This document shows, one piece after another, positions 1-64,000 of a stretch of 64,000 nt of DNA; the first letter of the stretch is position 1, and the number at the start of each line of letters is the position of its first letter. Source of the DNA: Candidatus Moraniibacteriota bacterium. Lineage in GTDB: Bacteria; Patescibacteriota; Minisyncoccia; Moranbacterales; GWC2-37-73. The position numbers were made by a program, and so were the translations under genes. The DNA lies in contig JAAXUC010000002.1 in assembly GCA_013336225.1 (NCBI GenBank), positions 74,634 to 138,633 on the forward strand, read 5' to 3'. The notes under the pieces were generated by a model. The model ran no database searches, was not told where the DNA came from, and worked only from the letters and a program-made list of their open reading frames with translations.

Positions 1-143
1 TGACTGGATTCGGAACATTCAAAACTTCCGACCGAGCTGCTCGCGAAGGAATCAATCCTCAAACGAAAGCTAAAATCCAAATCCCTGCAATGACAGTTCC
101 AAAATTCACTGCTGGAAAAGCTTTGAAAGAAGCTGTTAAATAA
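1..143 (+). CDS. hup: DNA-binding protein HU, 3' fragment (gene starts upstream of the window)
   Basis: Frame 3 reads ...[46 protein letters not shown] then a stop at 141-143. This matches the conserved C-terminal beta-arm of HU/IHF family proteins. A hairpin terminator follows. Confidence 0.7.
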
Positions 144-195
144 GGAATCATTCTATTGAAATATATTTTTTGAATATATCACAAAAGATGGAAAT

Positions 196-222
196 AAAAC
201 CCACCGCAAGGTGGGTTTTATT
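196..222 (+). terminator. Rho-independent terminator of hup
   Basis: AAAACCCACC-GCAA-GGTGGGTTTTATT: a GC-rich stem followed by a T-run. Confidence 0.6.
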
Positions 223-295
223 GTGGACAGGGTTAACTTTTTTAATGAAAAATGGATTATGCGTAATGTATGGTTCTGAAAAAAAGCGAGCAAGA

Positions 296-412
296 TTTTT
301 TGGTTTGAATGTTTCCTTTTTCGGCACGCTCGCAATCGAGGAGCTATGATTGCTTCGCTAAAACCTCGCTCTCGCTCGCTGTTGCCTCTAAAGAAAACAT
401 TCAAACCAAAAA
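296..412. repeat. Long imperfect inverted repeat element, resembling family B in architecture
   Basis: The arms TTTTTGGTTTGAATGTTTCCTTTT and AAAGAAAACATTCAAACCAAAAA are reverse complements. They enclose a CTCGCTCTCGCTCGCT core. The layout (long AT-rich arms around a CTCGCTCTCGCT core) parallels the family B repeats at 21.6, 24.4 and 30.3 kb. Confidence 0.4.
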
Positions 413-419
413 GCAATTT

Positions 420-558
420 TATTATCTAGCGAAACGAGCGAAATGATTTGTCAGCAGACAAGCATTTCCGAGTGAGCGACGATACCAAAAGGTTTAATAC
501 CTTGAGGCTTGCCTCGAAAACCCAGGGGGTCTAGGGCTCGCCCTGGGGTATTGACACC
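420..558 (+). repeat. Family A structured repeat, copy 1 (~138 nt, three hairpins)
   Basis: About 90% identical to the reverse complement of 7101-7238 and clearly homologous to 33061-33199. It contains three hairpins: GAAATGATTTGTC-AGC-AGACAAGCATTTC, TTGAGG-CTTG-CCTCGA and CAGGG..CCCTGG. Confidence 0.75.
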
Positions 559-560
559 TT

Positions 561-863
561 TTATTTTTCTCCGTCTATTTTGCGCACGATGTCGCGCATG
601 AGCAGGACGCCAGAGAGAAAGCAGATAGTGAAGAGCATACGCAGGATTTTCACGGCTAGCGTGAAAATAAGAGCATTGTCCGACACATAAAGATTGGTAA
701 CTTCGGCAAATAGAAGAAAAATGATGGCTGCGAGAAAAAATTTGTAGGAAATGTCCAATTCTTTTTCAACTCGCCAAACCACGCCGGCAGTATAGATGAT
801 AGAGAGAGCTAGGGCTCCAATGGTAATGGCGTTGATGGTGAGCAGTAATGTTTGATTATCCAT
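561..863 (-). CDS. Small integral membrane protein (3 predicted TM helices), hypothetical
   Basis: 100-aa ORF, strongly hydrophobic. It abuts the stop of the upstream 484-aa gene on the same strand. Confidence 0.45.
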   Translation of the reverse strand: MDNQTLLLTINAITIGALALSIIYTAGVVWRVEKELDISYKFFLAAIIFLLFAEVTNLYVSDNALIFTLAVKILRMLFTICFLSGVLLMRDIVRKIDGEK

Positions 864-864
864 A

Positions 865-2319
865 TTAGTATTTTCTTTTTTTAAGACTTATAAGGCCGAG
901 TGAGGCTAAATTTTCTTCTGTAATTTGACGTAGCGCATGCAGTGAGAGCCAATATTCACGAGAGAATAAAAATAGCCATAGTAGTAGGAGTAATAATGAT
1001 ATGGAAGCAATCAGACCGAGAGCGCTTAAAAATTCAGGATAGGTCATGAAGATTGACCCTCCCAGATTTAAAAATGGCTTTGGAGTGACGTGAAAGATGC
1101 GCTCTTGCTCAATGATAAAAGTGTCAAATTTCAAACTAGTTTTCAATTTGTAGGTTCCATCTTTTAGATAGGCAGGAAGCATGACGGTTTTTGCAATATT
1201 TTCTCCAGCAGCAAGAGTGATGGAATCTTCGTTGGTGAGAATTGAATTGCCTTTAGCATCGAGAACTTGATAGGCGAGAGCTGCAACTCGGCCATCGTAT
1301 TTTGAATCAAGCTCTTGGATTGAAACAATTGTGTCCAGATTTTTGCCTTGTACAAGAGAGTCATTTTTTAGTTCCAGCGAATAGGTGACTGGCTTGAGCT
1401 CTGGTTTTTCTTCTGGAATGACTGCTGGAGTGGTGTGATTTTTTGTGGGAGTTGATGGCAGCTGGGTTGTTGCTTTTTCTTTAGACTGGGCATGCTTGTT
1501 ATTATTGTCATTGTCATCTGTTGATGTCGAAGCAGCTTTAAAATCTATAATGAAATATAATTCTCCTGACACTGTTCGTGAAGAATCAAGTGGGTCTTGC
1601 ACCGTTACAAAAAGAGTGTGCACGCCATTGGTAATATCAAGCGGTGGATCCCAGCTCCAATAACCATTAAGATTGGCCAGCGTGTCACCATAAATTATTT
1701 GAGTGCTGTGAATTTGAAGATTGATGATTCCATAGGGAATGTTGGTGGTTCCTGAAAAACGTGGGCGCGTGGTGTCCAGAATGGTGTAGAAGCCATCATT
1801 GGGGCTTAGCGGTGCTAAGGTGATGGTTGGAGTTTCAGAATTGCTGCCACATAGTTGTGGAGAAGTGATGGTCACCGAATCTGAATCAGCAAAACCATTG
1901 CCCATTGGTCCATGTGCCGTCACGACATATGAATAGGTTGTATTGATAGTTGTATTTGTATCTAAATAGGAATTAAATGCTGTGCCCGTGACCAGCGGGA
2001 AGCCATTTCGATAGATATCAAAAAATGTTGAGTTTTCATCACTTGGCCAAGTTAGGTTGATGTTGAATTCGCCGGTATTGCAAGTTCCTGTAATTGAAAC
2101 AATTGGCTTGATGGGCGGAGCAAGAACTTTGGCAGTGATGGTCACAGCTTCATCAGCCAGAGCACTAAACTTGCTTTTAATGTCAGAGAATAAAAATTCA
2201 GGGCTATATGAAACTGACAAGATGACATAGGAAAAAAATAAAACCATGGAAACAATCGCATGCAAGCGACGAATTTTTTTCAACAGGATCTTCTTTTTGT
2301 TTTTACGTGGTTTTTTCAT
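865..2319 (-). CDS. Surface-anchored protein, hypothetical
   Basis: 484-aa ORF. It has a Lys-rich N-terminal tail with a signal-anchor helix, beta-rich Ig/fibronectin-like regions (inferred from composition), an acidic Asn/Asp linker and a C-terminal hydrophobic helix. Confidence 0.55.
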   Translation of the reverse strand: MKKPRKNKKKILLKKIRRLHAIVSMVLFFSYVILSVSYSPEFLFSDIKSKFSALADEAVTITAKVLAPPIKPIVSITGTCNTGEFNINLTWPSDENSTFFDIYRNGFPLVTGTAFNSYLDTNTTINTTYSYVVTAHGPMGNGFADSDSVTITSPQLCGSNSETPTITLAPLSPNDGFYTILDTTRPRFSGTTNIPYGIINLQIHSTQIIYGDTLANLNGYWSWDPPLDITNGVHTLFVTVQDPLDSSRTVSGELYFIIDFKAASTSTDDNDNNNKHAQSKEKATTQLPSTPTKNHTTPAVIPEEKPELKPVTYSLELKNDSLVQGKNLDTIVSIQELDSKYDGRVAALAYQVLDAKGNSILTNEDSITLAAGENIAKTVMLPAYLKDGTYKLKTSLKFDTFIIEQERIFHVTPKPFLNLGGSIFMTYPEFLSALGLIASISLLLLLLWLFLFSREYWLSLHALRQITEENLASLGLISLKKRKY

Positions 2320-2423
2320 GAGGATATCAACTTGTTTGCATGACTGAATTTATATTGACATTATACATCAAAAAGTAACTCGCGGCTATTGGAAAAAAAG
2401 CCTAAAAGAGTTATAATTTTTGT

Positions 2424-3485
2424 ATGTTAAGAGAAATAAAAATAAAATTAAAAAAACTTGCCAGTTTTTTATCCACATCAACCTTTGTTTTTTTATTGGT
2501 GATGCCAGCCAGCACGAATTATCAATTGAAGGATTTTGGTTTTGGCAGTGGAGGAACTAGCACGGCTTCATCCGGAAATTATTCTTTGGATGCAATTGCT
2601 GGTGAAATCAGCAGTGGGAAATTGTCTTCAGCAACTTTTGGAATTGGCAGTGGTTTGACCTATACAAATCAAGCCAATGTGCCGGTGGCGCCAACATTCA
2701 CCAATCCAAACAATTATTACAATAAATTGCAGCTCATCATTGATACTTCAGGAAATCCAGCTGATACTAAATTTGCCATCGCAATCAGCACGGACAACTT
2801 TGCAACCATTACAAACTATGTGCAAAGCGACAACACGGTTGGCACGGTTTTGGGAATTGAAGATTATCAAGCATATGCCAGCTGGGGAGGTGCAAGTGGA
2901 TTCTATGTTATTGGTCTGGCTGCCAATACAACATATCAAGTGAAAGTCAAAGCCATGCAAGGAAAATTCACTGAGACTGGATTTGGTTTGGTTTCAACTG
3001 CAGCCACCGTGAATCCGACAATGAGTTTTGGAATCAACATCAACACGATAAATTTCGGAAATCTTCCAGCGGGAACAGTTGTGAATAGCCCTCAAAGTGT
3101 TACAGCTAGTTTTGCAACCAACGGAGAAACGGGAGGAAAAGTGTATATCATCGGAAAAAATGCTGGACTCTTGAGCGCCTCAAAGAGTTATACAATTGCT
3201 TCAGCGACAGCTGATTTGTCTTCAGCTGCAGTGCAGGGCTTTGGCGCGCAGGGAACAAGTGCCACGCAAAGTTCTGGCGGCCCACTTTCAATTGTGGCGC
3301 CATACAACGTTGCTGCCAGCAATGTTGGAATTGTTGACACTGCTGTGCGGGAAATTTTTTCTTCTGCCAATCCAATTGTTGGTGGCAGCGGAATCTTTTT
3401 GCTCAAAGCAAAATCATTGGCACTGACTCCAGCCGCCAGTGATTATAGTGAGATTTTAACGGTGATTGCCTCAGGAAGCTTCTAA
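2424..3485 (+). CDS. Secreted Thr/Ser/Gly-rich surface protein, paralog 1
   Basis: 353 aa with an N-terminal signal peptide and a low-complexity T/S/G/A-rich body. The C-terminus DYSEILTVIASGSF is conserved with the next gene (DYTDTLTVIAAGRF). Confidence 0.6.
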   Translation: MLREIKIKLKKLASFLSTSTFVFLLVMPASTNYQLKDFGFGSGGTSTASSGNYSLDAIAGEISSGKLSSATFGIGSGLTYTNQANVPVAPTFTNPNNYYNKLQLIIDTSGNPADTKFAIAISTDNFATITNYVQSDNTVGTVLGIEDYQAYASWGGASGFYVIGLAANTTYQVKVKAMQGKFTETGFGLVSTAATVNPTMSFGININTINFGNLPAGTVVNSPQSVTASFATNGETGGKVYIIGKNAGLLSASKSYTIASATADLSSAAVQGFGAQGTSATQSSGGPLSIVAPYNVAASNVGIVDTAVREIFSSANPIVGGSGIFLLKAKSLALTPAASDYSEILTVIASGSF

Positions 3486-3701
3486 TCATCAATTATAGCT
3501 GATGTATTCTTTGAAAAGTTATCCACAGATTGCATAAAATGCATAGACGACTTTTCAAAAAAATGCTATAATTTAATTAATAAATGTTTCTATAAAAAAT
3601 AAAAAAAATAAGCACTTCGTGCTTGAAATTGCGTCGTTCGTCAGCAAATAAAAATATTGCACAATGCTTTCATTTGCTGACTCGCTAGCAATTATAAAAA
3701 T

Positions 3702-4778
3702 ATGCAACATAAAGTTGTAAAAAAAAGCTCAGTCCCGAATGTTTTGATGCTAGTTGTCATTGGTATTGCCACACTTGCTGTTTCTGGCAAAGCTCAAGCT
3801 GGTGGTCTCGGCAATGTTTCTGTGCGATTGGATCGAATGATGGCCGGTCAGGCAACTGGGGGCACAATTTGTGCTCGTCCAATTACTACAGATACTGAAA
3901 CATTAGTGAAAATAACATTCCCAACAGGTTTTACAGTGAATCCTACCGCTGCTAACTGGACGACAAGTGTTACAAATCTGCCGGCTAATCCAGCTGGCTA
4001 CACTGTGGCTGCTTGGCCTGGTATAGGTGCAGCTGCTCAAACGGCATCTGGACAGGATGTGACTTTTGTTAGTACTGATTTGACACCAGGAACCACAATC
4101 TATTGTTTTAATTTTTCAGGGACGACAACATTGACAACTGGCACCGCTTCAAATGCTTATGTTGGATCGGTGACAACGCAAAAAGCTGGCCCAACAACGA
4201 TTGATTCATCTTCTTATAATCTTTCAACAATTACTGACGACACAATTACTATTACGGCTGTGGTGCCACCAAATTTTAGTTTTTCAATCGCTGGTGGCAA
4301 TACCGATAGCTTTACAGGAAATCTTTCTACCAGTGTTGTTTCTACTACTGGAAAGACAGCTACAATTACCACTAATGCTGCCAATGGCTGGGTTGCTTGG
4401 GTAAAAAGCGCCAATGCTGGACTCACTTCGGCCAGTGCTTCAGCTAGTATCGCCACCGCAGGAACAGTCAATAACTCTACTGCTGATTCTGACTTAGCAA
4501 GTACTACGGGTTATGTTTTGGACGTATCCTTTACAGATAGCGCAACTGCTACAACCGGAACAGTGAGTCAAGCTGCTGGATATGGAGCTGAATATGCAGG
4601 AAACGGGACGAGTTCAGGAGGAACACTTTCAACAACATTTCAACCCATTGCTGCTGCAAGCGGTGTTACTGATGGAGATACGATAACTTTAAAAGAAAGA
4701 GCAAAAATTAGCGCTATTCAAAAAGCTGCTAATGACTATACTGATACGCTGACTGTGATTGCTGCTGGAAGATTTTAA
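3702..4778 (+). CDS. Secreted Thr/Ser/Ala-rich surface protein, paralog 2
   Basis: 358 aa. Signal peptide MQHKVVKKSSVPNVLMLVVIGIATLAVSGKAQA. It has the same composition and C-terminal motif as the 2424-3485 product. Confidence 0.6.
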   Translation: MQHKVVKKSSVPNVLMLVVIGIATLAVSGKAQAGGLGNVSVRLDRMMAGQATGGTICARPITTDTETLVKITFPTGFTVNPTAANWTTSVTNLPANPAGYTVAAWPGIGAAAQTASGQDVTFVSTDLTPGTTIYCFNFSGTTTLTTGTASNAYVGSVTTQKAGPTTIDSSSYNLSTITDDTITITAVVPPNFSFSIAGGNTDSFTGNLSTSVVSTTGKTATITTNAANGWVAWVKSANAGLTSASASASIATAGTVNNSTADSDLASTTGYVLDVSFTDSATATTGTVSQAAGYGAEYAGNGTSSGGTLSTTFQPIAAASGVTDGDTITLKERAKISAIQKAANDYTDTLTVIAAGRF

Positions 4779-4806
4779 ATAAACACATCAACAGCTCGTT
4801 CGTGTA

Positions 4807-4834
4807 AAAACCTCCCAATTCGGAGGTTTTTTAT
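4807..4834 (+). terminator. Rho-independent terminator
   Basis: AAAACCTCC-CAATTC-GGAGGTTTTTTATTT. Confidence 0.6.
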
Positions 4835-4861
4835 TTGTTAAAGAGCCATTTATAGTGTATA

Positions 4862-5848
4862 TTCAATATGAGATATAATAAAAAACTAACAAATCCCCGT
4901 ATGTCATTTAAGAAAACAATTGCCTTGATAGCCATCACAGTGTTGCTTAGTTTTGGAGAAACAACATCTGCTCAAACCACTGCAACCGACCTGCGCTTAA
5001 CAAGTTCACCACTCCCAATTAATCTGAAGGTTATTCCAGGCACCACCGTTTCAGCTAATATTAAAGTTAAGAATGATGGCATCAGTGCGGAAAACATCAG
5101 AATAACTTTGATGAAGTTTAAAGCTGATTCTGCTACGGGTGCTCCAAATCTTAGCGAAAGGCAAGCGGGAGATGACTACTTTGATTGGGTGACTTTTTCT
5201 GAAGATAAATTTGTGCTGCCAGTTAATGAATGGAAAACAATCACGGCAACCTTTAATGTTCCAGCCTCAGCCTCATTTGGATATTATTATGCAGTAGTTT
5301 TTACTCGCGCGCAGGAAAATGTTACTCAAAGTGAAAAGCAAACGATACTTGTCGGTGGTATGGCGACCTTGGTTTTGCTGGAAGCTCAAGTTCCAAATGC
5401 AAAAAGAGAAATCCAAGTGACAGATTTTTCAGTGGACAAATCAATGTTTGAATTTTTGCCTGCCACTTTTTCAATCAAACTAAAAAACACTGGCAATGTG
5501 CATCTCGCTCCACGCGGAAATATTTTTATCAGTAAAAGCGATCAAAAGGATGTTGCAATTTTGGAAGTCAATCCAAACAAAGGGTCAATCTTGCCTGATT
5601 CGCCAAGAACGTTTGAGGAAAGTTGGTCGGATGGTTTTCCATATTACATCGACAAGCAAGCAGACGGAAAAGTTGTTATTGATGGTAATGGTAAAACAGA
5701 ACAAGAATTGAAATGGAACTTTGCAGAGGCCTCAAAACTCAGATGGGGAAAGTATACCGCCAAGATGCTGCTTGTGTATGATGATGGCAAACGGGATGTT
5801 CCCGTTGAAGCAGAAGTGAGTTTTTGGATTATGCCATGGAGAGTGATT
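4862..5848 (+). repeat. Tandem direct repeat, unit 1 (987 bp)
   Basis: Apparently 100% identical to 5969-6955 (offset 1107 bp). Translated products and internal small ORFs are identical. Confidence 0.85.
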
Positions 5849-5956
5849 ATTTATGCAGTCTTGATTCCTTTGATTCCTGCCTTGTCCGTATACTTTTTCA
5901 TGAAATGGAGAATGAAAAAAGCTATGAATAGAGGGAAAAAGAATAAAAAGAAATAG
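4868..5956 (+). CDS. Secreted protein with C-terminal TM anchor and basic tail (NTGNVH-PRG family), tandem copy 1
   Basis: 362 aa with a signal peptide and a beta-rich body. The first 326 residues are identical to the next gene. C-terminal anchor IYAVLIPLIPALSVYFF followed by KKAMNRGKKNKKK. Confidence 0.7.
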   Translation: MRYNKKLTNPRMSFKKTIALIAITVLLSFGETTSAQTTATDLRLTSSPLPINLKVIPGTTVSANIKVKNDGISAENIRITLMKFKADSATGAPNLSERQAGDDYFDWVTFSEDKFVLPVNEWKTITATFNVPASASFGYYYAVVFTRAQENVTQSEKQTILVGGMATLVLLEAQVPNAKREIQVTDFSVDKSMFEFLPATFSIKLKNTGNVHLAPRGNIFISKSDQKDVAILEVNPNKGSILPDSPRTFEESWSDGFPYYIDKQADGKVVIDGNGKTEQELKWNFAEASKLRWGKYTAKMLLVYDDGKRDVPVEAEVSFWIMPWRVIIYAVLIPLIPALSVYFFMKWRMKKAMNRGKKNKKK

Positions 5957-5962
5957 ATGTGA

Positions 5963-7096
5963 ATGGTGTTCAATATGAGATATAATAAAAAACTAACAAA
6001 TCCCCGTATGTCATTTAAGAAAACAATTGCCTTGATAGCCATCACAGTGTTGCTTAGTTTTGGAGAAACAACATCTGCTCAAACCACTGCAACCGACCTG
6101 CGCTTAACAAGTTCACCACTCCCAATTAATCTGAAGGTTATTCCAGGCACCACCGTTTCAGCTAATATTAAAGTTAAGAATGATGGCATCAGTGCGGAAA
6201 ACATCAGAATAACTTTGATGAAGTTTAAAGCTGATTCTGCTACGGGTGCTCCAAATCTTAGCGAAAGGCAAGCGGGAGATGACTACTTTGATTGGGTGAC
6301 TTTTTCTGAAGATAAATTTGTGCTGCCAGTTAATGAATGGAAAACAATCACGGCAACCTTTAATGTTCCAGCCTCAGCCTCATTTGGATATTATTATGCA
6401 GTAGTTTTTACTCGCGCGCAGGAAAATGTTACTCAAAGTGAAAAGCAAACGATACTTGTCGGTGGTATGGCGACCTTGGTTTTGCTGGAAGCTCAAGTTC
6501 CAAATGCAAAAAGAGAAATCCAAGTGACAGATTTTTCAGTGGACAAATCAATGTTTGAATTTTTGCCTGCCACTTTTTCAATCAAACTAAAAAACACTGG
6601 CAATGTGCATCTCGCTCCACGCGGAAATATTTTTATCAGTAAAAGCGATCAAAAGGATGTTGCAATTTTGGAAGTCAATCCAAACAAAGGGTCAATCTTG
6701 CCTGATTCGCCAAGAACGTTTGAGGAAAGTTGGTCGGATGGTTTTCCATATTACATCGACAAGCAAGCAGACGGAAAAGTTGTTATTGATGGTAATGGTA
6801 AAACAGAACAAGAATTGAAATGGAACTTTGCAGAGGCCTCAAAACTCAGATGGGGAAAGTATACCGCCAAGATGCTGCTTGTGTATGATGATGGCAAACG
6901 GGATGTTCCCGTTGAAGCAGAAGTGAGTTTTTGGATTATGCCATGGAGAGTGATTGGTGCAGGAATCTTTGTTGCAATTTTTGTTTTCATTGGTCTTAAA
7001 TCAACTTCACAAAATTTCTGGAGAAGAATTAGGACAATGTTTGGCAAAGAAAAAGAAATCATTGGCAAGAAAAAACCTATCAATAAGAAGAAATAA
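5963..7096 (+). CDS. Secreted protein with C-terminal TM anchor and basic tail (NTGNVH-PRG family), tandem copy 2
   Basis: 377 aa. The likely true start is the ATG at 5975, which is homologous to the copy-1 start. Identical to copy 1 through ...SFWIMPWRVI, then a different anchor GAGIFVAIFVFIGL followed by a K-rich tail. Confidence 0.7.
   Translation: MVFNMRYNKKLTNPRMSFKKTIALIAITVLLSFGETTSAQTTATDLRLTSSPLPINLKVIPGTTVSANIKVKNDGISAENIRITLMKFKADSATGAPNLSERQAGDDYFDWVTFSEDKFVLPVNEWKTITATFNVPASASFGYYYAVVFTRAQENVTQSEKQTILVGGMATLVLLEAQVPNAKREIQVTDFSVDKSMFEFLPATFSIKLKNTGNVHLAPRGNIFISKSDQKDVAILEVNPNKGSILPDSPRTFEESWSDGFPYYIDKQADGKVVIDGNGKTEQELKWNFAEASKLRWGKYTAKMLLVYDDGKRDVPVEAEVSFWIMPWRVIGAGIFVAIFVFIGLKSTSQNFWRRIRTMFGKEKEIIGKKKPINKKK
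5969..6955 (+). repeat. Tandem direct repeat, unit 2 (987 bp)
   Basis: See unit 1. Divergence begins right after codon I of PWRVI in both copies. Confidence 0.85.
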
Positions 7097-7100
7097 AAGA

Positions 7101-7238
7101 GTATTAATACCCCAGGGCAAGCCCTGGACCCGATGGGTTTTCGAGGCAAGCCTCGAGGCATTAAACCTTTTGGTATCGTCACTCACTCGGAAATGATTGT
7201 CTGCTGACAAATCATTTCGCTCGTTTCGCTAGATAATA
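7101..7238 (-). repeat. Family A structured repeat, copy 2 (inverted relative to copy 1)
   Basis: The reverse complement aligns end-to-end with 420-558. Differences fall in hairpin stems and are compensatory (TCGAGG/CCTCGA versus TTGAGG/CCTCGA). Confidence 0.75.
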
Positions 7239-7307
7239 GAACATACGTATCTGCAGACAACAAAAAATACCTAAATTGTTTTAGGTATTTTTTGTTTTCT
7301 GCTATAA

Positions 7308-8237
7308 TTGTTGTATATGAAAAAGAAATTAACATATTTAACTTTAATATTGGTTGGCGCATTATTTTTTTCAAAAAATGCCTTGGCTGATGATCAAAAT
7401 TTTTCCATCAGTCCTTTTTTTCAAGAAATTAATTTGGAAAAAGAGCAAGAGAGAACGGATTTTGTATTGGAAATTGCCAATAACACCGGAGCTGCTGCAA
7501 CCTTGAAATTGTCGGTGCTTGATTTTGGAGCGCTGGACGAATCTGGTGGGGTGGCTTTTTTGGGCAGCGCTGAAGATTTGAAAAACAAATATGCTCTAGC
7601 TTCTTGGGTCAGCTTGGAAAAAGATTCAGTTGTAATTAATCCTGGTGAAAAACAAAATGTCCGAGTGATGATTGAAAACAAAGATTCTCTTTCGCCGGGT
7701 GGACATTATGCTGCTGTGATGGCCAATATGGCAAAGGAAGATGATGGAACTGGCAGTGAGTCATCAATTGTTGCGCTTGATCCATCATTTGCCTCACTCA
7801 TCTTCGTGCGCAAAGTTGGCGGTGAAATCTATGGTTTGAATTTGAAAGATCAAGAAATTGAAAAGAATTTTTTGAGCTTGCCAAGCAATGTGAGATTGCG
7901 TTTTCAAAATACTGGTAATGTCCATGTCAGTCCGCGCGGAATCATCAAGCTCACCGATCCGTTGGGACGAGAAATTGCCACTGGAATCATCAATGGTGAA
8001 TCGGCCATAGTTTTGCCAGAAACATTTCGCAAATTCCCAACTGAGTTCAAGCAAGCAGCCGTGGCTTTCATGCCAGGGAAGTATGAGCTTTCGGTGGCAT
8101 ATCGCTTTGACGGAAAAGAAGATTTTGTGACTCAGCAGCAAGTTGTCTATTTTTTCCCAATTAAGATAATGCTCGCAAGTATTTTCATGCTTGTATTGGT
8201 AGCCTTTAGCTGGAGAAGGTTTAGGAGAAGAAGGTAA
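7308..8237 (+). CDS. Secreted protein with C-terminal TM anchor and RRRR tail (NTGNVH-PRG family), third paralog
   Basis: 309 aa with a signal peptide. The motif FQNTGNVHVSPRGII matches LKNTGNVHLAPRGNIF in the tandem duplicates. C-terminal TM helix followed by WRRFRRRR. An alternative start lies at 7317. Confidence 0.65.
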   Translation: MLYMKKKLTYLTLILVGALFFSKNALADDQNFSISPFFQEINLEKEQERTDFVLEIANNTGAAATLKLSVLDFGALDESGGVAFLGSAEDLKNKYALASWVSLEKDSVVINPGEKQNVRVMIENKDSLSPGGHYAAVMANMAKEDDGTGSESSIVALDPSFASLIFVRKVGGEIYGLNLKDQEIEKNFLSLPSNVRLRFQNTGNVHVSPRGIIKLTDPLGREIATGIINGESAIVLPETFRKFPTEFKQAAVAFMPGKYELSVAYRFDGKEDFVTQQQVVYFFPIKIMLASIFMLVLVAFSWRRFRRRR

Positions 8238-8245
8238 CATATCGT

Positions 8246-8366
8246 GTCATTCCGGGCTTGACCCGGAATCCAGGTTCAATACTGTAGGCTTTGTGTGGTA
8301 ACAATTTGTGATAATATTTATACTCTCATTGTAATATCCTGGATTCCCGCTTTCGCGGGAATGACA
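8246..8366. repeat. Family C paired-hairpin element, copy 1
   Basis: GTCATTCCGGG-CTTGA-CCCGGAATCC, a ~70-nt spacer, then GGATTCCCGC-TTTC-GCGGGAATGAC. The outer GTCATTC/GAATGAC and CCAG/CTGG ends are complementary. A second copy lies at 45665-45746. Confidence 0.6.
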
Positions 8367-8406
8367 AATACAGCAATTTGTTTCAAGAATTAAGTTTGTT
8401 AATAAT

Positions 8407-9009
8407 ATGGCAGAACAAAAATCAACATTTAAAAAAGTTAGGAAATATTTTTTTTGGATAATCTTAATCTCTACCTTAGTGGTGGGATTTTTCTTTTGGC
8501 GACAACTTCAAAAGCCAGCTTCAGGTCGAATCAAAATGGTCACTCAAGCTCCAGCCTCAGTTATTCCTGTTGATGGTGCATTAGAACGTTTCGAGGGAGA
8601 ATATTTTTCTTTTGCACATGATGCAAAATATTTGCTCAAAAATCATCGAAAAGATTTTGAAAACAATGGCGTTATTCTTGAGAGTGCTTTTTTCGCCCAA
8701 GCAGATGTCAATTCAAAAAAGATTGCCGTCACAGTGGAAGATATTAGGGGGAGAGGCATGGCGGATACGGGAAACTTTTTGCTGCGCGAAAAAAATCCAA
8801 AAGTGTATGCGCAGGAAAAATTTGACATCAATGGTGCCGAGGGAATTTCTTTTTCGACCACAAATGAATCGGGTTTTTTGGAAAAAGTTTTCTTCATTCC
8901 AAAAGGTGAATATGTGGCAGAATTTGCCTTCACTCAGCCAATAACAGAGGATGGAAGCTCTGAATTGGAAATGACGGAAATTTTGAAAAGCATTCAATGG
9001 AAAAAGTGA
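8407..9009 (+). CDS. Membrane-anchored hypothetical protein
   Basis: 200 aa with one N-terminal TM helix and no recognisable domain. Confidence 0.5.
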   Translation: MAEQKSTFKKVRKYFFWIILISTLVVGFFFWRQLQKPASGRIKMVTQAPASVIPVDGALERFEGEYFSFAHDAKYLLKNHRKDFENNGVILESAFFAQADVNSKKIAVTVEDIRGRGMADTGNFLLREKNPKVYAQEKFDINGAEGISFSTTNESGFLEKVFFIPKGEYVAEFAFTQPITEDGSSELEMTEILKSIQWKK

Positions 9010-9120
9010 TTTGGTGCAGCAAAATGCTGACTGAAAAGGTGATTTTGAGGCTTAAACGAGGGATGATGGCATTGACTTTTTCAATTTTATAGTGTATAAT
9101 GGATCTATAAGGCTTTAGAT

Positions 9121-9155
9121 GAGCTGAAAGAATCGGGTGAAATACCCCGATTCTT
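9121..9155 (+). terminator. Candidate Rho-independent terminator
   Basis: AATCGGG-TGAAATAC-CCCGATT followed by CTTTTCTTTTTT. Confidence 0.45.
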
Positions 9156-9264
9156 TTCTTTTTTAAGGTCCTATAAAAAAACCGGGTGGTTTTGTATGAA
9201 TTTCATGCAAAACAACGCCCGGTTTTTGTTTCTTTAAATCCATCACATAAGCAAACCCTCCATC

Positions 9265-12231
9265 ATGTTTGCAAAAACAAAAACAAAATTTGAAATTCTC
9301 ACAATAACACTTATTCTAGTAAGTGGAGTTTTTGTTTTCTCTGCAAGTGATGCGAAGGCCGCCGCTGGAATTTTCAAACAAATCAATTTTCAAGGAAAGG
9401 TGGTCAATAAAACTGCTGGCACCAATGTGGCCAACGGAAACTATGATTTCACTTTCGTTTTATATGATGCAGCTAGTGGAGGCGCAACACTTTGGACAGA
9501 AACCAGAACTGGCGCAAATCAAGTTGCAGTGACCGATGGAATTTTTCAAGTGAACCTTGGATCAGTCACAGCTTTGCCAGCAACTGCCACTTTAAATGTC
9601 GACAACCTATATTTGGGAATCAATTTTGCTGGTGATGGTGAAATGACAACTCGCATGAGGTTTACGGCTGCACCATATGCTTTCAATGCTGACAATGCAA
9701 ACGCTCTTGCAGGTGGAACTTGGGCAGCGCCAGGAGCAATCGGCGGAACAACTGCTGCTGCTGGAACTTTCACAAATCTTTCAACCACCACTGGTGGTCT
9801 TTCGATTGCTGCTGGTCAGTCATACACTGGCGCAGGCGCAGTGACACTTTCTTCCACCACCAATGGACTTACTTTAAATTCTGGCAACAACACACTGACC
9901 GTTGATTCAACTGACACAGCGCTGACAGCTTCGGGCGTGACAACTTTGACTTTGGGAGCCAACACCACAATCACCAACGCTTCAGGCAACATCAGCTTGC
10001 AAGCAGCGGGAGTTGGCACTGCGAACATTCAAATCGGTGACGGCGGCACAACTTCAGCCACTCCCGATCTTTTCATTCTGGACATTGGTTCAGCAGAGCC
10101 AACTGGAACAATCGGTGCCATGTATTATTCGACTGCATTAGCCAAATTTCGTTGCTACCAAGGAGTGGCTTGGGCTGATTGTATTGGAGTCGGTGGCAGC
10201 GGATATGCAACCATTCAAGATGAAGGAGCTGCTCGCACTCAAAGAGCAATCTTGAACTTCATTGGGGCAGGAGTTTCCTGTGTAGATAACGCCGGCAATC
10301 TTTCAACTGATTGCACCATTACGGGAGGTGGATCATCTGATTTGCAGACAACATATAACAGCGATGCTGACGGAACAAACGCAAACATCATCATGACTGC
10401 CACTGATGGAAGCGTGGTGATGCAGAACACGACTGGCACTCAATTTCAAGTGACCATGGCCAGTGCCACTGCGGCAACTGTTGATTTGGCAAGCATTTTG
10501 AATTCTGGAGCCAGCCAGGGAGCAGCCACCACCGGAGTTGATGGACTCCAAATTGATTTTGCAAATGCTGGAGCTGCTGCGATTGACAATGCTGGTCTTC
10601 GCATCAACACCACTTCGACAAACAACAATGCTGGATCATTCTTGTCAGGACTATATATTGCAGGCATCACTCCGCAAGCCAATTCATATGAAACAGCGAT
10701 CAGAATTGGAGCTGGCTGGGATGATATTTTGAGAGTGGATGCAACCACTGCAAATTTCGATTTGAATAATGCTGCCAACAGCACCTTGAACATTGTCAAT
10801 GACGGAGCTGGCGTTGCATCTCTTTCAGTTGAAGCTGGCGGAAGTTACACTGGTGCCGGTGCAGTGACACTTTCTTCTGCTGCAGGCGCAGGTCTGACAA
10901 TCAATTCAGGCACAGTTGGTGCAATCAGCATTGGAGATGACGCTTCAAACGAAACAATCAATTTCGGAACAGGCGCAGCCATCAAAACACTCAACATTGG
11001 ATCACTCAATTCATCTTCAGTGACAACAATTCAATCAGGAACAGCTGGCATCACTTTACAAGTTGCAGGCGCAGGCACAACTGGCACAGTGCAAATTGGC
11101 GCTGGCACAGGCGCCAATGAAACTCCAGACCTCTTGTCTCTTGATTCAAAATTGAGCGCTGGAGATCCTGCCGGAACTGTTGGCGACATGTATTATAATG
11201 TTGGCGCTGCAAAATTCAGATGTTTTGAAGGTGCTGCTTGGAAAGATTGTGACACAGGTGGAGCAGGTGGATCACCTGCAGGTTCAGACACTCAAGTGCA
11301 ATACAACAACGCAGGCACATTCGGCGCAGATGCAGGCTTTAGCTTTAATAGTGCAACTCAAACCTTGGGATTAAATGGAACAGATGCAGAAATTAACATG
11401 AAAAGTATTACCAATGAGCCATCTGCTCCTGCTTCTGGAACATTAACTTGGTACTCAAAAGTGGTTGCTGGGCGCGTTATGCCAAAATGGAAAGCACCTT
11501 CAGGAGTTGATACTTCTTTTCAATCAAGCTTTGGATTTAATCGTATTGCCATGGTAACTCCATCTGGAACAGGAACCACTGTTCCTCAGGTTTGGGGAAC
11601 AACAATAACATCCGTTGGAAATCTTAGTCATCCCGCACTTGCTGCTACTAGTTTTTTGACTGCCACTCGTCGTTTTACGCTTACAACTAGTGCCACCGCC
11701 GCAGGGACATTAGTGTCGAGTAGAGCACCCGCAACAATGGCTTGGCGTGGAAATGTTGCTGGACTTGGCGGATTCTTTTTTACTCAACGTTTTTCTCTTG
11801 CTACTTTGGTGGCAGGCAACCGTGCTTTTGTTGGCCTGAGTGATTCCACTGCCGCACCTACTAACGTTGATCCAACGACAAGCACAACACCTGGAAAAAT
11901 TGGTTTGGCAATAAACACTAATACTGGAAATTGGAACTGGGTTAATAATATAACCGGAACAGCTCCTACCGTAACAGCTCTTGGCGCAAATTTTCCAATT
12001 AATATTACTGATATGTATGAATTGGTTATCTTTTCAGCGCCAAATGGGTCAAATATTACGTATCGAGTTACAAATCTGTCTACTGGTGCACAAACCAATA
12101 ACACTACAGTATCAGCAAATATACCTGCAGCTGCAACCTTTATGGTCCCGGTTTTTTGGATGACAAATAATGCTACAGTTGGAACTGTTGCCATGTCATC
12201 TGCTGGCTGGTACTTGGAAAGTGATCAATAA
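9265..12231 (+). CDS. Giant secreted repeat protein (Gly/Thr/Ala-rich), hypothetical surface protein or adhesin
   Basis: 988 aa with a signal peptide. It carries two copies of a module ending TPDL(F/L)xLD...G(A/D)MYY...AKFRC(Y/F)(Q/E)G(V/A)AW(A/K)DC. The last ~330 residues are non-repetitive. Confidence 0.65.
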   Translation: MFAKTKTKFEILTITLILVSGVFVFSASDAKAAAGIFKQINFQGKVVNKTAGTNVANGNYDFTFVLYDAASGGATLWTETRTGANQVAVTDGIFQVNLGSVTALPATATLNVDNLYLGINFAGDGEMTTRMRFTAAPYAFNADNANALAGGTWAAPGAIGGTTAAAGTFTNLSTTTGGLSIAAGQSYTGAGAVTLSSTTNGLTLNSGNNTLTVDSTDTALTASGVTTLTLGANTTITNASGNISLQAAGVGTANIQIGDGGTTSATPDLFILDIGSAEPTGTIGAMYYSTALAKFRCYQGVAWADCIGVGGSGYATIQDEGAARTQRAILNFIGAGVSCVDNAGNLSTDCTITGGGSSDLQTTYNSDADGTNANIIMTATDGSVVMQNTTGTQFQVTMASATAATVDLASILNSGASQGAATTGVDGLQIDFANAGAAAIDNAGLRINTTSTNNNAGSFLSGLYIAGITPQANSYETAIRIGAGWDDILRVDATTANFDLNNAANSTLNIVNDGAGVASLSVEAGGSYTGAGAVTLSSAAGAGLTINSGTVGAISIGDDASNETINFGTGAAIKTLNIGSLNSSSVTTIQSGTAGITLQVAGAGTTGTVQIGAGTGANETPDLLSLDSKLSAGDPAGTVGDMYYNVGAAKFRCFEGAAWKDCDTGGAGGSPAGSDTQVQYNNAGTFGADAGFSFNSATQTLGLNGTDAEINMKSITNEPSAPASGTLTWYSKVVAGRVMPKWKAPSGVDTSFQSSFGFNRIAMVTPSGTGTTVPQVWGTTITSVGNLSHPALAATSFLTATRRFTLTTSATAAGTLVSSRAPATMAWRGNVAGLGGFFFTQRFSLATLVAGNRAFVGLSDSTAAPTNVDPTTSTTPGKIGLAINTNTGNWNWVNNITGTAPTVTALGANFPINITDMYELVIFSAPNGSNITYRVTNLSTGAQTNNTTVSANIPAAATFMVPVFWMTNNATVGTVAMSSAGWYLESDQ

Positions 12232-12242
12232 AAAATAAAAAT

Positions 12243-12971
12243 ATGAAAAAAATAATCATAGTTTCAATCGTGCTACTTTTGCCTCTTAGAGCATTTGCCA
12301 GTGAAAACTGGACTCTTAAAGAAAACAAAAACATGCTTTCTTTGGAAGGATCTTGCAAAGGGCAGGGCGTGAAAATAGAGCTATATCCAGCCGGCAAAGG
12401 CGAATCGGTCTATTCAGCTAATGCTGCTTGCAAGGATGGAAAATTTCAATTTTCAGATAATCTTTTGCAATGGAGCAATTTGAGTGAAGGGGAATACGAA
12501 GTTGTTTTAAATGAAAAAGTGAATGAGGTTAAAAAAATTGAGATCAAAAGACCAGTTGCAGTCATCGATGCCGTCGTTGAGCTTGAAGCGGAAAAAGTGA
12601 TTGAAGAAGAAGTTAAGAGCCCCGAAATACAATTTCTTGGCGCGTTTGTCACTTTGCAAAAAACAATTTTGGACATGCGAAATTGGCTTGCACAGACCCA
12701 GTATCCATCCTTTATGAAAATTAGCCTCAATTTTGCGCTGGATGGAGTTGATCTTGCAGTCGGAAAAGTTTCCAATTTGGTTTTGTCTGGAGAAAATTCC
12801 AAAAAAGAATCAATTGAAAGCCTGGAAAGCATAGCGCCAGTTGCAGAAGTTTCTGATTTGCAAATGACAGAAGAAAAGAATGTTTCTGAAGTTGTTGAGG
12901 CAGCGCAAGATGAACAAGTGATGCAGGAGGAAGATGTCGCTGAAAATGGTGCTGCTCTAACCACGCAGTAA
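12243..12971 (+). CDS. Secreted hypothetical protein with an acidic C-terminus
   Basis: 242 aa with a signal peptide. It starts 12 nt after the 988-aa gene, so it is probably co-transcribed. Confidence 0.5.
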   Translation: MKKIIIVSIVLLLPLRAFASENWTLKENKNMLSLEGSCKGQGVKIELYPAGKGESVYSANAACKDGKFQFSDNLLQWSNLSEGEYEVVLNEKVNEVKKIEIKRPVAVIDAVVELEAEKVIEEEVKSPEIQFLGAFVTLQKTILDMRNWLAQTQYPSFMKISLNFALDGVDLAVGKVSNLVLSGENSKKESIESLESIAPVAEVSDLQMTEEKNVSEVVEAAQDEQVMQEEDVAENGAALTTQ

Positions 12972-13014
12972 AAAATTGAGAATATTGAAAGAGTTAAAAA
13001 TAGGAATAGAAATG

Positions 13015-13050
13015 GAAAAGTCGCCCCTGTGATGGAGGGCGACTTTTCAT
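13015..13050 (+). terminator. Rho-independent terminator
   Basis: AAAAGTCGCCC-CTGTGATGGA-GGGCGACTTTTCATTTTC. Confidence 0.7.
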
Positions 13051-13072
13051 TTTCCGGATTGTTTGTTATAAT
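13045..13072 (+). promoter_or_regulatory. Candidate sigma70-type promoter of the pilin gene (extended -10)
   Basis: TTTTCA, 16-nt spacer, then TGTTATAAT (TGn + TATAAT) about 35 nt upstream of the ATG at 13108. Confidence 0.3.
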
Positions 13073-13107
13073 AAAATTAATCTAAAGAATCTTTTTAAGA
13101 TATTGCA

Positions 13108-13575
13108 ATGAAAAATACAAAATCTGGTTTTACATTGGTTGAGCTTTTATTGGTAATCGGTATCATTGCCACTTTGGCGGTGGTTGTTTTTGTGGCGCTT
13201 GATCCAGCAAAAAGATTTGCTGATGCCCGCGACGCAAGAAGAACATCGGATGTGGAAACAATCTTAAGCGCAGTTCATCAATATGTTATTGACAGCAAAG
13301 GCTCTTTTCCTGCTGGTATTGATAATGCTGAAAGACAAATTGCAACAGCAACTGACACTTGTGGAGTTTCTGGGGGTGGATGTGGTGATGGAGGAGAAAC
13401 TGGTTGTGTTGACTTGAGCGGTCAGTTAGCAAAATATCTTAAAGAAATTCCATATGATCCAACTGCCGGAATCGGGCCAGATCATTCTCACTATACAATC
13501 GTGAAGGATGATAACGGAATTGTCACTGTGCGTGCTTGTGATGCGGAAGGTGGAGTGATTTCTGTTTCGCGGTAG
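13108..13575 (+). CDS. pilA: Type IV pilin (prepilin with class III signal peptide), candidate major pilin
   Basis: MKNTKSG then FTLVELLLVIGIIATLAVVVFVAL: a canonical G/F cleavage site, Glu at +5 and a hydrophobic N-terminal helix. 155 aa with a Cys-rich C-terminal region. It has its own promoter and terminator. Confidence 0.8.
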   Translation: MKNTKSGFTLVELLLVIGIIATLAVVVFVALDPAKRFADARDARRTSDVETILSAVHQYVIDSKGSFPAGIDNAERQIATATDTCGVSGGGCGDGGETGCVDLSGQLAKYLKEIPYDPTAGIGPDHSHYTIVKDDNGIVTVRACDAEGGVISVSR

Positions 13576-13616
13576 TCTTCATTGGAAAAATTAAAATCGT
13601 ATCTTGTTTGAAATAG

Positions 13617-13651
13617 AAAAAAGAGCTCAGATGTTACCGAGCTCTTTTTTG
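13617..13651 (+). terminator. Rho-independent terminator
   Basis: AAAAAAGAGCTC-AGATGTTACC-GAGCTCTTTTTTGG. Confidence 0.7.
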
Positions 13652-13663
13652 GTGTAATCTTTT

Positions 13664-14599
13664 TTGGTGAAATTTAAAAAAATATGGTATTATGTAAATG
13701 AAGAGAAATGTAAAAAACAAAAAAAACAAAAAAATATGGGAAAAATATCAAAAATAACCGAATCAGGAGAATCAATTGAGAAATTTTCTCCAAATGAGCA
13801 GGTTGCAGCAGAGGCAAAGACGACAAAGAAGTCCATAGGTACAACTTCAGAGAAAAAAAACAGTTGGGGAAAGAAAATTGCTTCAGTGGGATTGCTTTTG
13901 GTGGTGCTTGGATTGGGAGCAACTTCATATTATTTTTATCATAAATATAAATCTGTGCCCTCAGTGGAAACAGATGAGATCATTATTAAGGTTGGTAAAT
14001 TGATGGAGCTGCCAAGCAATGAAATTCCAACCTTGGCCACCGTGACTGACAAAGAAAAAATGAAAGAACAGCCATTTTTTGCAAAGTCTGAAAATGGAGA
14101 CAAAGTTCTGATCTATACTAAAGCGCAAAAAGCCATTTTGTATCGTCCATCACTAAACAAGATTGTGGAAGTGATGCAGCTTTCAATCAGTAAACCGACA
14201 GATGCAAAAACTGTGCAAAATGTTGATCAAGCAATCCCGCAAGAACAAGCAGTTCAGGATCAGGCTCAAACAACTGCGCCAGCGCAAAATGCTGAAAATC
14301 AAGCGCCAGTTGTGGCTGCTGAGCAAACAAAATTGAAAGTCGCCATATATAATGGCAGTGGCATCAAGGGAAAGGCCGGCACTTTGGCTGATGAAATTGT
14401 GAAAATTGAGGGATTGGAAGTGACTGAAAAAACCAATGCAACAGGCGGCTATGACAGCACGTTGGTGGTTGATCTTGCTGGTGGCAATGAAGTGATGGCG
14501 CAAAAGATTGCCGATGCTCTTGGTGCTGCAGTCGGACAATTGCCGGAAGGAGAAATGAAACCAGCAGCTGATGTGTTAGTGATTGGAGGGAAAAATTAA
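13664..14599 (+). CDS. Membrane protein with a C-terminal LytR_C (LytR/CpsA/Psr C-terminal) domain
   Basis: The C-terminus KLKVAIYNGSGIKGKAGTLADEIV...GYDSTLVVDLAGGNEVMAQKIADALGA...ADVLVIGGKN fits the LytR_C consensus (hhV.NGtg..G.A......L...G..........t.I.......A..la..lG.....lvvvG.d). It has one TM helix and a Lys-rich N-terminus. An alternative start lies at 13736. Confidence 0.6.
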   Translation: MVKFKKIWYYVNEEKCKKQKKQKNMGKISKITESGESIEKFSPNEQVAAEAKTTKKSIGTTSEKKNSWGKKIASVGLLLVVLGLGATSYYFYHKYKSVPSVETDEIIIKVGKLMELPSNEIPTLATVTDKEKMKEQPFFAKSENGDKVLIYTKAQKAILYRPSLNKIVEVMQLSISKPTDAKTVQNVDQAIPQEQAVQDQAQTTAPAQNAENQAPVVAAEQTKLKVAIYNGSGIKGKAGTLADEIVKIEGLEVTEKTNATGGYDSTLVVDLAGGNEVMAQKIADALGAAVGQLPEGEMKPAADVLVIGGKN

Positions 14600-14618
14600 A
14601 TATAAATTTACAAATCAC

Positions 14619-15032
14619 ATGACTTTTACTTTCATTTGGGATGAAAAATATAGTGTAGGGGTGGCAGAAATTGATGAGCAGCACAAGAAGTTGGTGGCAA
14701 CTATTGCCAAATTAAACGAAGCTATTTCTAAGGCTAAATCCATTGAAAAAGATGTGAAGAGCGTGCTAACTGAACTGAAGCAATACGTGGAGGTTCATTT
14801 CAGCACGGAAGAGAAATATTTCAAGGAATTTAATTATGAATTTGCTGAACAACATATCTTGGAACACCGAGAGTTTGCTAAAAAAATTGAATCTTTTTAT
14901 GAAAAATATGCAGGAAATGAAGTTGAAATTTCATTTGAGTTGATTGATTTTTTGGAGGATTGGCTGCTGGATCACATGATGACCCAAGATCGAAAATATA
15001 TGCATTGCTTCGCTGAAAATGGCTTGAAATAA
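14619..15032 (+). CDS. Bacteriohemerythrin (hemerythrin-like metal-binding protein)
   Basis: WDEKYSVGVAEIDEQHKKL...HFSTEEKYF...H..EH..F...WLLDHMMTQDRKY carries the His/Glu diiron ligand pattern of the hemerythrin domain. The ORF track starts at a TTG (14583). The ATG at 14619 is more plausible. Confidence 0.7.
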   Translation: MTFTFIWDEKYSVGVAEIDEQHKKLVATIAKLNEAISKAKSIEKDVKSVLTELKQYVEVHFSTEEKYFKEFNYEFAEQHILEHREFAKKIESFYEKYAGNEVEISFELIDFLEDWLLDHMMTQDRKYMHCFAENGLK

Positions 15033-15053
15033 AAAATTAAATAAAATCTTCAA

Positions 15054-16607
15054 ATGAAAATTCGTACTAAAGTTTTCCTGATCGTGGTGGCCATTTTCGG
15101 ACTGCTTTTTTTTGGCATCTCGCAGATTTTCACAGCAGTTGAATCAGCCAACTTTGAAAGATTGGAAAAGCAAAATGCATTTAAGGATATGAACAGGGTT
15201 GAGAAGGCTATTGCAAATGAAAATTCCAAGTTGGCGGAAATGATTGCTAGTTGGTCACATTGGAATGATGCTTATGCTTTTATTCAAGACGGAAATCAGA
15301 CATTTATCGACACCAATCTTAGCGCTGAGATCATAACTCAGCTGCAACTCAACTTCATCGCGATTAAGAATGATGTTGGAGAAAGCTTATTTGAAAAATA
15401 TGTGAATAAAGAAGGAAATGAGATGCCATTTCCGCAGGCGATCAAGGATGTGCTAAATGACACCAGAATTTCTGATGCAGCTAAACGCCCAATCCAATTG
15501 AATTTTTCAGGCATAGTTGAAACTGCTGACGGTCCATATGTGATAGCTATTCAATCGGTGACTTCTAGTGATGGTGGCGCCTCACCCAAGGGCTTGATGG
15601 CTTTTGGTTACAAAGCGGATGAGGATTTCATGGCGGCTTTGTCTGAGGCAACTTTGTTGCAATTGGACAGTGCCCCTTTGACTGAAATTGAAAAAATTGG
15701 AGCGCTGCTTGCTTTGCAGAAAAATCTCTCCATCACTGAGCGCATTTCAATTCAAAAAACAGCAGAATATGATTCAATTAATGTGTTTATGCTAACAGAC
15801 GATATTTTTGGCGAACCCGGAAGAATTTTCAAGGCTCAGATAAAGCGAGATGTCTATCTGGCTGGTCTTGATAACATTGCCAGAATAAATTTATTCTTGG
15901 TGGGAGTCGCATTCCTTATTGTGATTATTGTGTTGAGCTTGTTTGAGTTTTTTGTGCTCAGAAAAATCGATAAACTCATGAGTGGTGTTCAGCGAGTCGG
16001 CTCTTTGGACTATGTGGATGAGCAGCTGCTTGTTTCTGGCAAAGATGAGTTTGCCAAATTGGGCTTGGAGATTAATAAGATGCTGGACGCCGTGGAAAAA
16101 ACTCGTTTGGAAAAAAAGGAGACAGAAAAACGTTTTTTAAATATTGCTGATAGTGCTCCGGTGATGATTTGGATTTCAGATGAAAAAAACAAGATCGTAT
16201 ATGTGAATACCACTTTGACTGATTTTTTGGGTAAATCAGAGAAGGAGCTGTTTGGAGATGCTTGGATCAGTGTCATTCACCCTGAGGATAAGGAAAAAGT
16301 CTTGCTTGAATATGCTGATGCGGCAGCAAAAAAACAGAAAATTTCACTCAAATATCGAGTTATGAATGCAAAGAGTGAATATCGCTGGATTTTGGTGGAG
16401 GCAATAACCAGAATCACCCCGAGAGGACTTTTCAAGGGTTATACTGGCACAGCCATTGATGTCACTCAATTTGAAGAGTCAGATCAAAGGAAAATAAAAT
16501 ATATTGAAGAAATTGAAAAAATGAATAGGCTCATGGTTTCAAGGGAACTTAAGATGGTTGAGCTCAAGAAACAATTGCGAGATTGTGAAGTGCAGGAAAA
16601 GATGTAA
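15054..16607 (+). CDS. Membrane sensor protein with extracytoplasmic domain and cytoplasmic PAS domain, no kinase domain
   Basis: 517 aa. The layout is TM, a ~250-aa periplasmic region, TM, then a PAS-like region (MIWISDEKNKIVYVNTTLTDFLGKSEKELFGDAWISVIHPEDKEKV...YRWILVEA) and a C-terminal coiled coil. No HisKA or HATPase motifs. Confidence 0.6.
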   Translation: MKIRTKVFLIVVAIFGLLFFGISQIFTAVESANFERLEKQNAFKDMNRVEKAIANENSKLAEMIASWSHWNDAYAFIQDGNQTFIDTNLSAEIITQLQLNFIAIKNDVGESLFEKYVNKEGNEMPFPQAIKDVLNDTRISDAAKRPIQLNFSGIVETADGPYVIAIQSVTSSDGGASPKGLMAFGYKADEDFMAALSEATLLQLDSAPLTEIEKIGALLALQKNLSITERISIQKTAEYDSINVFMLTDDIFGEPGRIFKAQIKRDVYLAGLDNIARINLFLVGVAFLIVIIVLSLFEFFVLRKIDKLMSGVQRVGSLDYVDEQLLVSGKDEFAKLGLEINKMLDAVEKTRLEKKETEKRFLNIADSAPVMIWISDEKNKIVYVNTTLTDFLGKSEKELFGDAWISVIHPEDKEKVLLEYADAAAKKQKISLKYRVMNAKSEYRWILVEAITRITPRGLFKGYTGTAIDVTQFEESDQRKIKYIEEIEKMNRLMVSRELKMVELKKQLRDCEVQEKM

Positions 16608-16629
16608 ATTGATGTTGTTTGGATAATTT

Positions 16630-19431
16630 TTGCTTGTGATGGTAATAAAATCTCTCAAAAATAAAATAACAATTTTCGTGCTGTCAGCCATTTTATTTTT
16701 TGGCTTTTTGGCTGTGGCTTGGGTGGCTGCTTATGGCAATGAATCTTTGGTCGCTCAAAAAAAGAGTGAAACCGTTCTTGCCTTGGTGAGCATGGCTGAT
16801 CATGTTGAGGAATGGATGGATTTGGAACGTTATTCAGTTGAACTTACTGCGCACAACATTGTCCTGGTTGATGCCTTGGAGCAAGGAGAAAATTTGCTGG
16901 AAAATAATAAGTTGAGAATTTTTCTGGAGGAGCAGAAAAGAAAGGTTTCAGCGAAAGACATTGTGGTTCTCGATATAAATGGGAATGTATTGACAGCTAC
17001 CGGTGGGATATATTTCGGTCATAATTTCGGTTATCGGAATTATTTCAAGGATGCGCTGGCAAACGATGTTGCCTCTGAAGTTGTGATTGGTGCAATCAGT
17101 AATGATTCAAACTTTGTTTTCTCTCATCGCGTGGTGAATCGCGAGGGGAAAGCTTTAGGTGTGGCACTGCTCATCACTAAAACTGAAACCGCTATCAAGT
17201 CATTGTTTGGTGAAATGCAAGATGCTGACCAGCACAAACATATGTTGGTGGATGACAATGGAATAGTAGTGGCTTCAAATGACAACGAGATGGCTTTGAA
17301 AAGCATTGGGCAATTGCCATATCAAACTTTGCAAGATATCAATGCGGATAAGCGCTACGGCGACAGAGAAATCCAGTCTTTGCGATATAATAATGTGCTT
17401 GATGCGATTAAGGAAAAAGCGGGAGTCAGTGTATATGATTTTTTTGATAATAATAATGGAAAACAGGAGTTGGTTGGAGTGGCGCCAGTCCATAAATATC
17501 CCTATTCCGTGGTGATGGAGATTCAAGAAGTCGATCTTATTTGGCAGATTGCCAGGGTTTATTATACGCTTGGATTGGCCGTTCTGATTTCTTGTCTTTT
17601 GGCGGCAGTGGTCATCTATTACATGCTTAACAAGTTTCTGTCGCCACTGAAAGAATTGCGCAGAGTGGCTGAAAAAATAAGTAAAAATGAACTTGATTGC
17701 GAACTTTTCTTGAAAACGGGTGATGAGCTTGAGGAACTTAGCACAGCTTTCAATGTGATGATCAAGGGCCTGATGAGGACTAAAGATGACATTGAGAAGA
17801 GAGTTGAATTGCAAACTAGTGACATCAGAAATAAGCAGCTTGCCTTGGAAAATCAGGAAAAAGCTGCCATGAATATTCTGGAAGATATCACGGGAGAGAA
17901 AGAGAAGTCTGAAAAAATGGCCATTGATCTGGAGAAATTCAAACTTGCCATTGAAAACACTAATGATCAGGTTGTAATCACGGACAAGGATGGGGTTATT
18001 GTTTATTCAAACCCTGCCATGACAAAAATTACGGGATATTCAATGGAAGAAGCTATTGGAAAAACGCCTGCGCTTTGGGGAGGACAAATGAGTGATCAAT
18101 ATTATGGGGCTTTTTGGAAAACTATTAAAGAAAAGAATGAGGAATATGAAGGTGAATTGTATAATAAACGTAAAAATGGTTCCACTTTCTTGGCACATAT
18201 TCATGTTGCTCCGATTCTTGGCGATGGCGAGGAGGTTAAGTTCTTCGTGGGAGTCGTGCGTGACATTTCCAAAGAACGTGAATCGCAGCTGCAACTCAAG
18301 AAGGATGCCGAAGACTTGAAATCGGCAAATAGTTTGATTGCAAGCCAAAAGGAACGAGCTGAAAATATTTTGGCTTATTTGCAGTCAATTGGTGATGGCG
18401 TGATTGCAACTGATCTTGAGGGCAAAATCATCTTTTTCAATGAGGCAGCTGAGAAATTGACTGGTGCCACAAATGAAGAGGCTGTTGGAAAAAAATCAAA
18501 CGAAATTGTTTTTATTGCCGAAGAAAAGAATTCAAAAGTGTTGCAAGATTTGATTGGCGACGCACTTGCTGGCGGACATGTTCGAAAAAAAGTAGGCGAA
18601 CATTACTTGATAAAATCCAAGGAAGACTTGATTATGGCAATATCTTTCAGGCTTTCATTTATTTTTGATAAAAACAATAAGAAGCAAGGTTGCATTCTCG
18701 TGATGCGCGACGTGAGTGAACAAAGAGAAATCGAAAAAACTAAAGATGATTTCCTCTCTGTTGCAGCTCATCAATTAAGAACGCCGCTCACAGGTGTGAG
18801 GTGGTCCTTGGAGATGCTTTTGGATGGAGATTTGGGCGAATTGCCAGAGGCCGCGAAAGAGGCTTTGGATCAAATTTCCAAAAACAATAAGCGCTTGATC
18901 TTGTTGGTGAATGATTTGTTGGATGTTTCCAGAATCAATATGGGCAAATCAAAGGAGGAGCCTATTCCAGTGGATGTTTCTAGTGCATTGCAAGAATCTA
19001 TCAATACCTTGCACAGCTTGGCTGAAGAAAGGGGAATTAATATTGTGTTTGAACAAAAGGCAAAAGAAATTCCGATGATCAATATTGGTCCAAAACATCT
19101 TTTTCAATCTTTTGAAAATCTTCTGTCTAATGCTATAAAATATAGCCCAAATGGTGGAGCCGTTAAAGTTTTATTGGATTTTAAAAAGAATAAAGTTGTT
19201 ATCAATGTTTCTGATAATGGCATTGGAATTCCGAAAGAAGATCAAGAAAAAATCTTTGGCAAGTTTTTTAGAGCTTCAAATGCAGCGCTCAAAGAAACAG
19301 AGGGTTCCGGATTGGGATTGAATGTGGTAAAATCATTTATAGAAGATTTCGGTGGGAATGTTTCTTTTGTGAGCAAGGAAGGCAAAGGAACAACGTTCAC
19401 AATCGAATTACCAACTGATTTTAAGTCGTAA
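16630..19431 (+). CDS. Sensor histidine kinase (Cache-like sensor, HAMP, PAS x2, HisKA, HATPase_c)
   Basis: 933 aa. The H-box is SVAAHQLRTPLTGVRW. N, G1 and G2 boxes are present (LSNAIKYSP, DNGIGIP, GSGLGLNVV). HAMP-like and PAS regions lie between two TM segments and the kinase core. Confidence 0.8.
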   Translation: MLVMVIKSLKNKITIFVLSAILFFGFLAVAWVAAYGNESLVAQKKSETVLALVSMADHVEEWMDLERYSVELTAHNIVLVDALEQGENLLENNKLRIFLEEQKRKVSAKDIVVLDINGNVLTATGGIYFGHNFGYRNYFKDALANDVASEVVIGAISNDSNFVFSHRVVNREGKALGVALLITKTETAIKSLFGEMQDADQHKHMLVDDNGIVVASNDNEMALKSIGQLPYQTLQDINADKRYGDREIQSLRYNNVLDAIKEKAGVSVYDFFDNNNGKQELVGVAPVHKYPYSVVMEIQEVDLIWQIARVYYTLGLAVLISCLLAAVVIYYMLNKFLSPLKELRRVAEKISKNELDCELFLKTGDELEELSTAFNVMIKGLMRTKDDIEKRVELQTSDIRNKQLALENQEKAAMNILEDITGEKEKSEKMAIDLEKFKLAIENTNDQVVITDKDGVIVYSNPAMTKITGYSMEEAIGKTPALWGGQMSDQYYGAFWKTIKEKNEEYEGELYNKRKNGSTFLAHIHVAPILGDGEEVKFFVGVVRDISKERESQLQLKKDAEDLKSANSLIASQKERAENILAYLQSIGDGVIATDLEGKIIFFNEAAEKLTGATNEEAVGKKSNEIVFIAEEKNSKVLQDLIGDALAGGHVRKKVGEHYLIKSKEDLIMAISFRLSFIFDKNNKKQGCILVMRDVSEQREIEKTKDDFLSVAAHQLRTPLTGVRWSLEMLLDGDLGELPEAAKEALDQISKNNKRLILLVNDLLDVSRINMGKSKEEPIPVDVSSALQESINTLHSLAEERGINIVFEQKAKEIPMINIGPKHLFQSFENLLSNAIKYSPNGGAVKVLLDFKKNKVVINVSDNGIGIPKEDQEKIFGKFFRASNAALKETEGSGLGLNVVKSFIEDFGGNVSFVSKEGKGTTFTIELPTDFKS

Positions 19432-19448
19432 TAACTGTTGATACTATT

Positions 19449-19838
19449 ATGGAGAACAAATGCGAAGGACGAAAAGTGCTGGTAGCTGAAGACGATGTTT
19501 TTCTGTCTAATGTCTATAAGAGTAAATTGACCAAGGAGGGGTTTGAGGTTTTTATCGCCAAAAACGGGGAAGAAGCTGTTGAAATGGCCACAAAAAATAA
19601 ACCAGAGATCATTTTGCTGGATCTTATCATGCCGATTAAGAATGGTTTTGAAACATTGAAAGAATTGAAAGAATCAGCTGAAACTAAAGATATTAAGGTG
19701 GTTATCCTTTCAAATTTGAGTCAGGAAGAGGATGAGAAGAAGTTGTTGGCCATGGGTGCTATCGGTTATGTAGTAAAGGCCAATGTTTCTTTTCGCGAAA
19801 TCATTGAATTGGTCAAGCAGCATCTTGGTATTGAATAA
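19449..19838 (+). CDS. Response regulator, receiver domain only (CheY-like)
   Basis: 129 aa: KVLVAEDD...ILLDLIMP...K. No output domain. Confidence 0.8.
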   Translation: MENKCEGRKVLVAEDDVFLSNVYKSKLTKEGFEVFIAKNGEEAVEMATKNKPEIILLDLIMPIKNGFETLKELKESAETKDIKVVILSNLSQEEDEKKLLAMGAIGYVVKANVSFREIIELVKQHLGIE

Positions 19839-19852
19839 TTTAGGGTAAAAAT

Positions 19853-21556
19853 ATGAAATATTTGGCTTTCACAAATCAAGATATTGAAAAAATTCTTGGT
19901 GAGTCTGGCGTGGTTGATGAGGCAAAGGTTGCCAAAGCAGTGGCTAGTGCCAAGCTGGAAAATAGCTCACTTGCAGATGTCGCTGTCAATCAGGGGCTTG
20001 TTACTAATGAAGAATTGTCCAGATTGGTGGCGGATGCACTGGATATGCCATTTATGTCACTTGCTGGAAAACTTCCAACCAAAGAGACTTTGGCACTTAT
20101 TCCTGAATTAGTGGCCCGCAAGAAGCGCGTGGTGCCTTTTAGGTTGGATGAAAAGGGATTACATGTTGCAATGGCGGATCCCACTGATCTTGAAACACTC
20201 AATTTCATTGCTCGCAGGGAGGGCATGCATGCCATTGCCTATGCCACCACTGATCAAGATATTGATACTGTCCTGGAGCTGTATGGCGAAGGGTTGAACA
20301 ATTTGTTGGAAATAAAATCTGAAAAGTCTGGAAAAGTTGCTGGCAGCGAGGATGATTCTTCCATTATTCAGATTGTGAAAAAAGTTATTGTGGAGGCGTA
20401 TCGCAATCGCGCCTCTGATATTCATATTGAACCGCGCGAAGAAAGCGACAGTGTGATCAGATTTCGTATTGATGGAATTTTGCATGACGTCACCTTGATT
20501 CCAATGGAATTGCATGCCCAAATCATTTCGCGCATCAAAGTGATGGCAAAGTTGCGAACTGATGAACATCAAACTCCACAGGATGGAAAAATTTCTTTCA
20601 AGCTGGAGGATGACAATTCTGAAATGGATTTGCGTGTTTCAATCGTGCCGGTGACAGAAGGAGAAAAAGCAGTGCTGCGTCTTTTGGCTGAACGTTCTCG
20701 TCAATTTTCATTGGCTGGCATTGGCCTTAGTGAAAATAATCTGAAAAAAATTCAAGAGGCTTATGAAAAACCATATGGCATGGTTTTGTCGACTGGACCG
20801 ACTGGTTGTGGAAAAACCACAACATTGTATGCCATTTTGAAACTTTTGAATAAACGGCACGTGAACATCATGACCATTGAAGATCCGGTGGAATATGACA
20901 TTGATGGAGTGAGCCAAATTCAAGTCAATCCCAAAGCAAAGCTTACTTTTGCCTCAGGTTTGCGCAGCATTTTGCGTCAAGATCCGAACATCATTTTGGT
21001 GGGAGAAATTCGTGATCAAGAAACGGCTGGCATTGCAATCAATTTGGCGCTTACGGGACATCTGGTTTTATCAACCTTGCATACTAATGACAGCGCCACG
21101 GCCATTCCACGTTTCATTGATTTGGAAGTGGAACCATTTCTGATTGCTTCGACTGTCAGTGTCATCATCGCGCAACGTTTGGTGCGTAAAATCCATGATG
21201 GCTGCAAAGTGAGCGAGGAATTTAAAGCGGCTGACATCGCCAAGAAAATTGGTTGGGAGCTTACTGAAAAAATGTTTGGTGTCAAAAAATCCAATCCGGA
21301 TGGTACTGTGCGACTGTATCAAGGCAAAGGTTGTGAAGCTTGTCAGGGAACAGGTTTTCAGGGCAGAATCGGAATTTTTGAAGTGATGGTCATGGATGAT
21401 CAAATGCGACAAGCAATTTCTCAAAACAAAGATGCGGGCTTTTTGGAGGAGTTGGCGAAAAAGTCAGGCATGATTGGTCTCTTGGAAGATGGCTTGGGAA
21501 AAGTTAACATGGGAATTACAACTATTGATGAGATTTTGGGTGCCACGAAATTATAG
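19853..21556 (+). CDS. pilB: Type IV pilus assembly ATPase PilB/GspE family (locus 1)
   Basis: 567 aa with an N-terminal GspII_E-like domain. Walker A is GPTGCGKTT. The ATPase core begins ASDIHIEP and a tetracysteine motif follows (C...C...CEACQGTGFQGR). Confidence 0.85.
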   Translation: MKYLAFTNQDIEKILGESGVVDEAKVAKAVASAKLENSSLADVAVNQGLVTNEELSRLVADALDMPFMSLAGKLPTKETLALIPELVARKKRVVPFRLDEKGLHVAMADPTDLETLNFIARREGMHAIAYATTDQDIDTVLELYGEGLNNLLEIKSEKSGKVAGSEDDSSIIQIVKKVIVEAYRNRASDIHIEPREESDSVIRFRIDGILHDVTLIPMELHAQIISRIKVMAKLRTDEHQTPQDGKISFKLEDDNSEMDLRVSIVPVTEGEKAVLRLLAERSRQFSLAGIGLSENNLKKIQEAYEKPYGMVLSTGPTGCGKTTTLYAILKLLNKRHVNIMTIEDPVEYDIDGVSQIQVNPKAKLTFASGLRSILRQDPNIILVGEIRDQETAGIAINLALTGHLVLSTLHTNDSATAIPRFIDLEVEPFLIASTVSVIIAQRLVRKIHDGCKVSEEFKAADIAKKIGWELTEKMFGVKKSNPDGTVRLYQGKGCEACQGTGFQGRIGIFEVMVMDDQMRQAISQNKDAGFLEELAKKSGMIGLLEDGLGKVNMGITTIDEILGATKL

Positions 21557-21593
21557 ATATATATAAAAAACAAGAGCTATGCTAGATTAGGTG

Positions 21594-21725
21594 CTTTTGA
21601 TTTCTTATTTCCTTTTTTAGGAACATTTTTGACTGAAATTCATAGTCAAAAAACTTACTCGCTCTCGCTGCGTAGGTCCTAAAAAGAAAATAAGCAAATC
21701 AAAAGGTGAGTTAATTTTTGAAATC
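21594..21725 (+). repeat. Family B structured repeat, copy 1 (intergenic pilB-pilC)
   Basis: Outer arms TTTGATTTCTTATTTCCTTTTTTAGGAAC and GTAGGTCCTAAAAAGAAAATAAGCAAATCAAAA are complementary. The inner hairpin is TTTTTGACTGAAATTCATAGTCAAAAA. The core is CTCGCTCTCGCTGC. Homologous to 24344-24474 and 30273-30416. Confidence 0.7.
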
Positions 21726-21730
21726 ATATA

Positions 21731-22816
21731 TTGCCCATAATCAAAAAAATAAATATGAAAATATTCTCAGGACTCTCATACTTAGAAAAACTTTTTTTCA
21801 TCAAGCATCTTTCGATGTTTTTGAAATCAGGCATTCCGCTGGATGAAGCACTTGAAACATTGGCTGAAGGTGAGCAGAAAAGTTCTATTAGCAAAGTCGC
21901 GTTGTCAGTCAGGGCTCAGATTCAAAATGGGCAGCCACTGCATAAGGCTTTTGCCAAGGAATCCAGTTCATTTGATCTATTTTTCATTTCCATGGTGGAA
22001 ATTGGAGAAGTGTCTGGCACGCTGGAAAAAAGTTTGGATTTTTTGGTGGCCAAAATCACCAGAGAGGCGACGCTGCGAAAAAAAATTCAAGCCATGCTAT
22101 ATTATCCAGCTGTGGTGGTTGGCGCTGCAATCGTGATTGGAGGTTTTGTGAGTTTTTTCGTGTTGCCAAAATTGGGGGACATGTTCAAATCGTTTGATGT
22201 GCAATTGCCTCTTATAACCAGGATATTATTGGCTTTTGCTAATTGGGTGAAAGATTATGGTGCAATTGCGATGATATCTTTCATTGCGTTGCTGATTGTT
22301 TTTCGTGTGCTTATCGCTGCTTGGACGCGTCTGCGATTTTTTTGGCATAAAATCAAATTCAACCTGCCCATTACAGGCAAAGTCATCTTGGGCTCAGAGC
22401 TTTCGGCATTTTTTCGAAACATTGGAATCATGCTTTCCAGTGGACTTTCTTTGGAATATGCACTTGCCACTGAATCTAAAATTTCAGACAACCTTGTCAT
22501 GAAAAAAGTGGCAGCTGATTTGCACATGGCGGTGACTCAGGGGCGGCGCATGGGGGAAGAGTTGAAAAGTGAAAACAACACGATTTTCCCTCAGCTTTGC
22601 GCAAGAATGATTACGGTGGGTGAGATGTCTGGAAAACTGGAAGAATCATGCATGTATTTGGCTGATTATTTTGAAGATGAAACTGAGGTGCAAGCAAAAA
22701 ACATGGCTGCAATTTTGGAGCCAGCCTTGCTTTTAGGCATCGGAGCGATCGTGGCTTTCATCGCAATGGCTGTTATTTTGCCTATCTATTCTTTGACTGG
22801 TTCCATTCGTCGCTAA
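21731..22816 (+). CDS. pilC: Type IV pilus platform protein PilC/GspF family (locus 1)
   Basis: 361 aa with two GspF-like repeats and 3-4 TM helices. It sits immediately downstream of pilB. Confidence 0.75.
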   Translation: MPIIKKINMKIFSGLSYLEKLFFIKHLSMFLKSGIPLDEALETLAEGEQKSSISKVALSVRAQIQNGQPLHKAFAKESSSFDLFFISMVEIGEVSGTLEKSLDFLVAKITREATLRKKIQAMLYYPAVVVGAAIVIGGFVSFFVLPKLGDMFKSFDVQLPLITRILLAFANWVKDYGAIAMISFIALLIVFRVLIAAWTRLRFFWHKIKFNLPITGKVILGSELSAFFRNIGIMLSSGLSLEYALATESKISDNLVMKKVAADLHMAVTQGRRMGEELKSENNTIFPQLCARMITVGEMSGKLEESCMYLADYFEDETEVQAKNMAAILEPALLLGIGAIVAFIAMAVILPIYSLTGSIRR

Positions 22817-22834
22817 GATGTTGAAAAAAGTTAA

Positions 22835-23290
22835 ATGTCAAAAGTTAAATGTCAAATATTGCATAAGCAGGGATTTACTTTAATCGAATTACTTTTGGTG
22901 ATTGCGCTTGTTTTGATCGTGAGTGTTCCAACCGCTGCTTTTTCCACGCATTTCATTTATCAAATGTCTGTGCGCGATGCCTCTGAAGGTTTGGTTGGAA
23001 TGCTGCAAGAAGCGCAAGCACTTTCAATGCTGGGCAAAGAGAATTCAGCTTGGGGCGTGAAAAAGCAATCAGGAAAATTGATTCTTTTTCGGGGAGAAGA
23101 TTTTTCAAATCGCGATCAAGCATTTGATCAAGCGTTGAGCATAAATTCGCATGTGAATATGATAGGTTTTGATGAAATGAGTTTCTCGCGCTATGGAGGA
23201 TTTCCTTTGCAGCCAACTGGCTCAATTGTTGTGGCTTGGGGGAATGTGAACGAAATATTTAAATTAAATTCGGAAGGAGTTTTTGAATAA
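22835..23290 (+). CDS. Prepilin-type minor pilin (pseudopilin)
   Basis: ...HKQG then FTLIELLLVIALVLIV: a class III signal with G/F cleavage and Glu+5. Confidence 0.7.
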   Translation: MSKVKCQILHKQGFTLIELLLVIALVLIVSVPTAAFSTHFIYQMSVRDASEGLVGMLQEAQALSMLGKENSAWGVKKQSGKLILFRGEDFSNRDQAFDQALSINSHVNMIGFDEMSFSRYGGFPLQPTGSIVVAWGNVNEIFKLNSEGVFE

Positions 23291-23298
23291 TTATCAGC

Positions 23299-23769
23299 AT
23301 GAAAAAAGGAATATCACAAAAGCGAGGTTTTTCGGTGCTAGAAGTCATTTTAGCAGTGGCACTTTTTTCCATTTTTTCCACTACTGCTGTTTCCTTTGTG
23401 CTTGAATCGATGCAAGTGCAAGCTCAAGCCAGTCAATTTGAAAATGCCTCACTGTATGCCGAGGATGGCTTGGAAAAAATAAGAGCAGTGCGAGATGTTT
23501 CATTTGATGAATTGGTGGATGGGTCTGAATATGGATTGAACTTCAATGCTGGTAAGTGGGAATTGAAAAATGGCAGTGATGAATCTGAAATATACAAAAG
23601 AATCATCACAATCGAAACAGCCAAAAGAGACGGTGAGCTGAATATTGTTTCGGAAGACGGAGCAGATGATTTGAATATGAAAAAAATAATAGTAGATGTT
23701 TCCTGGAAAAATGCCACGGGCGAAAATGTTTCAACTCAGCTAGTGACTTATCTTTCTCGTTGGAAGTAA
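23299..23769 (+). CDS. Prepilin-type minor pilin (pseudopilin)
   Basis: MKKGISQKRG then FSVLEVILAVALFSIF: a class III signal. Confidence 0.7.
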   Translation: MKKGISQKRGFSVLEVILAVALFSIFSTTAVSFVLESMQVQAQASQFENASLYAEDGLEKIRAVRDVSFDELVDGSEYGLNFNAGKWELKNGSDESEIYKRIITIETAKRDGELNIVSEDGADDLNMKKIIVDVSWKNATGENVSTQLVTYLSRWK

Positions 23770-24293
23770 AAAATATGACAAATAAAACAAAAAAGGGCTT
23801 TACCTTCATTGAAACTATATTATATATAGCAATTTCGTCAGTTGTGGTTGGCGTGCTTTTTGCCTATGGTTGGAATATGGTCAGCGCGCGCACTAAAGCT
23901 GCCACCATGCGAGACACTGCTGCAAATGCCAGGCTCATCATGTTGCGCCTCAACAATGAAATTCGCATGGCAACTGATATTGATAAAAATAATTCTGTTT
24001 TTGAGGGCGAAAATGGAAAAATATCGCTGACCACTCCTCAAGGAAAGATCATGATCGAATCAATTGGAGATAGGATTTCCATTGCCAGAGGGGAAAATTC
24101 CCCGCAATTTCTTTCCGGAGAAAATGTGCGCGTGAGAAATTTTCAATTATCCAAACAAGAAAATGACGCTGGGAAAGTTCAATATGTGGGATTTTCTTTC
24201 ACAGTGGAAGCCTATTATCCTGAAGCGCTTAACAGTTATGAATACAATTATTCATTGCCAATTAATTCGGGAGCGGAGGTGAGAAGTCAGTAA
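23760..24293 (+). CDS. Prepilin-type minor pilin (pseudopilin)
   Basis: ...NKTKKG then FTFIETILYIAISSVVVG: a class III signal. The start is probably the ATG at 23775. Confidence 0.7.
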   Translation: MEVKNMTNKTKKGFTFIETILYIAISSVVVGVLFAYGWNMVSARTKAATMRDTAANARLIMLRLNNEIRMATDIDKNNSVFEGENGKISLTTPQGKIMIESIGDRISIARGENSPQFLSGENVRVRNFQLSKQENDAGKVQYVGFSFTVEAYYPEALNSYEYNYSLPINSGAEVRSQ

Positions 24294-24343
24294 AATTAAA
24301 TTATGTATGCATATAAAGGATGCATTGTTCCGTCATTAAGTAT

Positions 24344-24474
24344 TTTGCTTTGCTTATTTCCTTTTTTGACACATTTTTGACTGAAAATCATAGTCAAAAA
24401 ACTGATTCGCTCTCGCTGCATAGGGTCTAAAAAGAAAATAAGCAAAGCAAAATGGTGTGGATTAATTTTTGAAA
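24344..24474 (+). repeat. Family B structured repeat, copy 2 (between minor-pilin genes)
   Basis: Same arm/hairpin/core arrangement as 21594-21725, with scattered substitutions. Confidence 0.7.
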
Positions 24475-24488
24475 GCGCATGTTGCAAT

Positions 24489-24905
24489 ATGATCATATAT
24501 GAATCAGAAAATAAAAAAGGTTACGTGGTTATTTCAACAGTCTTGATCTTGCTTTTTGTTACCTTGGGAATCGCTGCCACGCTTTCATTTCTTTCAATTG
24601 GAAGCTCAAAAGTTTCGCAGTCTTTTGGCGAAGGGCGGCAAGCGTTGTTTCTTTCTGAATCTTGCCTGGAGGAAGGATTGTTGCGACTCAAAACTGACGT
24701 TGCCTATGCTGGCGGAACAATCAATTTTCCTGAAGAAAAAGTGTGTCATCTCAACATCACGAATGATGGCCAAATATATACGATGCAAGCCTACATGCTA
24801 GGGCAAAAAAAATATGTACGTTCTCTTGAGGTACATGTGAATATTGTTGATGGCATTTTGCAAATAATAAGTTGGGAAGAGAAACCTTTTGTGATAGAAT
24901 ATTAA
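24489..24905 (+). CDS. PilX-like minor pilin (PilX_N-type hydrophobic N-terminus)
   Basis: KKGYVVISTVLILLFVTLGIAATLSFLSIG...RQALFLSESCLEEGLLRL resembles the PilX N-terminal domain pattern. 138 aa. Confidence 0.5.
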   Translation: MIIYESENKKGYVVISTVLILLFVTLGIAATLSFLSIGSSKVSQSFGEGRQALFLSESCLEEGLLRLKTDVAYAGGTINFPEEKVCHLNITNDGQIYTMQAYMLGQKKYVRSLEVHVNIVDGILQIISWEEKPFVIEY

Positions 24906-24906
24906 T

Positions 24907-26268
24907 ATGTTTTTTCGCCATCACATCACTACCATCTTTGTAACTCGCGGCAAGATCACTTCCGCTGTTTTTTCGACTGGTGGAAAAAACATCAAAGCAG
25001 CGGCTGTGTATGATTGGAACGAGGAAAATCTCGCCCTTGTTCTTGCTGACATTGCAGCGCATGGTCCAAATGTGGTCAGGGTTGTTTTTGGAGAAGAATT
25101 CTCCTATGTTACCACACTTGATTCTTCCAAGGGTGATAGAGGAAGCATTTTGGAAAAGGCGCGCGAAGCGATTCCTGAGGAGCTGGGGGATAATTGGGAT
25201 TTTCGCAAAGAAAAGGATCAGCTCTTTTCCTCACAAGTGATTGCCGTTCAAGCTCAGCTGCTGAACATGTTTATTGAAAAATTGAAAGAAGCCGGCTTGC
25301 GCGTGGAAGCCATGGAGCCTCAATCAGTGGCAATTGCTCGCTTGCTTCCAAAAACTGGCTTGTTTCTTTTTGCCGTGAATGACGAGAAGTTTTTGATGGG
25401 GGCAGTGAGAAATGGCACAGTCATTGGAACTTTTGTGGCTGCAAAAAGCGATGACGCTTCAATGTTGGCGGGCTTTGTTGCTTCAGTGCGAAAAAAATGC
25501 AAAGAAGAACTTAGCACAGTCTTGATCGATAAATATATGCAAGTTGGGGACGATGTTTTTTTGGCCAATGGCTTGCAGCCTGAAATCATGGAGCTTGACC
25601 CCCTGTATTCAATTGCAGTAAAGAAACATCTTGTTGGTAGTGATTCACATGTCTTGAATATTTTGCCAGTTGATAAGAAAATTCTCAAGAAGCAGGCAAC
25701 AGAAAAATATTTATCAAAAATTGAAAACACTGCAACAGTGCAAGCTCCTGCTCGCTTTTCATTGCGCGAAAAAATATTGGCAATCTTTTTTGTTATAGGT
25801 CTTGTCGCAAGCGGATTCGTGTTGCTTAAAAAAATGCCACCCAAGAAACAAAGCATCTCATTGATTGCAACAGAAAAAAAGCAAGAAGTTGCCATGCAAA
25901 ATGATGTTATTCAAAATCCTTCAGCAACTGTGGAACAGCAAGCTTCTGCCGAAAAGGTTGTGCAAGATGTCGTTTCAACAAAAAGGCCTCAAGATTTGCA
26001 AATTTTGATTCTAAACGGCGGCGCAGCTGTTGGTAGCGCAGCAAAAGTTAAGGATATTTTGGTAGCCAAGAAGTATGTGAATATTGACGCTCAAAATGCG
26101 GAAAATAAGGATAATGTTGGAGTTGTCCTGTATTATCAAGCACAAAATGTGGAAAATATGGCTCAAATAAAAGCAGATTTACAAAAAACATATCCTAAAA
26201 TAGTAGCCAAGGAGGCGTCCTCAGCTGAGGAAAAATCTTCGGAAATCGTCATTATATTGGGGAAATAG
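24907..26268 (+). CDS. PilM-like actin-fold domain, TM helix, C-terminal LytR_C domain fusion protein
   Basis: The N-terminal ~280 aa resemble PilM (…SQVIAVQAQLLNMFIEKLKEAGLRVEAMEPQSVAIARLL…). A TM helix ILAIFFVIGLVASGFVLL follows. The C-terminus LQILILNGGAAVGSAAKVKDIL...VGVVLYY...IVIILGK matches LytR_C. Confidence 0.55.
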   Translation: MFFRHHITTIFVTRGKITSAVFSTGGKNIKAAAVYDWNEENLALVLADIAAHGPNVVRVVFGEEFSYVTTLDSSKGDRGSILEKAREAIPEELGDNWDFRKEKDQLFSSQVIAVQAQLLNMFIEKLKEAGLRVEAMEPQSVAIARLLPKTGLFLFAVNDEKFLMGAVRNGTVIGTFVAAKSDDASMLAGFVASVRKKCKEELSTVLIDKYMQVGDDVFLANGLQPEIMELDPLYSIAVKKHLVGSDSHVLNILPVDKKILKKQATEKYLSKIENTATVQAPARFSLREKILAIFFVIGLVASGFVLLKKMPPKKQSISLIATEKKQEVAMQNDVIQNPSATVEQQASAEKVVQDVVSTKRPQDLQILILNGGAAVGSAAKVKDILVAKKYVNIDAQNAENKDNVGVVLYYQAQNVENMAQIKADLQKTYPKIVAKEASSAEEKSSEIVIILGK

Positions 26269-26381
26269 GGCTTCAAAGATAGTGGCCGGAATCTTTTTTG
26301 TGCCATTTGCAGGCACAATATGGCTCAATATTGACTATAACAGCAAAATCGTTTAAGATAGGTATTAGTTGAGAAATTCCA

Positions 26382-26453
26382 CGGGGCGTGGTGTCAACGG
26401 TAGCACGAGTGATTTGGGATCATTTAGACAGGGTTCGAATCCCTGCGCCCCGA
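26382..26453 (+). tRNA. tRNA-Pro (anticodon TGG)
   Basis: Cloverleaf fold: acceptor CGGGGCG/CGCCCCG, D-stem GTGT/GCAC, anticodon stem AGTGA/TCATT with loop TTTGGGA, T-arm CAGGG-TTCGAAT-CCCTG, discriminator A. CCA is not encoded. Confidence 0.85.
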
Positions 26454-26456
26454 CAT

Positions 26457-26507
26457 AAAACAAAAACAGAGAGGACTTTTTGAGTCCTCTCTGTTTTTGT
26501 TTTATTT
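26457..26507 (+). terminator. Strong Rho-independent terminator after tRNA-Pro
   Basis: AAAACAAAAACAGAGAGGACT-TTTTG-AGTCCTCTCTGTTTTTGTTTTATTTT. Confidence 0.75.
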
Positions 26508-26508
26508 T

Positions 26509-26815
26509 GGATTGCCAGGGATTCGAACCGGTGGCAGTGAGCTAGAGAATTTTCAGCAGAAAATTGTCGCAGCGAACGCCGGTAAATGTGAGGAATACGA
26601 ACATTTAGCGCCACCGCGGACAAGGAGATTGTGAGCGACGGCGAACAAGCGACGCGGAAATCCCTGCTTCTCTGCGTACTCGCGAGAAAGTTCGGGGGAA
26701 GAGGAATCCCTCTCCTTATGGCATTTAGGAAGTACGAACATTCAGCTCTGCCGCGGACAACTAGCAATCAGCAAATTGCGAGGCGTAAATCTCTGCACCC
26801 ATTTGTATAAAAACC
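26509..26815. ncRNA. Candidate structured non-coding RNA region, identity unresolved (contains an inverted tRNA T-arm fragment)
   Basis: About 300 nt that is markedly more GC-rich than its surroundings. CCAGGGATTCGAACC is the reverse complement of a tRNA T-arm. Internal near-duplicate segments are GGAATACGAACATTTAGCGCCACCGCGGACAA and GGAAGTACGAACATTCAGCTCTGCCGCGGACAA. There is no convincing ORF and no full tRNA, tmRNA or RNase P fold. Confidence 0.3.
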
Positions 26816-26858
26816 CTTTTCGTGCTTAGATTAAAGCATAATTGTAAGATAATCAGAT

Positions 26859-27503
26859 ATGAGTTATCACGGAAAAATTGACAATAGAAAGAAGATTGCC
26901 TTGATTGTGGCGCGCGAGCTGCGAGCGCTTTTTCCGGATGCTAAAATTGCTCTTAATTTCAGCAATTCCTGGGAACTTTTAGTGGCGGTGATTTTGTCTG
27001 CGCAGTGCACTGATAAGAAAGTGAACGAAGTGACGGCCAAGCTTTTTCAAAAATATCCAATATTGGATGACTATGTGGCTGCCAACCAACTGGAATTTCA
27101 GCAAGATGTTTTTCAAACAGGTTTTTATCATAATAAAGCTAAGAACATTTTGGCTAGCGCCAAGATTGTTAAAGAGAAATATCAAGGTAAAGTTCCTTGT
27201 ACAATGCAGCAGCTCCTTGAACTGCCTGGCGTCGCCCGCAAGACCGCCAATGTGGTTTTGGGCAGTGCATGCGGCGTGCATGTGGGAATCGCGGTGGACA
27301 CGCATGTGCGAAGACTTTCCAATCTTTTGGGACTTAGTCCTGAAAAAAATCCTGATAAGATTGAAAGAGATTTGATGCAAATTTTTCCCAAACAGGAATG
27401 GCCAAAACTTTCCTACCGCTTGATTGAATATGGCCGCAAATATTGCAGTGCTAAAAAACATGATCACGAAAATTGTCCACTGACAAAAATTTTAAACAGC
27501 TAA
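26859..27503 (+). CDS. nth: Endonuclease III-like HhH-GPD DNA glycosylase
   Basis: Helix-hairpin-helix LPGVARKTANVVL with the catalytic D in VDTHVRRL. Only two Cys lie in the C-terminal region, where canonical Nth has a C-X6-C-X2-C-X5-C 4Fe-4S motif. Confidence 0.7.
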   Translation: MSYHGKIDNRKKIALIVARELRALFPDAKIALNFSNSWELLVAVILSAQCTDKKVNEVTAKLFQKYPILDDYVAANQLEFQQDVFQTGFYHNKAKNILASAKIVKEKYQGKVPCTMQQLLELPGVARKTANVVLGSACGVHVGIAVDTHVRRLSNLLGLSPEKNPDKIERDLMQIFPKQEWPKLSYRLIEYGRKYCSAKKHDHENCPLTKILNS

Positions 27504-27522
27504 ATTTTAGAAATTTAAAAAT

Positions 27523-28659
27523 ATGTTAAGTTATATTGAAATTTCAAAAGAAAATTTGCTACATAATTTTGCGATGATGAAATCATTGGTTGGGTCTGGA
27601 GTGAAAGTCATTTCCGTGATAAAAGCCAATGCTTATGGGCATGGTCAAAATGAGGTGGCTAAAATTTTGGAAGAAGTCACTGACTATTTTCAAGTTGATG
27701 ATCTGCAGGAACTTAAACTGCTGCGAGAGGTTTCGCAAAAACCTGTTTTAGTGCTGGGCTATATTGCCACAGATGAAATGAAAGAAGCGCTGAAGTTGGA
27801 TGGAATCCTGGGTGTCTATGACGAAGGTCAGATTCTGGCTTTAAACGAAATTGCCAAAGAGTTTGGAAAAAAAGTTTTGGTGCATGTGAAAATTGACGCC
27901 TATCTTGGGCGCCAGGGCGTGCTGCCTGAAAATGTCGAGGAAATTTCAAGGGTGCTTAAAAAATGTGAAAATCTGGTGGTGGATGGAATTTATTCACATT
28001 TTGCAAACATTGAAGACACTAGTGATTTTTCGCATGCTCAAAAACAAATTGATGCTTTTGCCAGAGCCGTGGAAGTTTTCAAAGAAAATGGTTTTGCAGA
28101 TTTGAAAACGCACATGTCGGCAAGCTCAGGAATCATGGTGTGGGAAAACGGACAAGGCAATTCTCACTTAGTGAGGCCAGGTATTAGTTTGTATGGCATG
28201 TGGCCATCTAATGAATTGAAAAATAAGCTTGATCCGCCAGCTGGCGGAAAAAACTTCAAGCTAAAACCGGTTGCGCGTTGGATTTCACATGTAGCACAGG
28301 TCAAAACCGTGCCAATTGGCTATTCGATCGGCTATGGACTTACGCACATTACAAAAAAAATAACCAAAATAGCTGTGATTCCTCAGGGATATAGTGACGG
28401 CTTTGATCGCGGACTTTCCAATTGTGGAGAGGTACTGGTCGGCGAAACAAGATGTCCAATCTTGGGGCGTGTGGCTATGAATATGTTCGTGGTGGATGTT
28501 TCACATTTAGAGGGAGTGATTGCTGGAGACGAAGTGGTTTTGTTGGGCAAGCAAGGAGAGCAAGAAATCATGGCTGAGGAAATTGCAGAAAAAATTGATA
28601 CGATTAATTATGAGATAACCACTCGAATTTCTCCATTGCTGAAAAGAATTGTTGTGTAG
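27523..28659 (+). CDS. alr: Alanine racemase
   Basis: PLP-lysine motif VIKANAYGHG near the N-terminus. 378 aa with the alanine racemase N- and C-domain pattern. Confidence 0.8.
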   Translation: MLSYIEISKENLLHNFAMMKSLVGSGVKVISVIKANAYGHGQNEVAKILEEVTDYFQVDDLQELKLLREVSQKPVLVLGYIATDEMKEALKLDGILGVYDEGQILALNEIAKEFGKKVLVHVKIDAYLGRQGVLPENVEEISRVLKKCENLVVDGIYSHFANIEDTSDFSHAQKQIDAFARAVEVFKENGFADLKTHMSASSGIMVWENGQGNSHLVRPGISLYGMWPSNELKNKLDPPAGGKNFKLKPVARWISHVAQVKTVPIGYSIGYGLTHITKKITKIAVIPQGYSDGFDRGLSNCGEVLVGETRCPILGRVAMNMFVVDVSHLEGVIAGDEVVLLGKQGEQEIMAEEIAEKIDTINYEITTRISPLLKRIVV

Positions 28660-28810
28660 GCATTGACGCTTAACTTTCTCTCAAATGCGTGCTATGCTTT
28701 GATGGTTGTAAAGTGGAAAAAAGATAAAAATTAAGCAGAGGTATGCACCTGAATTGAAAGGGTATTTGGATTGGTCGCGTATGAATTCATGTATACAGCT
28801 GGCGGGTTAA

Positions 28811-29422
28811 ATGAAAAGTGAAAATTTGAAAGAATTTAATAGTGCTGAGGATGTCGCAGAAATGTCAGATGAAGAGCTTGTTTTGTTGACCCTTGAAAAT
28901 CCCAATGCTTACGGTTTTTTGATTGAGCGTTATGAGGAGAAACTGACGAGATATATTCTGCGAATTTCTGGTGGTTCAAAAGAAGATGTGGAAGACACGT
29001 TGCAAGATGTTTTCATTAGTGCCTATAAGAACATCAATTCTTTTGATCAAGATCTCAAATTTTCATCTTGGATTTATCGAATTGCACATAATAAAGTCAT
29101 CAGTCATTTCCGAAAAATAACTGCCAGGCCAAAGACAGTGACCTATGAAGGAGACAATCAGTTGCTCAACATTCTGGCAAGCAGTGAAGATTTGGCCAAA
29201 GAACTGGAGCGGAAATATACTGGCGAAGAAGTGAGGTCACTTTTGGAGCAAATGGATGAACGCTACAAGGAGGTTTTGGTGCTCAAATTCTTGGAAGAAA
29301 AAGATTACAAGGAAATTTCAGATATTTTGGAGAAACCGATGGGAACAGTGGCAACCTTGATAAATAGGGCTAAGAAACAATTTAAAGAAAAAGCAATTAA
29401 GCGAGATTTAAAAAAAGTATGA
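28811..29422 (+). CDS. RNA polymerase sigma factor, ECF (sigma-70 regions 2 and 4)
   Basis: Region 2 is DTLQDVFISAYKNINSFD...FSSWIYRIAHNKVISHFRK. Region 4 is YKEVLVLKFLEEKDYKEISDILEKPMGTVATLINRAKKQF. Confidence 0.75.
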   Translation: MKSENLKEFNSAEDVAEMSDEELVLLTLENPNAYGFLIERYEEKLTRYILRISGGSKEDVEDTLQDVFISAYKNINSFDQDLKFSSWIYRIAHNKVISHFRKITARPKTVTYEGDNQLLNILASSEDLAKELERKYTGEEVRSLLEQMDERYKEVLVLKFLEEKDYKEISDILEKPMGTVATLINRAKKQFKEKAIKRDLKKV

Positions 29423-30135
29423 CTAAATTCAGCGAAGACATTATTGGAAAAATTAAATGCGATCATATCGCTCCTGTTCCTCGTTGGCATTTTTTATTTA
29501 AAAGATGCTGTTTTTGGATGCTTTTTGCCATCTCCATGATCCTGGGCAGCATTTCTTTTAGCGTTATTGTGCATGTTTTGAAATCTGGTGATTTTGATAT
29601 TGTGCATCATCTGCAGGGAAATCTGGCAACTTCAACTGTCATGTTGCTGCCATATTTCTGGCTGCTATTCTTGATTCTTTTTGCAGCAATTGCTTACACT
29701 AACTGGAAATGCACGAAACTGGGATATTGCTTCAAGCGCAGATGGATTGTTTTTGGCAGCTTTGCATTGAGCATTTTTTTGGGAAGTATTTTGTATGTAC
29801 TTGGCATGGGAAAATATATTGATAGGATGATGACAAGATCGATGCCATTTTATAATCAATCCAAGCATGATGCACTCAGAGAAATGTGGCTTCATCCTGA
29901 GAATGGTTTTTTGACTGGAAAAATTGTTGAAATAAATGAAGAGACAGAGGAGCTTGTTGTGATTGATGAAGAGGGTAGAAAATGGATCGTTGATGACGAT
30001 GGCATTTATTGGGAGAATGTTGAATTGGAAAAAAGGGGAAAGATTGTTAAAGTTATCGGCAGCAGGGAAGGTGAAAGTAACTTCAAGGCAAGAGAAATAC
30101 GAAGATGTGGAAACTGCGAAGATGATGAGGAATAA
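29419..30135 (+). CDS. Membrane protein co-transcribed with the ECF sigma factor (candidate anti-sigma factor)
   Basis: It overlaps the sigma gene stop by 4 nt. 238 aa with an N-terminal cytoplasmic segment, multiple TM helices and a Cys-containing acidic C-terminus. Confidence 0.4.
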   Translation: MTKFSEDIIGKIKCDHIAPVPRWHFLFKRCCFWMLFAISMILGSISFSVIVHVLKSGDFDIVHHLQGNLATSTVMLLPYFWLLFLILFAAIAYTNWKCTKLGYCFKRRWIVFGSFALSIFLGSILYVLGMGKYIDRMMTRSMPFYNQSKHDALREMWLHPENGFLTGKIVEINEETEELVVIDEEGRKWIVDDDGIYWENVELEKRGKIVKVIGSREGESNFKAREIRRCGNCEDDEE

Positions 30136-30213
30136 AAACATATAATCATGCAATCATACAAGCATTTAAACATGTAAGTGTAAGCATGAATGCAAAATGC
30201 AGAGAGCTCAAAT

Positions 30214-30248
30214 AAAAAAAGTCATGATGGAAATCATGACTTTTTTTG
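30214..30248 (+). terminator. Rho-independent terminator
   Basis: AAAAAAAGTCATGAT-GGAA-ATCATGACTTTTTTTGG. Confidence 0.7.
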
Positions 30249-30272
30249 GTTGCAGGACATTTTTTGATATCT

Positions 30273-30416
30273 TGTTTTGCTTATTTCCTTTTTTAGGAAC
30301 ATTTTTGACTGAAAATCAATAGTCAAAAAACTTACTCGCTTCCGCCAGCTGGCGGAGCATGCGTAGGTCCTAAAAAGAAAATAAGCAAATCAAAAAGTGC
30401 GAGTTAATTTTTGAAA
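30273..30416 (+). repeat. Family B structured repeat, copy 3 (with a 14-bp palindrome insertion)
   Basis: Same arms and inner hairpin as copies 1 and 2. The core CTCGCT is replaced by TCCGCCAGCTGGCGGAGCAT, which contains the perfect palindrome CCGCCAGCTGGCGG. Confidence 0.7.
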
Positions 30417-30430
30417 CCATATATTATTTA

Positions 30431-31627
30431 TTATTTTAACAATTCAGTTTTTTCCAGGGTTTCACTGATAAGTGTTGGAATGTCCAAAGCTTTTTCTGCC
30501 TCCAAAACCTCCCAAAGTTTTGCGCGCGTTTCAGGTTTCTTGGGCATCAGGCGCGTGCAGCAATCATCATGAGGCAAGATGGAAATATCATAGGTTCCGA
30601 TTGCTTTGGCTTTTTGCATGATTTCTTCCTTGTCCATTCCAATCAGTGGTCTGAAAATTGGCAAAGTGGCAGCCTGGCTGACAACCAAAATGTTTTCCAA
30701 GGTTTGCGAAGCAACTTGTCCGATCGAATCGCCCGTGATGAGTGCTAAACACTTTTCTTTTTTGGCCAGTGCTTCACTGATGCGCATCATCATGCGACGA
30801 TAGAGAATCACGCGAAATCTTTCCGGTGTTTTCATCATGATTTCCTGCTGCACGCTGGCAAAGGGAATGAGATATATTCTGGTGGAGCCACCAAACGTTT
30901 TCAGCTTTTGGCTCAGGGTGACAACTTTTTCAATGGAGGCTTTGGAAGTGTAGGGAGCAGAATGGAAATGGGCATAGCGAAGTTGCACGCCACGTCGCAT
31001 GATTTGAAAAGCAGCCACTGGAGAATCGAAACCACCTGAAAGCATCGCCATGGCCTTGTTGCCTGTGCCCACAGGCATGCCGCCCAGTCCTTGAATTTTC
31101 TGCAAGGAAATGAGAGCAAATTCATTGATGATGAAAATTTTGCATTCAAGCTCCGGATTTTTCATGCTGACTGCCTTTTTCCCATCAAGCTTATCGAAAA
31201 TATAGCCACCGACTTCTCGGTTGATTTCTTCAGAAGTCATGGGAAAATTCTTGTTTGATCGCTGAGTGGTGACGCGAAAAGTTTTAAAGTCTCCGCCAGC
31301 TGGCGGATAGATGGTATGTTTTACGATTTCCCAACAAGCAGTTTTCAAGGCTTCAATATCTTGTGTAACGCTCGTGGCGAAAGAGAAATTGGCAATGCCA
31401 AAAGTGTGCATCAGCGCGCCATGAATCAAGGTTTCATTTTCAATCCCTTTGGCGCTCAGTTTGATTAAAATTCCACCAGACATTCTTTTGACATAGTCAA
31501 AGCTGCCCTCACAAAAAGCATTCAATTGATTTTGAATGTTGGTGATTAATTGCGCTTCGAAAAAGTTGCGGTTTCCGCCTTTAAGCGCAATTTCTCCGTA
31601 GTGACAGAGGACGAATTCGTAATTCAT
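30431..31627 (-). CDS. thiI: tRNA 4-thiouridine(8) synthase ThiI (THUMP + PP-loop ATP pyrophosphatase)
   Basis: PP-loop motif LSGGFDSPVAAF. An N-terminal THUMP-like region is present. 398 aa. Confidence 0.8.
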   Translation of the reverse strand: MNYEFVLCHYGEIALKGGNRNFFEAQLITNIQNQLNAFCEGSFDYVKRMSGGILIKLSAKGIENETLIHGALMHTFGIANFSFATSVTQDIEALKTACWEIVKHTIYPPAGGDFKTFRVTTQRSNKNFPMTSEEINREVGGYIFDKLDGKKAVSMKNPELECKIFIINEFALISLQKIQGLGGMPVGTGNKAMAMLSGGFDSPVAAFQIMRRGVQLRYAHFHSAPYTSKASIEKVVTLSQKLKTFGGSTRIYLIPFASVQQEIMMKTPERFRVILYRRMMMRISEALAKKEKCLALITGDSIGQVASQTLENILVVSQAATLPIFRPLIGMDKEEIMQKAKAIGTYDISILPHDDCCTRLMPKKPETRAKLWEVLEAEKALDIPTLISETLEKTELLK

Positions 31628-31837
31628 GTATTTTGTGTATCGTATTTAGTATCTTGTATGGATGCAAAACGCAGAAATGCATCAAGTATTTATAGCACGT
31701 AATTTGGCAAAAGAAAAGGGCAAAACAATGAAATATGCTTAATTATTGCTTATTTTCATAATTTACGGTAGTATGTTTGAGTTAAAGGAAATTAATTAAC
31801 AAGGATGTATCTTATACAAAATACTAAATACAAATTT

Positions 31838-32890
31838 ATGGCTTTACAAATAGGAATCGTGGGATTGCCAAATGTGGGGAAATCAACCCTTTTTAAGGCA
31901 CTTACCAAAAATCCCGTGGAAATCAGCAACTATCCATTCTGCACCATTGAACCCAATGTTGGCGTGGTGAAAGTGCCAGACGAACGTTTGGACAAGCTTT
32001 CGGTGATGTCTGACACGGAAAAAATCGTGCCAGCCGTGGTGGAATTTGTGGATATTGCTGGAATTGTGAAAGGTGCCAGCGAGGGGGAGGGACTAGGAAA
32101 CAAATTTCTGGCTAATATTAGGGAAGTTGATGCCATTGCACAAGTTGTGCGAGTTTTTGAAAATTCCAACATCACCCATGTGCACAACAAAGTTGATCCC
32201 TTGGAGGACATTGAAATCATAAACACGGAACTTATTTTGGCTGACTTGGAAACCGTGACCAAAAGAATGGAGAGACTTGCCAAGGATGCGCGTGGAAATG
32301 ACAAAGATGCTCAATTTAAGCTGATAATTGCCGAAAAAATCAAGCATAATTTGGAAAAGGGGTTGTTGGCGAACACGGCTGACATTGATTTTGACGATGC
32401 AAACACTAAAATTGCCGTCAGGGAATTGCAATTGCTAACCATGAAGCCATTTTTATATGTCTATAATGTTTCTGACATCAATGAACAGTTGCCTGATATT
32501 TTGGAGAACAGGTTGCATGTGAAACTTGATATCAAGATTGAAGAGGAATTGATTGAAATGAGTGAAGAGGAAAAAGCTGAAATGGAACTAACTTCACACA
32601 TCAATGATTTGATAGTGAAAGCCTATGACCTTCTGGGACTGCAGACTTTCATCACCACTGGCAAAATTGAAACCCGCGCTTGGACCATTAAAAAGGGTGC
32701 CACTGCGCCAGAAGCAGGAGCTGCCATCCACACCGACTTTCAAGAAAAGTTCATTCGCGCTGACGTGATCATGTGGGACAAACTTTTGGAAATTGGATCT
32801 TGGGGAAAAGCCAAAGAATTGGGCGCCGTCAAAACTGTCGGCCGGGATTATGTGATGACAGACGGGGAGGTGGTTGAATTCAAGGTCTAA
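31838..32890 (+). CDS. ychF: Ribosome-binding ATPase YchF (Obg-family GTPase with TGS domain)
   Basis: [23 protein letters not shown] at the N-terminus, then ...[10 protein letters not shown]... and a C-terminal TGS-like region. The ORF track starts 11 codons upstream (31805). Confidence 0.85.
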
Positions 32891-32909
32891 AAAGTTTTCT
32901 TCAATAGTT

Positions 32910-32933
32910 TCCTCTCCTTTGATAAGGAGAGGA
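32910..32933 (+). terminator. Weak hairpin downstream of ychF
   Basis: CCTCTCCTT-TGAT-AAGGAGAGG with no clear T-run. Confidence 0.25.
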
Positions 32934-33060
32934 TGTCATGTATTCATGACAGGTGAGGTCGGATCGTAAGTAGTTTTTCAACTTTTTATAAAATATGCAT
33001 TAAAAACTGTTGGCCATGTGCTGGCAGTTTTTTTTGTTTAAATAGCGCTCAAATAGTTTT

Positions 33061-33199
33061 TATTATCGAACGTAGCGAGCGAAATGATTTGTCAGCAGAC
33101 AAAATCATTTCCGAGCGAGTGATGATAATAAATTGGTTAATATCTCGCGGCTTGCCGCGGAAACCCAGAGGGTTCGGGGCTTGCCCCGGGGTTAATACC
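33061..33199 (+). repeat. Family A structured repeat, copy 3 (diverged)
   Basis: Collinear with copy 1. All three hairpins are retained through compensatory substitutions (TCGCGG-CTTG-CCGCGA; CGGGGC-TTG-GCCCCG). Confidence 0.7.
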
Positions 33200-33357
33200 T
33201 ATTTATTTTTGTGCGGAAAAACAATTGCAACTTTTAAAATTAACACCAATGTGACTTGTTTTAATGCAAAAAATAAAAACTATTCTCGCTGTCTACTAAT
33301 AACGTTTAGATGTTAACAGCTCTTAACATATTTGTGTTGTATGGCATGTGGTTTTTG

Positions 33358-33366
33358 TGCTATAAT
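33358..33366 (+). promoter_or_regulatory. Candidate extended -10 promoter element upstream of the locus-2 histidine kinase
   Basis: TGCTATAAT (TGn + TATAAT) about 38 nt upstream of the ATG at 33405. Confidence 0.3.
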
Positions 33367-33404
33367 TATCTTAATAATATAAACATAAAATACCCAATAA
33401 AATT

Positions 33405-34391
33405 ATGATGCTTAAGTTAAGACAAAGGCTTTACGATGAACTTAATTTGAAAAAGCAAGCTGCTGATCTTGGGATAAGCGTCTGGCAAACTCCTAGTTTT
33501 TTGTTTATTGTGATGGGGGTGATTATTATTTCTGCCATGAGTGGAATTTACATTGTTTCCACTAACTATGATTCACCCGAGATAGTGGTGATCAGTGAAT
33601 CATTGGTGGTGATTTTGCTTTTGACAGTTGGAAATTCAATCATTAGAACAGTGGAAGAAGTGGCCAAGTCAAACAAGATGAAATCAGAATTCGTTTCAAT
33701 CGCTTCGCATCAGCTGAAGACTCCAATTTCAGAGATGAAATGGCAGATTGAATTGCTACTTTCAAAATTTACGGATGGACTTAGTGAGAAACAATTGGAA
33801 ATCATCAGTGAAGTTTCACATTCAGGGGAAAAAATGGGAAGATTGATTAATGACTTGTTGGATGTTGCCAGAATCGATCAAGGACAGTTGGCGCTTATTA
33901 ATGAGGAAATGAATTTTTGCACCATGGTGGACAGCGCAGTTATGGCTCAGCAATCTTTGGCCAAAGCCTCAAATGTGGAATTGATAGTGACATGTAATTT
34001 GAAAAAATTGGAAGTTGTTGTTGATAGGCGGAGAATAGCTGTGGTGTTGGATAATCTTATCACTAATGCAATTAAATATACTGATGGCAAAGGAAAAGTC
34101 GAAGTTATCGTGGAAGAGGCTGATGGTTTTGCGCAATTTTGCATTAGAGATAATGGAGTTGGAATTCCAAGAAATGAACAATCTAGTCTTTGCCAGAAAT
34201 TTTTCAGAAGCAATAATTCAATTAAGAATGAAACGGATGGCACAGGCTTAGGCTTATATATTGCCAAGAACATCGTGGAGCAGTCAGGTGGAAAACTTTG
34301 GTTTAAGTCTATTGAAAATGTTGGCAGTGAATTTTATTTCTCACTACCATTGATGACTGATGAGAAAAAAGGTTTAGGAATTTTAAAGTAA
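33405..34391 (+). CDS. Sensor histidine kinase (small, membrane-anchored)
   Basis: 328 aa with an H-box SIASHQLKTPISEMKW and N, G1 and G2 motifs (ITNAIKYT, DNGVGIP, GTGLGLYIAKNIV). Confidence 0.8.
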   Translation: MMLKLRQRLYDELNLKKQAADLGISVWQTPSFLFIVMGVIIISAMSGIYIVSTNYDSPEIVVISESLVVILLLTVGNSIIRTVEEVAKSNKMKSEFVSIASHQLKTPISEMKWQIELLLSKFTDGLSEKQLEIISEVSHSGEKMGRLINDLLDVARIDQGQLALINEEMNFCTMVDSAVMAQQSLAKASNVELIVTCNLKKLEVVVDRRRIAVVLDNLITNAIKYTDGKGKVEVIVEEADGFAQFCIRDNGVGIPRNEQSSLCQKFFRSNNSIKNETDGTGLGLYIAKNIVEQSGGKLWFKSIENVGSEFYFSLPLMTDEKKGLGILK

Positions 34392-34457
34392 AAATATTAA
34401 TAAATGTTATAATTGCTCAAGTGCAGACAGGATTTGCATTTGTTGCATCAAATTAGT

Positions 34458-34835
34458 ATGGCTGATAAAAAACTGCTGATTATCGAAGATGATTTGGTTT
34501 TGCAAAAAGCACTCAGTGAATATCTGATTGCGGAAGGTTTCAATGTTTTATCAGCAGGAGATGGTGAAACTGGTGTGCAGATGGCGCTTGGTGAATTGCC
34601 AGATTTGATTTTGCTCGACATTGTTTTGCCGAAAAAAGATGGATACACTGTACTTACGGAAGTTAGAGCTAATGAAGCTACAAAGCATGTTCCAATTGTG
34701 CTGCTGACTAATCTAGGAAGCATTTCTGACGTGGAAAAAGCCATTGAATTGGGCGCAACAACCTATCTCGTGAAAGCTGATTACAAATTGGAAGAAGTGA
34801 TGATGAAAGTTAAGGAAATTTTGAATATCAAATAA
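34458..34835 (+). CDS. Response regulator, receiver domain only
   Basis: MADKKLLIIEDD...LILLDIVLPKKDG...K. No output domain. The ORF track starts 15 codons upstream. Confidence 0.75.
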   Translation: MADKKLLIIEDDLVLQKALSEYLIAEGFNVLSAGDGETGVQMALGELPDLILLDIVLPKKDGYTVLTEVRANEATKHVPIVLLTNLGSISDVEKAIELGATTYLVKADYKLEEVMMKVKEILNIK

Positions 34836-34945
34836 AGCCATAAAGCCTCTAGTCAACCAAGCAGGCAGACAAAAAAATACAAAAACACAAAAAACCCCAG
34901 TTAAATTTTCGTCAAAAGCGAATTTAACGGGATAAATAAAAATAA

Positions 34946-36694
34946 ATGCAAATAGAAAACAAACAGCTCAAGGCGTTTCTTTTGGATTCAAATTTATTGA
35001 GTCTTGAGGTTGTGGAAGAAAATTTTAAACTCGCTTTGGAAACCAATCAAAAATTGGGCGATTTGTTGATAGAAAAAAAATTGATCAACGAAATTGAGCT
35101 CAAAAAGTTGTATTCATACATTCTGGGTATTCCATTTGTAAATCTTGAAAAAGAAACTATCACGGCTGATATTTTGCAAATTATACCGGAGCCGATTGCC
35201 AAAAAATATGGAATTATCGCTTTTGAAAAAAGCGGCAATGATTTGAAGGTTGCCATGAAGAATCCTGAAGATTTGCAAACCATTGATTTTATCAAAAAGA
35301 AAACTGGTCTTAAAATCATTCCATGCCTCACTAATGAAGAAAGCATTAAAGCCATTCTCAAGCAATATGAGAAGAGCTTGAAAGCTGAGTTTGGAGACAT
35401 CATCAGTAAAAATTCTGATGATGTTGATGCTGGAAATGATACTCAAGATTTGGAAAAAATTGCTCAAGATCTGCCGATTATTAAAATTGTGGACACGCTT
35501 TTAAAGCATGCCATTTTGCAATCAGCCAGTGATATTCATATTGAACCTGGAGAGAAAGAGGTGCGCGTCCGCTATCGCATCGATGGCGTGCTGCATGATG
35601 CGATGACCCTTCCAAAGCAAGTGCTGGAGGGATTGGTAGCTCGTATTAAAGTTTTGTCTAATTTGAAATTGGATGAACATCGCTTGCCGCAAGATGGTCG
35701 ATTTAAAATTGAAAAAGAAGGTTATAAAATTTCTTTTCGTGTCAGTATGTTGCCAGTTTTTGAAGGTGAAAAAATCGTGATGCGTTTGCTGGATGAAACT
35801 TCTAAGGGGCTGACTTTGGAAAAAATGGGACTGGCTGGCAAAGCCTTGGAAGTTGTGCATCGGCATGTGAAGCGTCCCAATGGAATGGTGTTGGTGACTG
35901 GGCCAACTGGTTCAGGTAAAACCACTACACTCTACACAATCATGGATATCTTGAACACGCCTGATGTGAACATCAGTACAGTGGAAGATCCAGTGGAATA
36001 TCGCATGGTTCGTGTTAATCAGACTCAAACGAATGCTAAAATAGGAATGACCTTTGCGGCGGCACTGCGCAGTCTTTTGCGTCAAGATCCTGACATCATC
36101 ATGGTGGGAGAAATTCGAGATGGAGAAACCATGCAAATTGCAGTGGAAGCTGCCATGACAGGACATCTCGTGCTTTCAACTTTGCACACCAACAGTGCGG
36201 CTGGAACTCTGCCTCGACTTTTGGACATGGGTGCAGAAGCTTTTTTGGTGGCATCCACTGTCAACGTGATTATTGGTCAACGACTTGTGCGAAAATTGTG
36301 CAATGAATGTAAAGTTGCCTATAAATTTAGTGAAAAAGAAATAGTGACACTTGGCAAAACTTTTGATATGGATGCTATGATGGCAATGCTCAAAGGGACT
36401 CCTGAAATGGCAGAGATGGTCACAGCTAAAAGCACCTGGAAAACAGTGGATTTCTATAAAGCCAAGGGATGTGAACAATGCAATCAAGAAGGATATCATG
36501 GTCGCTTGGGAATCTATGAAGTGCTTGAAATGGATGAAACTATCGGAAAATTGATCACCTCTAATGCCTCATCGGATGATATTGAGAAAAAAGCCAGAGA
36601 AAATGGTATGCGCACGATGGGAGAAGACGGATTTATCAAAGCAATTCAGGGAATCACTTCAATTGAAGAAGTGATGCGAGTAACCAAGGAGTAA
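34946..36694 (+). CDS. pilB: Type IV pilus assembly ATPase PilB/GspE family (locus 2 paralog)
   Basis: 582 aa with an N-terminal GspII_E-like domain. Walker A is GPTGSGKTT. ASDIHIEPGEKE is present, and so is a tetracysteine motif (CNEC...CEQCNQEGYHGR). Confidence 0.85.
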   Translation: MQIENKQLKAFLLDSNLLSLEVVEENFKLALETNQKLGDLLIEKKLINEIELKKLYSYILGIPFVNLEKETITADILQIIPEPIAKKYGIIAFEKSGNDLKVAMKNPEDLQTIDFIKKKTGLKIIPCLTNEESIKAILKQYEKSLKAEFGDIISKNSDDVDAGNDTQDLEKIAQDLPIIKIVDTLLKHAILQSASDIHIEPGEKEVRVRYRIDGVLHDAMTLPKQVLEGLVARIKVLSNLKLDEHRLPQDGRFKIEKEGYKISFRVSMLPVFEGEKIVMRLLDETSKGLTLEKMGLAGKALEVVHRHVKRPNGMVLVTGPTGSGKTTTLYTIMDILNTPDVNISTVEDPVEYRMVRVNQTQTNAKIGMTFAAALRSLLRQDPDIIMVGEIRDGETMQIAVEAAMTGHLVLSTLHTNSAAGTLPRLLDMGAEAFLVASTVNVIIGQRLVRKLCNECKVAYKFSEKEIVTLGKTFDMDAMMAMLKGTPEMAEMVTAKSTWKTVDFYKAKGCEQCNQEGYHGRLGIYEVLEMDETIGKLITSNASSDDIEKKARENGMRTMGEDGFIKAIQGITSIEEVMRVTKE

Positions 36695-36700
36695 GCAAAA

Positions 36701-36827
36701 ATTTCATTTTTGAAATCCAAAATCCAAAGGTCAAATAAATGACAAAAGGACTTAATGATAGAAGATTTGGATTTCGTGCTTGAGATTTTATTTGGATTTA
36801 AGATTTTGTCATTGAGATTTTTTAAAA
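36701..36827 (+). promoter_or_regulatory. Family E AT-rich upstream element, copy 1 (directly 5' of pilC2)
   Basis: Shares ...CAAAGGTCAAATAAATGACAAAAGG...GATTTTATTTGGATTTAAGATTTTGTCATTGAGATTTTTTAAAA with 59881-60010. It contains an AATGACAAAA/TTTTGTCATT inverted repeat and a TTGTCA -35-like hexamer. It ends 4 nt before the ATG. Confidence 0.45.
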
Positions 36828-36830
36828 CAC

Positions 36831-38054
36831 ATGCCTAAATATCTTTATACAGCTAAGAGCTATAATGGTGAAACCAAGGGTGGTGAAGCCACAGCTCAAG
36901 ATGAAAAAAATCTTGCTCAGCAATTGCGGGGAGAAGGGTTTTTAGTTACCTCTATATCATTGGTAAAAGAAGTTGACACGAATAGTGTGAGCGTGAAATT
37001 TCTGGATAAATTTAAATCTGTTCCACTCAAGGAAAAAATGATTTTCGCGAGGAATTTGAGTATCATGGTTGCATCAGGATTAACTGTTTCGCGAGCCCTT
37101 AATAATTTGGCCGTGCAAACTGAAAATAAAACATTCAAAAAGATCTTGTTGGATGTCTATGAAGAAGTTCAAGGTGGAAAAACTTTGAGCGACGGCTTGG
37201 CAAAATATCCTGGTATTTTTGGAGAACTTTTCATTAATATGGTGAGAGTGGGGGAAACTGCTGGAAATTTGGATGAAGTTTTGAAGATCGTGGCTGTGCA
37301 GTTGGAAAAGGAAAATGATTTGAAAAGCAAGGTGAAAGGTGCCATGATTTATCCTGGAGTTATTCTTACTGTGATGCTTATTATTGGCTATGTCATGTTA
37401 ACTTTCGTGCTTCCGAAATTGCTAGGAGTTTTTAAGGACATGGACGCTAAGCTTCCAGCTATGACGCAATTTATTGTGGATCTGAGTGACATCTTGCGCA
37501 ACAATGGAATTGCCACAGCCATTCTGTTGGTTGTTTTGATTTTTTTTATGAAATGGTTTTTAGGTCAAGAATCAGGGAAGAGAACCTTGAGTTTTGTGGC
37601 CATTAAATTTCCGGTGTTTAGTCCTTTGGTGAAGCAGATGAATTGTGCGCGTTTTGCTCGAATTTACAGCTCCTTGCTGAAAAGTGGAGTTGGGAGTGTG
37701 GAGGCTTTGAAAATCATTTCACGCACGCTGACAAACTATTATTATCAAAAAGTTCTACTGGACAGCGTGGAGGATATTCAAAAGGGAGTTAGTCTCAGCA
37801 AAATTTTGGCTGATCATCAAGATATTTTTCCAGTGCTGGTTTCACAAATCGTGCAAGTGGGAGAGGAGACTGGAAAAACGGAAACGGTGCTTTTGCAGTT
37901 GGCTGAATTTTATGAAGCGGAAGTTGACCAAATAACGAAAAATTTGTCCGCCATCATCGAACCTATTTTGATGGTGTTTATCGGTGGAGCGGTTGGGTTT
38001 TTCGCTGTCGCCATGCTGACGCCGATGTATAGTATGATGGATAGTGTGAAATGA
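36831..38054 (+). CDS. pilC: Type IV pilus platform protein PilC/GspF family (locus 2 paralog)
   Basis: 407 aa with two GspF-like repeats and TM helices. It lies downstream of pilB2. Confidence 0.8.
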   Translation: MPKYLYTAKSYNGETKGGEATAQDEKNLAQQLRGEGFLVTSISLVKEVDTNSVSVKFLDKFKSVPLKEKMIFARNLSIMVASGLTVSRALNNLAVQTENKTFKKILLDVYEEVQGGKTLSDGLAKYPGIFGELFINMVRVGETAGNLDEVLKIVAVQLEKENDLKSKVKGAMIYPGVILTVMLIIGYVMLTFVLPKLLGVFKDMDAKLPAMTQFIVDLSDILRNNGIATAILLVVLIFFMKWFLGQESGKRTLSFVAIKFPVFSPLVKQMNCARFARIYSSLLKSGVGSVEALKIISRTLTNYYYQKVLLDSVEDIQKGVSLSKILADHQDIFPVLVSQIVQVGEETGKTETVLLQLAEFYEAEVDQITKNLSAIIEPILMVFIGGAVGFFAVAMLTPMYSMMDSVK

Positions 38055-38130
38055 AAATCCAAAAATTTAGACAGTCAAAGATGAAGATAGTGTTTAATGC
38101 AAGAAGTGTGATATTTTTCATAGTAAGATT

Positions 38131-39507
38131 ATGCAAAAAACAATAACAAATAATAAAAAAGCTTTTTCCTTGATCGAAGTTTTAATCGTGACCTTTATTA
38201 TGGCCACGGTGTTTACTTCTTTCTATTCTGTTTCTACCGTTGGCACGAAATATATCATTGAATCAAAAAATAGATTAGCTGCAGTGGCTTTTGCTAATGA
38301 AAAAATGGAAATAGCGCGCAATCTTGAGTATTCAGATGTTGGTCTTATTAGTGGTATTCCTGTTGGTAATATGCCAGAAGATGAGGATGTCATGGCAAAT
38401 GGTCGAATGTTTCATGTGCACACTTTTGTTGAGGACATAGATGATCCGCTTGATGGAACTGGTCTTGCAGATGGAATTCCAAATGATTATAAACTTGTGA
38501 AGATAACAATATCTTGGAATGACAGCAATGGTGAGCAGCAAAAAGTTGTTTCCATTTCAAGGTTTGTGCCGCCAGGACTTGAAACAAGTGCTGGTGGAGC
38601 GCCAATGGCAATCAATGTCAAGGGAAGTGATGGCGTGGCTGTCGGTAGTGCAAGAGTGGACATAGTTAATAATGAAGTATTACCAGTAATTAATTATTCG
38701 CCCAATGTTGACAGTGAAGGTCATATGATGATTCCGGCTGCACCAGCTTCACTTGGCGGTTATCACTTAACAATTTCGAAAGCTGGGTATGAAACAGTTG
38801 CGACAATGGATTCACCATCCTTAGATTATTTAGGGAATCCATATACTCCAACGTATACCCATGCTAGCGTGCTTTTAAATGTGCTAAACATGTATGATTA
38901 CATTGTAGATGAATTATCCAGCCTTACTATTAAGGCGGTTGATTATCAAAATAATCCTATTGGAAATTTGGCTTTTACAGTTGATGGTGGAAAAGTTCTG
39001 GGTCGAGATATCTTGAATGTTGATGTTTTAAATATGCATGAGGCTGGCACTACTGATGCAGTAACTGGTGAAAAAAAATATGACAACATTAGTCCTGGCA
39101 ACTATAAAATAGTTTTGGCAGCCAATGCGCAATACGAATTTGTTGAATATAGTCCGAACCCTTCTCCAATAGCCTTGGTTCCTGGCACTGATTTGACATT
39201 TCAGGTTAATGTTGCAGACAAGGACGTGGATGGATTATTGGTGAATGTCATTGATAATGATACGAGCTCACCCGTGATTGATGCAAAAATTACACTCACT
39301 GACAGTGCTAGCGTGGAAGTTTTTTCAGGCAAAAGTGTTTCTGCTAATGGTATTTTATATTATCCAGACACTGCTGTGTCGCTTCCTGCTGGAAATTATA
39401 CCTTGAAAGTTGAAGCTACGAATTATGTCACACAAGATATTCCAGTTGTTATAGATAAATTAACAAAACCAGGTGATGCTGGAATTATTAAGCTAATTAA
39501 AACGTAA
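38131..39507 (+). CDS. Large prepilin-type protein with repeated beta-sandwich domains (candidate pilus tip or adhesin subunit)
   Basis: ...NNKKA then FSLIEVLIVTFIMATVF: a class III-like signal with Ala rather than Gly at -1. 458 aa. Repeated G(N/G)Y(T/K/H)L motifs (GGYHLTISKAGYETV, PGNYKIVLAANAQYEFV, AGNYTLKVEATNYVTQDIPVV) suggest carboxypeptidase-regulatory-like folds. Confidence 0.55.
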   Translation: MQKTITNNKKAFSLIEVLIVTFIMATVFTSFYSVSTVGTKYIIESKNRLAAVAFANEKMEIARNLEYSDVGLISGIPVGNMPEDEDVMANGRMFHVHTFVEDIDDPLDGTGLADGIPNDYKLVKITISWNDSNGEQQKVVSISRFVPPGLETSAGGAPMAINVKGSDGVAVGSARVDIVNNEVLPVINYSPNVDSEGHMMIPAAPASLGGYHLTISKAGYETVATMDSPSLDYLGNPYTPTYTHASVLLNVLNMYDYIVDELSSLTIKAVDYQNNPIGNLAFTVDGGKVLGRDILNVDVLNMHEAGTTDAVTGEKKYDNISPGNYKIVLAANAQYEFVEYSPNPSPIALVPGTDLTFQVNVADKDVDGLLVNVIDNDTSSPVIDAKITLTDSASVEVFSGKSVSANGILYYPDTAVSLPAGNYTLKVEATNYVTQDIPVVIDKLTKPGDAGIIKLIKT

Positions 39508-39508
39508 C

Positions 39509-40150
39509 ATGCAAAAAGAAAGAAATAAAATTATTTCAGGTTTTACACTCGTGGAAACATTGGTGGCACTTGCAATTTTCACCTTGGGAATTGCTGCGAC
39601 AGTGTTGGTTTTTTCCAAAACAATTAAAAATAAAGCCTATGCCTTGGAAATGGGTAAATCGTCCTTTGTTGTTTCTCGAAGTATGGGAGATTTGATTGGA
39701 TATTTGCGAAGAGTGAGACAATCTGACGCTGGTGCATATCCAATTGTCACTGCCAATAGCAATGAATTGGTTGTGTACTCAGATTATGATAAGGATGGAA
39801 AAACAGAAAGATTGCGCATTTCTTTGTCTGGTGGAAAAGTTTATTTGGAAATTCGCAGGCCATCTACAACTTTCCCTAAGACGTATGCTGCAGATTATGA
39901 ATCACCAATAGAATTGGCCAAGCAGATTGTAAATGACTCCATAAATGACCCGATGTTTTCATATTACAATAAAGATTATCCTGCTGATACAATCAATAAT
40001 CCAGTGGATGTCCCAGCAGATGTTTCACAGATTCGTTTGATAAAAATATTTTTGAAAATAAATATTGATCCAAATCGTGCACCAGACAACATCCAGCAAC
40101 AATCATTCGTTGAGCTTAGAAATCTTAATGATTATGATCGTATTTATTAA
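39509..40150 (+). CDS. Prepilin-type minor pilin (pseudopilin)
   Basis: ...KIISG then FTLVETLVALAIFTLGIAATV: a class III signal. Confidence 0.7.
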   Translation: MQKERNKIISGFTLVETLVALAIFTLGIAATVLVFSKTIKNKAYALEMGKSSFVVSRSMGDLIGYLRRVRQSDAGAYPIVTANSNELVVYSDYDKDGKTERLRISLSGGKVYLEIRRPSTTFPKTYAADYESPIELAKQIVNDSINDPMFSYYNKDYPADTINNPVDVPADVSQIRLIKIFLKINIDPNRAPDNIQQQSFVELRNLNDYDRIY

Positions 40151-40152
40151 AA

Positions 40153-41790
40153 TTGCTTATCATGAAAAAAGGATCTCAAAAAAATATTAAAACAAGAAAG
40201 GGGAGTGCTCTTGTCTTTGCTTTGGTTACAGTGATTATTGCTGCTATGACACTCACTTCACTTTTGACATATATAAGTTCCCAATTGCATTTCAGCAGTG
40301 ATCGAGTTGAGAGGGAGCGGGCATTTCAAATTGCAGAAGCGGGCGCCTATTATTATCGTTGGTATCTTGCACATCAAATTGCTGGAAAAACTGCTGAGCA
40401 AATCAAGGATTTTTGGGAGGACACAAGTCCTTATCCATTGGGAGTGGATGCTCCTGTTGAAGTTGAGTATATGGATCCGGAGAGCAGTGCTATTGGAAAA
40501 TATATGTTGGAAGTTGTGAAGCCTGCACTTGGTTCGACCATTGTGATTGTGAAATCAACGGGTTGGACATATGCAAAACCATCAATCAAAAGAGTTGTTC
40601 AAGTCAGATTTAGACGTCCATCCTGGAGCGAGAACAGTGTGTTGGCTGACGATAATATGCGATTTGGTGAGGGAACAGTTGTGACTGGAAAAATTCATTC
40701 GAATAAAGGTATAAGATTTGACGGAGTGGCTAATAATATTATCTCAAGTTCCTTGGCGAGTTATGATGATCTTGATCATAATGACACTGGAGCTGAAAAG
40801 CTTGAATTTGGAGTGCACACACATGTCACTGCTCCTCCTGGTTCAGGCGTTGTTGACACTTATAGACCCTTGGAAGTTCCGCCTGCCGTGGTTGCTCCAC
40901 GCACAGATGTTTTTCAGGCAGGGAGAACATTTCCAGCACCTCAATTGGATTTCAATTCAGTTGTTTCAGACATCTCCTTTATGCGTTCTCAGGCCACCAT
41001 TAAATTTGATAACACTGGAAAGGGAAGACATATCAAATTAAAAACTGATGGTACGATGGATGTTGCATCAGTCAATTCTTACAGTCCATATGTTAATAGT
41101 TTCACAGGATCAAATGGAATTATTAATTATAGTGGAATAACCATTGGAGCTATTGGAGGTTTTCTTGCAACGAATGGTTTGCCATGTTCATCTTTTACTA
41201 ATGCTACAACATTTTGCAACACCGTAGCCACTTGCAATTGGATCTCCAATACTAATCATAATCGGGGAAAATGTTCAACCATGACAAATCATAGTATTCC
41301 AAATAACGGGATTGTTTTTGTGGCGAATAATATTTGGCTTGAGGGAACTGTTGACAACAAAAAAGTTTCTTTTGTGGCAGCTGAACTCATAGATGAGCCA
41401 GGATATACTGGAGGTGGAAAAAGTGTTTTTTTGGGAACTGGAAATCTGTTGTATGCAAATTCCAATGGGCTTGCAGATGGATCTGATATTATTGGGGTTA
41501 TCGCACAAAAAAATGTCGAGGTTATTGAAAACAGTTTGGACACGTTGACGCTCGATGGCGCATTCTTGGCTAAAGAGGGACGTGTTGGCAGGGAATATTA
41601 TGGCAATACTAGAAATACCATCACCGTTAATGGTTCAATTGCAACATATTCACGCTATGGTTTTGCGTATACTGATGGAACAGGGTATCAAAACCGCAAC
41701 ATTAATTTTGACAATAATTTGCTGTATTATCCTCCGCCATATTTTCCAACTGGCACTGAATATGCCATCGATCAGTGGGATGAACTGTAG
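40153..41790 (+). CDS. PilX-like large minor pilin (PilX_N N-terminus, ~480-aa C-terminal domain)
   Basis: GSALVFALVTVIIAAMTLTSLLTYISSQLHFSSDRVERERAFQIAEAGAYYYRWYL matches the PilX N-terminal pattern. 545 aa. The start may be the ATG at 40162. Confidence 0.55.
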   Translation: MLIMKKGSQKNIKTRKGSALVFALVTVIIAAMTLTSLLTYISSQLHFSSDRVERERAFQIAEAGAYYYRWYLAHQIAGKTAEQIKDFWEDTSPYPLGVDAPVEVEYMDPESSAIGKYMLEVVKPALGSTIVIVKSTGWTYAKPSIKRVVQVRFRRPSWSENSVLADDNMRFGEGTVVTGKIHSNKGIRFDGVANNIISSSLASYDDLDHNDTGAEKLEFGVHTHVTAPPGSGVVDTYRPLEVPPAVVAPRTDVFQAGRTFPAPQLDFNSVVSDISFMRSQATIKFDNTGKGRHIKLKTDGTMDVASVNSYSPYVNSFTGSNGIINYSGITIGAIGGFLATNGLPCSSFTNATTFCNTVATCNWISNTNHNRGKCSTMTNHSIPNNGIVFVANNIWLEGTVDNKKVSFVAAELIDEPGYTGGGKSVFLGTGNLLYANSNGLADGSDIIGVIAQKNVEVIENSLDTLTLDGAFLAKEGRVGREYYGNTRNTITVNGSIATYSRYGFAYTDGTGYQNRNINFDNNLLYYPPPYFPTGTEYAIDQWDEL

Positions 41791-41942
41791 AAAAGTTTGT
41801 ATGATGTGGCTTGTGTGTTGTATACTGGATAGAGAATTGAAAACAGAAATAAAAGTAGCAATATAAAAATACAAAAGCAAATTGAATTGTTTAGTGCTGG
41901 CATAGATGCTTTGTGCTTGATGATTCGTGTTGCATAATCTTA

Positions 41943-43034
41943 ATGAGTTTTCTCAATAGAAAAATATTTAATAAGAATTGGGATGTCTTTGGCTTGGACC
42001 TTAGCGATTTGTCGGTTAAGGCTGTTATGCTTGAAAGTAACGGCACCTGTGAATATGTTGCCAGCTATGGCTCAGTCGCTTTTCCTGGTGGCTGCGTCAA
42101 TGAAGGAGAGATTTTGCAAAAAGAGCAAGTTGTTGCAGCCATTAAAAAAGTTATTGCCCTGGCTGGTCCTGAAAAAATAAAAACCAAAAAAGTCATCTGC
42201 TCTTTGCCTGAAACCAAGGCATTCTTGCGTATTGTTTCCATTCCAATGATGGATGATTCTGAGTTGAATGAGGCAGTGAAGTGGGAGATGGAAGCAAATA
42301 TTCCGCTTCCATTGGAGCAAGTGTATTATGATTGGCAGATAATTCCAGAAACTTTATTGTTGGAAAAAAATAAGATAAATTTGATTGTGGTTGCCATCGC
42401 CAAATCGGTGGTCGATCAAACGTTGGAAGTGCTTGCCTTGGCAGGACTTGATCCTGTCAGTCTGGAAATCGAATCAATAGCACAGGCTAGGAGTCTACTC
42501 TTGGAGAAAGATGAAAAAGCCACTGTGTTGGTGGTCGACATCGGTGACAGAAGAACCAGTCTTTCAATCACCAAGGGTGGTGTGCCATGTTTCACTTCCA
42601 GCATTCCACTATGTGGACAGTCACTCACGGATGTGATTTCCAAAGGAATGAATATTTCATTTGATCAAGCTGAAAAAGTTAAAATTTCCTATGGTATCGG
42701 TGATGCTTTCAAAAACGATGCTCTTTTCAAGGCTGTCACGCCAATTTTGGAAAATCTGGCACAGGAAATTGAGCGTTCAATAGATTTTTATGTGACAGGG
42801 CTTAAATATTCCGAGAGTGTGGATAAGATCATCATCTGTGGCGGCGGCGCAAACACCAAGGGTTTGGTGCCATATTTATCAAAAAAAATAGGTAGGGAAA
42901 TAGTGTTGGGCAACCCTTGGGTTAACATGAAGTTGGGCAAGACATTGCCTATAATTGAAAAGACTCAATCATTGCAATATTCAACAGCAATTGGACTCGC
43001 ATTAAAAGGTTTATATTATGAAGATATATCTTGA
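41943..43034 (+). CDS. pilM: Type IV pilus assembly protein PilM (actin-like ATPase fold)
   Basis: ...FGLDLSDLSVKAVMLE...VLVVDIGDRRTSLSI...IIICGGGAN... are PilM/FtsA-type phosphate motifs. The ORF track starts 10 codons upstream (41913). Confidence 0.8.
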   Translation: MSFLNRKIFNKNWDVFGLDLSDLSVKAVMLESNGTCEYVASYGSVAFPGGCVNEGEILQKEQVVAAIKKVIALAGPEKIKTKKVICSLPETKAFLRIVSIPMMDDSELNEAVKWEMEANIPLPLEQVYYDWQIIPETLLLEKNKINLIVVAIAKSVVDQTLEVLALAGLDPVSLEIESIAQARSLLLEKDEKATVLVVDIGDRRTSLSITKGGVPCFTSSIPLCGQSLTDVISKGMNISFDQAEKVKISYGIGDAFKNDALFKAVTPILENLAQEIERSIDFYVTGLKYSESVDKIIICGGGANTKGLVPYLSKKIGREIVLGNPWVNMKLGKTLPIIEKTQSLQYSTAIGLALKGLYYEDIS

Positions 43035-43572
43035 TTTGTTGCCAAAAGAAATAAAGACTGAACTCAAACGAAAAAAAAGATTTCGACGAATTTTACATGA
43101 GGAATTTTTGTTTTTACTTCCACTCGTCTTGTTTATTGTGATTTTGGGCAATATCTATTATTTGCTCATGCTTAGTCATAACACTTCCGTGGCAGCAAAA
43201 TCACAAGCTGAATCTCAGGACAAATATCAAGAGCTCAGTTCCTATGAGAAAAAATTCAAAGAAGTTAATGACAATTCAGCCAAATTGCTTAAAATTCAAT
43301 CTTTGCATTTATATTGGGCCAATATTTTCAATAAGGTTGGTACCATACTCCCAGATGGAATCTCAATAACAAATTTTTCAACTAAAGATTTTCAGATATT
43401 TTTGGTTGGAAAAGCCAGGAATCGCGACACCCTCTTGAATTTTAAGGCTGCACTTGAATCTGAAACATGTTTTGCAAATATCAATGTTCCACTGTCAAAT
43501 CTTGTTGTTAAGGAAAATATTGATTTTCAGATGGACTTAACCATAAATAAAGACTGCCTAAAGAAACAATAA
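43018..43572 (+). CDS. pilN: PilN-like pilus assembly protein
   Basis: A basic N-terminus, then a single TM (LFLLPLVLFIVILGNIYYLLML), then a periplasmic coiled-coil domain. It overlaps the pilM stop by 17 nt. Confidence 0.65.
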   Translation: MKIYLDLLPKEIKTELKRKKRFRRILHEEFLFLLPLVLFIVILGNIYYLLMLSHNTSVAAKSQAESQDKYQELSSYEKKFKEVNDNSAKLLKIQSLHLYWANIFNKVGTILPDGISITNFSTKDFQIFLVGKARNRDTLLNFKAALESETCFANINVPLSNLVVKENIDFQMDLTINKDCLKKQ

Positions 43573-43574
43573 AA

Positions 43575-44258
43575 ATGAAGAATTTTTTCCATAAACAACG
43601 TGAAATAATAGCAGTTTTGTCATTTGTGGCGATCGCTGCTGGTCTTGTTTATTTCGTGATTATGCCACTTATTGCACGCATCAGTGGAATCAATGATCAA
43701 ATTCAACAAGAAGTCATGAAACAAGAAGGTGTGAAAATGCAGATTGAACAATTGCCGAAAGTGCAAAAGCAATATCAAGCTTTGCAAGAAGGTGGTGATT
43801 TGGCAAATGTTTTTTTGGATCAAAATAAGGCGGTGGAGCTGATTGAAAGATTGGAAAAGCTGGCTGAGATCACAAACAATGTCATAACCATAGCTGTGCA
43901 AGAGAAAGCTCCTGAGGTTGCCAAGAAAACGACTTCCAGAAGCAGTGCGCCAACCGAAGAAACACTCATTTCGGGATTGCCAAGCCCTAATTATCTGCAG
44001 ATGAAAATAACTTTGATTGGGAATTATGATTCCATTGTTTCATTCATTGATGCTCTTGAAAAGTTTGAATATTATGCAGATATTGTGGCAATTCAGATGA
44101 ATAAGAATGATGAAGCTGACACTAGTTTTTCCGTTTCAAATATTGGGATGTTTGGCGTAGCAATGCCAAATGCGGCAGCAACACCTGAAGTGCAGCCGGT
44201 AATCATAAAAAATAGTGATGTGAAAGCTGTCATTGATAGTGTATTTTATACGAATTAA
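43575..44258 (+). CDS. pilO: PilO-like pilus assembly protein
   Basis: N-terminal TM IIAVLSFVAIAAGLVYFVIMPLIARI followed by a coiled-coil and a C-terminal domain. Its position after pilN is typical. Confidence 0.6.
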   Translation: MKNFFHKQREIIAVLSFVAIAAGLVYFVIMPLIARISGINDQIQQEVMKQEGVKMQIEQLPKVQKQYQALQEGGDLANVFLDQNKAVELIERLEKLAEITNNVITIAVQEKAPEVAKKTTSRSSAPTEETLISGLPSPNYLQMKITLIGNYDSIVSFIDALEKFEYYADIVAIQMNKNDEADTSFSVSNIGMFGVAMPNAAATPEVQPVIIKNSDVKAVIDSVFYTN

Positions 44259-44271
44259 CCATTTCTTATAT

Positions 44272-44592
44272 ATGAAATTTGATTTCAAAATTGGTTCAAA
44301 ATCAAAAAAACCGTTGCTTCCCGCGATTGGTTTATTCTGGCAAAAAATTTATAAAATTATTTTTCTCATCTTTTTACTTATTGCTCTTGCTCTTGGTTGG
44401 TATGTTTGGCACACCAGCTTGTCGGGAGGAGAGTGGAGTGCTGAAAAAAAGCAAGAGTATTTGAATTCACAGACTAAAGGCGTGGTTTTCAATGAAAATA
44501 ATTTCAAAAAAGTACTGCTGGATATTGAAGAAAGAAAACAATATGTCGTCAGCGATGATCAAACAAAAAAAGATATTTTTAAGAGTTACTAG
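44272..44592 (+). CDS. Small single-pass membrane protein, hypothetical
   Basis: About 106 aa from the ATG at 44272, with a TM helix IIFLIFLLIALALGWYVW. It is the last gene of the pilMNO run. Confidence 0.4.
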   Translation: MKFDFKIGSKSKKPLLPAIGLFWQKIYKIIFLIFLLIALALGWYVWHTSLSGGEWSAEKKQEYLNSQTKGVVFNENNFKKVLLDIEERKQYVVSDDQTKKDIFKSY

Positions 44593-44629
44593 CTGGATAT
44601 CGCGGACAGGTGGAATAAATAATGTCAGG

Positions 44630-45250
44630 ATGCGTATCAATGAATGTATGATTATAGCAGACGAAGAGCTGATTAAAAATTTTTTGGAAAAGGATGATGA
44701 AAAAGCACTTGAAGTGCTTATTTTACGCTATTTAAAGCCGCTATATAATTTTGTTCTGCAATTGACGGGCGATGGAAAAGCAGCTGAAGACATTGTGCAG
44801 GAGGTTTTTGTGAAAGTCTGGAAAAAAGCGGACTCTTTCGATTTGGATAAGAAATTCTCAACTTGGATTTATGCCATTGCCAAAAACGCAACTTTTGATC
44901 ACTTTAAAAAGAAAAAAACTTTGCCATTTGCTGCTTTTGAAAATGAGGACGGAACAAATGCTCTGGAAAATATTGAAGATCAAGCGATTTTGCATCCCAA
45001 TGCTTTGCTGGAAAGAATGGATGACGTTAGAAATGTTCATGAATTGTTGAACACACTTTCACCGAAACTGAAAACCATTCTACTTTTGCATCATAAACAA
45101 GGTTTTTCCTTGGTGGAAATCGCTGAAATTTTGGGCACTCCTTCAAACACGATCAAAAGCAATTATCGTCGCGCACTTATTTTTTTGAAAAAAACTTCTT
45201 CTCTGGGCAGTGCAAATGAAGATGCACCCAGAACGATCCCTGCTGCGTAA
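44630..45250 (+). CDS. RNA polymerase sigma factor, ECF (regions 2 and 4)
   Basis: Region 2 is AEDIVQEVFVKVWKKADSFDLDKKFSTWIYAIAKNATFDHFKKKK. Region 4 is ILLLHHKQGFSLVEIAEILGTPSNTIKSNYRRALIFLKK. The upstream part of the long track ORF overlaps the previous gene and is unlikely to be translated. Confidence 0.7.
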   Translation: MRINECMIIADEELIKNFLEKDDEKALEVLILRYLKPLYNFVLQLTGDGKAAEDIVQEVFVKVWKKADSFDLDKKFSTWIYAIAKNATFDHFKKKKTLPFAAFENEDGTNALENIEDQAILHPNALLERMDDVRNVHELLNTLSPKLKTILLLHHKQGFSLVEIAEILGTPSNTIKSNYRRALIFLKKTSSLGSANEDAPRTIPAA

Positions 45251-45257
45251 TACAAGC

Positions 45258-45680
45258 ATGGACAATAATTCAGATGAAATCACTAATAGTATTGTTGAGA
45301 TTGATCCGCCCAAGCACCTTGCGCAAGCGGTTTTTAGTCGTATTGCAAGAGAAAAAGCCAGGAGAATTTCCAGAAAGATTTTGTGGCTGCGCATCGGCTT
45401 TATTGTTTCTGGAATTTTGAGCATTGCCGCGCTGGGTGTTTTTGGCAAAATCATTTTGACATCAGAGTTTTCCATACTGCTTTCCTTGATCTTTTCTGAC
45501 CTGAAAACAGTTTTGATTGTATGGCAGGACTATGTGATATCGTTGCTGGAAACATTCCCAGTCATATCGGTTGTAGCGACGTTGTCTCCGTTTTTTGTTT
45601 TTCTGTTGCTAATTAAGCAATATGCGAAATTGGAAAGTGATCAGCAAATAAAAACAATACGTTTGTCATTCCGGACTTGA
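45258..45680 (+). CDS. Membrane protein immediately downstream of the ECF sigma factor (candidate anti-sigma factor)
   Basis: A cytoplasmic N-terminus, then 3 TM helices. The stop codon lies inside the family C repeat. The start is uncertain (45210-45258). Confidence 0.4.
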   Translation: MDNNSDEITNSIVEIDPPKHLAQAVFSRIAREKARRISRKILWLRIGFIVSGILSIAALGVFGKIILTSEFSILLSLIFSDLKTVLIVWQDYVISLLETFPVISVVATLSPFFVFLLLIKQYAKLESDQQIKTIRLSFRT

Positions 45681-45746
45681 TCCGGAATCCAGTTTTAGTA
45701 CCTTGGGCTGGCAAAGTTCTGGATTCCCGCTTTCGCGGGAATGACA
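45665..45746. repeat. Family C paired-hairpin element, copy 2
   Basis: GTCATTCCGGA-CTTGA-TCCGGAATCC, a spacer, then GGATTCCCGC-TTTC-GCGGGAATGAC. Versus copy 1, the first stem carries a compensatory G>A/C>T pair. Confidence 0.6.
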
Positions 45747-45775
45747 GGTAAAATAATAAATTTTCTGAAAAACAT

Positions 45776-46279
45776 ATGAATGAACTAAAAAAAATAACTG
45801 AATCAAAATATTTCATGTTAGTCCTGGGCACATCGGGTTTTTTAATTGCAGCGCTGATTATTTTTGCAGCGGGTGTGCACGTTGGGGAGCATCGCGCCAA
45901 ATATTCCTATCAATGGGGAGATAATTATCAGCGCAATTTTGTGGATGGTCCAAGGGAGATGATGGATGGACCGCGAGGCAGACCTGAAAGCATTGGACCT
46001 ATGGGTGCAGTGCCTGGTTTTGAAGGTCGTGGTTTTCGCAATGGTCATGGTGTTGCTGGCTTGATAACTTCAATTGCTGACAACAATATCATGATCAAGG
46101 ATCCAAGTGGCAAGGAAAACACCATTGCAGTCAATGATAAGACCCTCATTAAAATGGGTCAAAATGATATCAAGATTACAGACTTGAAAAATGATGAGAA
46201 TATTGTGGTGATTGGCAGGCCAGGCGATAATGGCATGATTAATGCGGACTTGATTCGTGTCTTTGAAGGATTGAAATAA
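45776..46279 (+). CDS. Secreted or membrane-anchored hypothetical protein
   Basis: 167 aa with an N-terminal TM/signal segment and a Gly/Arg/Pro-rich middle. Confidence 0.45.
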   Translation: MNELKKITESKYFMLVLGTSGFLIAALIIFAAGVHVGEHRAKYSYQWGDNYQRNFVDGPREMMDGPRGRPESIGPMGAVPGFEGRGFRNGHGVAGLITSIADNNIMIKDPSGKENTIAVNDKTLIKMGQNDIKITDLKNDENIVVIGRPGDNGMINADLIRVFEGLK

Positions 46280-46435
46280 TATTGTCCTGCACCAATTCCG
46301 AAATTTATTTTGCTGTGAATTTCTGAATGATGAGCGGAAACGCCTTCGGCTTAGTGGTATATAATTTAAAAGTTTAATAAAGAATTGGTGCAGGGATGCT
46401 CATTTTTGATAGCTTCTCGTACCTCGAAGACAAAA

Positions 46436-47608
46436 ATGGCAAATTATTGGAAAAAACACAAAGGACAAATTATTTTTATTTTACTGCTAATTATTGCTGG
46501 GGGCTATTATTGGTATGATAAATCACAGCAAACAACTGCTGTGATTAAATATAAAACAAAAGCAGCTGAAAATGGCAGCTTGGTGATTTCCGTTGCCGGC
46601 AGTGGCAATGTGGTTGTCGATCAGCTTGCAACAGTTGACCCAATCATCACTGGTACGGTTTCAAATTTAACAGTCAAAGTTGGAGACAATGTGCAGAAGG
46701 GTGCAACTTTGTTTACGATTATTAATAATGATTTGACGGTAAGCAATGATAAGTCAGCAGTTTCTTTGCAGCAAGCAAAAAATTCAATTGATTCTGCTGA
46801 GCTTGCAGTCAAGCAAGCAAAAGTCGAGCGAGAAGATGCAAAGGATGACGACAATGTTTCTTCTGATCAAAAAAAGATTTTGGATAAAAAAATAATTATT
46901 GCTAAAAATGGCTTGGTTTCAGCTCAAAAAAATTATGCTGCAACCTTGGCTGATTATAATAATCAGTTGGATAATGGAGCAAAGAGAACAGTAACTTCTC
47001 CAATAGATGGCACGGTGAGTGCTATCAATGTGAAAAATGGCGATGATTTGAGCAGGCTTTCTGCTAATAGTTCAAGCAGCGCCCCAATCATTATTGGCGA
47101 TCTCAAAACTCTTAAAGCACAAGTATCAGTCAATGAAGTTGATATTCCAAATGTTGCCATTGGTCAAAAAGTGATGATGAAATTTGGGGCTGTCGATAGT
47201 TTGAACATTTCAGGCAAGGTTGAAAAAATTGATGCACTTGGAACGCTTGCACAAGGTGTGGTCACATATAATGTGACCGTTAGTTTCGACAGTATCGATG
47301 CTCGTATTCGTCCGCAAATGAGCGTTTCTGCAAAAATCATCACTCAAATCAAACAAGACGTGATCACTGTTTCTAATGGCGCGCTGAAAACCCAAGGAAA
47401 TTCAACCTATATTGAGGTTTTGAAAGATGGTGCAGCTACTCCAGAAAAGCGGACAATCGAAATTGGAGCAGCAAACAACACTGACACCGAAATAGTTAGT
47501 GGAATAAGTGTTGGCGACAATGTTGTTGTGCAAACCATCAATCTAAATGCTAAAGCCACCACCACAAAAAGCACCGGATTCCCTGGGCTTGGTGGTGGAA
47601 GAGGATAG
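46436..47608 (+). CDS. Efflux periplasmic adaptor subunit (HlyD/MacA-like membrane fusion protein)
   Basis: N-terminal TM, a long coiled-coil region and a biotinyl/lipoyl-like ITGTVSNLTVKVGDNVQKGATLFTI hairpin. It is followed by ABC ATPase and FtsX-permease genes. Confidence 0.7.
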   Translation: MANYWKKHKGQIIFILLLIIAGGYYWYDKSQQTTAVIKYKTKAAENGSLVISVAGSGNVVVDQLATVDPIITGTVSNLTVKVGDNVQKGATLFTIINNDLTVSNDKSAVSLQQAKNSIDSAELAVKQAKVEREDAKDDDNVSSDQKKILDKKIIIAKNGLVSAQKNYAATLADYNNQLDNGAKRTVTSPIDGTVSAINVKNGDDLSRLSANSSSSAPIIIGDLKTLKAQVSVNEVDIPNVAIGQKVMMKFGAVDSLNISGKVEKIDALGTLAQGVVTYNVTVSFDSIDARIRPQMSVSAKIITQIKQDVITVSNGALKTQGNSTYIEVLKDGAATPEKRTIEIGAANNTDTEIVSGISVGDNVVVQTINLNAKATTTKSTGFPGLGGGRG

Positions 47609-47676
47609 TGAGCCGATACGAAACTACGAACAATTAATTTTTTCGGATGTGCGCTTTCGTAGCGCGTTATCATACT

Positions 47677-48363
47677 ATGATTGAATGTAAAAATTTGTCG
47701 AAAATTTATCAAAGTGGTGACATGCAAACAGTTGCCTTGAATGATGTTTCATTTAGCATTGAAAAAGGCGAGTTTGTGGCAATTATTGGTCCTTCTGGCT
47801 CAGGAAAATCAACTCTGATGCATATTCTTGGCGCGCTGGATTCACCAACCAAGGGAGAATATTTTCTGGATGGACAAGAAGTTTCCAAATTGGATGATGA
47901 TGAACTCTCGCAGCTTAGAAGAGATAAGATCGGTTTTGTTTTTCAAGCTTTCAATCTTTTGCCGCGTACCACTGTGCTTAGAAATGTGATGTTGCCATTG
48001 CTTTATTCCGACACAACAGATCAGCAGCGAGAGGACAGAGCAAAAGCATGCTTGGCTTATGCTGGCATGGAAGAATCAAAATTTCTCAATCTTTCCAATC
48101 AGCTTTCAGGAGGACAGATGCAGCGCGTGGCCATTGCACGGTCCTTAATTAATAATCCTGCAATTATTTTAGCAGATGAACCGACTGGAAATTTGGACAC
48201 CAAAACAAGCCAAGTTGTGATGAAAGCTTTTCAGGAATTGAATCAGAAAGGGCACACTATAGTTTTAATTACACATGAACAGGAAATAGCAGCCTTTGCG
48301 GAGCGGGTGATCTCAATTCGCGATGGAATAATTGAGAGTGATATTAAAAATACAAAAAAATGA
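47677..48363 (+). CDS. ABC transporter ATP-binding protein (MacB/LolD-type)
   Basis: Walker [10 protein letters not shown], signature [15 protein letters not shown], Walker [12 protein letters not shown]. Confidence 0.85.
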
Positions 48364-49580
48364 TTATAACGGATATTTTAAAAGAAACTTCCTGGTCACT
48401 TTCTGCCAACAAGGTTCGCAGCGGTTTGACAATTTTGGGAATCGTCATTGGAATTGCTTCTGTGATCACAATGGTTGCAATTGGGCAAGGCGCACAAGCA
48501 TCAATTGCCAGCAGCATTCAATCCATTGGATCAAACTTGATTATTGTCAGACCTGGCGCACAAAAAAGTGGCGGGGTGAGTAGTGGCGCGGGTAGTAGTG
48601 CAACACTTACGAATGATGATGCCAGCGCAATTAAAAATGAAATTGCCAATATTGCTGCTGTGGCGCCCGAAGATTCCAAGCGAGCGCAAGTCACAGCAAA
48701 AGGCACGAACACTAACACACAAATCGTGGGAACAGTCGCTGACTATGCAGTCGTGCGCAGTATTGTAATGGAATCAGGAACGTTTGTCACTGAAAATGCT
48801 GTAAAAGCCAATGCCAAAGTTGCCGTGCTTGGCGCAACCACGCGCGATGATTTGTTCGGAGCTGGCAGTGATCCGGTGGGAAAAATTATTCGCATTAAAA
48901 ATGTGGATTTTGATGTCATTGGGGTGACTGTTGCCAAGGGTGGATCTGGATTTACAAACCCAGATGATAGTATTTATATTCCTATCACAAGTTCACAGCA
49001 TTTCATCACGGGCAATACTTTTGTAAGTACAATAAGTGTTGCTGCAAGTGACCAAAGCTCGATGGCTGATGTCCAAAACAATATTTCTGACTTGCTGCTC
49101 AAGCGCCACAATATTTCAGATCCAGAGCAAGCAGATTTCAGTCTGACAAATCAGGCTGATATTATTGCAACTGCTTCAAGCATCACGGGAACATTCACAA
49201 TCCTGCTATCTTCTATTGCTGGGATATCTTTGCTGGTAGGAGGCATAGGAATTATGAACATGATGCTCACCACTGTGACGGAAAGAACGCGCGAAATTGG
49301 ACTTCGTAAAGCCGTTGGCATCAAGAAAGCCTATATCAATATGCAATTTTTGGCAGAAGCGGTGGCACTGACATTTTTTGGAGGATTTTTGGGGGTGGTG
49401 TTGGGCTGGGGAGCATCACTGCTGGTTTCCAAGCTCGTGCCTTCACTGACAACTCAAGTTTCAATGTCTTCAGTCTTGTTGGCTTTTGGTGTCTCGACTG
49501 CGGTCGGAATTGTTTTTGGTTTTTATCCAGCACGCCGCGCGGCAAATTTGAGTCCCATGGAGGCACTCCGATATGAATAG
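48360..49580 (+). CDS. ABC transporter permease (MacB_PCD + FtsX domain)
   Basis: 406 aa. The layout is an N-terminal TM, a large periplasmic domain and three C-terminal TM helices (FtsX-like). The start overlaps the ATPase stop. Confidence 0.8.
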   Translation: MIITDILKETSWSLSANKVRSGLTILGIVIGIASVITMVAIGQGAQASIASSIQSIGSNLIIVRPGAQKSGGVSSGAGSSATLTNDDASAIKNEIANIAAVAPEDSKRAQVTAKGTNTNTQIVGTVADYAVVRSIVMESGTFVTENAVKANAKVAVLGATTRDDLFGAGSDPVGKIIRIKNVDFDVIGVTVAKGGSGFTNPDDSIYIPITSSQHFITGNTFVSTISVAASDQSSMADVQNNISDLLLKRHNISDPEQADFSLTNQADIIATASSITGTFTILLSSIAGISLLVGGIGIMNMMLTTVTERTREIGLRKAVGIKKAYINMQFLAEAVALTFFGGFLGVVLGWGASLLVSKLVPSLTTQVSMSSVLLAFGVSTAVGIVFGFYPARRAANLSPMEALRYE

Positions 49581-49676
49581 AAATGTTATATGAAAAGTGG
49601 TATGAAAAAATGGTTGCAAGAGGGCAATCATTTTTTTGTTTGACTAACATGAATATTTGTATGATGATTTGGATAT

Positions 49677-50885
49677 ATGGAAAAACAACAAAATACAAAT
49701 AGCGCTCCATTGGCTGACAGAATTCGTCCTCAAACACTGGAGGATTTTTTTGGGCAGCAAGAATTGATTGGAGAAGAAACCTTTTTGCGCAAAGCTATTG
49801 TTGATGACCAGGTGCCATCCATGATTTTGTGGGGCCCGCCTGGCTCAGGCAAAACCACACTGGCAGCCATCATTGCCAATGAAACGAATGCTGATTTCAT
49901 TAAGCTAAGCGCAGTGACCAGTGGAATCAAAGAGCTCAGAAAAACAATTTCCCAGGCACAGGAAAATCAATGGCAAAAGAAAAAGACCATTTTATTTGTG
50001 GATGAAATTCATCGCTGGAACAAAGCGCAGCAAGATGCGCTGCTTCCGCATGTCGAACAAGGCCTGCTGACTTTGATTGGAGCGACCACGGAAAACCCCA
50101 GCTTTGAAGTGAATTCTGCGCTCGTTTCACGTTCGCGTGTTTTTGTTCTATACAAACTTGAAGTGAACGACTTGGAAAAGATTATTAGCAAGGCACTTGC
50201 TGACAAGGAACATGGTCTGGGAAACAAGCAAATTGAAATCGCGTCTGAAATTATTAAGGAAATTGCCACCCTGGCCAATGGCGATGCGCGCATGGCACTT
50301 AACACTTTGGAAGCCGCAGCCAACCAAAGTAAAATTATTACTAGAGAATTGCTGAAGCAAATCATTCAGAAGTCGCATTTGTATTATGATAAAAATGGAG
50401 AGGAGCATTACAATATCATTTCCGCACTGCATAAATCCATGCGTGGTGGCGACGCAGATGCCAGTGTGTATTGGTTGGCGCGCATGATTGAAGGCGGAGA
50501 ACAGCCGACGTATATTGCGCGCAGACTTTTGCGTTTTGCCTCTGAAGACATTGGCTTGGCTGATAATTTTGCTTTGGTGCTGGCCAATAATGTTTTTGAT
50601 GCTTGTCACAAGTTGGGATATCCTGAATGCTCAGTGCATTTGGCACAATTGGTTGTCTATATGGCCAAGTCGCCGAAAAGTGTGGCTACATATTTTGCAT
50701 ATAATAAAGCCAAAAAAGACGTGGAAGAATTTGGGAATCTGCCTGTGCCCATGCACATTCGCAATGCCCCCACCAAGTTAATGGAAAAACTGGGCTACGG
50801 CAAAGGCTATAAATACACACCAGTGGAGGGAAGTGAGGGGCAGGAATATTTACCTAAGGAAATTAAAAATAAAAAGTATCTTTAA
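49677..50885 (+). CDS. rarA: Replication-associated recombination protein A (AAA+ ATPase RarA/MgsA)
   Basis: Walker A GPPGSGKTT, VDEIHRWNKAQQDALLP, and the C-terminal MgsA-specific domains. Confidence 0.85.
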   Translation: MEKQQNTNSAPLADRIRPQTLEDFFGQQELIGEETFLRKAIVDDQVPSMILWGPPGSGKTTLAAIIANETNADFIKLSAVTSGIKELRKTISQAQENQWQKKKTILFVDEIHRWNKAQQDALLPHVEQGLLTLIGATTENPSFEVNSALVSRSRVFVLYKLEVNDLEKIISKALADKEHGLGNKQIEIASEIIKEIATLANGDARMALNTLEAAANQSKIITRELLKQIIQKSHLYYDKNGEEHYNIISALHKSMRGGDADASVYWLARMIEGGEQPTYIARRLLRFASEDIGLADNFALVLANNVFDACHKLGYPECSVHLAQLVVYMAKSPKSVATYFAYNKAKKDVEEFGNLPVPMHIRNAPTKLMEKLGYGKGYKYTPVEGSEGQEYLPKEIKNKKYL

Positions 50886-51141
50886 TTGAAATCATTGCAA
50901 CACCAAAATATTTTTGCTTATAAATCCATTACTAACCGGATTCATTAGCGATTCCAAAATCATTTTTTGCGGATATGTTGAGATTGGCAAAAACATTAAT
51001 TAGTTTTAAACTTGCAACATGAAATTAGATATTTTTCACCTAAGACCCAGTTGAGTCTTTTTTGGTATAATTTTTTAAATTAGGGCAGTTGTTTTTTTTA
51101 TTGTTAATATGCATAAATAGTAAATATAAAAATATTTTGGT

Positions 51142-51981
51142 ATGTTTGGAATAATACTGATTTCAATAGGAACATTCTTTGAAGAAATTTCTGAGTCAAT
51201 TAGTAAAATAAAAATCAATAATGGCGAAGCAAGTGTCCTCACTATGGCATTTCTAAGTTTATTTTGGGGTGCTATTTTCTATGTACTTATTGGCATTTCT
51301 AAAAACGACGAGTTTATTTTTAAAATTGCGTCTTTGCCAACCTTTACTATTAGAGCTTTTTTTGAAATAATCCAGGCATACGTTTCTGTTTTAGCTGTAG
51401 TCAGTGCTGACAGGACTACTTATAGTTTTGTAAGGACAATTACAATCCCACTTCTTGTTATCGTTGATCTTATTTTAGGTTATAAGATGAATATATTGCC
51501 AATAACTGGCATATTTATCATTTTGATTTCCATACTGGTGTTATTTATGAATAAGAAAATAGGGAAAAAAGGAATTGGCCTTGCTCTTTTTTCCGCAGTT
51601 AATGCTGTGGTGACTATCTCTCTTTTTAAATATGATATAACTCATTACAATTCTGTGGCAGCCGAGCAATTATTCATAAGTTTAATTTTATTGATATTTT
51701 TTGCAATATTCTCAATAGTTAGGGCGAAAGAAAACCCATTTATTTTCCTAACTAAACCAGTGTTTTTTTACCAATCATTCTCAGTTGGCATTGGTGGAGT
51801 AATAGAAAGCTTTGGTTACAACTATGGAGCCGCTTCTATAATGACTGCAGCTAAGCGATCATCAGCCTTATTTTGGTCAGTTTTATCTGGGAAGGTTTAT
51901 TTTAAAGAAGATAATATTAAATTGAAAATTATAGTAATGAACTTGCTGGTCTTAGGATTGGTTTTATTGGCATTAAATTGA
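51142..51981 (+). CDS. Polytopic membrane protein (about 10 TM; DMT/EamA-like, tentative)
   Basis: 279 aa, almost entirely hydrophobic. The gene and flanks are noticeably more AT-rich than neighbouring loci. Confidence 0.45.
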   Translation: MFGIILISIGTFFEEISESISKIKINNGEASVLTMAFLSLFWGAIFYVLIGISKNDEFIFKIASLPTFTIRAFFEIIQAYVSVLAVVSADRTTYSFVRTITIPLLVIVDLILGYKMNILPITGIFIILISILVLFMNKKIGKKGIGLALFSAVNAVVTISLFKYDITHYNSVAAEQLFISLILLIFFAIFSIVRAKENPFIFLTKPVFFYQSFSVGIGGVIESFGYNYGAASIMTAAKRSSALFWSVLSGKVYFKEDNIKLKIIVMNLLVLGLVLLALN

Positions 51982-52103
51982 TTAAAATATGTTGATCAAC
52001 CAAATTTAGCGCTGCAGTAGAAAGACCCAGAGTTTAAATTATTTCATTAGAAAGTTCTTGTTTATAGATCCAGCGCTAATCGCACTCACTAGCCAGCTCG
52101 TGC

Positions 52104-52133
52104 AAAAACAAAAAGCTCCACTTTAATGTGGAG
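52104..52133. terminator. Bidirectional Rho-independent terminator
   Basis: AAAAAGCTCCAC-TTTAA-TGTGGAGCTTTTT, with A/T runs on both sides. It lies between the convergent membrane-protein and RND genes. Confidence 0.7.
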
Positions 52134-52152
52134 CTTTTTAATACGCAAAAAA

Positions 52153-55100
52153 TTAGAATCTTTCTTTTTCGCCAATAAAAGTCATGTATAAAGTTGGGAT
52201 AATGAACAGGGTGAAGAAGGATGAAATGGAGAGTCCAAAGATTACGGCTGATCCCAAGGCAGTCCAAGTTGCATTGGAAAGGGTGATTGGGATGATGCCG
52301 GCAATGGTCACAATGGAAGTGATGAAAATTGCTTCCAATCTGGATTTTCCAGCATCAATAATGGAATCATTGAAGGGGATGCCAGTTTCAATGTTGAGAT
52401 TTATTTTGTCGATCAAAATGATGGCATTTTTAACCACAATTCCAAAGAGTGCCAGAATACCAATGAGCCCTGGGAAGCTCAAGGTCACACCTAAAAGCGC
52501 CATACCTATAAACACTCCAATCAGGGCCAAGGGAAGTGTGACAAGCACGATGATGGCTTTTTTGAATGAATTGAATTGAATAACTAAGGTTGAAATGATC
52601 AAGAGCGCGGCAATGGCCATGGCGCGAATGATAGAAAGCACTGACTGGGCATTTTGCTCGTTTTCGCCGCCATAGGCGATGACATATCCCTCAGGCAAGG
52701 AATATTCATTGGTAATTTTATCTTGAAATTGCTTGACCACTTCATTTGAGCTGGTGGTCCCGGTGACATCCGCAGTGAGCAGCACTGTTCTTTTTTGATC
52801 AATGCGTTTGATGGAGTCGACTGATGGCGTGAGAGTGACGGTCGCAACATCTTTGATGAAAACCGGTTGTTTTTTTGTGTTTAGAATCTGCAGGTTTTGG
52901 ATGGCTTCCAAGGTTGGAATTTTGTCTTTCCCATAGCGCGCCAACACATCAACGTTCTTATTATCGCGAATGACAGTGGTCACTGTGGTGCCTGAAATTG
53001 CACTGCGCAACGCGGTGCCAACCATGGCGGCATTCAGATCATAGAGCTCCATCTTGGTTTGATCTAGTGAGAAAGTGTATTCTGCTGGAGCGTCTTTGAG
53101 TGAAATGTCAGAATTGATTGTGCCAGTCACGGAATCGATGAGCGGTTTTAAATCATTGGCAATCTTATCTAGGGTTTGCAAATTTTCTCCACTGATTTGC
53201 GCTTGAAAAGCACTGCCAGATGGCGGCCCACCACGCGGCGCGGAAACTGTGATGGTGGCATCTTGAATGTCAGCAAGGGAATCGCGAATTTCCTCAGCAA
53301 TATCATAGGCCTTGATGTCGCGATTTTCCATTGGGATAAGTTTGATTGTGATTGAAGCAGTGTTTGAATTGTTTGAGCCGCCACTCATGCTGCTACCTCC
53401 AGAGCCAGCATTGCCAACAATGGTTGAAAAATTGACAATGTTTGGTATTGCAAGCAAACGTTTTTCAACTTCATTGGCAATCTTGTCGGTTTGATCCAAG
53501 CTTAAGCCGACAGGTCCGCGCAGGCTGACATAGAGCGCATCTCCATCCGCAGCTGGAAAAAATTCTGACTTCACGACTCCTGTGATTGGAAGTGAAATTG
53601 CGAAAATAAAAAGTGCCAAAGTTGAAAGCAGTGTGACGATCCTGCGTTTTTTTGAGCTGGTTGCTAAGCGCAGATATTTTTCATAGACAGGTAAAACCTT
53701 GTCAAAGTGAATGACACCATGAATCAACTTGCTGGCCAAGCTAGCATTCTCGCGGTCACCTTGCGCGAGCAGTTTTTGTTTGATGAGTTCGTCGCTGTCC
53801 CATTCTTTTTCAGCCAGCATGAAATTTTCTTCAAGTGTTTTTTTGCCAGTATTGAAATACCAGGAAATCATCCAGGCAACAACCACAAAAGAAAGCGTTG
53901 CAAAAACGTAGCCGAAAGCGGCATGTTGCATTGCAGAAAAAAGACCAATGCCAAGGGTTGAAAATAGGATTAGCCAGAAAAATTTCTTGGTCAGTCTGAT
54001 CCTTTCGAGCACGGCTGCCAAGGGATGATTGATGGCCAGTGCAATCAGCAAAGAAGAAATAAGGGTCACAGAAACAGTAATAGGAATTGATTTAATAAAT
54101 TGTCCGATCATGCCTGAGGCCATGAGTAGCGGCAAAAATGCCCACACAGTTGCAAGCGTGGTGGAGACAAGCACGACTTTGAAATCATGCAAAACCAGTA
54201 GCACTGCTTCTTCGGGAGTGTATTTGCCTGTTTTCATATATTGCTTGGTTGCGCTGACCACCACAATTGCATCGTCAACCAGAAGGCCAAGTGAAAGCAG
54301 GAGAGCAAAAATGGAAAGAAAATTGAGCGATGTTCCAGTCACTTGCATAACTCCGAAGGTGACAAAGAAAACCAAAGGAATGGCAATGCCAGCCACAAAA
54401 GCTTCTTTCAAACCAACGATAAGAAATAGAATTCCCACCACTAAAATTAAAGTCAAAAGAAAATCATGAGTTAATTGATTGAAGTCTTTTTCAATTCGAT
54501 CAGCTTGATTGACCGTGTCGGCATAGGTCATGCCCGTGGGAAAAGTTTTCAGTAGTGCATCGATTTTTGCACGAGCATTGTCAACAGTGCTGGTGATGTT
54601 TCCACCAGTTCTTTTGACGACTTGCAAAGTGACCGCATTTTGTGGAATTTCTCCATTGCTTGAAAAACGCGAATAGATGGTTTTTTCAATGGCTTTTTCC
54701 TCAACCTTTGCAATGTCTTTCAAATACACGATGGCTCCTTGCGCAGTGTGCAAAACAGCAATATCGCCCAGTTTTTGGGCGTCGTAAAATCGGCCATCTG
54801 TGCGGACGGGATAATTAAACTCAGATCCTTGAAAATTTCCAGCTGGGATTGCACGATTGGTGGCTGAAATAGCTGCATTGGCTTGGTCAGTAGTGATTCC
54901 ATAAGACACTAATTTCATTGGGTCATAGGCAACTTCAAATTCACTTTCATCTCCTCCGGAGATGTTGACTTCGCGAATGCCAGGAATTTTCTCCAGTTCG
55001 TCTTGAATTTTTTCGCCATATTCTCGCAAAGTGAATCCATCATAAGGACCAACCAAGGCAAACGTCACAATCGGTGTGTCATCAAGTGAAATTTCTTTGA

Positions 55101-55560
55101 CTTGTGGATCATTGGCGTCAGAGGGAATGTCGTTTCGGATTGTTGGCAATTTATCTCGCAATTTTCTGACACTGTCATCCACATTTTGCTTGGCATCAAA
55201 TTCGACCACCACGGTGGAAAAAGAATTGGCTGAAGTAGAAGTGATTTTGTTGATTCCACTGACACCTGAAATGGCAGTTTCGATTTTTTTAGTGACCAGT
55301 TCCTCCATGTCAGAAGGGGACACTCCAGGATAGGAGGCGGTGATGATAGCAGTGGCAATTTTCACTTCCGGGTTTGATTCGCGCGGAAGTTGCGTGAAAG
55401 AATATATGCCCCAAAGTGAGATGAGCATGATCAGCAAGATGACAACTCTGAAATTTGAAACAAAGAAATTCAGCCAGGTGTTTCTTTTGTCTGGCGTGAA
55501 TTCGAGTTTATCCAAATAGGCACTGTCAGTTGATTGAAATTTATTTTCTGGATTTTCCAT
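52153..55560 (-). CDS. RND family efflux transporter permease (AcrB/HAE1-like)
   Basis: 1135 aa with 12 TM helices in a 1+5/1+5 arrangement and two large periplasmic loops. Confidence 0.8.
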   Translation of the reverse strand: MENPENKFQSTDSAYLDKLEFTPDKRNTWLNFFVSNFRVVILLIMLISLWGIYSFTQLPRESNPEVKIATAIITASYPGVSPSDMEELVTKKIETAISGVSGINKITSTSANSFSTVVVEFDAKQNVDDSVRKLRDKLPTIRNDIPSDANDPQVKEISLDDTPIVTFALVGPYDGFTLREYGEKIQDELEKIPGIREVNISGGDESEFEVAYDPMKLVSYGITTDQANAAISATNRAIPAGNFQGSEFNYPVRTDGRFYDAQKLGDIAVLHTAQGAIVYLKDIAKVEEKAIEKTIYSRFSSNGEIPQNAVTLQVVKRTGGNITSTVDNARAKIDALLKTFPTGMTYADTVNQADRIEKDFNQLTHDFLLTLILVVGILFLIVGLKEAFVAGIAIPLVFFVTFGVMQVTGTSLNFLSIFALLLSLGLLVDDAIVVVSATKQYMKTGKYTPEEAVLLVLHDFKVVLVSTTLATVWAFLPLLMASGMIGQFIKSIPITVSVTLISSLLIALAINHPLAAVLERIRLTKKFFWLILFSTLGIGLFSAMQHAAFGYVFATLSFVVVAWMISWYFNTGKKTLEENFMLAEKEWDSDELIKQKLLAQGDRENASLASKLIHGVIHFDKVLPVYEKYLRLATSSKKRRIVTLLSTLALFIFAISLPITGVVKSEFFPAADGDALYVSLRGPVGLSLDQTDKIANEVEKRLLAIPNIVNFSTIVGNAGSGGSSMSGGSNNSNTASITIKLIPMENRDIKAYDIAEEIRDSLADIQDATITVSAPRGGPPSGSAFQAQISGENLQTLDKIANDLKPLIDSVTGTINSDISLKDAPAEYTFSLDQTKMELYDLNAAMVGTALRSAISGTTVTTVIRDNKNVDVLARYGKDKIPTLEAIQNLQILNTKKQPVFIKDVATVTLTPSVDSIKRIDQKRTVLLTADVTGTTSSNEVVKQFQDKITNEYSLPEGYVIAYGGENEQNAQSVLSIIRAMAIAALLIISTLVIQFNSFKKAIIVLVTLPLALIGVFIGMALLGVTLSFPGLIGILALFGIVVKNAIILIDKINLNIETGIPFNDSIIDAGKSRLEAIFITSIVTIAGIIPITLSNATWTALGSAVIFGLSISSFFTLFIIPTLYMTFIGEKERF

Positions 55561-55578
55561 AAAAGTGTTTTCTTTAAT

Positions 55579-56685
55579 TTAATTTTGCAAAGCAATGGTT
55601 TCTCCACCTCGCAGTAGCTTGTTGCCATCTATGATGATGAGTGTTTCATTTGAAATCGAAGATGCTATTTCAGCATTTTCCCCATCAACTTTCACGATTT
55701 GCACAACCTGTTTTTTTGCAACATTATTTTCAGCCACGAAAATATAACTTTCATTTTGGCCAGTGCCAATGGCGGAAAGTGGCAAAATCAGATTGCCAGT
55801 CATTTTTGGTTTAGTGATCGTTTCAATGTTGACAGTCGCAATCGTGCCAGCCAACAACGTTGTCTGCCCCTGTTTTTCGGGATAAGCCTCAATCAAAAAA
55901 CGTTTGGTCATCTGATCAGCTGAGACGGAAATATTTCTTATCAACAAAGAGATTGAATTTCCAGTGGCATCAAAGGCTGCAATTCTTTGTCCACGGATCA
56001 AGTTGTTGCGCTGCTCTTGCTCGACAAAAAATTGAATTTTAATGTTCGCTGATTTACTGATGGTGGCAAGCTGTTGTCCAGCTGAAACAGAATCTCCCAC
56101 GGAAACAGTTTTATTGGTGATCACTCCGGCAATAGGGCTGAGCATGAGATGATTGTCAATTGAACCACTAAGTCCGAGCAAAGTGTTTTCATATTGCAAT
56201 CTGGCAATGTCTCGTTGAGCTTTGGCGTTGTCTTTTTGTGTCCTGGTTGCTGAAGACGAATCCTTAATGTCATTGTAGATATCTTTTGCTAGACTGTATG
56301 ATTTTTTGGCTTGCTCTGATGCTATATTGGCCTGCTGAACCATGATACTTTTGAGTCCATCTTCTCCAATGTTAAGCGTGCCAGTGTCATCAATCTTGGC
56401 CAGCAATGTTCCAACATTCACTCTGTCCCCAATGTTTCCAGGGGCAACCACAATTGTCCCAGCTGATTTGGCGGTGATTTTAACTTCCTGATCCCCAACA
56501 ACATTGGCAGGATATTGTTTTTTTTGTAAAAATTCTTTGCTGTCAGCAGCTGATTTTGCTGTGACGGAAATGGGCTTCTTGATTGTCTCTTTCGTTGGTT
56601 CAATATTTTTGCTTTGATAACGCAAAGCAAAAATAAAAAGCAATAAGACTGCTGAAATGGCTGCGATGATTTTTTTCTTGTTCAT
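55579..56685 (-). CDS. RND efflux periplasmic adaptor subunit (AcrA/HlyD family)
   Basis: 368 aa with an N-terminal TM/signal, then coiled-coil, lipoyl and beta-barrel segments. It lies upstream of the RND permease on the same strand. Confidence 0.75.
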   Translation of the reverse strand: MNKKKIIAAISAVLLLFIFALRYQSKNIEPTKETIKKPISVTAKSAADSKEFLQKKQYPANVVGDQEVKITAKSAGTIVVAPGNIGDRVNVGTLLAKIDDTGTLNIGEDGLKSIMVQQANIASEQAKKSYSLAKDIYNDIKDSSSATRTQKDNAKAQRDIARLQYENTLLGLSGSIDNHLMLSPIAGVITNKTVSVGDSVSAGQQLATISKSANIKIQFFVEQEQRNNLIRGQRIAAFDATGNSISLLIRNISVSADQMTKRFLIEAYPEKQGQTTLLAGTIATVNIETITKPKMTGNLILPLSAIGTGQNESYIFVAENNVAKKQVVQIVKVDGENAEIASSISNETLIIIDGNKLLRGGETIALQN

Positions 56686-56694
56686 AAAATTTTT

Positions 56695-57165
56695 CTAAGA
56701 CTTAAATATTTTTGCTAATTCGTGTTCTCCATTGTCGAGTATGACAGACAGCTTCTTGAAGAAAGCTTTGTGTTGAGCAATTTCATTTTTGGTGAATTTT
56801 TTTTCAAAAGATATCTGCGCTTTTTGCAATCTTTTTTCCAAATCAGTCAGTCTTCTTTTGCCAGAGGCGGTGAGCTTGATTATTACTTTGCGCTTGTCGC
56901 CAGTATTCTCTGCGTGGGTGCGGGTGACATAGTCTTCTTTTTCGAGGAAACTCAGTCGTTGACTCATGTTGGATTTAGTGGCGCTGGTAATTCTTATCAG
57001 ATCACTGGAGGTGAGTGGCCCACTAGTTGCCAATGACTTTAAAATCTTCATGCTCATATGCGAAAATCCCATGGGCTGAAAAACATATTTGTTGGCGATG
57101 GCTTCAAGTCGATGAGTGATGCAAATGATCGGCTCGATTGGTGAGGATGTATCATTTTTTTTCAT
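56695..57165 (-). CDS. MarR family transcriptional regulator
   Basis: Winged-helix region LTSSDLIRITSATKSNMSQRLSFLEKEDYVTRT. It is the first gene of the RND operon. The likely start is MKKNDTSSP. The track ORF extends to 57228. Confidence 0.65.
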   Translation of the reverse strand: MKKNDTSSPIEPIICITHRLEAIANKYVFQPMGFSHMSMKILKSLATSGPLTSSDLIRITSATKSNMSQRLSFLEKEDYVTRTHAENTGDKRKVIIKLTASGKRRLTDLEKRLQKAQISFEKKFTKNEIAQHKAFFKKLSVILDNGEHELAKIFKS

Positions 57166-57287
57166 ATTGGCGAAATCTTTAAGAAAGTTAATGCCTAAAC
57201 AGTTTAGCAGTAAACTATATTTTGTCAAGAGTGAAGCAAATTTTTTTCAAGATGATGCATCCCGGCCAACAAAAGAGTTCTTTCGGC

Positions 57288-57316
57288 TTGACTTTTGTCT
57301 CAGATGGGTGTATACT
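57288..57316 (+). promoter_or_regulatory. Candidate sigma70 promoter (TTGACT, 17-nt spacer, TATACT) for the 57382 gene
   Basis: A good -35/-10 pair with 17-nt spacing. The small hairpin AACGGGTGAAAGCCCGTTTTT lies in the predicted leader. Confidence 0.4.
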
Positions 57317-57381
57317 AGAGTTATTGGAATAGATAGAGTCGAAACGGGTGAAAGCCCGTTTTTGCTTGTTTCCAAAAAAAT

Positions 57382-58188
57382 ATGAAAAAAAATACTAAAA
57401 AACAACTAAATAAGAAAAAAGTTATTCCTTCAAAGAAAAAGAAGAATGTTTTAGTTGAGCCAAAAAAGAAAAACTTGAAGAGAGTTGTAAAGAAGGCAAA
57501 AGTTAAAACAAAAGCGGCTTCAAAGAAAACAGCCAAGGCTGTGTTAAAGCAAAAAACAAAAAATGTTGTCAAAAAATCCATCAGAAGAGCTGGCAAACAA
57601 GATAATCATGTGCTTACTTTTGGAGAAATTCATCCAGCAAGTGGAAAAATTCTGTTGTTGATAATCTTAATCATCATTGCTTTTTCAATCTTCCTGGTTC
57701 AAAGCATGACCAGGGTTGAAGTCAAAAAAGAGCAGCCAAAGGTTGCTGGAATCACTAGCACAAGAAATATTGCCAGAGAAAAAGAAATAAACGACATGGT
57801 GCAAGGATATCCTATTGAAAAAATGACGCGTTATATTGCCAAACAAGAACCAAAAGTGGCAGCTTTCATGATTGCAATTGCAAAAAAAGAAAGTGCCTGG
57901 GGAGACAGAAAGCCAGTTTTGGATGGAGAGGATTGTTATAACTATTGGGGATTTCGTTTGAAATCTGACAGAATGGGCTCTGGCGGTCACACTTGTTTTG
58001 ACTCACCGGAGGAAGCAGTGGCAATTGTGGGAACTCGCATTAGTCACTTGGTTAATGAGGAAAAAATAGATACGCCAAAAGAGATGGTTATTTGGAAATG
58101 TGGATATTCATGTGATGGTCCAGCAGCTGCAGGCTCAGAGAAGTGGATCAAAGATGTGGATTATTATTATAAACAAATGATTAATTAG
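57382..58188 (+). CDS. Membrane-anchored protein with a Lys-rich histone-like N-terminal tail and Cys-containing extracytoplasmic domain, hypothetical
   Basis: 268 aa. About 85 N-terminal residues are K/A/V-rich, then a TM helix ILLLIILIIIAFSIFLV, then a C-domain with CYNYWGF...HTCF...CGYSCDG. Confidence 0.5.
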   Translation: MKKNTKKQLNKKKVIPSKKKKNVLVEPKKKNLKRVVKKAKVKTKAASKKTAKAVLKQKTKNVVKKSIRRAGKQDNHVLTFGEIHPASGKILLLIILIIIAFSIFLVQSMTRVEVKKEQPKVAGITSTRNIAREKEINDMVQGYPIEKMTRYIAKQEPKVAAFMIAIAKKESAWGDRKPVLDGEDCYNYWGFRLKSDRMGSGGHTCFDSPEEAVAIVGTRISHLVNEEKIDTPKEMVIWKCGYSCDGPAAAGSEKWIKDVDYYYKQMIN

Positions 58189-58200
58189 AGATAAGCCAAA

Positions 58201-58270
58201 ACCCGTCACTCACGAGTGACAGGTAAAAACAAAAACCAAAACAAAACCTGTCATTCACGAATGACGGGTA
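58201..58270. repeat. Tandem pair of related hairpins (family C-like GTCAYTC/GARTGAC stems)
   Basis: ACCCGTCACTC-ACG-AGTGACAGGT and ACCTGTCATTC-ACG-AATGACGGGT are separated by an A-rich spacer. Each is approximately the reverse complement of the other. Confidence 0.5.
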
Positions 58271-58284
58271 AAAACAAAAAAATT

Positions 58285-58318
58285 GGTGCGCGCGATAATT
58301 ACGCGGCACCTTTTTTGT
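58285..58318 (+). terminator. Rho-independent terminator
   Basis: GGTGCGCGCG-ATAATTA-CGCGGCACCTTTTTTGTTTT. Confidence 0.6.
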
Positions 58319-58396
58319 TTTTTAATTTTGTGCTATGCTGTAAAAACGTTGCGGATAAAGCTCGTTACGTATAATTAATAACTAACAACAACACAA

Positions 58397-58771
58397 ATGC
58401 AAAACATTCAAGATGTTTTCAATCACATTCGTGAGATGAAAAAAGAACAAAAAGATTTGCGAGATATGTATAAGGATGCCCTTATTCAAGCTGATGAATA
58501 TGAGGAAATTGTGGAGGAGATCAAAGTTTTGCGTGAGAAAAAACAAGCCATTGAAGCTCGCATTCAGCTTCAACTTGGACGTGCCTATGAAAAATTCGAG
58601 GATTTGAAGCATGAGGTGGAAACTGAGAAAGAAATGATGAACGACATTGCACTTTCAACTTTGATGAAAGGTGAGACTGTGGTGGTGAAAGATGAATGGG
58701 ACAATGAATATGAACCAAGCTGGAAAGTTGGATTTAAAAAAGCTAATGGCGGAACAACAACAGGGGAATAG
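58397..58771 (+). CDS. Small coiled-coil protein, hypothetical
   Basis: 124 aa, highly charged, predicted helical. Confidence 0.4.
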   Translation: MQNIQDVFNHIREMKKEQKDLRDMYKDALIQADEYEEIVEEIKVLREKKQAIEARIQLQLGRAYEKFEDLKHEVETEKEMMNDIALSTLMKGETVVVKDEWDNEYEPSWKVGFKKANGGTTTGE

Positions 58772-58825
58772 TAAATAGCTTTTTAGGCTTTAGCTTGTTA
58801 GCTTTTTAGGAAAAATGCAGAATAC

Positions 58826-58852
58826 AAAAGTCCCCATGCAAATGGGGCTTTT
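58826..58852 (+). terminator. Rho-independent terminator
   Basis: AAAAGTCCCCA-TGCAAA-TGGGGCTTTTGCTT. Confidence 0.55.
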
Positions 58853-58891
58853 GCTTGCTAAAAGCATCGAAATAAGACAATAATGAAATAT

Positions 58892-59857
58892 ATGAAAAAG
58901 AATTTTTGGGAAAAAATGCAAAAGCCATTTTTTGTGTTGGCACCGATGGCGGATGTGACTGACTTTGCGCAAAGGCAAATGCTTGTTAAATATGGAAAAC
59001 CTGATGTTTTATATACTGAATTTGTCAGCGCAGATGGCTTGGCCAGTGAAAAAGGTCGCAAGGCTTTGCTGCGCGACATGCGCTTTGAGGAAAATGAACA
59101 TCCGATTGTGGCGCAAATCTTCGGTGCAAATCCGGAAAACATTAAAAAGGCCACGGAGATTCTGTGCGAGCTTGGTTTTGATGGTATTGAGATAAATATG
59201 GGCTGTCCTGATCGCAGCGTGGAAAAACAAGGCGCTGGGTCGGCGCTAATGAAAAATCCCAAGCTTGCCAGGGAATTGATTCGCGCAGCCAAAGCTGGGG
59301 CGGGGGAGATTCCAATTTCAGTAAAAACTCGTCTTGGCTATAATAAAAATGAAATTGAAACTTGGCTGCCGGAAATTTTGGCTGAGCAACCTGCTGTGCT
59401 CACAGTGCACCTGCGCACGCGCAAGGAGATGTCAGAGGTTGCTGCTCATTGGGAATTGGCTCCGCGCATCGCAGCGCTTGCCAGGGAGCACGGGGTGATT
59501 ATTGTGGGCAATGGAGATGTGCAAAGTTTGCAGGATGGAAAACAAAAAGCCAAAGATTCTGGCATGGATGGAATCATGGTGGGGCGCGGAATTTTTGGTA
59601 ATCCCTGGTTTTTCAATAAAAAGATTTCCATTGATGACATTCCACTCTCAGAAAGATTCGCTGTGATGATTGAACATGCTAAACTTTTTGAAAAAGAACT
59701 TGCAAGTAAGAAAATCAAAGGTTTTCACGTGATGAAAAAGCATTTCAAGGCATATGTGGGTGGTTTTGACGGCGCCAAAGAATTGCGCGCTAAACTGATG
59801 GAAACAGAGAGCGTGAAAGAAGTTGAAGATATAGTTAGTGGCTACTTTAATAAATGA
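58892..59857 (+). CDS. dus: tRNA-dihydrouridine synthase (Dus family, FMN TIM barrel)
   Basis: FFVLAPMADVTDFAQRQM, GFDGIEINMGCP and a catalytic Cys in the context of NMGCPD. 321 aa. The track ORF starts 3 codons upstream. Confidence 0.8.
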   Translation: MKKNFWEKMQKPFFVLAPMADVTDFAQRQMLVKYGKPDVLYTEFVSADGLASEKGRKALLRDMRFEENEHPIVAQIFGANPENIKKATEILCELGFDGIEINMGCPDRSVEKQGAGSALMKNPKLARELIRAAKAGAGEIPISVKTRLGYNKNEIETWLPEILAEQPAVLTVHLRTRKEMSEVAAHWELAPRIAALAREHGVIIVGNGDVQSLQDGKQKAKDSGMDGIMVGRGIFGNPWFFNKKISIDDIPLSERFAVMIEHAKLFEKELASKKIKGFHVMKKHFKAYVGGFDGAKELRAKLMETESVKEVEDIVSGYFNK

Positions 59858-59880
59858 GTTTCTTATTTTATTTTTTGTAA

Positions 59881-60010
59881 ATCAAAAATCTAAATTTCAA
59901 ATGTCAAATAAAGTTCAAAATCAGGATGATTAAACTTTTAGTTTTTTTGTCATTAAGATTTTATTTGAAATTTGGATTTTGACATTGAGATTTTTTTAAA
60001 TAGAATATAT
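59881..60010 (+). promoter_or_regulatory. Family E AT-rich upstream element, copy 2 (5' of holin-like gene)
   Basis: Homologous to 36701-36827. It contains AAATGTCAAA/TTTGACATT and TTGACA-17nt-TAGAAT, a good sigma70-like promoter. Confidence 0.45.
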
Positions 60011-60044
60011 ACTAAATATATAATACTTAAACAATATTAAATTT

Positions 60045-60413
60045 ATGCGTATTATCCTGCATTGGTTCTTGCGAGCGTTGGCAATCATGATTACTGCTTA
60101 TCTGCTGCCCGGAATTATTTTAAAAAGTTTTTTTGTGGCGCTGGTGGTGGCTGTGGTGTTGGGAATTTTTAACACAATTTTGAAACCGATTTTAATCATT
60201 CTGACTTTGCCAATCACGATTTTAACCTTGGGACTTTTCACTTTGGTTATTAATGCTGGCATGATTATGCTCACAAGCAGATTTGTGGATGGTTTCCATG
60301 TCCCAAGTTTCTGGACAGCACTTTTATTCAGTTTGATTCTTTCTTTGGTTAATGCGATTTTACATGCACTTGAGCCAAGCAAGAATCATCATGCTGAAAA
60401 TAAAAATGAATAG
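60045..60413 (+). CDS. Phage holin family 4-like membrane protein (YvlD-type, 4 TM)
   Basis: MRIILHWFLRALAIMITAYLLPGI...ILKPILIILTLPITILTLGLFTLVINAGMIMLTS closely follows the YvlD/PF04020 pattern (...AYLLPGI...PILLILTLPITILTLGLF.FVINA.ML.LTS). Confidence 0.65.
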   Translation: MRIILHWFLRALAIMITAYLLPGIILKSFFVALVVAVVLGIFNTILKPILIILTLPITILTLGLFTLVINAGMIMLTSRFVDGFHVPSFWTALLFSLILSLVNAILHALEPSKNHHAENKNE

Positions 60414-60431
60414 AAATTTTTGAAAAAAATT

Positions 60432-60465
60432 AAAAGGCGCGCTAGATTTTTCTAGTGCGCCTTTT
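60432..60465. terminator. Bidirectional Rho-independent terminator
   Basis: AAAAGGCGCGCTAGA-TTTT-TCTAGTGCGCCTTTT, between convergent genes. Confidence 0.7.
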
Positions 60466-60487
60466 GTATTTGACTAATGTTGGAGCT

Positions 60488-60949
60488 TTAAGCTGTTTGT
60501 TCCAAGTGGAGCTGAAGCTCCTGGAAATAGTTTATTCTGCGATCAATTTTCCGCAGAAGATGAAAGATGTTATCCATTGTGTTGAGATAGTCACTAATAT
60601 TCTCCGGATCCGCTTCTAATTTTGCTGGTAAGAAAGCAAAATATTCCAAGCAATCTGAGGCAATCGTTTTGCTCACTTCCAGACGATCAATTCTTCTTTT
60701 GCGTGCAATGCTCTTGATTGCTTTGTCTCCGCTTAATAAATAAGCTTCGATAGCATCAAAGACTTGCTGGGTGTACTCCTGGTTTTTAAAACGATTGGAT
60801 GGAATTTTCGTGATGGTCCAGTGCATCAGTTGAATTGCTTTTTTGCAAGCATCTTGCTTGCCAGTCAAAACATCATCCACCACCGGGCTCAATATCTCAG
60901 TGAGTTTGATAAAACAATGATTATTTTTTCTGCTAAAATAATACTTCAT
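60488..60949 (-). CDS. Hypothetical cytoplasmic protein (predicted all-alpha)
   Basis: 153 aa with no recognisable motif. It lies downstream of obg on the same strand. Confidence 0.45.
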   Translation of the reverse strand: MKYYFSRKNNHCFIKLTEILSPVVDDVLTGKQDACKKAIQLMHWTITKIPSNRFKNQEYTQQVFDAIEAYLLSGDKAIKSIARKRRIDRLEVSKTIASDCLEYFAFLPAKLEADPENISDYLNTMDNIFHLLRKIDRRINYFQELQLHLEQTA

Positions 60950-60984
60950 TGCAAACCTCCTTTTTTTGTGGTGATAAGAACTAT

Positions 60985-61947
60985 CTACTTCTCCTTGTCC
61001 AATTCGTTCAAGATTTCTTTGACAACTTGAATTTGCTCCCAGTTATGAATTGAAATTGGCGCAGCATTTTTATTAATCTTCTTGGCTTTGGTTAGGATTT
61101 TCTTGAGTTGTTTTTCGTCGACAGTGTCAGAGCGGGAAACAAGGATGTATTCAGGTTTTTCCAAGAGGGCAGGATTGAAAGCTTTCAGTTCGGCGCGGAT
61201 GGTTTTGTAATCTGCCACAATATCCTCGCTGTCAGCAGCCAGGAAATGAAAAATAATTTTAGTGCGTTCAACATGCCTTAAGAATTTTATTCCAAGTCCT
61301 TTGCCATCTGAAGCACCTTCAATAAGTCCAGGAATGTCAGCCAGAATCAAACTGTAATACACGCCAAGGTTTGGTTCAAGTGTGGTGAATTGATAGTTGG
61401 CCACTTTTACATTGGCGTTGGTAAGTTCATTTAAAAGGGAAGATTTTCCAAGATTAGGTAGACCCACGAATCCGATGTCAGCAATCATTTTAAGTTCCAA
61501 ACGTAATTCGCATTCCTGTCCAGGCTTTCCTTCCTCGAATTCTTTGGGGGTGGTGTTTTTGCTGCCGCGGAATTGAAAATTGCCTCTGCCTCCTCGTCCG
61601 CCTTTGGCAATCAAAATTTCCTGTCCAACTTTGGTGATTTCGCAGTCTTCGCCGGTGGTCAAATTGTGAATCACGGTTCCCACTGGAATTTTGATCATTT
61701 CATCTTTGGCATCTGGTCCATCACAAAACTGACCTTTTCCTTCGCGGCCATTTTCTGCATTAACTTGCTTTCGGAAACGAAATTGTCCGAGCGCATTAAG
61801 ATCGGAAACACCAATAAAAATGACGCTTCCGCCTTTGCCGCCACTTCCGCCAGCTGGCCCAAGACTCATCAGGTTCTTGTTGAATGCCACGCAGCCTTTT
61901 CCGCCATGTCCGGCAGCCACTTCAATTTTAATATCGTCGATCAACAT
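60985..61947 (-). CDS. obg: GTPase Obg (N-terminal Obg fold + G domain; no C-terminal extension)
   Basis: Gly-rich Obg fold (...GPAGGSGGKGGSVIF...GGRGGRGN). G1 is GLPNLGKSS. DIPGLIEGAS is present. 320 aa. Confidence 0.8.
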   Translation of the reverse strand: MLIDDIKIEVAAGHGGKGCVAFNKNLMSLGPAGGSGGKGGSVIFIGVSDLNALGQFRFRKQVNAENGREGKGQFCDGPDAKDEMIKIPVGTVIHNLTTGEDCEITKVGQEILIAKGGRGGRGNFQFRGSKNTTPKEFEEGKPGQECELRLELKMIADIGFVGLPNLGKSSLLNELTNANVKVANYQFTTLEPNLGVYYSLILADIPGLIEGASDGKGLGIKFLRHVERTKIIFHFLAADSEDIVADYKTIRAELKAFNPALLEKPEYILVSRSDTVDEKQLKKILTKAKKINKNAAPISIHNWEQIQVVKEILNELDKEK

Positions 61948-62053
61948 ACAAAAGTTATAAAGTTTGTAAAGTTATAAAGTTCATAAAGCAGGTAAGCTTT
62001 AGTGAAAATATAGAATAACACAATATTCTAGGCATGTAAAGGCTGTCGGATTC

Positions 62054-62290
62054 TCACTTAATTTCATCTAAGGATTTTTGCAAACGTTCACTTTCCTTGG
62101 CAATACTGTCATTGATATTGTTTTCCATCGCATTTTTGCGGTCGATGGCGTCTGGCACATAGTTGGCAGTTTTTTCCAAGGTGTCTTTGGTTTCTTTTAT
62201 CATTGATGGTTGTTGGCTTTTAATGGAAATATATTTCCAAACGCCAAATCCTGCTGTCAACAATAAAACAATTGTGATAATTTTTTTCAT
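62054..62290 (-). CDS. Small secreted or membrane-anchored hypothetical protein
   Basis: 78 aa with an N-terminal signal/anchor MKKIITIVLLLTAGFGVW and then a charged helical segment. Confidence 0.4.
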   Translation of the reverse strand: MKKIITIVLLLTAGFGVWKYISIKSQQPSMIKETKDTLEKTANYVPDAIDRKNAMENNINDSIAKESERLQKSLDEIK

Positions 62291-62402
62291 AGATTTAAAA
62301 TTAATATTTGATAAGTATATTATAGCATGAAGCTCGGTTTGACTTTTATTTAATTATATGTCATTATGTAATTTATCAATAATGTAGAAGATATCTAAAA
62401 AT

Positions 62403-63689
62403 ATGAGTTCAAAAAAACTGATTGAAGAACAATTTGATGTGGTGGTGATCGGTGCTGGTCCAGCTGGGATGATGGCTGCTTTTGCTGCTGCCAAAAAAGG
62501 CGCTCGTGTGGCCTTGGTGGACAAGAAAGAAGAGCCGGGTAAGAAGCTTTTGATGGCAGGTAATGGCCGCTGTAACATTACTCAGGATGAGAATAACATC
62601 GTGGAACTTTCCAATCTCTATAAGAATGGTAGGTTTTTGCTCTCTGCTTTCGGTGCATTTCGTCCTGGCAATGTGCAAGAATTTTTTGCCAATCACGGCG
62701 TGCCAACGAAAGTTGAAAAAAATGGCAAAGTCTATCCAGTCAGTGATAAGGCGCAGGATGTGCTGGATGCTTTGATGAGCGTGCTCAAAGAAAACAACAT
62801 CACTTTTCTATACAAAGCGCATGTGGTTGATTTTTCTTTGGACAGCGAAAACAAAATCAGCAAAATCAAACTCAAGAAGCGGGAACTTTTTCCTGCCAAG
62901 GTGATCATTGCCACGGGCGGAAAATCATATCCAGCCACCGGCTCAATGGGAGATGGATATGAATGGGCAGCAAAAATGGGACACAAAATTATTGAGCCAT
63001 TGCCAGCTTTAGTGCCAATCAAAATTTTGGAAGATTGGGTGGGTGAGCTTCAGGGCGTGAGTGCAGGCTCTGTTGGAATTACCGTGTTTCAAGGTGGCAA
63101 AAAGAAATTCACAGATGCTGGCGACCTGATGTTTGCGCATTATGGTCTTTCTGGTCCATTGGCACTCAACATGAGTCGTGGAATTGGAAAATTGATTTCT
63201 CAAAGTGATGAAAATATAAAACTAGTCTTGGATTTAAAACCATATTTAACTGCTGAGCAATTGGATGAAATCATTCTGACTGATTTTGAAAGAAATGCTG
63301 ACAAGAAATTGTCGAACTGTTTGTTTGATGTTTTTTCTCCAAAACTGCTGGATTTCATTTTGCGCTATTCGGGACTTGATCTGGAAAAGCATGCAGCCAA
63401 AATTTCTCGTAAAGAAAGACATATATTGGTTAATCTCTGTAAGAATTTGGAAATGAACTTTGACAGCTTGTTTGGTTTTGAAAAAGCGATGGTGACGAGT
63501 GGGGGAGTTGCGACCAAAGAAATTGATTCACGAACTATGCAATCAAAAATCGTGCCCAATCTTTATTTCGCTGGTGAAATCATCGATGTCGATGGTCCAA
63601 CAGGGGGCTATAATTTGCAAATGTGTTGGTCAACCGGACATTTGGCTGGCGAAAGCGCAGCCAAGAATCTCATTGACATTAAGGCCTAG
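62403..63689 (+). CDS. NAD(P)/FAD-binding flavoprotein, HI0933/YhiN (aminoacetone oxidase-like) family
   Basis: Dinucleotide-binding motif DVVVIGAGPAGMMAA...RVALVDKKEEPGKKLLMAGNGRCNIT. 428 aa. Confidence 0.75.
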   Translation: MSSKKLIEEQFDVVVIGAGPAGMMAAFAAAKKGARVALVDKKEEPGKKLLMAGNGRCNITQDENNIVELSNLYKNGRFLLSAFGAFRPGNVQEFFANHGVPTKVEKNGKVYPVSDKAQDVLDALMSVLKENNITFLYKAHVVDFSLDSENKISKIKLKKRELFPAKVIIATGGKSYPATGSMGDGYEWAAKMGHKIIEPLPALVPIKILEDWVGELQGVSAGSVGITVFQGGKKKFTDAGDLMFAHYGLSGPLALNMSRGIGKLISQSDENIKLVLDLKPYLTAEQLDEIILTDFERNADKKLSNCLFDVFSPKLLDFILRYSGLDLEKHAAKISRKERHILVNLCKNLEMNFDSLFGFEKAMVTSGGVATKEIDSRTMQSKIVPNLYFAGEIIDVDGPTGGYNLQMCWSTGHLAGESAAKNLIDIKA

Positions 63690-63799
63690 TTGCTGTATGC
63701 TAGGGTTAATTGTAAGTGTCTTACTGGTTTTCGCCTTTGGTGCGTAAAATTAAGAGAGGAGGTCGCCTTACATGTTTAATAAGCACAAAGCGAAAAACT

Positions 63800-64000
63800 A
63801 TGGCAACAAAACTTTACGTTGGTGGTCTTCCATATTCAACTACGGAAGATGCACTTAAAGACCTTTTTGCACAAGCAGGTTCTGTAACTTCTGCAACAAT
63901 CATCATGGATAAAATGACTGGTCGTTCAAAAGGATTCGGATTCGTTGAAATGTCTGCTGACGCAGAAGCGCAAGCAGCAATCGAAATGTTTGACAAAAAA
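63800..64000 (+). CDS. RNA-binding protein with RRM domain, 5' fragment (continues beyond window)
   Basis: MATKLYVGGLPYSTTEDALKDLF...KGFGFVEM carries the RNP-2 and RNP-1 motifs. A GAGGAGG Shine-Dalgarno sequence lies upstream. Confidence 0.7.
   Translation, partial: MATKLYVGGLPYSTTEDALKDLFAQAGSVTSATIIMDKMTGRSKGFGFVEMSADAEAQAAIEMFDKK

Follow-up and report, generated by a model that had tools for sequence, protein, structure and literature searches.

The 453-aa protein encoded at the end of locus 1, the first of two pilus loci in the 64,000-nucleotide stretch of DNA analyzed here (the window), very probably serves as the platform (alignment) subunit, set in the membrane, of a type IV pilus subtype in its own right, one that is widespread among Patescibacteria. 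These ultrasmall bacteria have a single membrane, and type IV pili are central to their host attachment and movement and, probably, to their DNA uptake. To our knowledge, their pilus machines have been annotated only by analogy with PilM, PilN, and PilO. The 453-aa gene and its surroundings are as follows.

9265-12971, + strand: 988-aa secreted G/A/T-rich protein and 242-aa protein, conserved neighbors of the 311-aa family elsewhere
13108-13575, + strand: major pilin of locus 1, with the prepilin N-methylation motif (N_methyl)
13664-14599, + strand: 311-aa membrane protein, TTG start, LytR_C domain by PF13399
19853-21556, + strand: PilB1 extension ATPase (MshEN + T2SSE)
21731-22816, + strand: PilC1 platform protein (two T2SSF domains)
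22835-23290, 23299-23769, and 23760-24293, + strand: minor pilins, their order conserved directly upstream of the fusion gene
24489-24905, + strand: PilX-like protein, its position directly upstream of the fusion gene conserved
24907-26268, + strand: 453-aa fusion protein (PilM/GspL-like cytoplasmic domain, transmembrane [TM] helix, linker, LytR_C)
41913-44258, + strand: classical PilM, PilN, and PilO/GspM-like genes of locus 2, the comparison set

As the initial annotation had it, the 311-aa gene comes right after the pilin gene and the 453-aa gene closes the locus, starting 2 bp past the PilX-like gene; 3' of it lie a tRNA-Pro gene and a strong terminator-like hairpin (26457-26503). A Pfam scan of the window ORFs found PilB, PilC, and three to four minor pilins in locus 1 and no match there to PilM, PilN, or PilO. 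Separate copies of these are indeed confined to locus 2, whose PilM matches PF11104 at 183.8 bits and whose PilN matches PF05137, the third protein being PilO/GspM-like. Neither PilT nor PilD was found among the ORFs scanned. An NCBI entry identical to the fusion (100%) carries the name "LytR C-terminal domain-containing protein" (P0001, from a Candidatus Moranbacteria metagenome-assembled genome).

The fusion protein is built of these parts, from the N terminus to the C terminus.

24907-25626, + strand: residues 1-240, reduced actin-like (ASKHA) domain, AF2 pLDDT mostly 80-95
25621-25671, + strand: residues 239-255, K-KHLVGSDSHVLNILPV, the family's most conserved motif
25762-25830, + strand: residues 286-308, single TM helix (AF2 helix and hydrophobicity scan)
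25831-25995, + strand: residues 309-363, disordered extracytoplasmic linker, pLDDT below 50
25996-26265, + strand: residues 364-453, LytR_C domain, PF13399 at 30.0 bits

The order proposed initially, a PilM-like half followed by a TM helix and LytR_C, is thus borne out by structure prediction, Foldseek, and profile comparisons, the AF2 model being of moderate quality (pLDDT 69.8, from an 11-sequence alignment). The N-domain consists of two RNase-H-like halves and a 1C/SHS2-like insert. Its second half is, in the model and by Foldseek, a bare beta-beta-beta-alpha-beta-alpha-beta-alpha unit without the 2B insert. The family alignment has no conserved Asp or Gly where the phosphate motifs DxG (beta1-beta2) and DxGxxT would be; the PilM of locus 2, by contrast, carries VVDIGDRRT. 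Lacking subdomain 2B and nucleotide-binding motifs, the domain has a GspL-like size of about 240 aa. To call it an ATPase, as was done at first, is therefore wrong, since phosphate-binding motifs and 2B are absent just as they are in GspL. The motif at its end has the consensus KxDIxGKDExVLN[LI], with G in 130 of 148 sequences, D in 132 of 149, L in 138 of 149, and N in 130 of 150. Three to five of its residues may echo the INLLP found at the N terminus of PilN, which at locus 2 reads MKIYLDLLPKE. Across the family, the linker has a median length of 42 aa and is Pro/Thr-rich, P, T, S, A, Q, and E making up 58% of its residues.

Is the N-domain a PilM or a GspL? By fold, the best solved matches are to GspL (EpsL 1yf5, E 1.2e-9, TMt 0.63; also 4pht), and the PilM structures 5eoy, 5eou, and 3jc8_Ma follow at E of about 1e-8, all over the N-domain of some 240 aa only. 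By sequence, the family points to PilM. A 7-sequence profile was too small (no PDB match; hhalign 1.6%) and a 150-sequence profile was needed; in the PDB it matched PilM rather than GspL, with E 2e-4 for PilM of Pseudomonas aeruginosa and E 0.14 for Tth PilM. Aligned by hhalign with the PilM of locus 2, the family gave a probability of 93.8% and E 1.8e-7 over 135 columns. The HMM check that had been suggested gave a mixed answer, in that PF13399 matches both LytR_C proteins and the family profile matches PilM, but Pfam PilM_2 (PF11104, gathering score 27 bits) is silent on the 453-aa protein at E<=1. The best relative, P0207, reaches 23 bits (E 4.5e-5), under the gathering score, and 4 of 100 relatives match PF11104 at E<=1e-3; the Pfam matches among relatives are to PilM_2, not T2SSL. 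Profile comparison and the predicted structure together indicate that the N-domain is a reduced PilM homologue with a PilM/GspL-type actin fold.

A type II secretion-like pseudopilus system at locus 1, with the 453-aa protein as a true GspL orthologue, is very unlikely. Besides the fold matches, the overall plan of cytoplasmic domain, TM helix, and ectodomain is alike, the N terminus of the locus 1 pilin has weak GspG/GspH similarity, and PF05134 (T2SSL/GspL) touches residues 108-145 (E 0.0069). That last match, however, stays at 16.2 bits where the cut-off is 25.5, the family profile and the relatives' Pfam matches favor PilM, and GspM, GspC, a secretin, and a GspL_C-type domain are all missing from locus 1; its host, moreover, has one membrane.

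Like GspL/PulL/EpsL, the fusion is a single chain in which a nucleotide-free, three-subdomain actin-like cytoplasmic domain (about 240 aa) is followed by one TM helix and an ectodomain. It differs in that the ectodomain is LytR_C rather than the ferredoxin-like GspL_C, that its loci lack GspM, GspC, or secretin partners, that its sequence profiles point to PilM, and that it occurs in a single-membrane Patescibacterium. With type IVa PilM (5eou, Tth 2ych, locus 2) it has homology over 1A/1C and the start of 2A, an IPxxL...D motif and an EAxEPxSxALAR helix in common, and it is likewise encoded in an operon with PilB, PilC, and minor pilins. An LN[LI]LP-like motif ahead of the TM helix recalls PilN. 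Unlike the separate PilM and PilN, it is one chain, without the 2B subdomain or ATP-binding motifs; it has LytR_C or nothing in place of the PilN periplasmic domain, and there is no PilO. The architecture was initially considered unassignable to a characterized T4P system. We found no description of a PilM-like/TM/LytR_C architecture in the literature or curated families, but the single-chain plan itself is familiar, GspL/PulL being accepted as a PilM+PilN fusion (PMC10191384). Relative to these, the ectodomain and the lineage are new, and the fusion probably arose independently of GspL.

The survey across relatives that had been called for shows that the fusion is not a one-off. Its family profile matches 499 clusters (50% identity) at E<=1e-3, 354 of them at E<=1e-10. 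The N-domain is not covered by any Pfam or NCBIfam model, and NCBI naming follows LytR_C only. The search for related loci, made with a narrow alignment, yielded 5 genome and 14 metagenome loci (L014 duplicates L004, and L023 duplicates L006). Their conserved operon runs PilB, PilC, four minor pilins, fusion, and then usually the major pilin. The order PilB1-PilC1-mp151-mp156-mp177-PilX-fusion is complete in L001, L002, L004, L005, and L007 and partial in L003, L015-L020, and L025; the major pilin is directly 3' of the fusion in L004, L005, L007, L015, L016, L018, and L019. PilB in all fusion loci is orthologous to PilB1 (50-70% identity, versus 40-46% to PilB2), and PilC is likewise the locus 1 orthologue, not the locus 2 copy. 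No homologue of the locus 2 PilM, PilN, or PilO occurs in any of these loci, nor does GspM or a secretin occur in the fusion loci related to locus 1. At no fewer than 13 loci, whose lineages are divergent (22-45% identity), the fusion sits in a pilus operon devoid of PilM, PilN, and PilO, so context lends good support to its replacing the PilM-PilN part of the platform.

The earlier proposal, that the fusion replaces PilM, PilN, and PilO together, finds no support as regards PilO, and the variation within the family bears on what LytR_C contributes. PF13399 is present in 92 of 100 long representatives, and by the family HMM 98 of 157 sequences have LytR_C, the remainder ending just past the TM helix; no other ectodomain was seen in its place among the 157. 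With about a third of the family lacking it, LytR_C is optional and cannot be an essential PilN/PilO replacement.

Both locus 1 proteins do end in LytR_C, as first noted. Against a curated PF13399 cut-off of 22.2 bits, the 311-aa protein scores 28.7 bits (residues 224-298) and the 453-aa protein 30.0 bits (residues 364-453), and they are the only LytR_C proteins among the window ORFs. Recent paralogy of the two domains was considered and rejected, as BLASTP does not align them. Also rejected was the idea that LytR_C is a diverged ferredoxin-like domain of PilN or PilO. Foldseek matched it to VirR (2m5y, E 1.8e-5) and a Cei orthologue (6q10, E 5e-3), the others being unrelated at E 0.17 and above, and no PilN, PilO, GspL, or GspM structure was among the matches. 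Because it resembles VirR/Cei only, this is a genuine domain swap. Profile searches of Mycobacterium tuberculosis Rv0431/VirR (2m5y) gave E 1.6e-8 with the fusion profile and E 1.4e-3 in a second profile comparison. A LysM+LytR_C protein at L012 is 36% identical to the C-terminal part of the fusion, so the fusion's subtype of LytR_C is found beside peptidoglycan-binding modules. A literature search joining LytR_C with pili or Patescibacteria returned nothing relevant, and we know of no organism, M. tuberculosis (VirR, Cei, LCP enzymes) included, in which the molecular function of LytR_C has been established.

LytR_C is best known from VirR/Cei and from the LCP (LytR-CpsA-Psr) transferases, where it is a C-terminal accessory domain. 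Could it mark LCP-type wall glycopolymer functions here, its position at locus 1 being coincidental? This is extremely unlikely. For the 311-aa protein, a non-pilus reading of that kind is probably right, but the LCP catalytic domain (PF03816) has no match at E<=1 in either protein, so neither is a member of the transferases. The fusion gene, moreover, keeps the PilX-like gene on one side and the major pilin on the other across the divergent loci described above, and its N-domain is a PilM homologue.

How might a platform subunit of this kind work? A single chain would cover the functions of PilM and of PilN as far as the N terminus and TM helix of the latter. If GspL-GspE and PilM-PilB are a guide, the N-domain would hold the PilB1 ATPase and PilC1 docked at the membrane, and the GKDExVLN[LI] segment, which reads LNILP in the window, may play in cis the part of the PilM-bound INLLP peptide of PilN. 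On the outer side, LytR_C would hang on a flexible linker (about 40 residues) in the place that the ferredoxin-like domain of PilN, PilO, or GspL_C would occupy; no PilO-like partner for the fusion was identified. Self- and hetero-association of LytR_C has been reported together with phenotypes of the cell wall (PMC11832169), binding between LytR_C domains being known only from mycobacterial VirR/LCP. By analogy, the LytR_C of the fusion might dock to the wall, associate with itself, or both, and so anchor the pilus base in the wall of these single-membrane cells, as an accessory module because so many relatives do without it. That role is tentative and somewhat doubtful. The explanation as a whole, platform subunit and LytR_C role together, is the one toward which we lean.

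If the platform reading is right, there is a large, conserved Patescibacteria pilus subtype with a single, currently unannotated platform protein, and a family model would better annotate hundreds of metagenomic loci. The fusion would place LytR_C at a defined position, the base of a wall-crossing machine, and so make it possible to test what LytR_C binds. As a likely second, independent PilM-PilN fusion, it also bears on the evolution of type IV filament platforms in single-membrane cells.

What about the other LytR_C protein? The 311-aa gene probably begins at the ATG at 13736 (M25), as in the NCBI model (P0012), and would then encode 287 aa, with the TM helix at residues 44-72 and LytR_C at 200-287. 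Its parts are as follows.

13865-13951, + strand: TM helix
14030-14179, + strand: small conserved beta domain, followed by a disordered linker
14333-14596, + strand: LytR_C domain

Like VirR (Rv0431) and Cei (Rv2700) of M. tuberculosis, it has an N-terminal TM helix and an extracytoplasmic LytR_C without an LCP domain; the Patescibacteria family differs in that a conserved beta domain of some 50 aa follows the TM helix and in its association with giant surface proteins. At more than 1,000 clusters, it is far larger than the fusion family.

A ring of LytR_C domains, fixed to the wall and formed by the fusion alone or with the 311-aa protein, might take the place of the PilN/PilO cage. This is unlikely; if true, Patescibacteria would have arrived at the GspL plan anew and independently, and LytR_C would gain its first concrete functional setting. 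The version in which the fusion (PilM+PilN) and the 311-aa protein (as PilO analogue) pair through LytR_C into an extracytoplasmic collar is quite unlikely. The two genes adjoin the same locus in the window and L008, no terminator was detected in the 88-bp gap between the pilin and 311-aa genes, and in M. tuberculosis one LytR_C domain can bind another. At L002, a 311-family gene lies two genes past the fusion, with LytR_C missing from both proteins as if lost together, but this is a single locus. The two LytR_C domains in the window, as mentioned, have no BLASTP-detectable similarity, and where the neighbors of fusion loci were readable (12 loci), the HMM of the beta domain finds no member of the 311 family in 10.

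Supply of LytR_C in trans where the fusion lacks it was rejected for L002, the nearby 311-like gene being without the domain as well, and the P0005 and P0009 loci have no 311-like gene that could supply it. At the P0008 locus, a 325-aa gene lies 3' of the pilin.

The initial view of the 311-aa protein as a recruited component of the pilus locus finds little support in this comparison. Besides the window, L008 and L002 have a 311-family gene at a pilus locus, and the family is mainly partnered, outside pilus loci, by proteins homologous to the 988-aa and 242-aa ones of the window, so pilus recruitment is weakly supported. As an envelope protein, the 311-aa protein is of the VirR/Cei-like "solo LytR_C" kind and is tied primarily to a large surface protein module. 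Its gene merely abuts the pilus locus here, possibly being cotranscribed with it, and the protein may have a pilus-related role in this lineage. Five of eight contexts of the family are without pilus genes and have 988-aa/242-aa homologues or other very large proteins: L012 (988-aa homologue, 242-aa homologue, 311-family gene, LysM/LytR_C, rpoB), L013 (988-aa homologue, bla, 242-aa homologue, 311-family gene), L009 and L010, where the gene is directly 3' of 1,503-aa and 2,094-aa proteins, and L011, where its neighbor is a divergent 777-aa gene preceded by a 1,320-aa protein.

The first of the two type IV pilus loci in the window closes with a 453-aa fusion protein made of a PilM/GspL-like N-terminal domain, a transmembrane (TM) helix, a linker, and a LytR_C domain. 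The genes are arranged as follows.

Genes of locus 1, in order, and position of locus 2
13108-13575, + strand: major pilin, first in locus order
13664-14599, + strand: 311-aa TM/LytR_C protein (287 aa in the NCBI annotation, which starts at the ATG at 13736)
14583-19838, + strand: hemerythrin, CHASE4-PAS protein, dCache-HAMP-PAS histidine kinase, and response regulator, in that order
19853-21556, + strand: PilB
21731-22816, + strand: PilC
Between PilC and the fusion gene, + strand: three minor pilins, then a PilX-like protein
24907-26268, + strand: 453-aa fusion, final gene
33405-44258: locus 2, with its own kinase, regulator, PilB, PilC, and pilins

A tRNA-Pro gene and a strong hairpin terminator lie downstream of the fusion gene. 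Locus 2 also encodes a classical PilM (PF11104, 183.8 bits), PilN, and a PilO/GspM-like protein.

What is the N-terminal half of the fusion? An AlphaFold2 model based on an alignment of 11 sequences (mean pLDDT 69.8, N-terminal domain mostly 80 to 95) predicts for residues 1 to 240 a pair of RNase-H-like beta-beta-beta-alpha-beta-alpha-beta-alpha halves and a 1C/SHS2-like insert. A helix at 286 to 308, a disordered stretch at 310 to 361, and a beta-alpha-beta-beta-alpha-beta-(alpha)-beta domain at 364 to 453 follow. Generic sugar kinases rank below GspL, PilM, and FtsA among the Foldseek matches.

Foldseek matches of the modeled fusion in the PDB (E value; TM-score, target)
cyto-EpsL/GspL 1yf5: 1.2e-9; 0.63
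GspL 4pht: 5.7e-9; 0.64
PilM 5eoy: 7.3e-9; 0.36
PilM 5eou: 1.4e-8; 0.41
FtsA 1e4g: 7.4e-8; 0.39
PilM 3jc8_Ma: 9.4e-8; 0.45

Pfam returns no PilM match for the N terminus, only a sub-threshold one to T2SSL/GspL (E 0.0069, residues 108 to 145), and NCBIfam returns nothing; no model in either collection covers the domain, and the NCBI protein name is taken from LytR_C only. A profile of 150 of the representatives found by an HMM search with the N-terminal domain and TM helix nevertheless matches Pseudomonas aeruginosa PilM (E 2e-4, profile 39 to 158 against PilM 63 to 183), Thermus thermophilus PilM (E 0.14), and the PilM of locus 2 (hhalign probability 93.8%, E 1.8e-7, 135 columns). One relative, P0207, matches PF11104 itself (E 4.5e-5). 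Given the matches to the P. aeruginosa and locus 2 proteins and that of P0207, the domain is therefore a genuine, though reduced, PilM homologue. It lacks the 2B subdomain and the DxG and DxGxxT phosphate motifs, which locus 2 PilM keeps. The resemblance to PilM proposed in the initial annotation is thus borne out by Foldseek, the profile match, and hhalign, while being missed by Pfam.

The C-terminal domain is more easily recognized. PF13399 (cutoff, 22.2 bits) detects LytR_C in the fusion (30.0 bits, residues 364 to 453) and in the 311-aa protein (28.7 bits, residues 224 to 298), as had been supposed; family-specific HMMs find no further LytR_C protein in the window. Could it be a diverged PilN domain? 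A high-confidence model of the 311-aa protein in its shorter, 287-aa form (pLDDT 81 overall, 97 over LytR_C) matches only the C-terminal domain of Rv0431/VirR (2m5y, E 1.8e-5) and a Rv2700/Cei orthologue (6q10). Structures of PilN, PilO, GspL, and GspM are absent among its matches, the remainder of which are weak (E of at least 0.17) and unrelated. Because only VirR and Cei are matched, the diverged-PilN reading was rejected, and LytR_C is a real domain replacement. In Mycobacterium tuberculosis, solo LytR_C proteins influence peptidoglycan remodeling and envelope permeability, and LytR_C mediates both self-association of VirR and its binding to LCP proteins (PMC11832169). Among the related loci retrieved from other genomes and metagenomes (L001 to L025), L012 encodes a LysM/LytR_C protein 36% identical to the TM-linker-LytR_C part of the fusion. 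From these mycobacterial data and the L012 protein, we infer that LytR_C of the fusion may act as a wall-proximal docking and/or oligomerization module.

How widespread is this architecture? An exhaustive profile HMM search with the N-terminal domain and TM helix recovers 499 cluster representatives (50% identity) at E<=1e-3 and 354 at E<=1e-10. PF13399 is present in 92 of the 100 representatives of at least 330 aa. A family HMM detects LytR_C in 98 of 157 sequences, the others being fragments or stopping a few residues past the TM helix; no other ectodomain or PilN-like domain is seen among the 157. The short form includes close relatives of the window fusion (P0003, P0005, P0006, P0008, and P0009; 43 to 48% identity). 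LytR_C, missing from a third of the family, is shown by this to be accessory rather than essential. In another variant (P0207, P0236, P0240, P0245 to P0247, and P0260), the N-terminal part ahead of the TM helix is cut to about 200 aa, which corresponds roughly to the 1A/1C half of the actin fold, and LytR_C follows the helix. Across the family the extracytoplasmic linker has a median length of 42 aa, and P, T, S, A, Q, or E make up 58% of linker residues. The best-conserved stretch lies directly past the actin-like domain (consensus KxDIxGKDExVLN[LI]; GSDSHVLNILPVD in the window fusion, residues 244 to 256). Since it resembles the INLLP at the N terminus of PilN (locus 2 PilN begins MKIYLDLLPKE), these few residues suggest that the fusion has kept, in cis, the peptide by which PilN binds PilM; in 5eou and 2ych, PilN(1-12) docks in the 1A/1C groove.

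That a single chain can serve as both PilM and PilN is already known from GspL, regarded in the field as a PilM-PilN fusion (PMC10191384) and closest to the N-terminal domain in size and shape. The sequence affinity, however, is to PilM and not GspL, which suggests that the two fusions arose independently. What is new is this PilM-like affinity, the LytR_C ectodomain, and the setting, single-membrane Patescibacteria with neither GspM nor a secretin. No paper linking LytR_C with pili was found.

In every readable related locus, PilB and PilC come first, then the same set of four pilin-like genes, and then the fusion gene. The operon is full in L001, L002, L004 (the same as L014), L005, and L007 and partial in L003, L015 to L020, and L025; the gene lists of the P0005, P0008, and P0009 loci have the same order. 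A major pilin homologue lies directly 3' of the fusion in L004, L005, L007, L015, L016, L018, and L019. For both PilB and PilC, the orthologue is the locus 1 copy; PilC is 41 to 61% identical to that of locus 1 versus 30 to 33% to that of locus 2. None of these loci has homologues of PilM, PilN, or PilO from locus 2, a finding that extends to them the absence already remarked for locus 1. The operon without these proteins defines a conserved pilus subtype whose sole candidate for the PilM/PilN role is the fusion. The search was narrow and pattern based, and its taxonomic breadth is a handful of named records, titled Moranbacteria, Roizmanbacteria, Saccharibacteria, and 'Patescibacteria group.' L003 suggests that the fusion type occurs in some MAGs labeled Saccharibacteria.

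L005 and L007 (CAZYIC010000020.1 and CAYJRY010000014.1) are GTDB records titled 'uncultured Gammaproteobacteria bacterium' that carry a Patescibacteria-type operon, with PilB about 50% identical to that of locus 1, fusion, and pilin; they are probably mis-binned or mislabeled. The second minor pilin (156 aa in the window, 23299-23769) is enlarged to 488 to 877 aa in other lineages (L003 89-1555, L004 4932-6722, L005 7317-9062, and L007 6261-8894), suggesting grafted tip domains. A CHASE4-PAS protein, a (d)Cache-HAMP-PAS histidine kinase, and at least one response regulator consistently precede this pilus subtype (window 14583-19838, L001, L005, L007, L008, and the P0005, P0008, and P0009 loci). 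A hemerythrin is added in the window, a hint that piliation may be under redox- or O2/NO-responsive control.

Does the 311-aa protein belong to the pilus as well? A word-indexed search puts its family at more than 1,035 clusters. The defining features are a TM helix and a beta domain (about 50 aa) that is highly conserved; in most cases a linker and LytR_C come next. Among the six independent contexts read, L008 (a close relative) shows the window arrangement again, beside a pilus operon. In L009 and L010 the gene directly follows 1,503-aa and 2,094-aa proteins, and in L011 it lies beside a 777-aa protein with a 1,320-aa protein farther on, all without type IV pilus genes. Upstream of the locus 1 pilin, the window encodes a secreted, G/A/T-rich 988-aa protein and a 242-aa protein (9265-12971), neither with Pfam or NCBIfam matches. 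L012 has homologues of both (the former 46% identical over 483 aa), then the 311-family gene, LysM/LytR_C, and rpoB; L013 has the 988-aa homologue, a beta-lactamase, the 242-aa homologue, and the 311-family gene. The 988-aa, 242-aa, and 311-family genes form a conserved module of three in other Patescibacteria contigs, possibly one for a surface layer or giant adhesin together with its envelope anchor. A pilus-linked role would accord with the lack of a detected terminator between the pilin and the 311-aa gene, so that local cotranscription is possible, yet the contexts in L009 to L013 speak against it, and just one further fusion locus, L002, yields a family member with the beta-domain HMM; we consider such a role improbable. 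On balance, rather than having been recruited into the pilus locus, as initially proposed, the gene belongs to a large-surface-protein module abutting the pilus locus in this lineage.

In L002 (6449-8476), LytR_C is missing both from the fusion (324 aa) and from the 311-family protein encoded nearby (194 aa), a single apparent co-loss that could mean that the two domains are functionally coupled. In the window, a G+C-rich inverted repeat with a 13-bp stem (13015-13048), between the 242-aa gene and a promoter-like site (13044-13072), forms a hairpin that with this site parts the 988/242 pair from the pilin; it is likely a transcription-unit boundary. Farther upstream, the secreted-protein genes 4868-5956 and 5963-7096 are tandem duplicates (93% identical), to which 7308-8237 is distantly related; none of the three products has a Pfam match. 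In locus 2, a 458-aa modular pilin (38131-39507) is likely adhesive, because CarboxypepD_reg/SpaA-like prealbumin-fold modules are grafted after its N-methylation motif.

Follow-up and report, generated by a model that had tools for sequence, protein, structure and literature searches.

The hairpin repeats of the window (the whole 64-kb stretch of DNA that was analysed) very probably belong to a family of non-autonomous DNA transposons (MITEs) that is confined to Moranbacteria-like CPR bacteria. A reading made from the sequence only (hereafter, the sequence-only reading) had taken them for REP/BIME-type units. They are assigned here to MITEs because their intact relatives hold terminal inverted repeats of ~23 nt and are flanked by 8-bp target-site duplications, features that mark an element moved by a transposase. 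Four related copies, all on the + strand and far beyond chance expectation, are present in the window, with the following approximate limits and context:

19853..24293, + strand: host operon context (Pfam T2SSE, MshEN, T2SSF, N_methyl)
21573..21743, + strand: probable MITE copy in the pilB-pilC spacer (nhmmer match 21588-21748; covariance-model match 21591-21708, 82 bits)
24318..24495, + strand: probable MITE copy, preceded by the third pilin gene (stop 24293) and followed by the next pilin-like ORF (probable start 24499) (nhmmer 24300-24491; covariance model 24339-24456, 105 bits)
30248..30436, + strand: probable MITE copy 3, between convergent genes, after the sigma/putative anti-sigma pair (nhmmer 30248-30438; covariance model 30266-30399)
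30341..30356, no strand assigned: perfect 16-nt palindrome TCCGCCAGCTGGCGGA, located within the loop of hairpin 2 in copy 3 (identical 16-mers also at 28233 and 31292)
254..438, + strand: probable MITE copy of the widespread subfamily (nhmmer 253-455; covariance model 294-415, 110 bits; 86% identity with the copies of MAG LBRX01)

A two-arm pattern, TTTCCTTTTT...AAAGAAAANNNNCAAA, matches exactly these four sites (0.00 matches expected from shuffles), and a 20-mer arm gives 5 matches against 0.07 expected. The sequence-only reading had correctly placed all four copies and described their complementary arms (22-30 nt, 76-93% complementary), their inner hairpin TTTTTGACTGAAA(A/T)TCATAGTCAAAAA and their CTCGCTCTCGCTGC core. 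Its nested hairpin is also real, although the ~130-nt unit that it had delimited is just the inner part of an element that reaches 182-193 nt in intact relatives; the ~30 nt located 3' of each window copy (GAGTTAATTTTTGAAAyCATATATTGC) are part of the repeat unit.

The copies differ in their state of preservation. The one in the pilB-pilC spacer has its core long hairpin at 21594-21705 and a recognisable right terminal arm (21720-21743), while its left arm is eroded or shortened; AAAAAACA (21565-21572) and AAAAAATA (21744-21751) are a possible 8-bp duplication. The copy at 24318-24495, with the core hairpin at 24342-24453 and arms that are 93% complementary, has degenerate terminal arms, so that its outer limits are approximate. 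Copy 3 lies 3' of a terminator-like inverted repeat (30209-30252), and on the right it extends over the final two codons of thiI (minus strand, 30431-31627; ThiI by Pfam); its palindrome TCCGCCAGCTGGCGGA belongs to a ~19-nt replacement of CTCGC that interrupts the core. The copy at 254-438 holds an intact left terminal arm (254-276) and a core at 297-412, and its right terminal arm is either truncated by a different repeat of ~135 nt, which starts at about 427, or directly adjacent to it. Its inner part (296-412) had been considered a degenerate relative; instead, it belongs to the subfamily that is most widespread elsewhere, with 86% identity to the Moranbacteria MAG copies. Each window copy retains only one recognisable end and is without clean terminal repeats and duplications, so that the MITE status of these four copies rests on homology to intact relatives.

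Approximately 50 non-redundant relatives were collected among the matches listed, all of them in Moranbacteria-like (CPR) genomes and metagenomes; these matches come only from Moranbacteria/Parcubacteria-type MAGs and related metagenome contigs, with one to several copies per contig. Copies are dispersed within genomes, as exemplified by the four of the 64-kb window and by those on at least five contigs of MAG LBRX01 and at least three contigs of MAG JAQTLF01. The first genome-wide pattern was too permissive, and ~100 of its at least 116 loci are chance matches in AT-rich genomes, whereas the Moranbacteria/Parcubacteria loci are real. In viral contigs the core pattern gave no match, and the terminal-repeat pattern gave two, one inside an ORF, read as chance, and the other devoid of element features. 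A search for MITEs in CPR bacteria found no report in the literature collection consulted.

Intact relatives measure 182-193 nt, except for one of 227 nt that carries an internal insertion. In 14 copies, the terminal inverted repeats at both ends (5'-GGNTCAYACGCAATAYATGGTT ... AACCATRTATTGCGTRTGANCC-3') deviate from the consensus by zero to four mismatches. The flanking AT-rich 8-mers match at seven or more of the eight positions in nine of these 14 two-ended copies and perfectly in five, compared to 1.1% of permuted pairs at the same threshold of at least 7/8. The element is non-coding, as copies differ by indels and have no common reading frame; a 22-codon frame beginning in the left arm, considered as a small peptide, is not conserved across copies. 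Almost all copies (51/52) are intergenic, and a divergent subfamily retains the core and has different outer stems.

Neither a parent transposase nor an insertion sequence with the same ends came to light among the examined ORFs of the window, in related loci totalling ~0.4 Mb (by a fuzzy terminal-repeat search and a long-range inverted-repeat search) or in viral contigs, and Pfam detected no transposase among 20 window proteins. Consequently, no insertion-sequence family can be assigned to the element, since neither a transposase nor a full-length insertion sequence with its ends was found in the searched loci. In the proposed mechanism, a transposase encoded elsewhere, which we infer to be of the DDE type, would bind the ends of the element and insert it into AT-rich intergenic DNA through an 8-bp staggered cut, generating the 8-bp direct duplication. 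The four window copies would represent older insertions with one terminal arm eroded, and this erosion suggests that they are probably no longer mobile.

Two of the copies would have landed by chance in the spacers of a type IV pilus operon in this lineage. This operon comprises a T2SSE/PilB-like ATPase gene (19853-21556), a T2SSF/PilC-like platform protein gene (21755-22816) and three N_methyl prepilin-type genes (22835-24293), and an ECF sigma gene follows at 28811-29422; the gene context given by the sequence-only reading therefore stands on Pfam evidence. Its location of the repeats inside the operon holds for the two spacer copies but not for copy 3, which lies beyond the terminator-like hairpin, between convergent genes and outside the operon proper.

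That reading had proposed a built-in operon device, in which REP/BIME-like hairpins kept in the operon stabilise the mRNA segments 5' of them and determine the PilB : PilC : minor-pilin ratios. The elements are indeed intergenic, hold strong hairpins and would be co-transcribed, and all five copies known in this operon across three genomes are in the sense orientation. However, the terminal inverted repeats and duplications are not REP/BIME features, and two of the four window copies are located between convergent genes. Furthermore, relatives with the same gene order (PilC 61-77% identical) have the same spacers empty: their pilB-pilC spacers of 11, 38 and 68 nt are without the element, and so are their pilin-ORF spacers of 0-17 nt (2 nt or overlapping genes in some). 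The element profile found no match in the locus of one such relative, L175, whose orthologous pilin-ORF spacer measures 17 nt. Other spacers are filled elsewhere, since the pilC-pilin1 spacer holds a full-length copy in L178 and a short-subfamily copy in L177. The pilB-pilC insertion is common to a 97%-identical strain, and short-read contigs with this pilC end inside elements, as dispersed repeats would predict. From these comparisons, the arrival of the copies in this pilus operon appears to be recent, the related operons being without them.

The family-wide census of orientation relative to transcription, which had been put forward as a check on the operon device, revealed a clear sense bias, with 26 sense and 4 antisense copies between same-strand genes (p = 6e-5). 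This agrees with regulation at the mRNA level; nevertheless, the bias tracks the gene-rich, G-rich strand of the region at least as well as local transcription. Where local transcription and regional strand are in conflict, copies follow the region 2:0, and in convergent or divergent spacers they do so 7:2, these 11 sites being the only ones informative for separating both factors. A strong orientation bias is not predicted by a plain MITE model.

Instead of transcription, the bias could reflect an insertion process that distinguishes the two strands at the replication fork and passes through a single-strand hairpin, as for IS200/IS605-type elements and REPINs. The sense strand of the element is the G-rich strand at 45 of 52 loci, and each of the four copies in the window lies on the strand whose GC skew is positive throughout. 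Copies of one contig nearly always have the same absolute orientation, even where local genes flip (loci L122 and L128). On the other hand, gene strand and GC skew are confounded in these gene-dense fragments, the informative sites number only 11, and a DDE transposase, not an HUH enzyme, is what the 8-bp duplications and terminal inverted repeats indicate. HUH enzymes leave no target duplication. Fork-linked insertion is accordingly considered unlikely.

The interior of the element is a small three-way junction, where a second long palindromic stem closes two hairpins. On either strand, the cores of the four window copies have a much more stable fold than shuffled sequences (z -5.1 to -7.0). 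The covariation analysis that the sequence-only reading had suggested showed heavy covariation, with compensatory change in 28 of 37 pairs of the core and in all six pairs of hairpin 1, which is 98% paired. For the whole core, 87% of cells are paired, compared to 74% for shuffles and 43-55% for slid controls, in an alignment fitted to the structure by a covariance model, which inflates pairing. The covariance model was used for structural alignment because MAFFT registers shift between subfamilies, and a stricter threshold was applied in its searches to separate both strands of each palindrome. A 9-bp block (TTT-C-CTTT / AAAG-A-AAA), which includes a C·A mismatch, does not vary among 42 of 43 copies, and conservation is also seen for GGCACGC and GCTGTCGC. 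The shape of this core is conserved beyond the needs of a simple MITE, an observation that counts against a plain MITE model.

In 48 of 51 copies the more stable fold is that of the antisense strand (mean -46.4 versus -39.8 kcal/mol for the sense strand), and the mismatches of the sense strand are more often A·C (88) than G·U (25), where A·C would be G·U on the antisense. Due to this difference in stability and to the excess of A·C, the structure is not tuned for sense RNA. This result, together with the empty spacers and the regional orientation, renders the REP/BIME-like regulation of the pilus genes highly unlikely, and a sense-RNA stoichiometry device as the designed function of the element is not supported. 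Under the MITE reading, transcription of the operon would place the copies within the mRNA, where they would fold into long hairpins, and incidental effects on the mRNA are possible. Any effect on processing or relative expression would be a side-effect of the insertion and not the reason for its existence, so that an influence on pilB/pilC/pilin stoichiometry would be incidental at best.

The features of the core raise the alternative that the mobile element carries in it a structured nucleic acid with a function, either a cis-acting or small antisense RNA or a hairpin bound by a protein. If such a core were under selection, the covariation, the invariant mismatch and the strand bias would be accounted for, and the conservation of the core in the subfamily with different outer stems and the systematically more stable antisense are consistent with this alternative. 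However, palindromic DNA yields covariation without RNA function, the core could have come to the subfamilies from parent insertion sequences that were themselves diverging, and the pairing values are inflated as mentioned above. Moreover, a consensus scan for outward promoters or terminators found no site common to copies and no terminator-like site in any copy, with two promoter-like matches private to copy 2. Rfam 15 at gathering thresholds gave only a tRNA in the window, and permissive scans gave only sub-threshold chance matches (mir-3173, Phe_leader, snoRNAs; 16-37 bits versus cut-offs of 45-84). A hammerhead-type ribozyme was also considered and rejected, since the junction sequences are unlike its conserved core and there is no Rfam match. 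A functional core is thus rather doubtful as an explanation. In the same tentative manner, the element might carry a three-way-junction module (invariant mismatched helix, two covarying hairpins and the antisense as best-folding strand) selected in its own right. If so, this module could be a hairpin recognised when transposition takes place in a strand-specific manner, or else an RNA, small and antisense or protein-binding, spread through compact CPR genomes by these bacteria. Such a module would account for the strong fixation of orientation with respect to the chromosome strand.

The genomes of CPR/Patescibacteria are very small, and mobile DNA is usually regarded as scarce in them. The MITE family proposed here would have colonised gene spacers in several Moranbacteria-like species, including those of type IV pilus operons, which these episymbionts need. 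Its copies break short-read assemblies exactly at pilus operons, and they are usable as strain-level presence/absence markers. The orientation bias and the conserved interior offer a clean test of whether transcript selection or insertion mechanics shape repeat orientation in minimal genomes, and the pilus-stoichiometry idea should not be treated as established.

Among known systems, the insertion-sequence families of ISfinder that make 8-bp duplications include IS6, ISL3, IS1595, IS66, IS256 and IS1, and the Moranbacteria-type element resembles the MITEs of these families in the length of the duplication and in ends starting with GG. REP units measure 20-40 nt and are moved by HUH tyrosine (RAYT) transposases with no target duplication. 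Like REP, BIME and REPIN elements, the Moranbacteria-type element is an extragenic palindromic repeat, often located between the genes of operons and with orientation regularities, but it differs from them in its length of 182-193 nt, its terminal inverted repeats and its 8-bp duplications. The ERIC/IRU of enterobacteria, with no known transposase to our knowledge, are imperfect palindromes over their whole length of ~127 bp, which are intergenic and inside operons, transcribed and conserved across species, and they reportedly affect neighbouring mRNA in a manner that depends on their orientation. Unlike ERIC, the Moranbacteria-type element has clear 8-bp duplications and distinct terminal repeats, and differs in sequence and phylum. 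Finally, the Correia elements (CREE/NEMIS) of Neisseria are MITEs of ~100-150 bp with terminal inverted repeats of ~26 bp and a duplicated TA dinucleotide; their copies are numerous and intergenic, often share a transcript with the genes on either side, and form long hairpins able to alter mRNA fate. We know of no sequence relationship between both elements. They are alike as MITEs with terminal inverted repeats, many intergenic copies and long hairpins, whereas the Moranbacteria-type element is distinguished by an 8-bp instead of a TA duplication, by the conserved three-way junction of its interior and by its CPR host.

Four sites in the window match a two-arm pattern, exactly the copies of the repeated element given here, while none was expected from shuffled sequences; a 20-nt arm matched five times, against 0.07 expected.

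254–438, + strand, copy with convergent genes on either side
21573–21743, + strand, copy in the pilB–pilC spacer
24318–24495, + strand, copy in the pilin–ORF spacer
30248–30436, + strand, copy 3, between convergent genes, after a terminator-like hairpin

These positions agree with the sequence-only reading, which had reported three close copies and a fourth relative. Its complementary arms were also recovered (22–30 nt, 76–93% complementary), as was the gene context, which comprises a PilB-like ATPase, a PilC-like platform protein, three prepilin genes, and later an ECF sigma factor, with thiI on the opposite strand. In each of the four copies, and for both strands, the core of the element, in which a long stem closes a three-way junction of two hairpins, is far more stably folded than its shuffled counterparts (z −5.1 to −7.0). 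A stretch of ~30 nt is also repeated 3' of each copy, the first sign that the repeat unit is longer than 130 nt. Aligned copies define an intact unit of 182–193 nt, arranged from the outside inwards as follows:

Layer 1 (outermost): terminal inverted repeats, ~23 nt, GGNTCAYACGCAATAYATGG
Layer 2: asymmetric internal loop
Layer 3: long stem, ~23 pairs
Layer 4: short helix, GGCA/TGCC
Layer 5 (innermost): three-way junction made by two hairpins

Among the 14 copies with both ends, nine have flanking 8-mers that agree at 7/8 positions or better, five of these nine perfectly (flanking 8-mers include AGAAAAAG, ATAATTTG, ATAATAAA, ATTAAAAG, and TAAAAAAA); when the left flank of one copy is paired with the right flank of another, 1.1% of the pairs attain this level. 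Terminal inverted repeats and an AT-rich target site directly duplicated over a constant length are the hallmark of insertion by a transposase, and this signature, together with the small size and the absence of coding capacity, identifies the element as a MITE. It is a new family in a CPR lineage, of a kind already known, and its terminal inverted repeats and 8-bp duplications, on a unit of this length, contradict the REP/BIME-like nature first proposed for it. Neither a full-length insertion sequence nor a transposase with these ends was found among 20 window proteins, ~0.4 Mb of related loci, and viral contigs. Duplications of 8 bp would presumably fit families of the IS6, ISL3, IS1595, IS66, IS256, or IS1 type, as candidates only.

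Each window copy, in a window of 40% G+C, has a single recognisable terminal arm, indicating that these copies are old and probably immobile. The pilB–pilC copy appears to be bordered still by a 7/8 duplication (AAAAAACA, 21565–21572; AAAAAATA, 21744–21751). The eroded right end of copy 3 (30413–30436) overlaps the stop and the last two codons of thiI (30431–31627, −), and its insertion may have reshaped this gene end. The copy at 254–438, previously considered a degenerate relative, belongs instead to the main subfamily (86% identical to copies of the Moranbacteria MAG LBRX01). Its right end is abutted or truncated by one copy of a second repeat family, and copy 3 holds one of several occurrences of a 16-nt palindrome:

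427–548, + strand, second repeat family, ~135 nt
7100–7233, − strand, second repeat family
33065–33200, + strand, second repeat family
2160–2220 of contig L181, second repeat family
28233–28248, perfect palindrome TCCGCCAGCTGGCGGA, in the coding region of ORF 27523–28659
30341–30356, perfect palindrome, nested in copy 3
31292–31307, perfect palindrome, in the coding region of thiI
61846–61861, palindrome with 2 mismatches

The second family contains two GC-rich hairpins, whose stems vary from copy to copy in a compensatory manner (GAGGCTTGCCTC vs. GCGGCTTGCCGC; CCAGGGCTTGCCCTGG vs. CCGGGGCTTGCCCCGG), and has no Rfam match. For the palindrome, ~0.02 occurrences are expected by chance against three perfect ones. 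The window also holds an exact 300-nt duplication (4862–5161 = 5969–6268), corresponding to the N-terminal portions of a tandem pair of paralogous genes (4868–5956 and 5963–7096) with weak Fn3-like matches, and a tRNA gene (26382–26453) within the + strand gene row, directly followed by a strong 20-bp terminator-like hairpin (26457–26503).

Species-representative genomes were scanned with a permissive pattern, whose listed matches are mostly chance. The true relatives among the matches listed all come from Candidatus Moranbacteria/Moraniibacteriota or Parcubacteria-group MAGs, with several per MAG, and one further MAG carries the label Bdellovibrionales. A more specific pattern added copies from metagenome contigs, and a profile search gave 64 hits, reduced to ~50 non-redundant copies. 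The PilC of the window shares 52% identity with PilC proteins of Moranbacteria.

The pilus operon itself (sensor kinases, response regulator, PilB, PilC, pilins, and a ~130-aa ORF) is also found in relatives with PilC proteins 61–77% identical, where its spacers differ:

Window: pilB–pilC spacer 198 nt; pilin–ORF spacer ~205 nt
Relative, contig P0003: pilB–pilC spacer 11 nt; pilin and ORF genes overlap
Relative, L175: pilB–pilC spacer 68 nt, no profile match; pilin–ORF spacer 17 nt
Relative, contig P0006: pilB–pilC spacer 122 nt (length only); pilin–ORF spacer 2 nt
Relative, L178: pilB–pilC spacer 38 nt; pilin–ORF spacer 17 nt

The spacer between pilC and the first pilin gene holds a full-length sense copy in L178 and a short-subfamily sense copy in L177, and a strain with a 97% identical PilC shares the pilB–pilC insertion of the window. 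Short-read contigs with this pilC end within elements. The differing spacers, together with the copies elsewhere in relatives, indicate that the insertions are lineage-specific and that MITE copies are no constant component of the operon. The regulation of PilB, PilC, and minor-pilin stoichiometry formerly attributed to them would be, at best, a putative side-effect.

In the 97% strain, L181 ends in a second-family copy that lies 3' of pilin gene 2, where the window pilin genes have only short or overlapping spacers. L177 carries, upstream of pilC (77% identical PilC), a different inverted-repeat element at 40–175 (CCGGCAGTGAAAATTCAAA ... TTTGAATTTCTACTGCCGG); it seems that palindromic elements of different kinds have repeatedly colonised the same spacers. 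The window also contains a second type IV pilus locus:

34946–36694, T2SSE
36695–36830, pilB–pilC spacer, AT-rich ~135-nt repeat unrelated to the MITE, 80% identical to the copy at 59870–60005
36831–38054, T2SSF

In 43 sense-strand copies aligned by a covariance model, 87% of cells are paired, compared to 74% in column shuffles and 43–55% when partners are slid by 1–3 columns, and compensatory change is seen at 28 of the 37 pairs. Hairpin 1 is 98% paired, with covariation at 6/6 pairs and the same shape across at least 12 different stems; the block TTT-C-CTTT/AAAG-A-AAA is invariant, its C·A mismatch being present in 42/43 copies, and the core is retained in a divergent subfamily whose outer stems differ. 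These data do not prove that the core acts as an RNA, since the structure itself guided the alignment and covariation arises in palindromic DNA even where RNA plays no part. A comparison of the two strands speaks against a function of the sense RNA: the sense strand has 88 A·C mismatches (46 if the invariant one is left out), each of which would be a G·U on the antisense, against 25 G·U, and in 48/51 copies the free energy is lower for the antisense than for the sense RNA (mean −46.4 vs. −39.8 kcal/mol). Rfam 15 covariance-model scans, including permissive ones, yielded no described RNA family matching the element, and a consensus scan of the copies found no common promoter-like or terminator-like site. 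A functional core is regarded as unlikely.

The orientation census proposed in the sequence-only reading revealed a real bias. With genes called crudely, as open frames of 90 codons or more with priority to the longest, 51/52 copies are intergenic, and, after merging sites with homologous flanks, 26 sense and 4 antisense copies lie between same-strand genes (binomial p = 6e-5). The G-rich strand is the sense strand of the element in 45/52 loci; in the window, GC skew is positive throughout and ~85% of the genes are on the + strand. At both sites where the direction of the flanking genes is opposite to that of most genes in the region, the element takes the regional orientation, as it does in 7/9 convergent or divergent spacers, in which transcription favours neither orientation. 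Two copies run against both region and local transcription. The strand bias and the conserved core are not explained by a plain MITE model. In behaviour, the closest known systems to this Moranbacteria MITE family are the Correia and ERIC elements, and not REP/BIME.

Follow-up and report, generated by a model that had tools for sequence, protein, structure and literature searches.

What is encoded by the GC-rich stretch of about 300 nt that follows the tRNA-Pro gene in this Moraniibacteriota genome? In our window (the whole 64-kb stretch of DNA that was analyzed), the G+C content is 0.52-0.535 in 26500-26799, as compared with ~0.35-0.45 around it. The preliminary description, which had pointed to this difference, proposed that positions 26509-26815 form either one novel or divergent non-coding RNA or the scar of a tRNA-targeted integration. 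We found that the stretch is a composite of one complete unit (unit B), a 42-nt fragment and a 5'-truncated unit (unit A) of a repeated family (Table 1). The family consists of lineage-specific structured elements of ~150 nt that are tied to tRNA genes. It appears to be undescribed: a search of the full-text literature returned no description of it, and we know of no published account of it.

Composition of the region behind tRNA-Pro

The T arm of the tRNA-Pro gene reads CAGGG-TTCGAAT-CCCTG. The gene is followed by a hairpin terminator with a 20-bp stem, preceded by an A-tract and followed by a T-tract, so that it could work in both directions. A near-perfect palindrome of 98 nt spans the terminator; its left arm is made of tRNA-Pro positions 53-76 plus the trailer and its right arm of the start of unit B, and as RNA it is predicted to fold with -68.9 kcal/mol (z -12.6). 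The inverted T-arm fragment that had been reported here is real; it matches the reverse complement of tRNA-Pro (26432-26445) exactly over 14 nt, and the 5' strand of helix P1 consists of its first 8 nt. Such a fragment marks the 5' boundary of every unit of the family.

Table 1 Features of the tRNA-Pro locus (window positions)
Feature	Position	Strand	Evidence or remark
tRNA-Pro(UGG), anchor gene	26382-26454	+	ARAGORN; Rfam tRNA 54.8 bits
98-nt near-perfect palindrome	26432-26529	.	inverted repeats I1, I2
Hairpin terminator term1	26457-26503	.	terminator scan
Unit B, complete family member, P1 to P1	26516-26666	+	nhmmer 6.8e-45
Copy 2 of unit B, CAGGGATTCGAACC	26516-26529	+	inverted copy of tRNA-Pro positions 52-65
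Helix P3	26529-26534 (CGGTGG) with 26611-26616 (CCACCG)	+	encloses P5 and P4
Hairpin P5	26545-26553 with 26560-26568	+	inverted repeat I3
Hairpin P4	26580-26589 with 26601-26610	+	inverted repeat I4
Hairpin P2	26627-26632 with 26645-26650	+	
Copy 3 of unit B	26659-26676	+	direct copy of tRNA-Pro 3' end
Recurrent 42-nt fragment, GCGTACTCGCGAGAAAGTTCGGGGGAAGAGGAATCCCTCTCC	26674-26715	+	3' end resembles a T-stem 3' strand, GGAATCCCT
Unit A, 5'-truncated, short-P2 form	26727-26801 (start approximate)	+	nhmmer 1.8e-33 over 26669-26811

Within unit B, the loop of P5 is a conserved CAGCAG, and the conserved purine-rich junction GGACAAGGAG (26618-26627) ends on the first base of P2. The distal copy of tRNA sequence (copy 3) includes AATCCCTG, which serves as the P1 3' strand and directly repeats tRNA-Pro positions 58-65. 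Its acceptor part has decayed, with CTTCTCTGCG in place of CGCCCCGAC; unit B retains only AATCCCTGC of the direct copy, whereas its orthologue in a close relative (locus L002) retains the full CCCTGCGCCCCGACC. Unit B scores 173 bits against our covariance model R1, for which it was one of the training sequences. The 42-nt fragment that follows also adjoins Pro-type units in L036, L047 and L069. Unit A retains the 3' strands of P4 and P3 (26738-26753) and a P2 hairpin (GCAATCAGCAAATTGC, 26764-26779). Its copy 3 (AAATCTCTGCACCCA, 26787-26801) has partly decayed, and the unit scores only 12.3 bits against R1, a model of the long form. One of the two copies in the window is intact (B) and the other is decaying (A).

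The two near-duplicate segments that had been noticed in the stretch (26596-26623 and 26733-26760, 86% identity over 28 nt) were taken for internal duplications of one RNA. They are in fact the 3' strands of P4 and P3, once in unit B and once in unit A. A degenerate pattern spanning both near-duplicates has two matches in the window, for 0.02 expected. The 64 kb contain a single tRNA gene and these two units. The nth gene lies at 26859-27503 and its product shows 100% identity to an Nth protein of a Moranbacteria MAG; the neighborhood codes for type IV pilus proteins, sensor kinases, ThiI and YchF.

We obtained syntenic loci through close homologues of Nth. In L002, where Nth is 90% identical, window positions 26330-26667 match at 89% and positions 26668-26801 are absent, so that this locus has one unit and no orthologue of unit A. 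In L004, an MscL gene together with a 73-aa ORF lies between the counterparts of units B and A, the orthologue of unit A being located beyond the MscL gene. In L005, the tRNA-Pro gene has the other orientation and nothing resembles the region. Because half of the region is absent from L002 and the two halves lie apart in L004, we consider the region to be modular. These loci contradict a single RNA of ~300 nt, and so does the comparison of its fold with shuffled sequences, which shows no gain in stability on the minus strand (z -0.83) and a modest one on the plus strand (z -2.13).

Searches against known families gave the same picture. No Rfam 15 family matched 26509-26815 at E<=10. The likeness of GAGAAAGTTCGGGGG to the RNase P CR-I box was therefore not borne out; this motif sits in the 42-nt fragment between the units, outside the conserved core. 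Across the 64-kb window the gathering score was reached by the tRNA alone, and seven loci with consensus-like copies yielded just tRNAs and chance miRNA matches on the terminator palindrome. On these sequence searches, RNase P RNA (also without a match at the gathering score in the 64 kb) and tmRNA are excluded as identities of the region, as are 6S and SRP RNA. For tmRNA, ARAGORN made no call, the units are multi-copy and P1 lacks an acceptor-stem extension. A tmRNA on the minus strand, which GGTTCGAATCCCTGGCAATCCA followed by a terminator had suggested, was ruled out by ARAGORN, Rfam, the copy number and the strand evidence given below. A tRNA gene or pseudogene was rejected because both programs call the neighboring tRNAs alone and just tRNA positions 53-74 are present in the units. 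An intrinsic terminator does not account for the whole feature either, since the conserved units lie beyond it. Of the novel RNA proposed for this stretch, there remains a conserved, covarying family that is not in Rfam, and not one RNA of ~300 nt.

A lineage-specific family located behind tRNA genes

We searched the GTDB species-representative genomes with a degenerate pattern of the core and found matches in at least 115 genome stretches. The genomes concerned are nearly all MAGs of Moranbacteria, Parcubacteria and other Patescibacteria; the few matches in other phyla are chance occurrences that lack a unit. All family sequences come from MAG contigs. Some of the matching MAGs are labeled 'uncultured Bdellovibrionales' or 'uncultured Gammaproteobacteria'. 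Using nhmmer (E<1e-6), we retrieved 134 units in 107 loci, grouped as 99 single units, 13 pairs, one 4-mer and one 5-mer. A single MAG can have up to 12 units.

The position and orientation of the units relative to tRNA genes are fixed. Taking the tRNA strand as the sense of the unit, 98 groups had sufficient flanking sequence to be assessed. A co-oriented tRNA gene lies upstream in 69 of them, at a median distance of 58 nt, and a tRNA in the opposite orientation in none (0/98). The linked tRNAs encompass 14 isoacceptors for 11 amino acids: Glu (two), Pro, Lys, Tyr, Gln (two), Gly (two), Trp, Ser, Met, Arg and His. Most of them (80-87%) have a T arm of the type GGG-TTCGAWT-CCC, as compared with 24-25% of the tRNAs without a unit at these loci. 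At nearly every locus, the tRNA and the unit are separated by a hairpin and the T-run behind it. The gap between the T-run and the unit is only 8-15 nt, which leaves no space for a promoter of the unit's own. The terminators differ between loci of one genome and are thus not carried by the element.

For about 21 units, no tRNA could be detected in the vicinity. For the solitary units, a BLAST search for tRNA remnants upstream recovered just 6 out of 27, and two more were found by eye. Decayed tRNAs in front of units include the same pseudo-tRNA-Pro at L007 and at the distal unit of L036, and two Trp-like remnants at L105. Empty hairpin sites (GGGATT..AATCCC without a core) were also sought and none was found, the matches being real T arms alone. 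A phage or plasmid origin was considered and rejected, as pattern scans of IMG/VR found no unit: the strict unit pattern had no matches, the 120 matches of a 17-mer were all chance according to nhmmer, and the one match of a 20-mer was not a unit. A metagenome scan with the 453-aa protein encoded upstream returned no relatives. The same scan with Nth returned 80 loci with only one distant unit (L260), along with two tRNA-Pro genes that have a different T arm and no unit.

A covarying core between ends copied from the local tRNA

To describe the structure, we aligned 44 long-form units over five helices (P1, P3, P5, P4 and P2). In this alignment 90.1% of the paired cells can pair, versus 75.9% in shuffled alignments (0 out of 500 shuffles reach 90.1%). 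Compensatory double changes occur in 25 of the 40 pairs. The covariation score is 0.484, against 0.226 when shuffled and 0.09-0.13 with slid partners. Compensatory changes affect three of six pairs in P3 (96.6% of cells paired), eight of nine in P5, four of nine in P4 (98.7% of cells paired) and all six outer pairs of P2; RNAalifold independently recovered P3 and P4. A further pairing flanking the core (GCGUC/GACGC) was discarded because it shows no covariation in the alignment.

The conserved core covaries, and the strand that folds is that of the tRNA. Our first alignments took the minus strand as the RNA sense, and this was overturned by four lines of evidence: the ratio of G·U to A·C appositions (116:42 on the tRNA strand), the single-sequence minimum free energy (lower on the tRNA strand for 73 out of 80 units), the RNAalifold energy (-18.3 on the tRNA strand versus -8.0 on the opposite one) and the purine-rich composition of the tRNA strand (G 0.33, A 0.29, C 0.23, T 0.16). 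Relative to shuffled sequences, z-scores fall below zero for either strand (-2.8 and -2.3), so the strand call leans mainly on the asymmetry of the wobble pairs. It is from this strand asymmetry alone that we infer an RNA nature of the units, and the asymmetry would fit the folding of single-stranded DNA equally well.

The units do not code for protein. One frame on the minus strand stays open in 27 of the 44 units; that strand contains little A and G and hence few stop codons, and the lengths of the units vary by 1-2 nt. These two points together led us to discard a coding function. The doubts raised previously about the six-frame ORFs were justified as well, given that unit lengths vary by non-multiples of 3 and most frames contain stops, and the homologous units in relatives are non-coding.

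On the tRNA strand, the loci share one architecture: the tRNA, a short trailer, the hairpin terminator, an inverted tRNA copy, the core and a direct tRNA copy (often with trailer sequence), followed by either another terminator or the adjoining gene. The core is purine-rich and conserved and contains helices P3, P5, P4 and P2. The inverted copy corresponds to tRNA positions 53 to ~65-72 and the direct copy to positions 58-74 of the local tRNA, whichever tRNA adjoins. We compared the distal end with the tail of the local tRNA over 13 positions (the T-stem 3' strand, the acceptor 3' strand and the discriminator). At least 11 of the 13 agree in 33 out of 57 proximal units, and in the other 24 the direct copy has decayed. 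At an acceptor-stem G·U pair, the direct copy matches the 3' strand. Both copies also track the T-loop variant of the local tRNA (TTCGAAT, TTCGATT, TTCGACT or TCCGATT). The similarity extends into the trailer and even the terminator in some loci (L089/L125, L026, L050, L108 and L033). In L113, 2 nt separate the direct copy from the tRNA that comes next in the operon. The ends are thus locus-specific and copied from the local tRNA, and in sequence the 3' end of a unit is identical in kind to that of its tRNA.

The two tRNA-derived ends can pair with each other over ~7-8 bp (SAGGGAUU/AAUCCCUS), forming P1, and the element would thereby be closed by a mimic of the T stem of that tRNA. We considered whether P1 extends into an acceptor-stem-like minihelix and rejected this idea because the extension is mostly absent. 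P1 has a median length of 7 bp and rarely reaches the acceptor part, so the element would be no true minihelix substrate. One subclass of units has no 3' strand of P1 at all; together with the decayed direct copies, it argues against strict selection on the ends.

Selection on the unit itself can be gauged by comparing the window with L002. The identity of unit B to its orthologue is 88.4%, versus 52% at the 4-fold degenerate nth sites and 68% for the intergenic sequence upstream; the terminator is 87% identical and tRNA-Pro 100%. The difference from the nth 4-fold sites indicates that unit B is kept under selection, and by this measure the unit is conserved far above the neutral level at an orthologous site. 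Cores beside different tRNAs can be nearly the same. The Pro-linked core of the window is 92.6% identical to a Trp-linked core of another MAG, and a Tyr-linked and a Lys-linked core share 93% identity. Within single MAGs, the nearest relatives of cores are cores beside different tRNAs. These similarities indicate that cores have moved or been converted between tRNA loci.

In L105, L036 and L004, the units bracket small sets of hypothetical ORFs on the same strand, and 10 ORFs located between units matched no Pfam families. Crude ORF clustering of ~0.9 Mb of flanking sequence revealed no recurring integrase, transposase or reverse transcriptase family; the recurrent ORFs are housekeeping genes. 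Likewise, no related autonomous element with a transposase was found in the flanks by ORF clustering or in the neighborhood of the window.

Possible nature of the elements

Our working model, to which we give about an even chance, is that the units specify an RNA that mimics a tRNA 3' end and arises from terminator read-through. The element would be transcribed on RNAs that read through the tRNA terminator, a route that we propose because a promoter of its own has no room, and it would fold as RNA. Through its T stem and its 3'-terminal tRNA sequence, the element would engage the 3'-end machinery of that tRNA, or be matured by it. New copies would arise by recombination or copying at other tRNA genes with a GGG-TTCGAWT-CCC T arm, and spread via this shared sequence would reset the ends to the local tRNA. 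Known tRNA mimics, such as the tRNA-like domain of tmRNA, viral TLS, the bacterial Y RNA YrlA and mascRNA, share with the units a T-stem/T-loop module and a tRNA-like 3' end. However, the units usually lack an acceptor helix, match no family model, are multi-copy and are specific to the neighboring tRNA. Functional RNAs are also known from the trailers of tRNA transcription units (the 3' external transcribed spacer sRNAs, for instance 3'ETS-leuZ), but these are encoded upstream of the terminator, act as unstructured sponges and do not form a repeated family.

Several observations weigh against the working model. The terminator directly upstream of the unit is strong and its T-run ends 8-15 nt away, so any RNA of the unit would be a minor read-through product. 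P1 is seldom acceptor-like. The decayed direct copies, the subclass without a P1 3' strand and the units with no detectable tRNA nearby fit the model poorly, and the shuffle z-scores are negative on both strands.

The main alternative, possible though on balance unlikely, is that the units are instead a selfish non-autonomous DNA element, similar to MITEs, REPINs or attC sites, that inserts behind tRNA genes. A trans-acting recombinase or transposase would recognize the element as folded single-stranded DNA, the tRNA-derived ends would be target duplications, and the structure would serve mobility and not the host. This would agree with the varying copy number (two in the window, one in L002 and none in L005), the tandem arrays, the presence of the same core beside different tRNAs and the variable decay of the ends. 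Terminators bracket the units on both sides and leave no space for a promoter, and units flank the small hypothetical ORF sets of L105, L036 and L004. In addition, the folded strand has the sense of the tRNA, which is probably the lagging-strand template, as positive GC skew and a plus-strand gene bias suggest. Against it, no transposase, integrase or reverse transcriptase family recurs in the flanks that we clustered, the scans of IMG/VR found no unit, and the conservation of unit B above the neutral level at an orthologous site is unexpected of a purely selfish relic. The duplication is also unusual: a direct copy of at least 17 nt, often extending into the trailer or terminator, together with an inverted copy, matches no transposition chemistry known to us.

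The individual classes of such elements fit only in part. Like REP/BIME/REPIN sequences and MITEs (Correia, RPE, ERIC), the units are multi-copy, extragenic, GC-rich and structured, occur near terminators and vary in number between relatives. Unlike them, they are strictly placed and oriented behind tRNA genes, number at most about a dozen per genome, have a complex five-helix fold and carry tRNA-copied ends instead of fixed terminal inverted repeats. A classical MITE was rejected because the inverted ends vary with the neighboring tRNA and because the direct repeat exceeds a short target-site duplication of 2-14 bp. The attC sites of integrons and CALIN arrays resemble the units in their strand-specific folding and their arrays, some of which are interleaved with small uncharacterized ORFs in the same orientation. 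An identity as attC was also rejected, as the core sequence of the units is highly conserved, their flanks are tRNA-derived, R''/R' sites (RYYYAAC/GTTRRRY) are absent from their ends and no integrase (IntI) was found near them.

We consider it doubtful, but worth stating, that the units are DNA copies or genes of a tRNA-dependent RNA that replicates or targets, in either a retroelement-like or a guide-like form. As a retroelement-like parasite, it would start its cDNA on a terminated pre-tRNA, copying the terminator, the trailer and positions 76 to 58, and the enzyme would then switch templates, entering the element by way of the T-arm sequence that both share. Such a course would account for the start of the direct copy at position 58, for the duplication of trailer and terminator, and for the location of the inverted copy beside the terminator hairpin. 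Position 58, the inner boundary of the direct copy, is also where reverse transcriptases stop on a primer tRNA carrying the m1A58 modification. The cDNAs of Neurospora retroplasmids become fused to tRNAs and integrated at tRNA genes. Retroviral primer-binding sites and the Neurospora Mauriceville retroplasmid share with the units ~17 nt of identity or complementarity to one particular tRNA's 3' end, bounded on the inner side at 58/59. In contrast to these systems, no reverse transcriptase was found near the units, whose copies match the adjacent tRNA gene and its unprocessed trailer and lack CCA. In the guide-like form, a scaffold-plus-guide RNA would use the ~17-nt segment from the tRNA 3' end to guide a protein encoded in trans, either to tRNA genes or to tRNAs. 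TnpB omega-RNAs and the homing crRNAs of type V-K CAST, the latter targeting tRNA genes, likewise have a conserved structured scaffold followed by a locus-specific segment of ~17 nt equal to the adjacent target, and a position some tens of nt behind a tRNA gene is a further shared trait. The flanks of the units differ in having no effector gene and no transposon ends, and P1 pairing occupies the 5' half of the would-be guide. Either form, if correct, would constitute a new class of RNA elements linked to tRNAs in CPR bacteria.

The integration scar proposed in the preliminary description fares worse, and we regard it as very improbable. In this reading, attL and attR would be represented by the direct repeats, with the core as the conserved arm of a family of integrative islands, most of which have since been deleted. 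One part of the proposal is right: the ends copy the 3' end of the adjacent tRNA, giving the direct repeat flanking an insert that is expected at tRNA-targeted integration sites. The repeat begins in the T loop, a known sublocation for tRNA-targeting integrases, and leaves the tRNA intact, as in integrative elements and islands. These also accrete in tandem as CIMEs, comparable to the tandem units with genes occasionally between repeats (the gene sets of L105, L036 and L004). The distal copy of L113, 2 nt from the next tRNA, resembles a displaced original 3' end. The reading fails because an attP bears one fixed identity block, whereas here one near-identical core bears the ends of 14 tRNA isoacceptors. 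Moreover, no tyrosine or serine integrase genes are found near units that are only ~150 nt long, the core is under purifying selection and covaries as a folded single strand, unlike arm-type binding sites, the additional inverted copy is unaccounted for, and the terminators are not element-borne.

A single divergent housekeeping RNA of ~300 nt (tmRNA, RNase P RNA, 6S or SRP RNA) would suit the length, the GC content, the T-arm-like motif and the tRNA neighbor, but beyond the negative ARAGORN and Rfam results it is refuted by the multiple copies per genome, arrayed beside many tRNAs, and by the comparisons with L002, which has half of it, and L004, so its probability is negligible. A small protein-coding gene and a decayed tRNA pseudogene are no more credible. 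In their favor, the often-open minus-strand frame and the tRNA-derived ends could be cited; against them, stop codons are scarce on the strand of that frame, the units vary in length by 1-2 nt, helix substitutions are compensatory and, apart from the T arm, the core has no likeness to a tRNA.

Genomes of CPR bacteria (Patescibacteria) are small (~1 Mb) and highly streamlined. These lineages nonetheless retain up to a dozen units of 150 nt, conserved far above the neutral rate. We know of no described counterpart to a folded core whose two ends are rewritten according to the neighboring tRNA. This design points to an unrecognized tRNA-related RNA function, such as a decoy, processing or quality control, or regulation, or else to an unrecognized way of copying an element between tRNA genes. 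Covariance model R1 could be used to annotate hundreds of intergenic regions that are currently blank.

Units separated from one another or behind decayed tRNAs

The units are structured repeats of ~150 nt behind tRNA genes. Two Pro-type units that adjoin each other in the window are held apart at L004 by two coding sequences, one for MscL and the other an ORF of 73 aa. L105 carries three units spaced by 2-2.6 kb; in front of each there is a hairpin and a tRNA-Trp-like stretch that has decayed. The intervals contain hypothetical ORFs on the same strand without Pfam match, and the arrangement resembles an array of cassettes or modules. One and the same decayed pseudo-tRNA-Pro (AAGTTCGTATTGACTCCCACAACCTCGACAT) occurs in two different MAGs (L007 and L036), in both cases followed by a well-conserved unit. 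At these two loci the unit has survived longer than its tRNA.

Coordinates of the features (L numbers are loci of other MAGs, in their own coordinates)
Locus	Position	Feature
Window	19853-26268	Cluster of type IV pilus genes (PilB-like T2SSE, PilC-like T2SSF, pseudopilins), directly upstream of tRNA-Pro
Window	within 19853-26268	453-aa protein, no Pfam hit, directly upstream of tRNA-Pro
Window	26432-26529	Palindrome
Window	26674-26715	~42-nt fragment
L036	~4770-4830	~42-nt fragment
L047, L069		~42-nt fragment, 5' of Pro-type units
Window	26816-26841	TTTCGTGCTTAGATTAAAGCATAATT motif
L002	2958-2985	TTTCGTGCTTAGATTAAAGCATAATT motif
L004	~2716-2740	TTTCGTGCTTAGATTAAAGCATAATT motif
L005	~2962-2988	TTTCGTGCTTAGATTAAAGCATAATT motif
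L105	1-5060	Three units
L004	1996-2981	MscL gene and 73-aa ORF between two Pro-type units
L007	~2130-2160	Pseudo-tRNA-Pro
L036	~7703-7733	Pseudo-tRNA-Pro
L260	1183-1520	Divergent unit

Elements around the window units

Almost all large ORFs of the window lie on the + strand. Part of a functional tRNA gene falls within a near-perfect palindrome of 98 nt with a 3-nt loop; in bacteria with SbcCD, a palindrome this long is usually unstable. The recurrent fragment (GCGTACTCGCGAGAAAGTTYGG..GGAGGAATCCCT) contains the palindrome CTCGCGAG, its end resembles the 3' strand of a T-stem, and the fragment may represent the unit in a minimal or broken form. The TTTCGTGCTTAGATTAAAGCATAATT motif located 5' of nth is kept in relatives with and without units and is probably an operator or the promoter of nth.

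Genome titles and breadth of the family

Many unit-carrying GTDB-representative MAGs (binchicken TPA assemblies) bear the record title "uncultured Bdellovibrionales" or "uncultured Gammaproteobacteria" (L011, L015, L016, L020, L027, L033, L038, L039, L044, L052, L060 and others). Their loci look like Parcubacteria, and thus these titles are probably wrong.

In a distant relative (Nth 63% identical), a divergent unit lies 3' of tRNA-Pro (L260), with an additional hairpin following the inverted copy and a direct copy that is perfect over 18 nt (GAATCCCTGCGCCCCGAC). Hence the family extends beyond what the search pattern captures.
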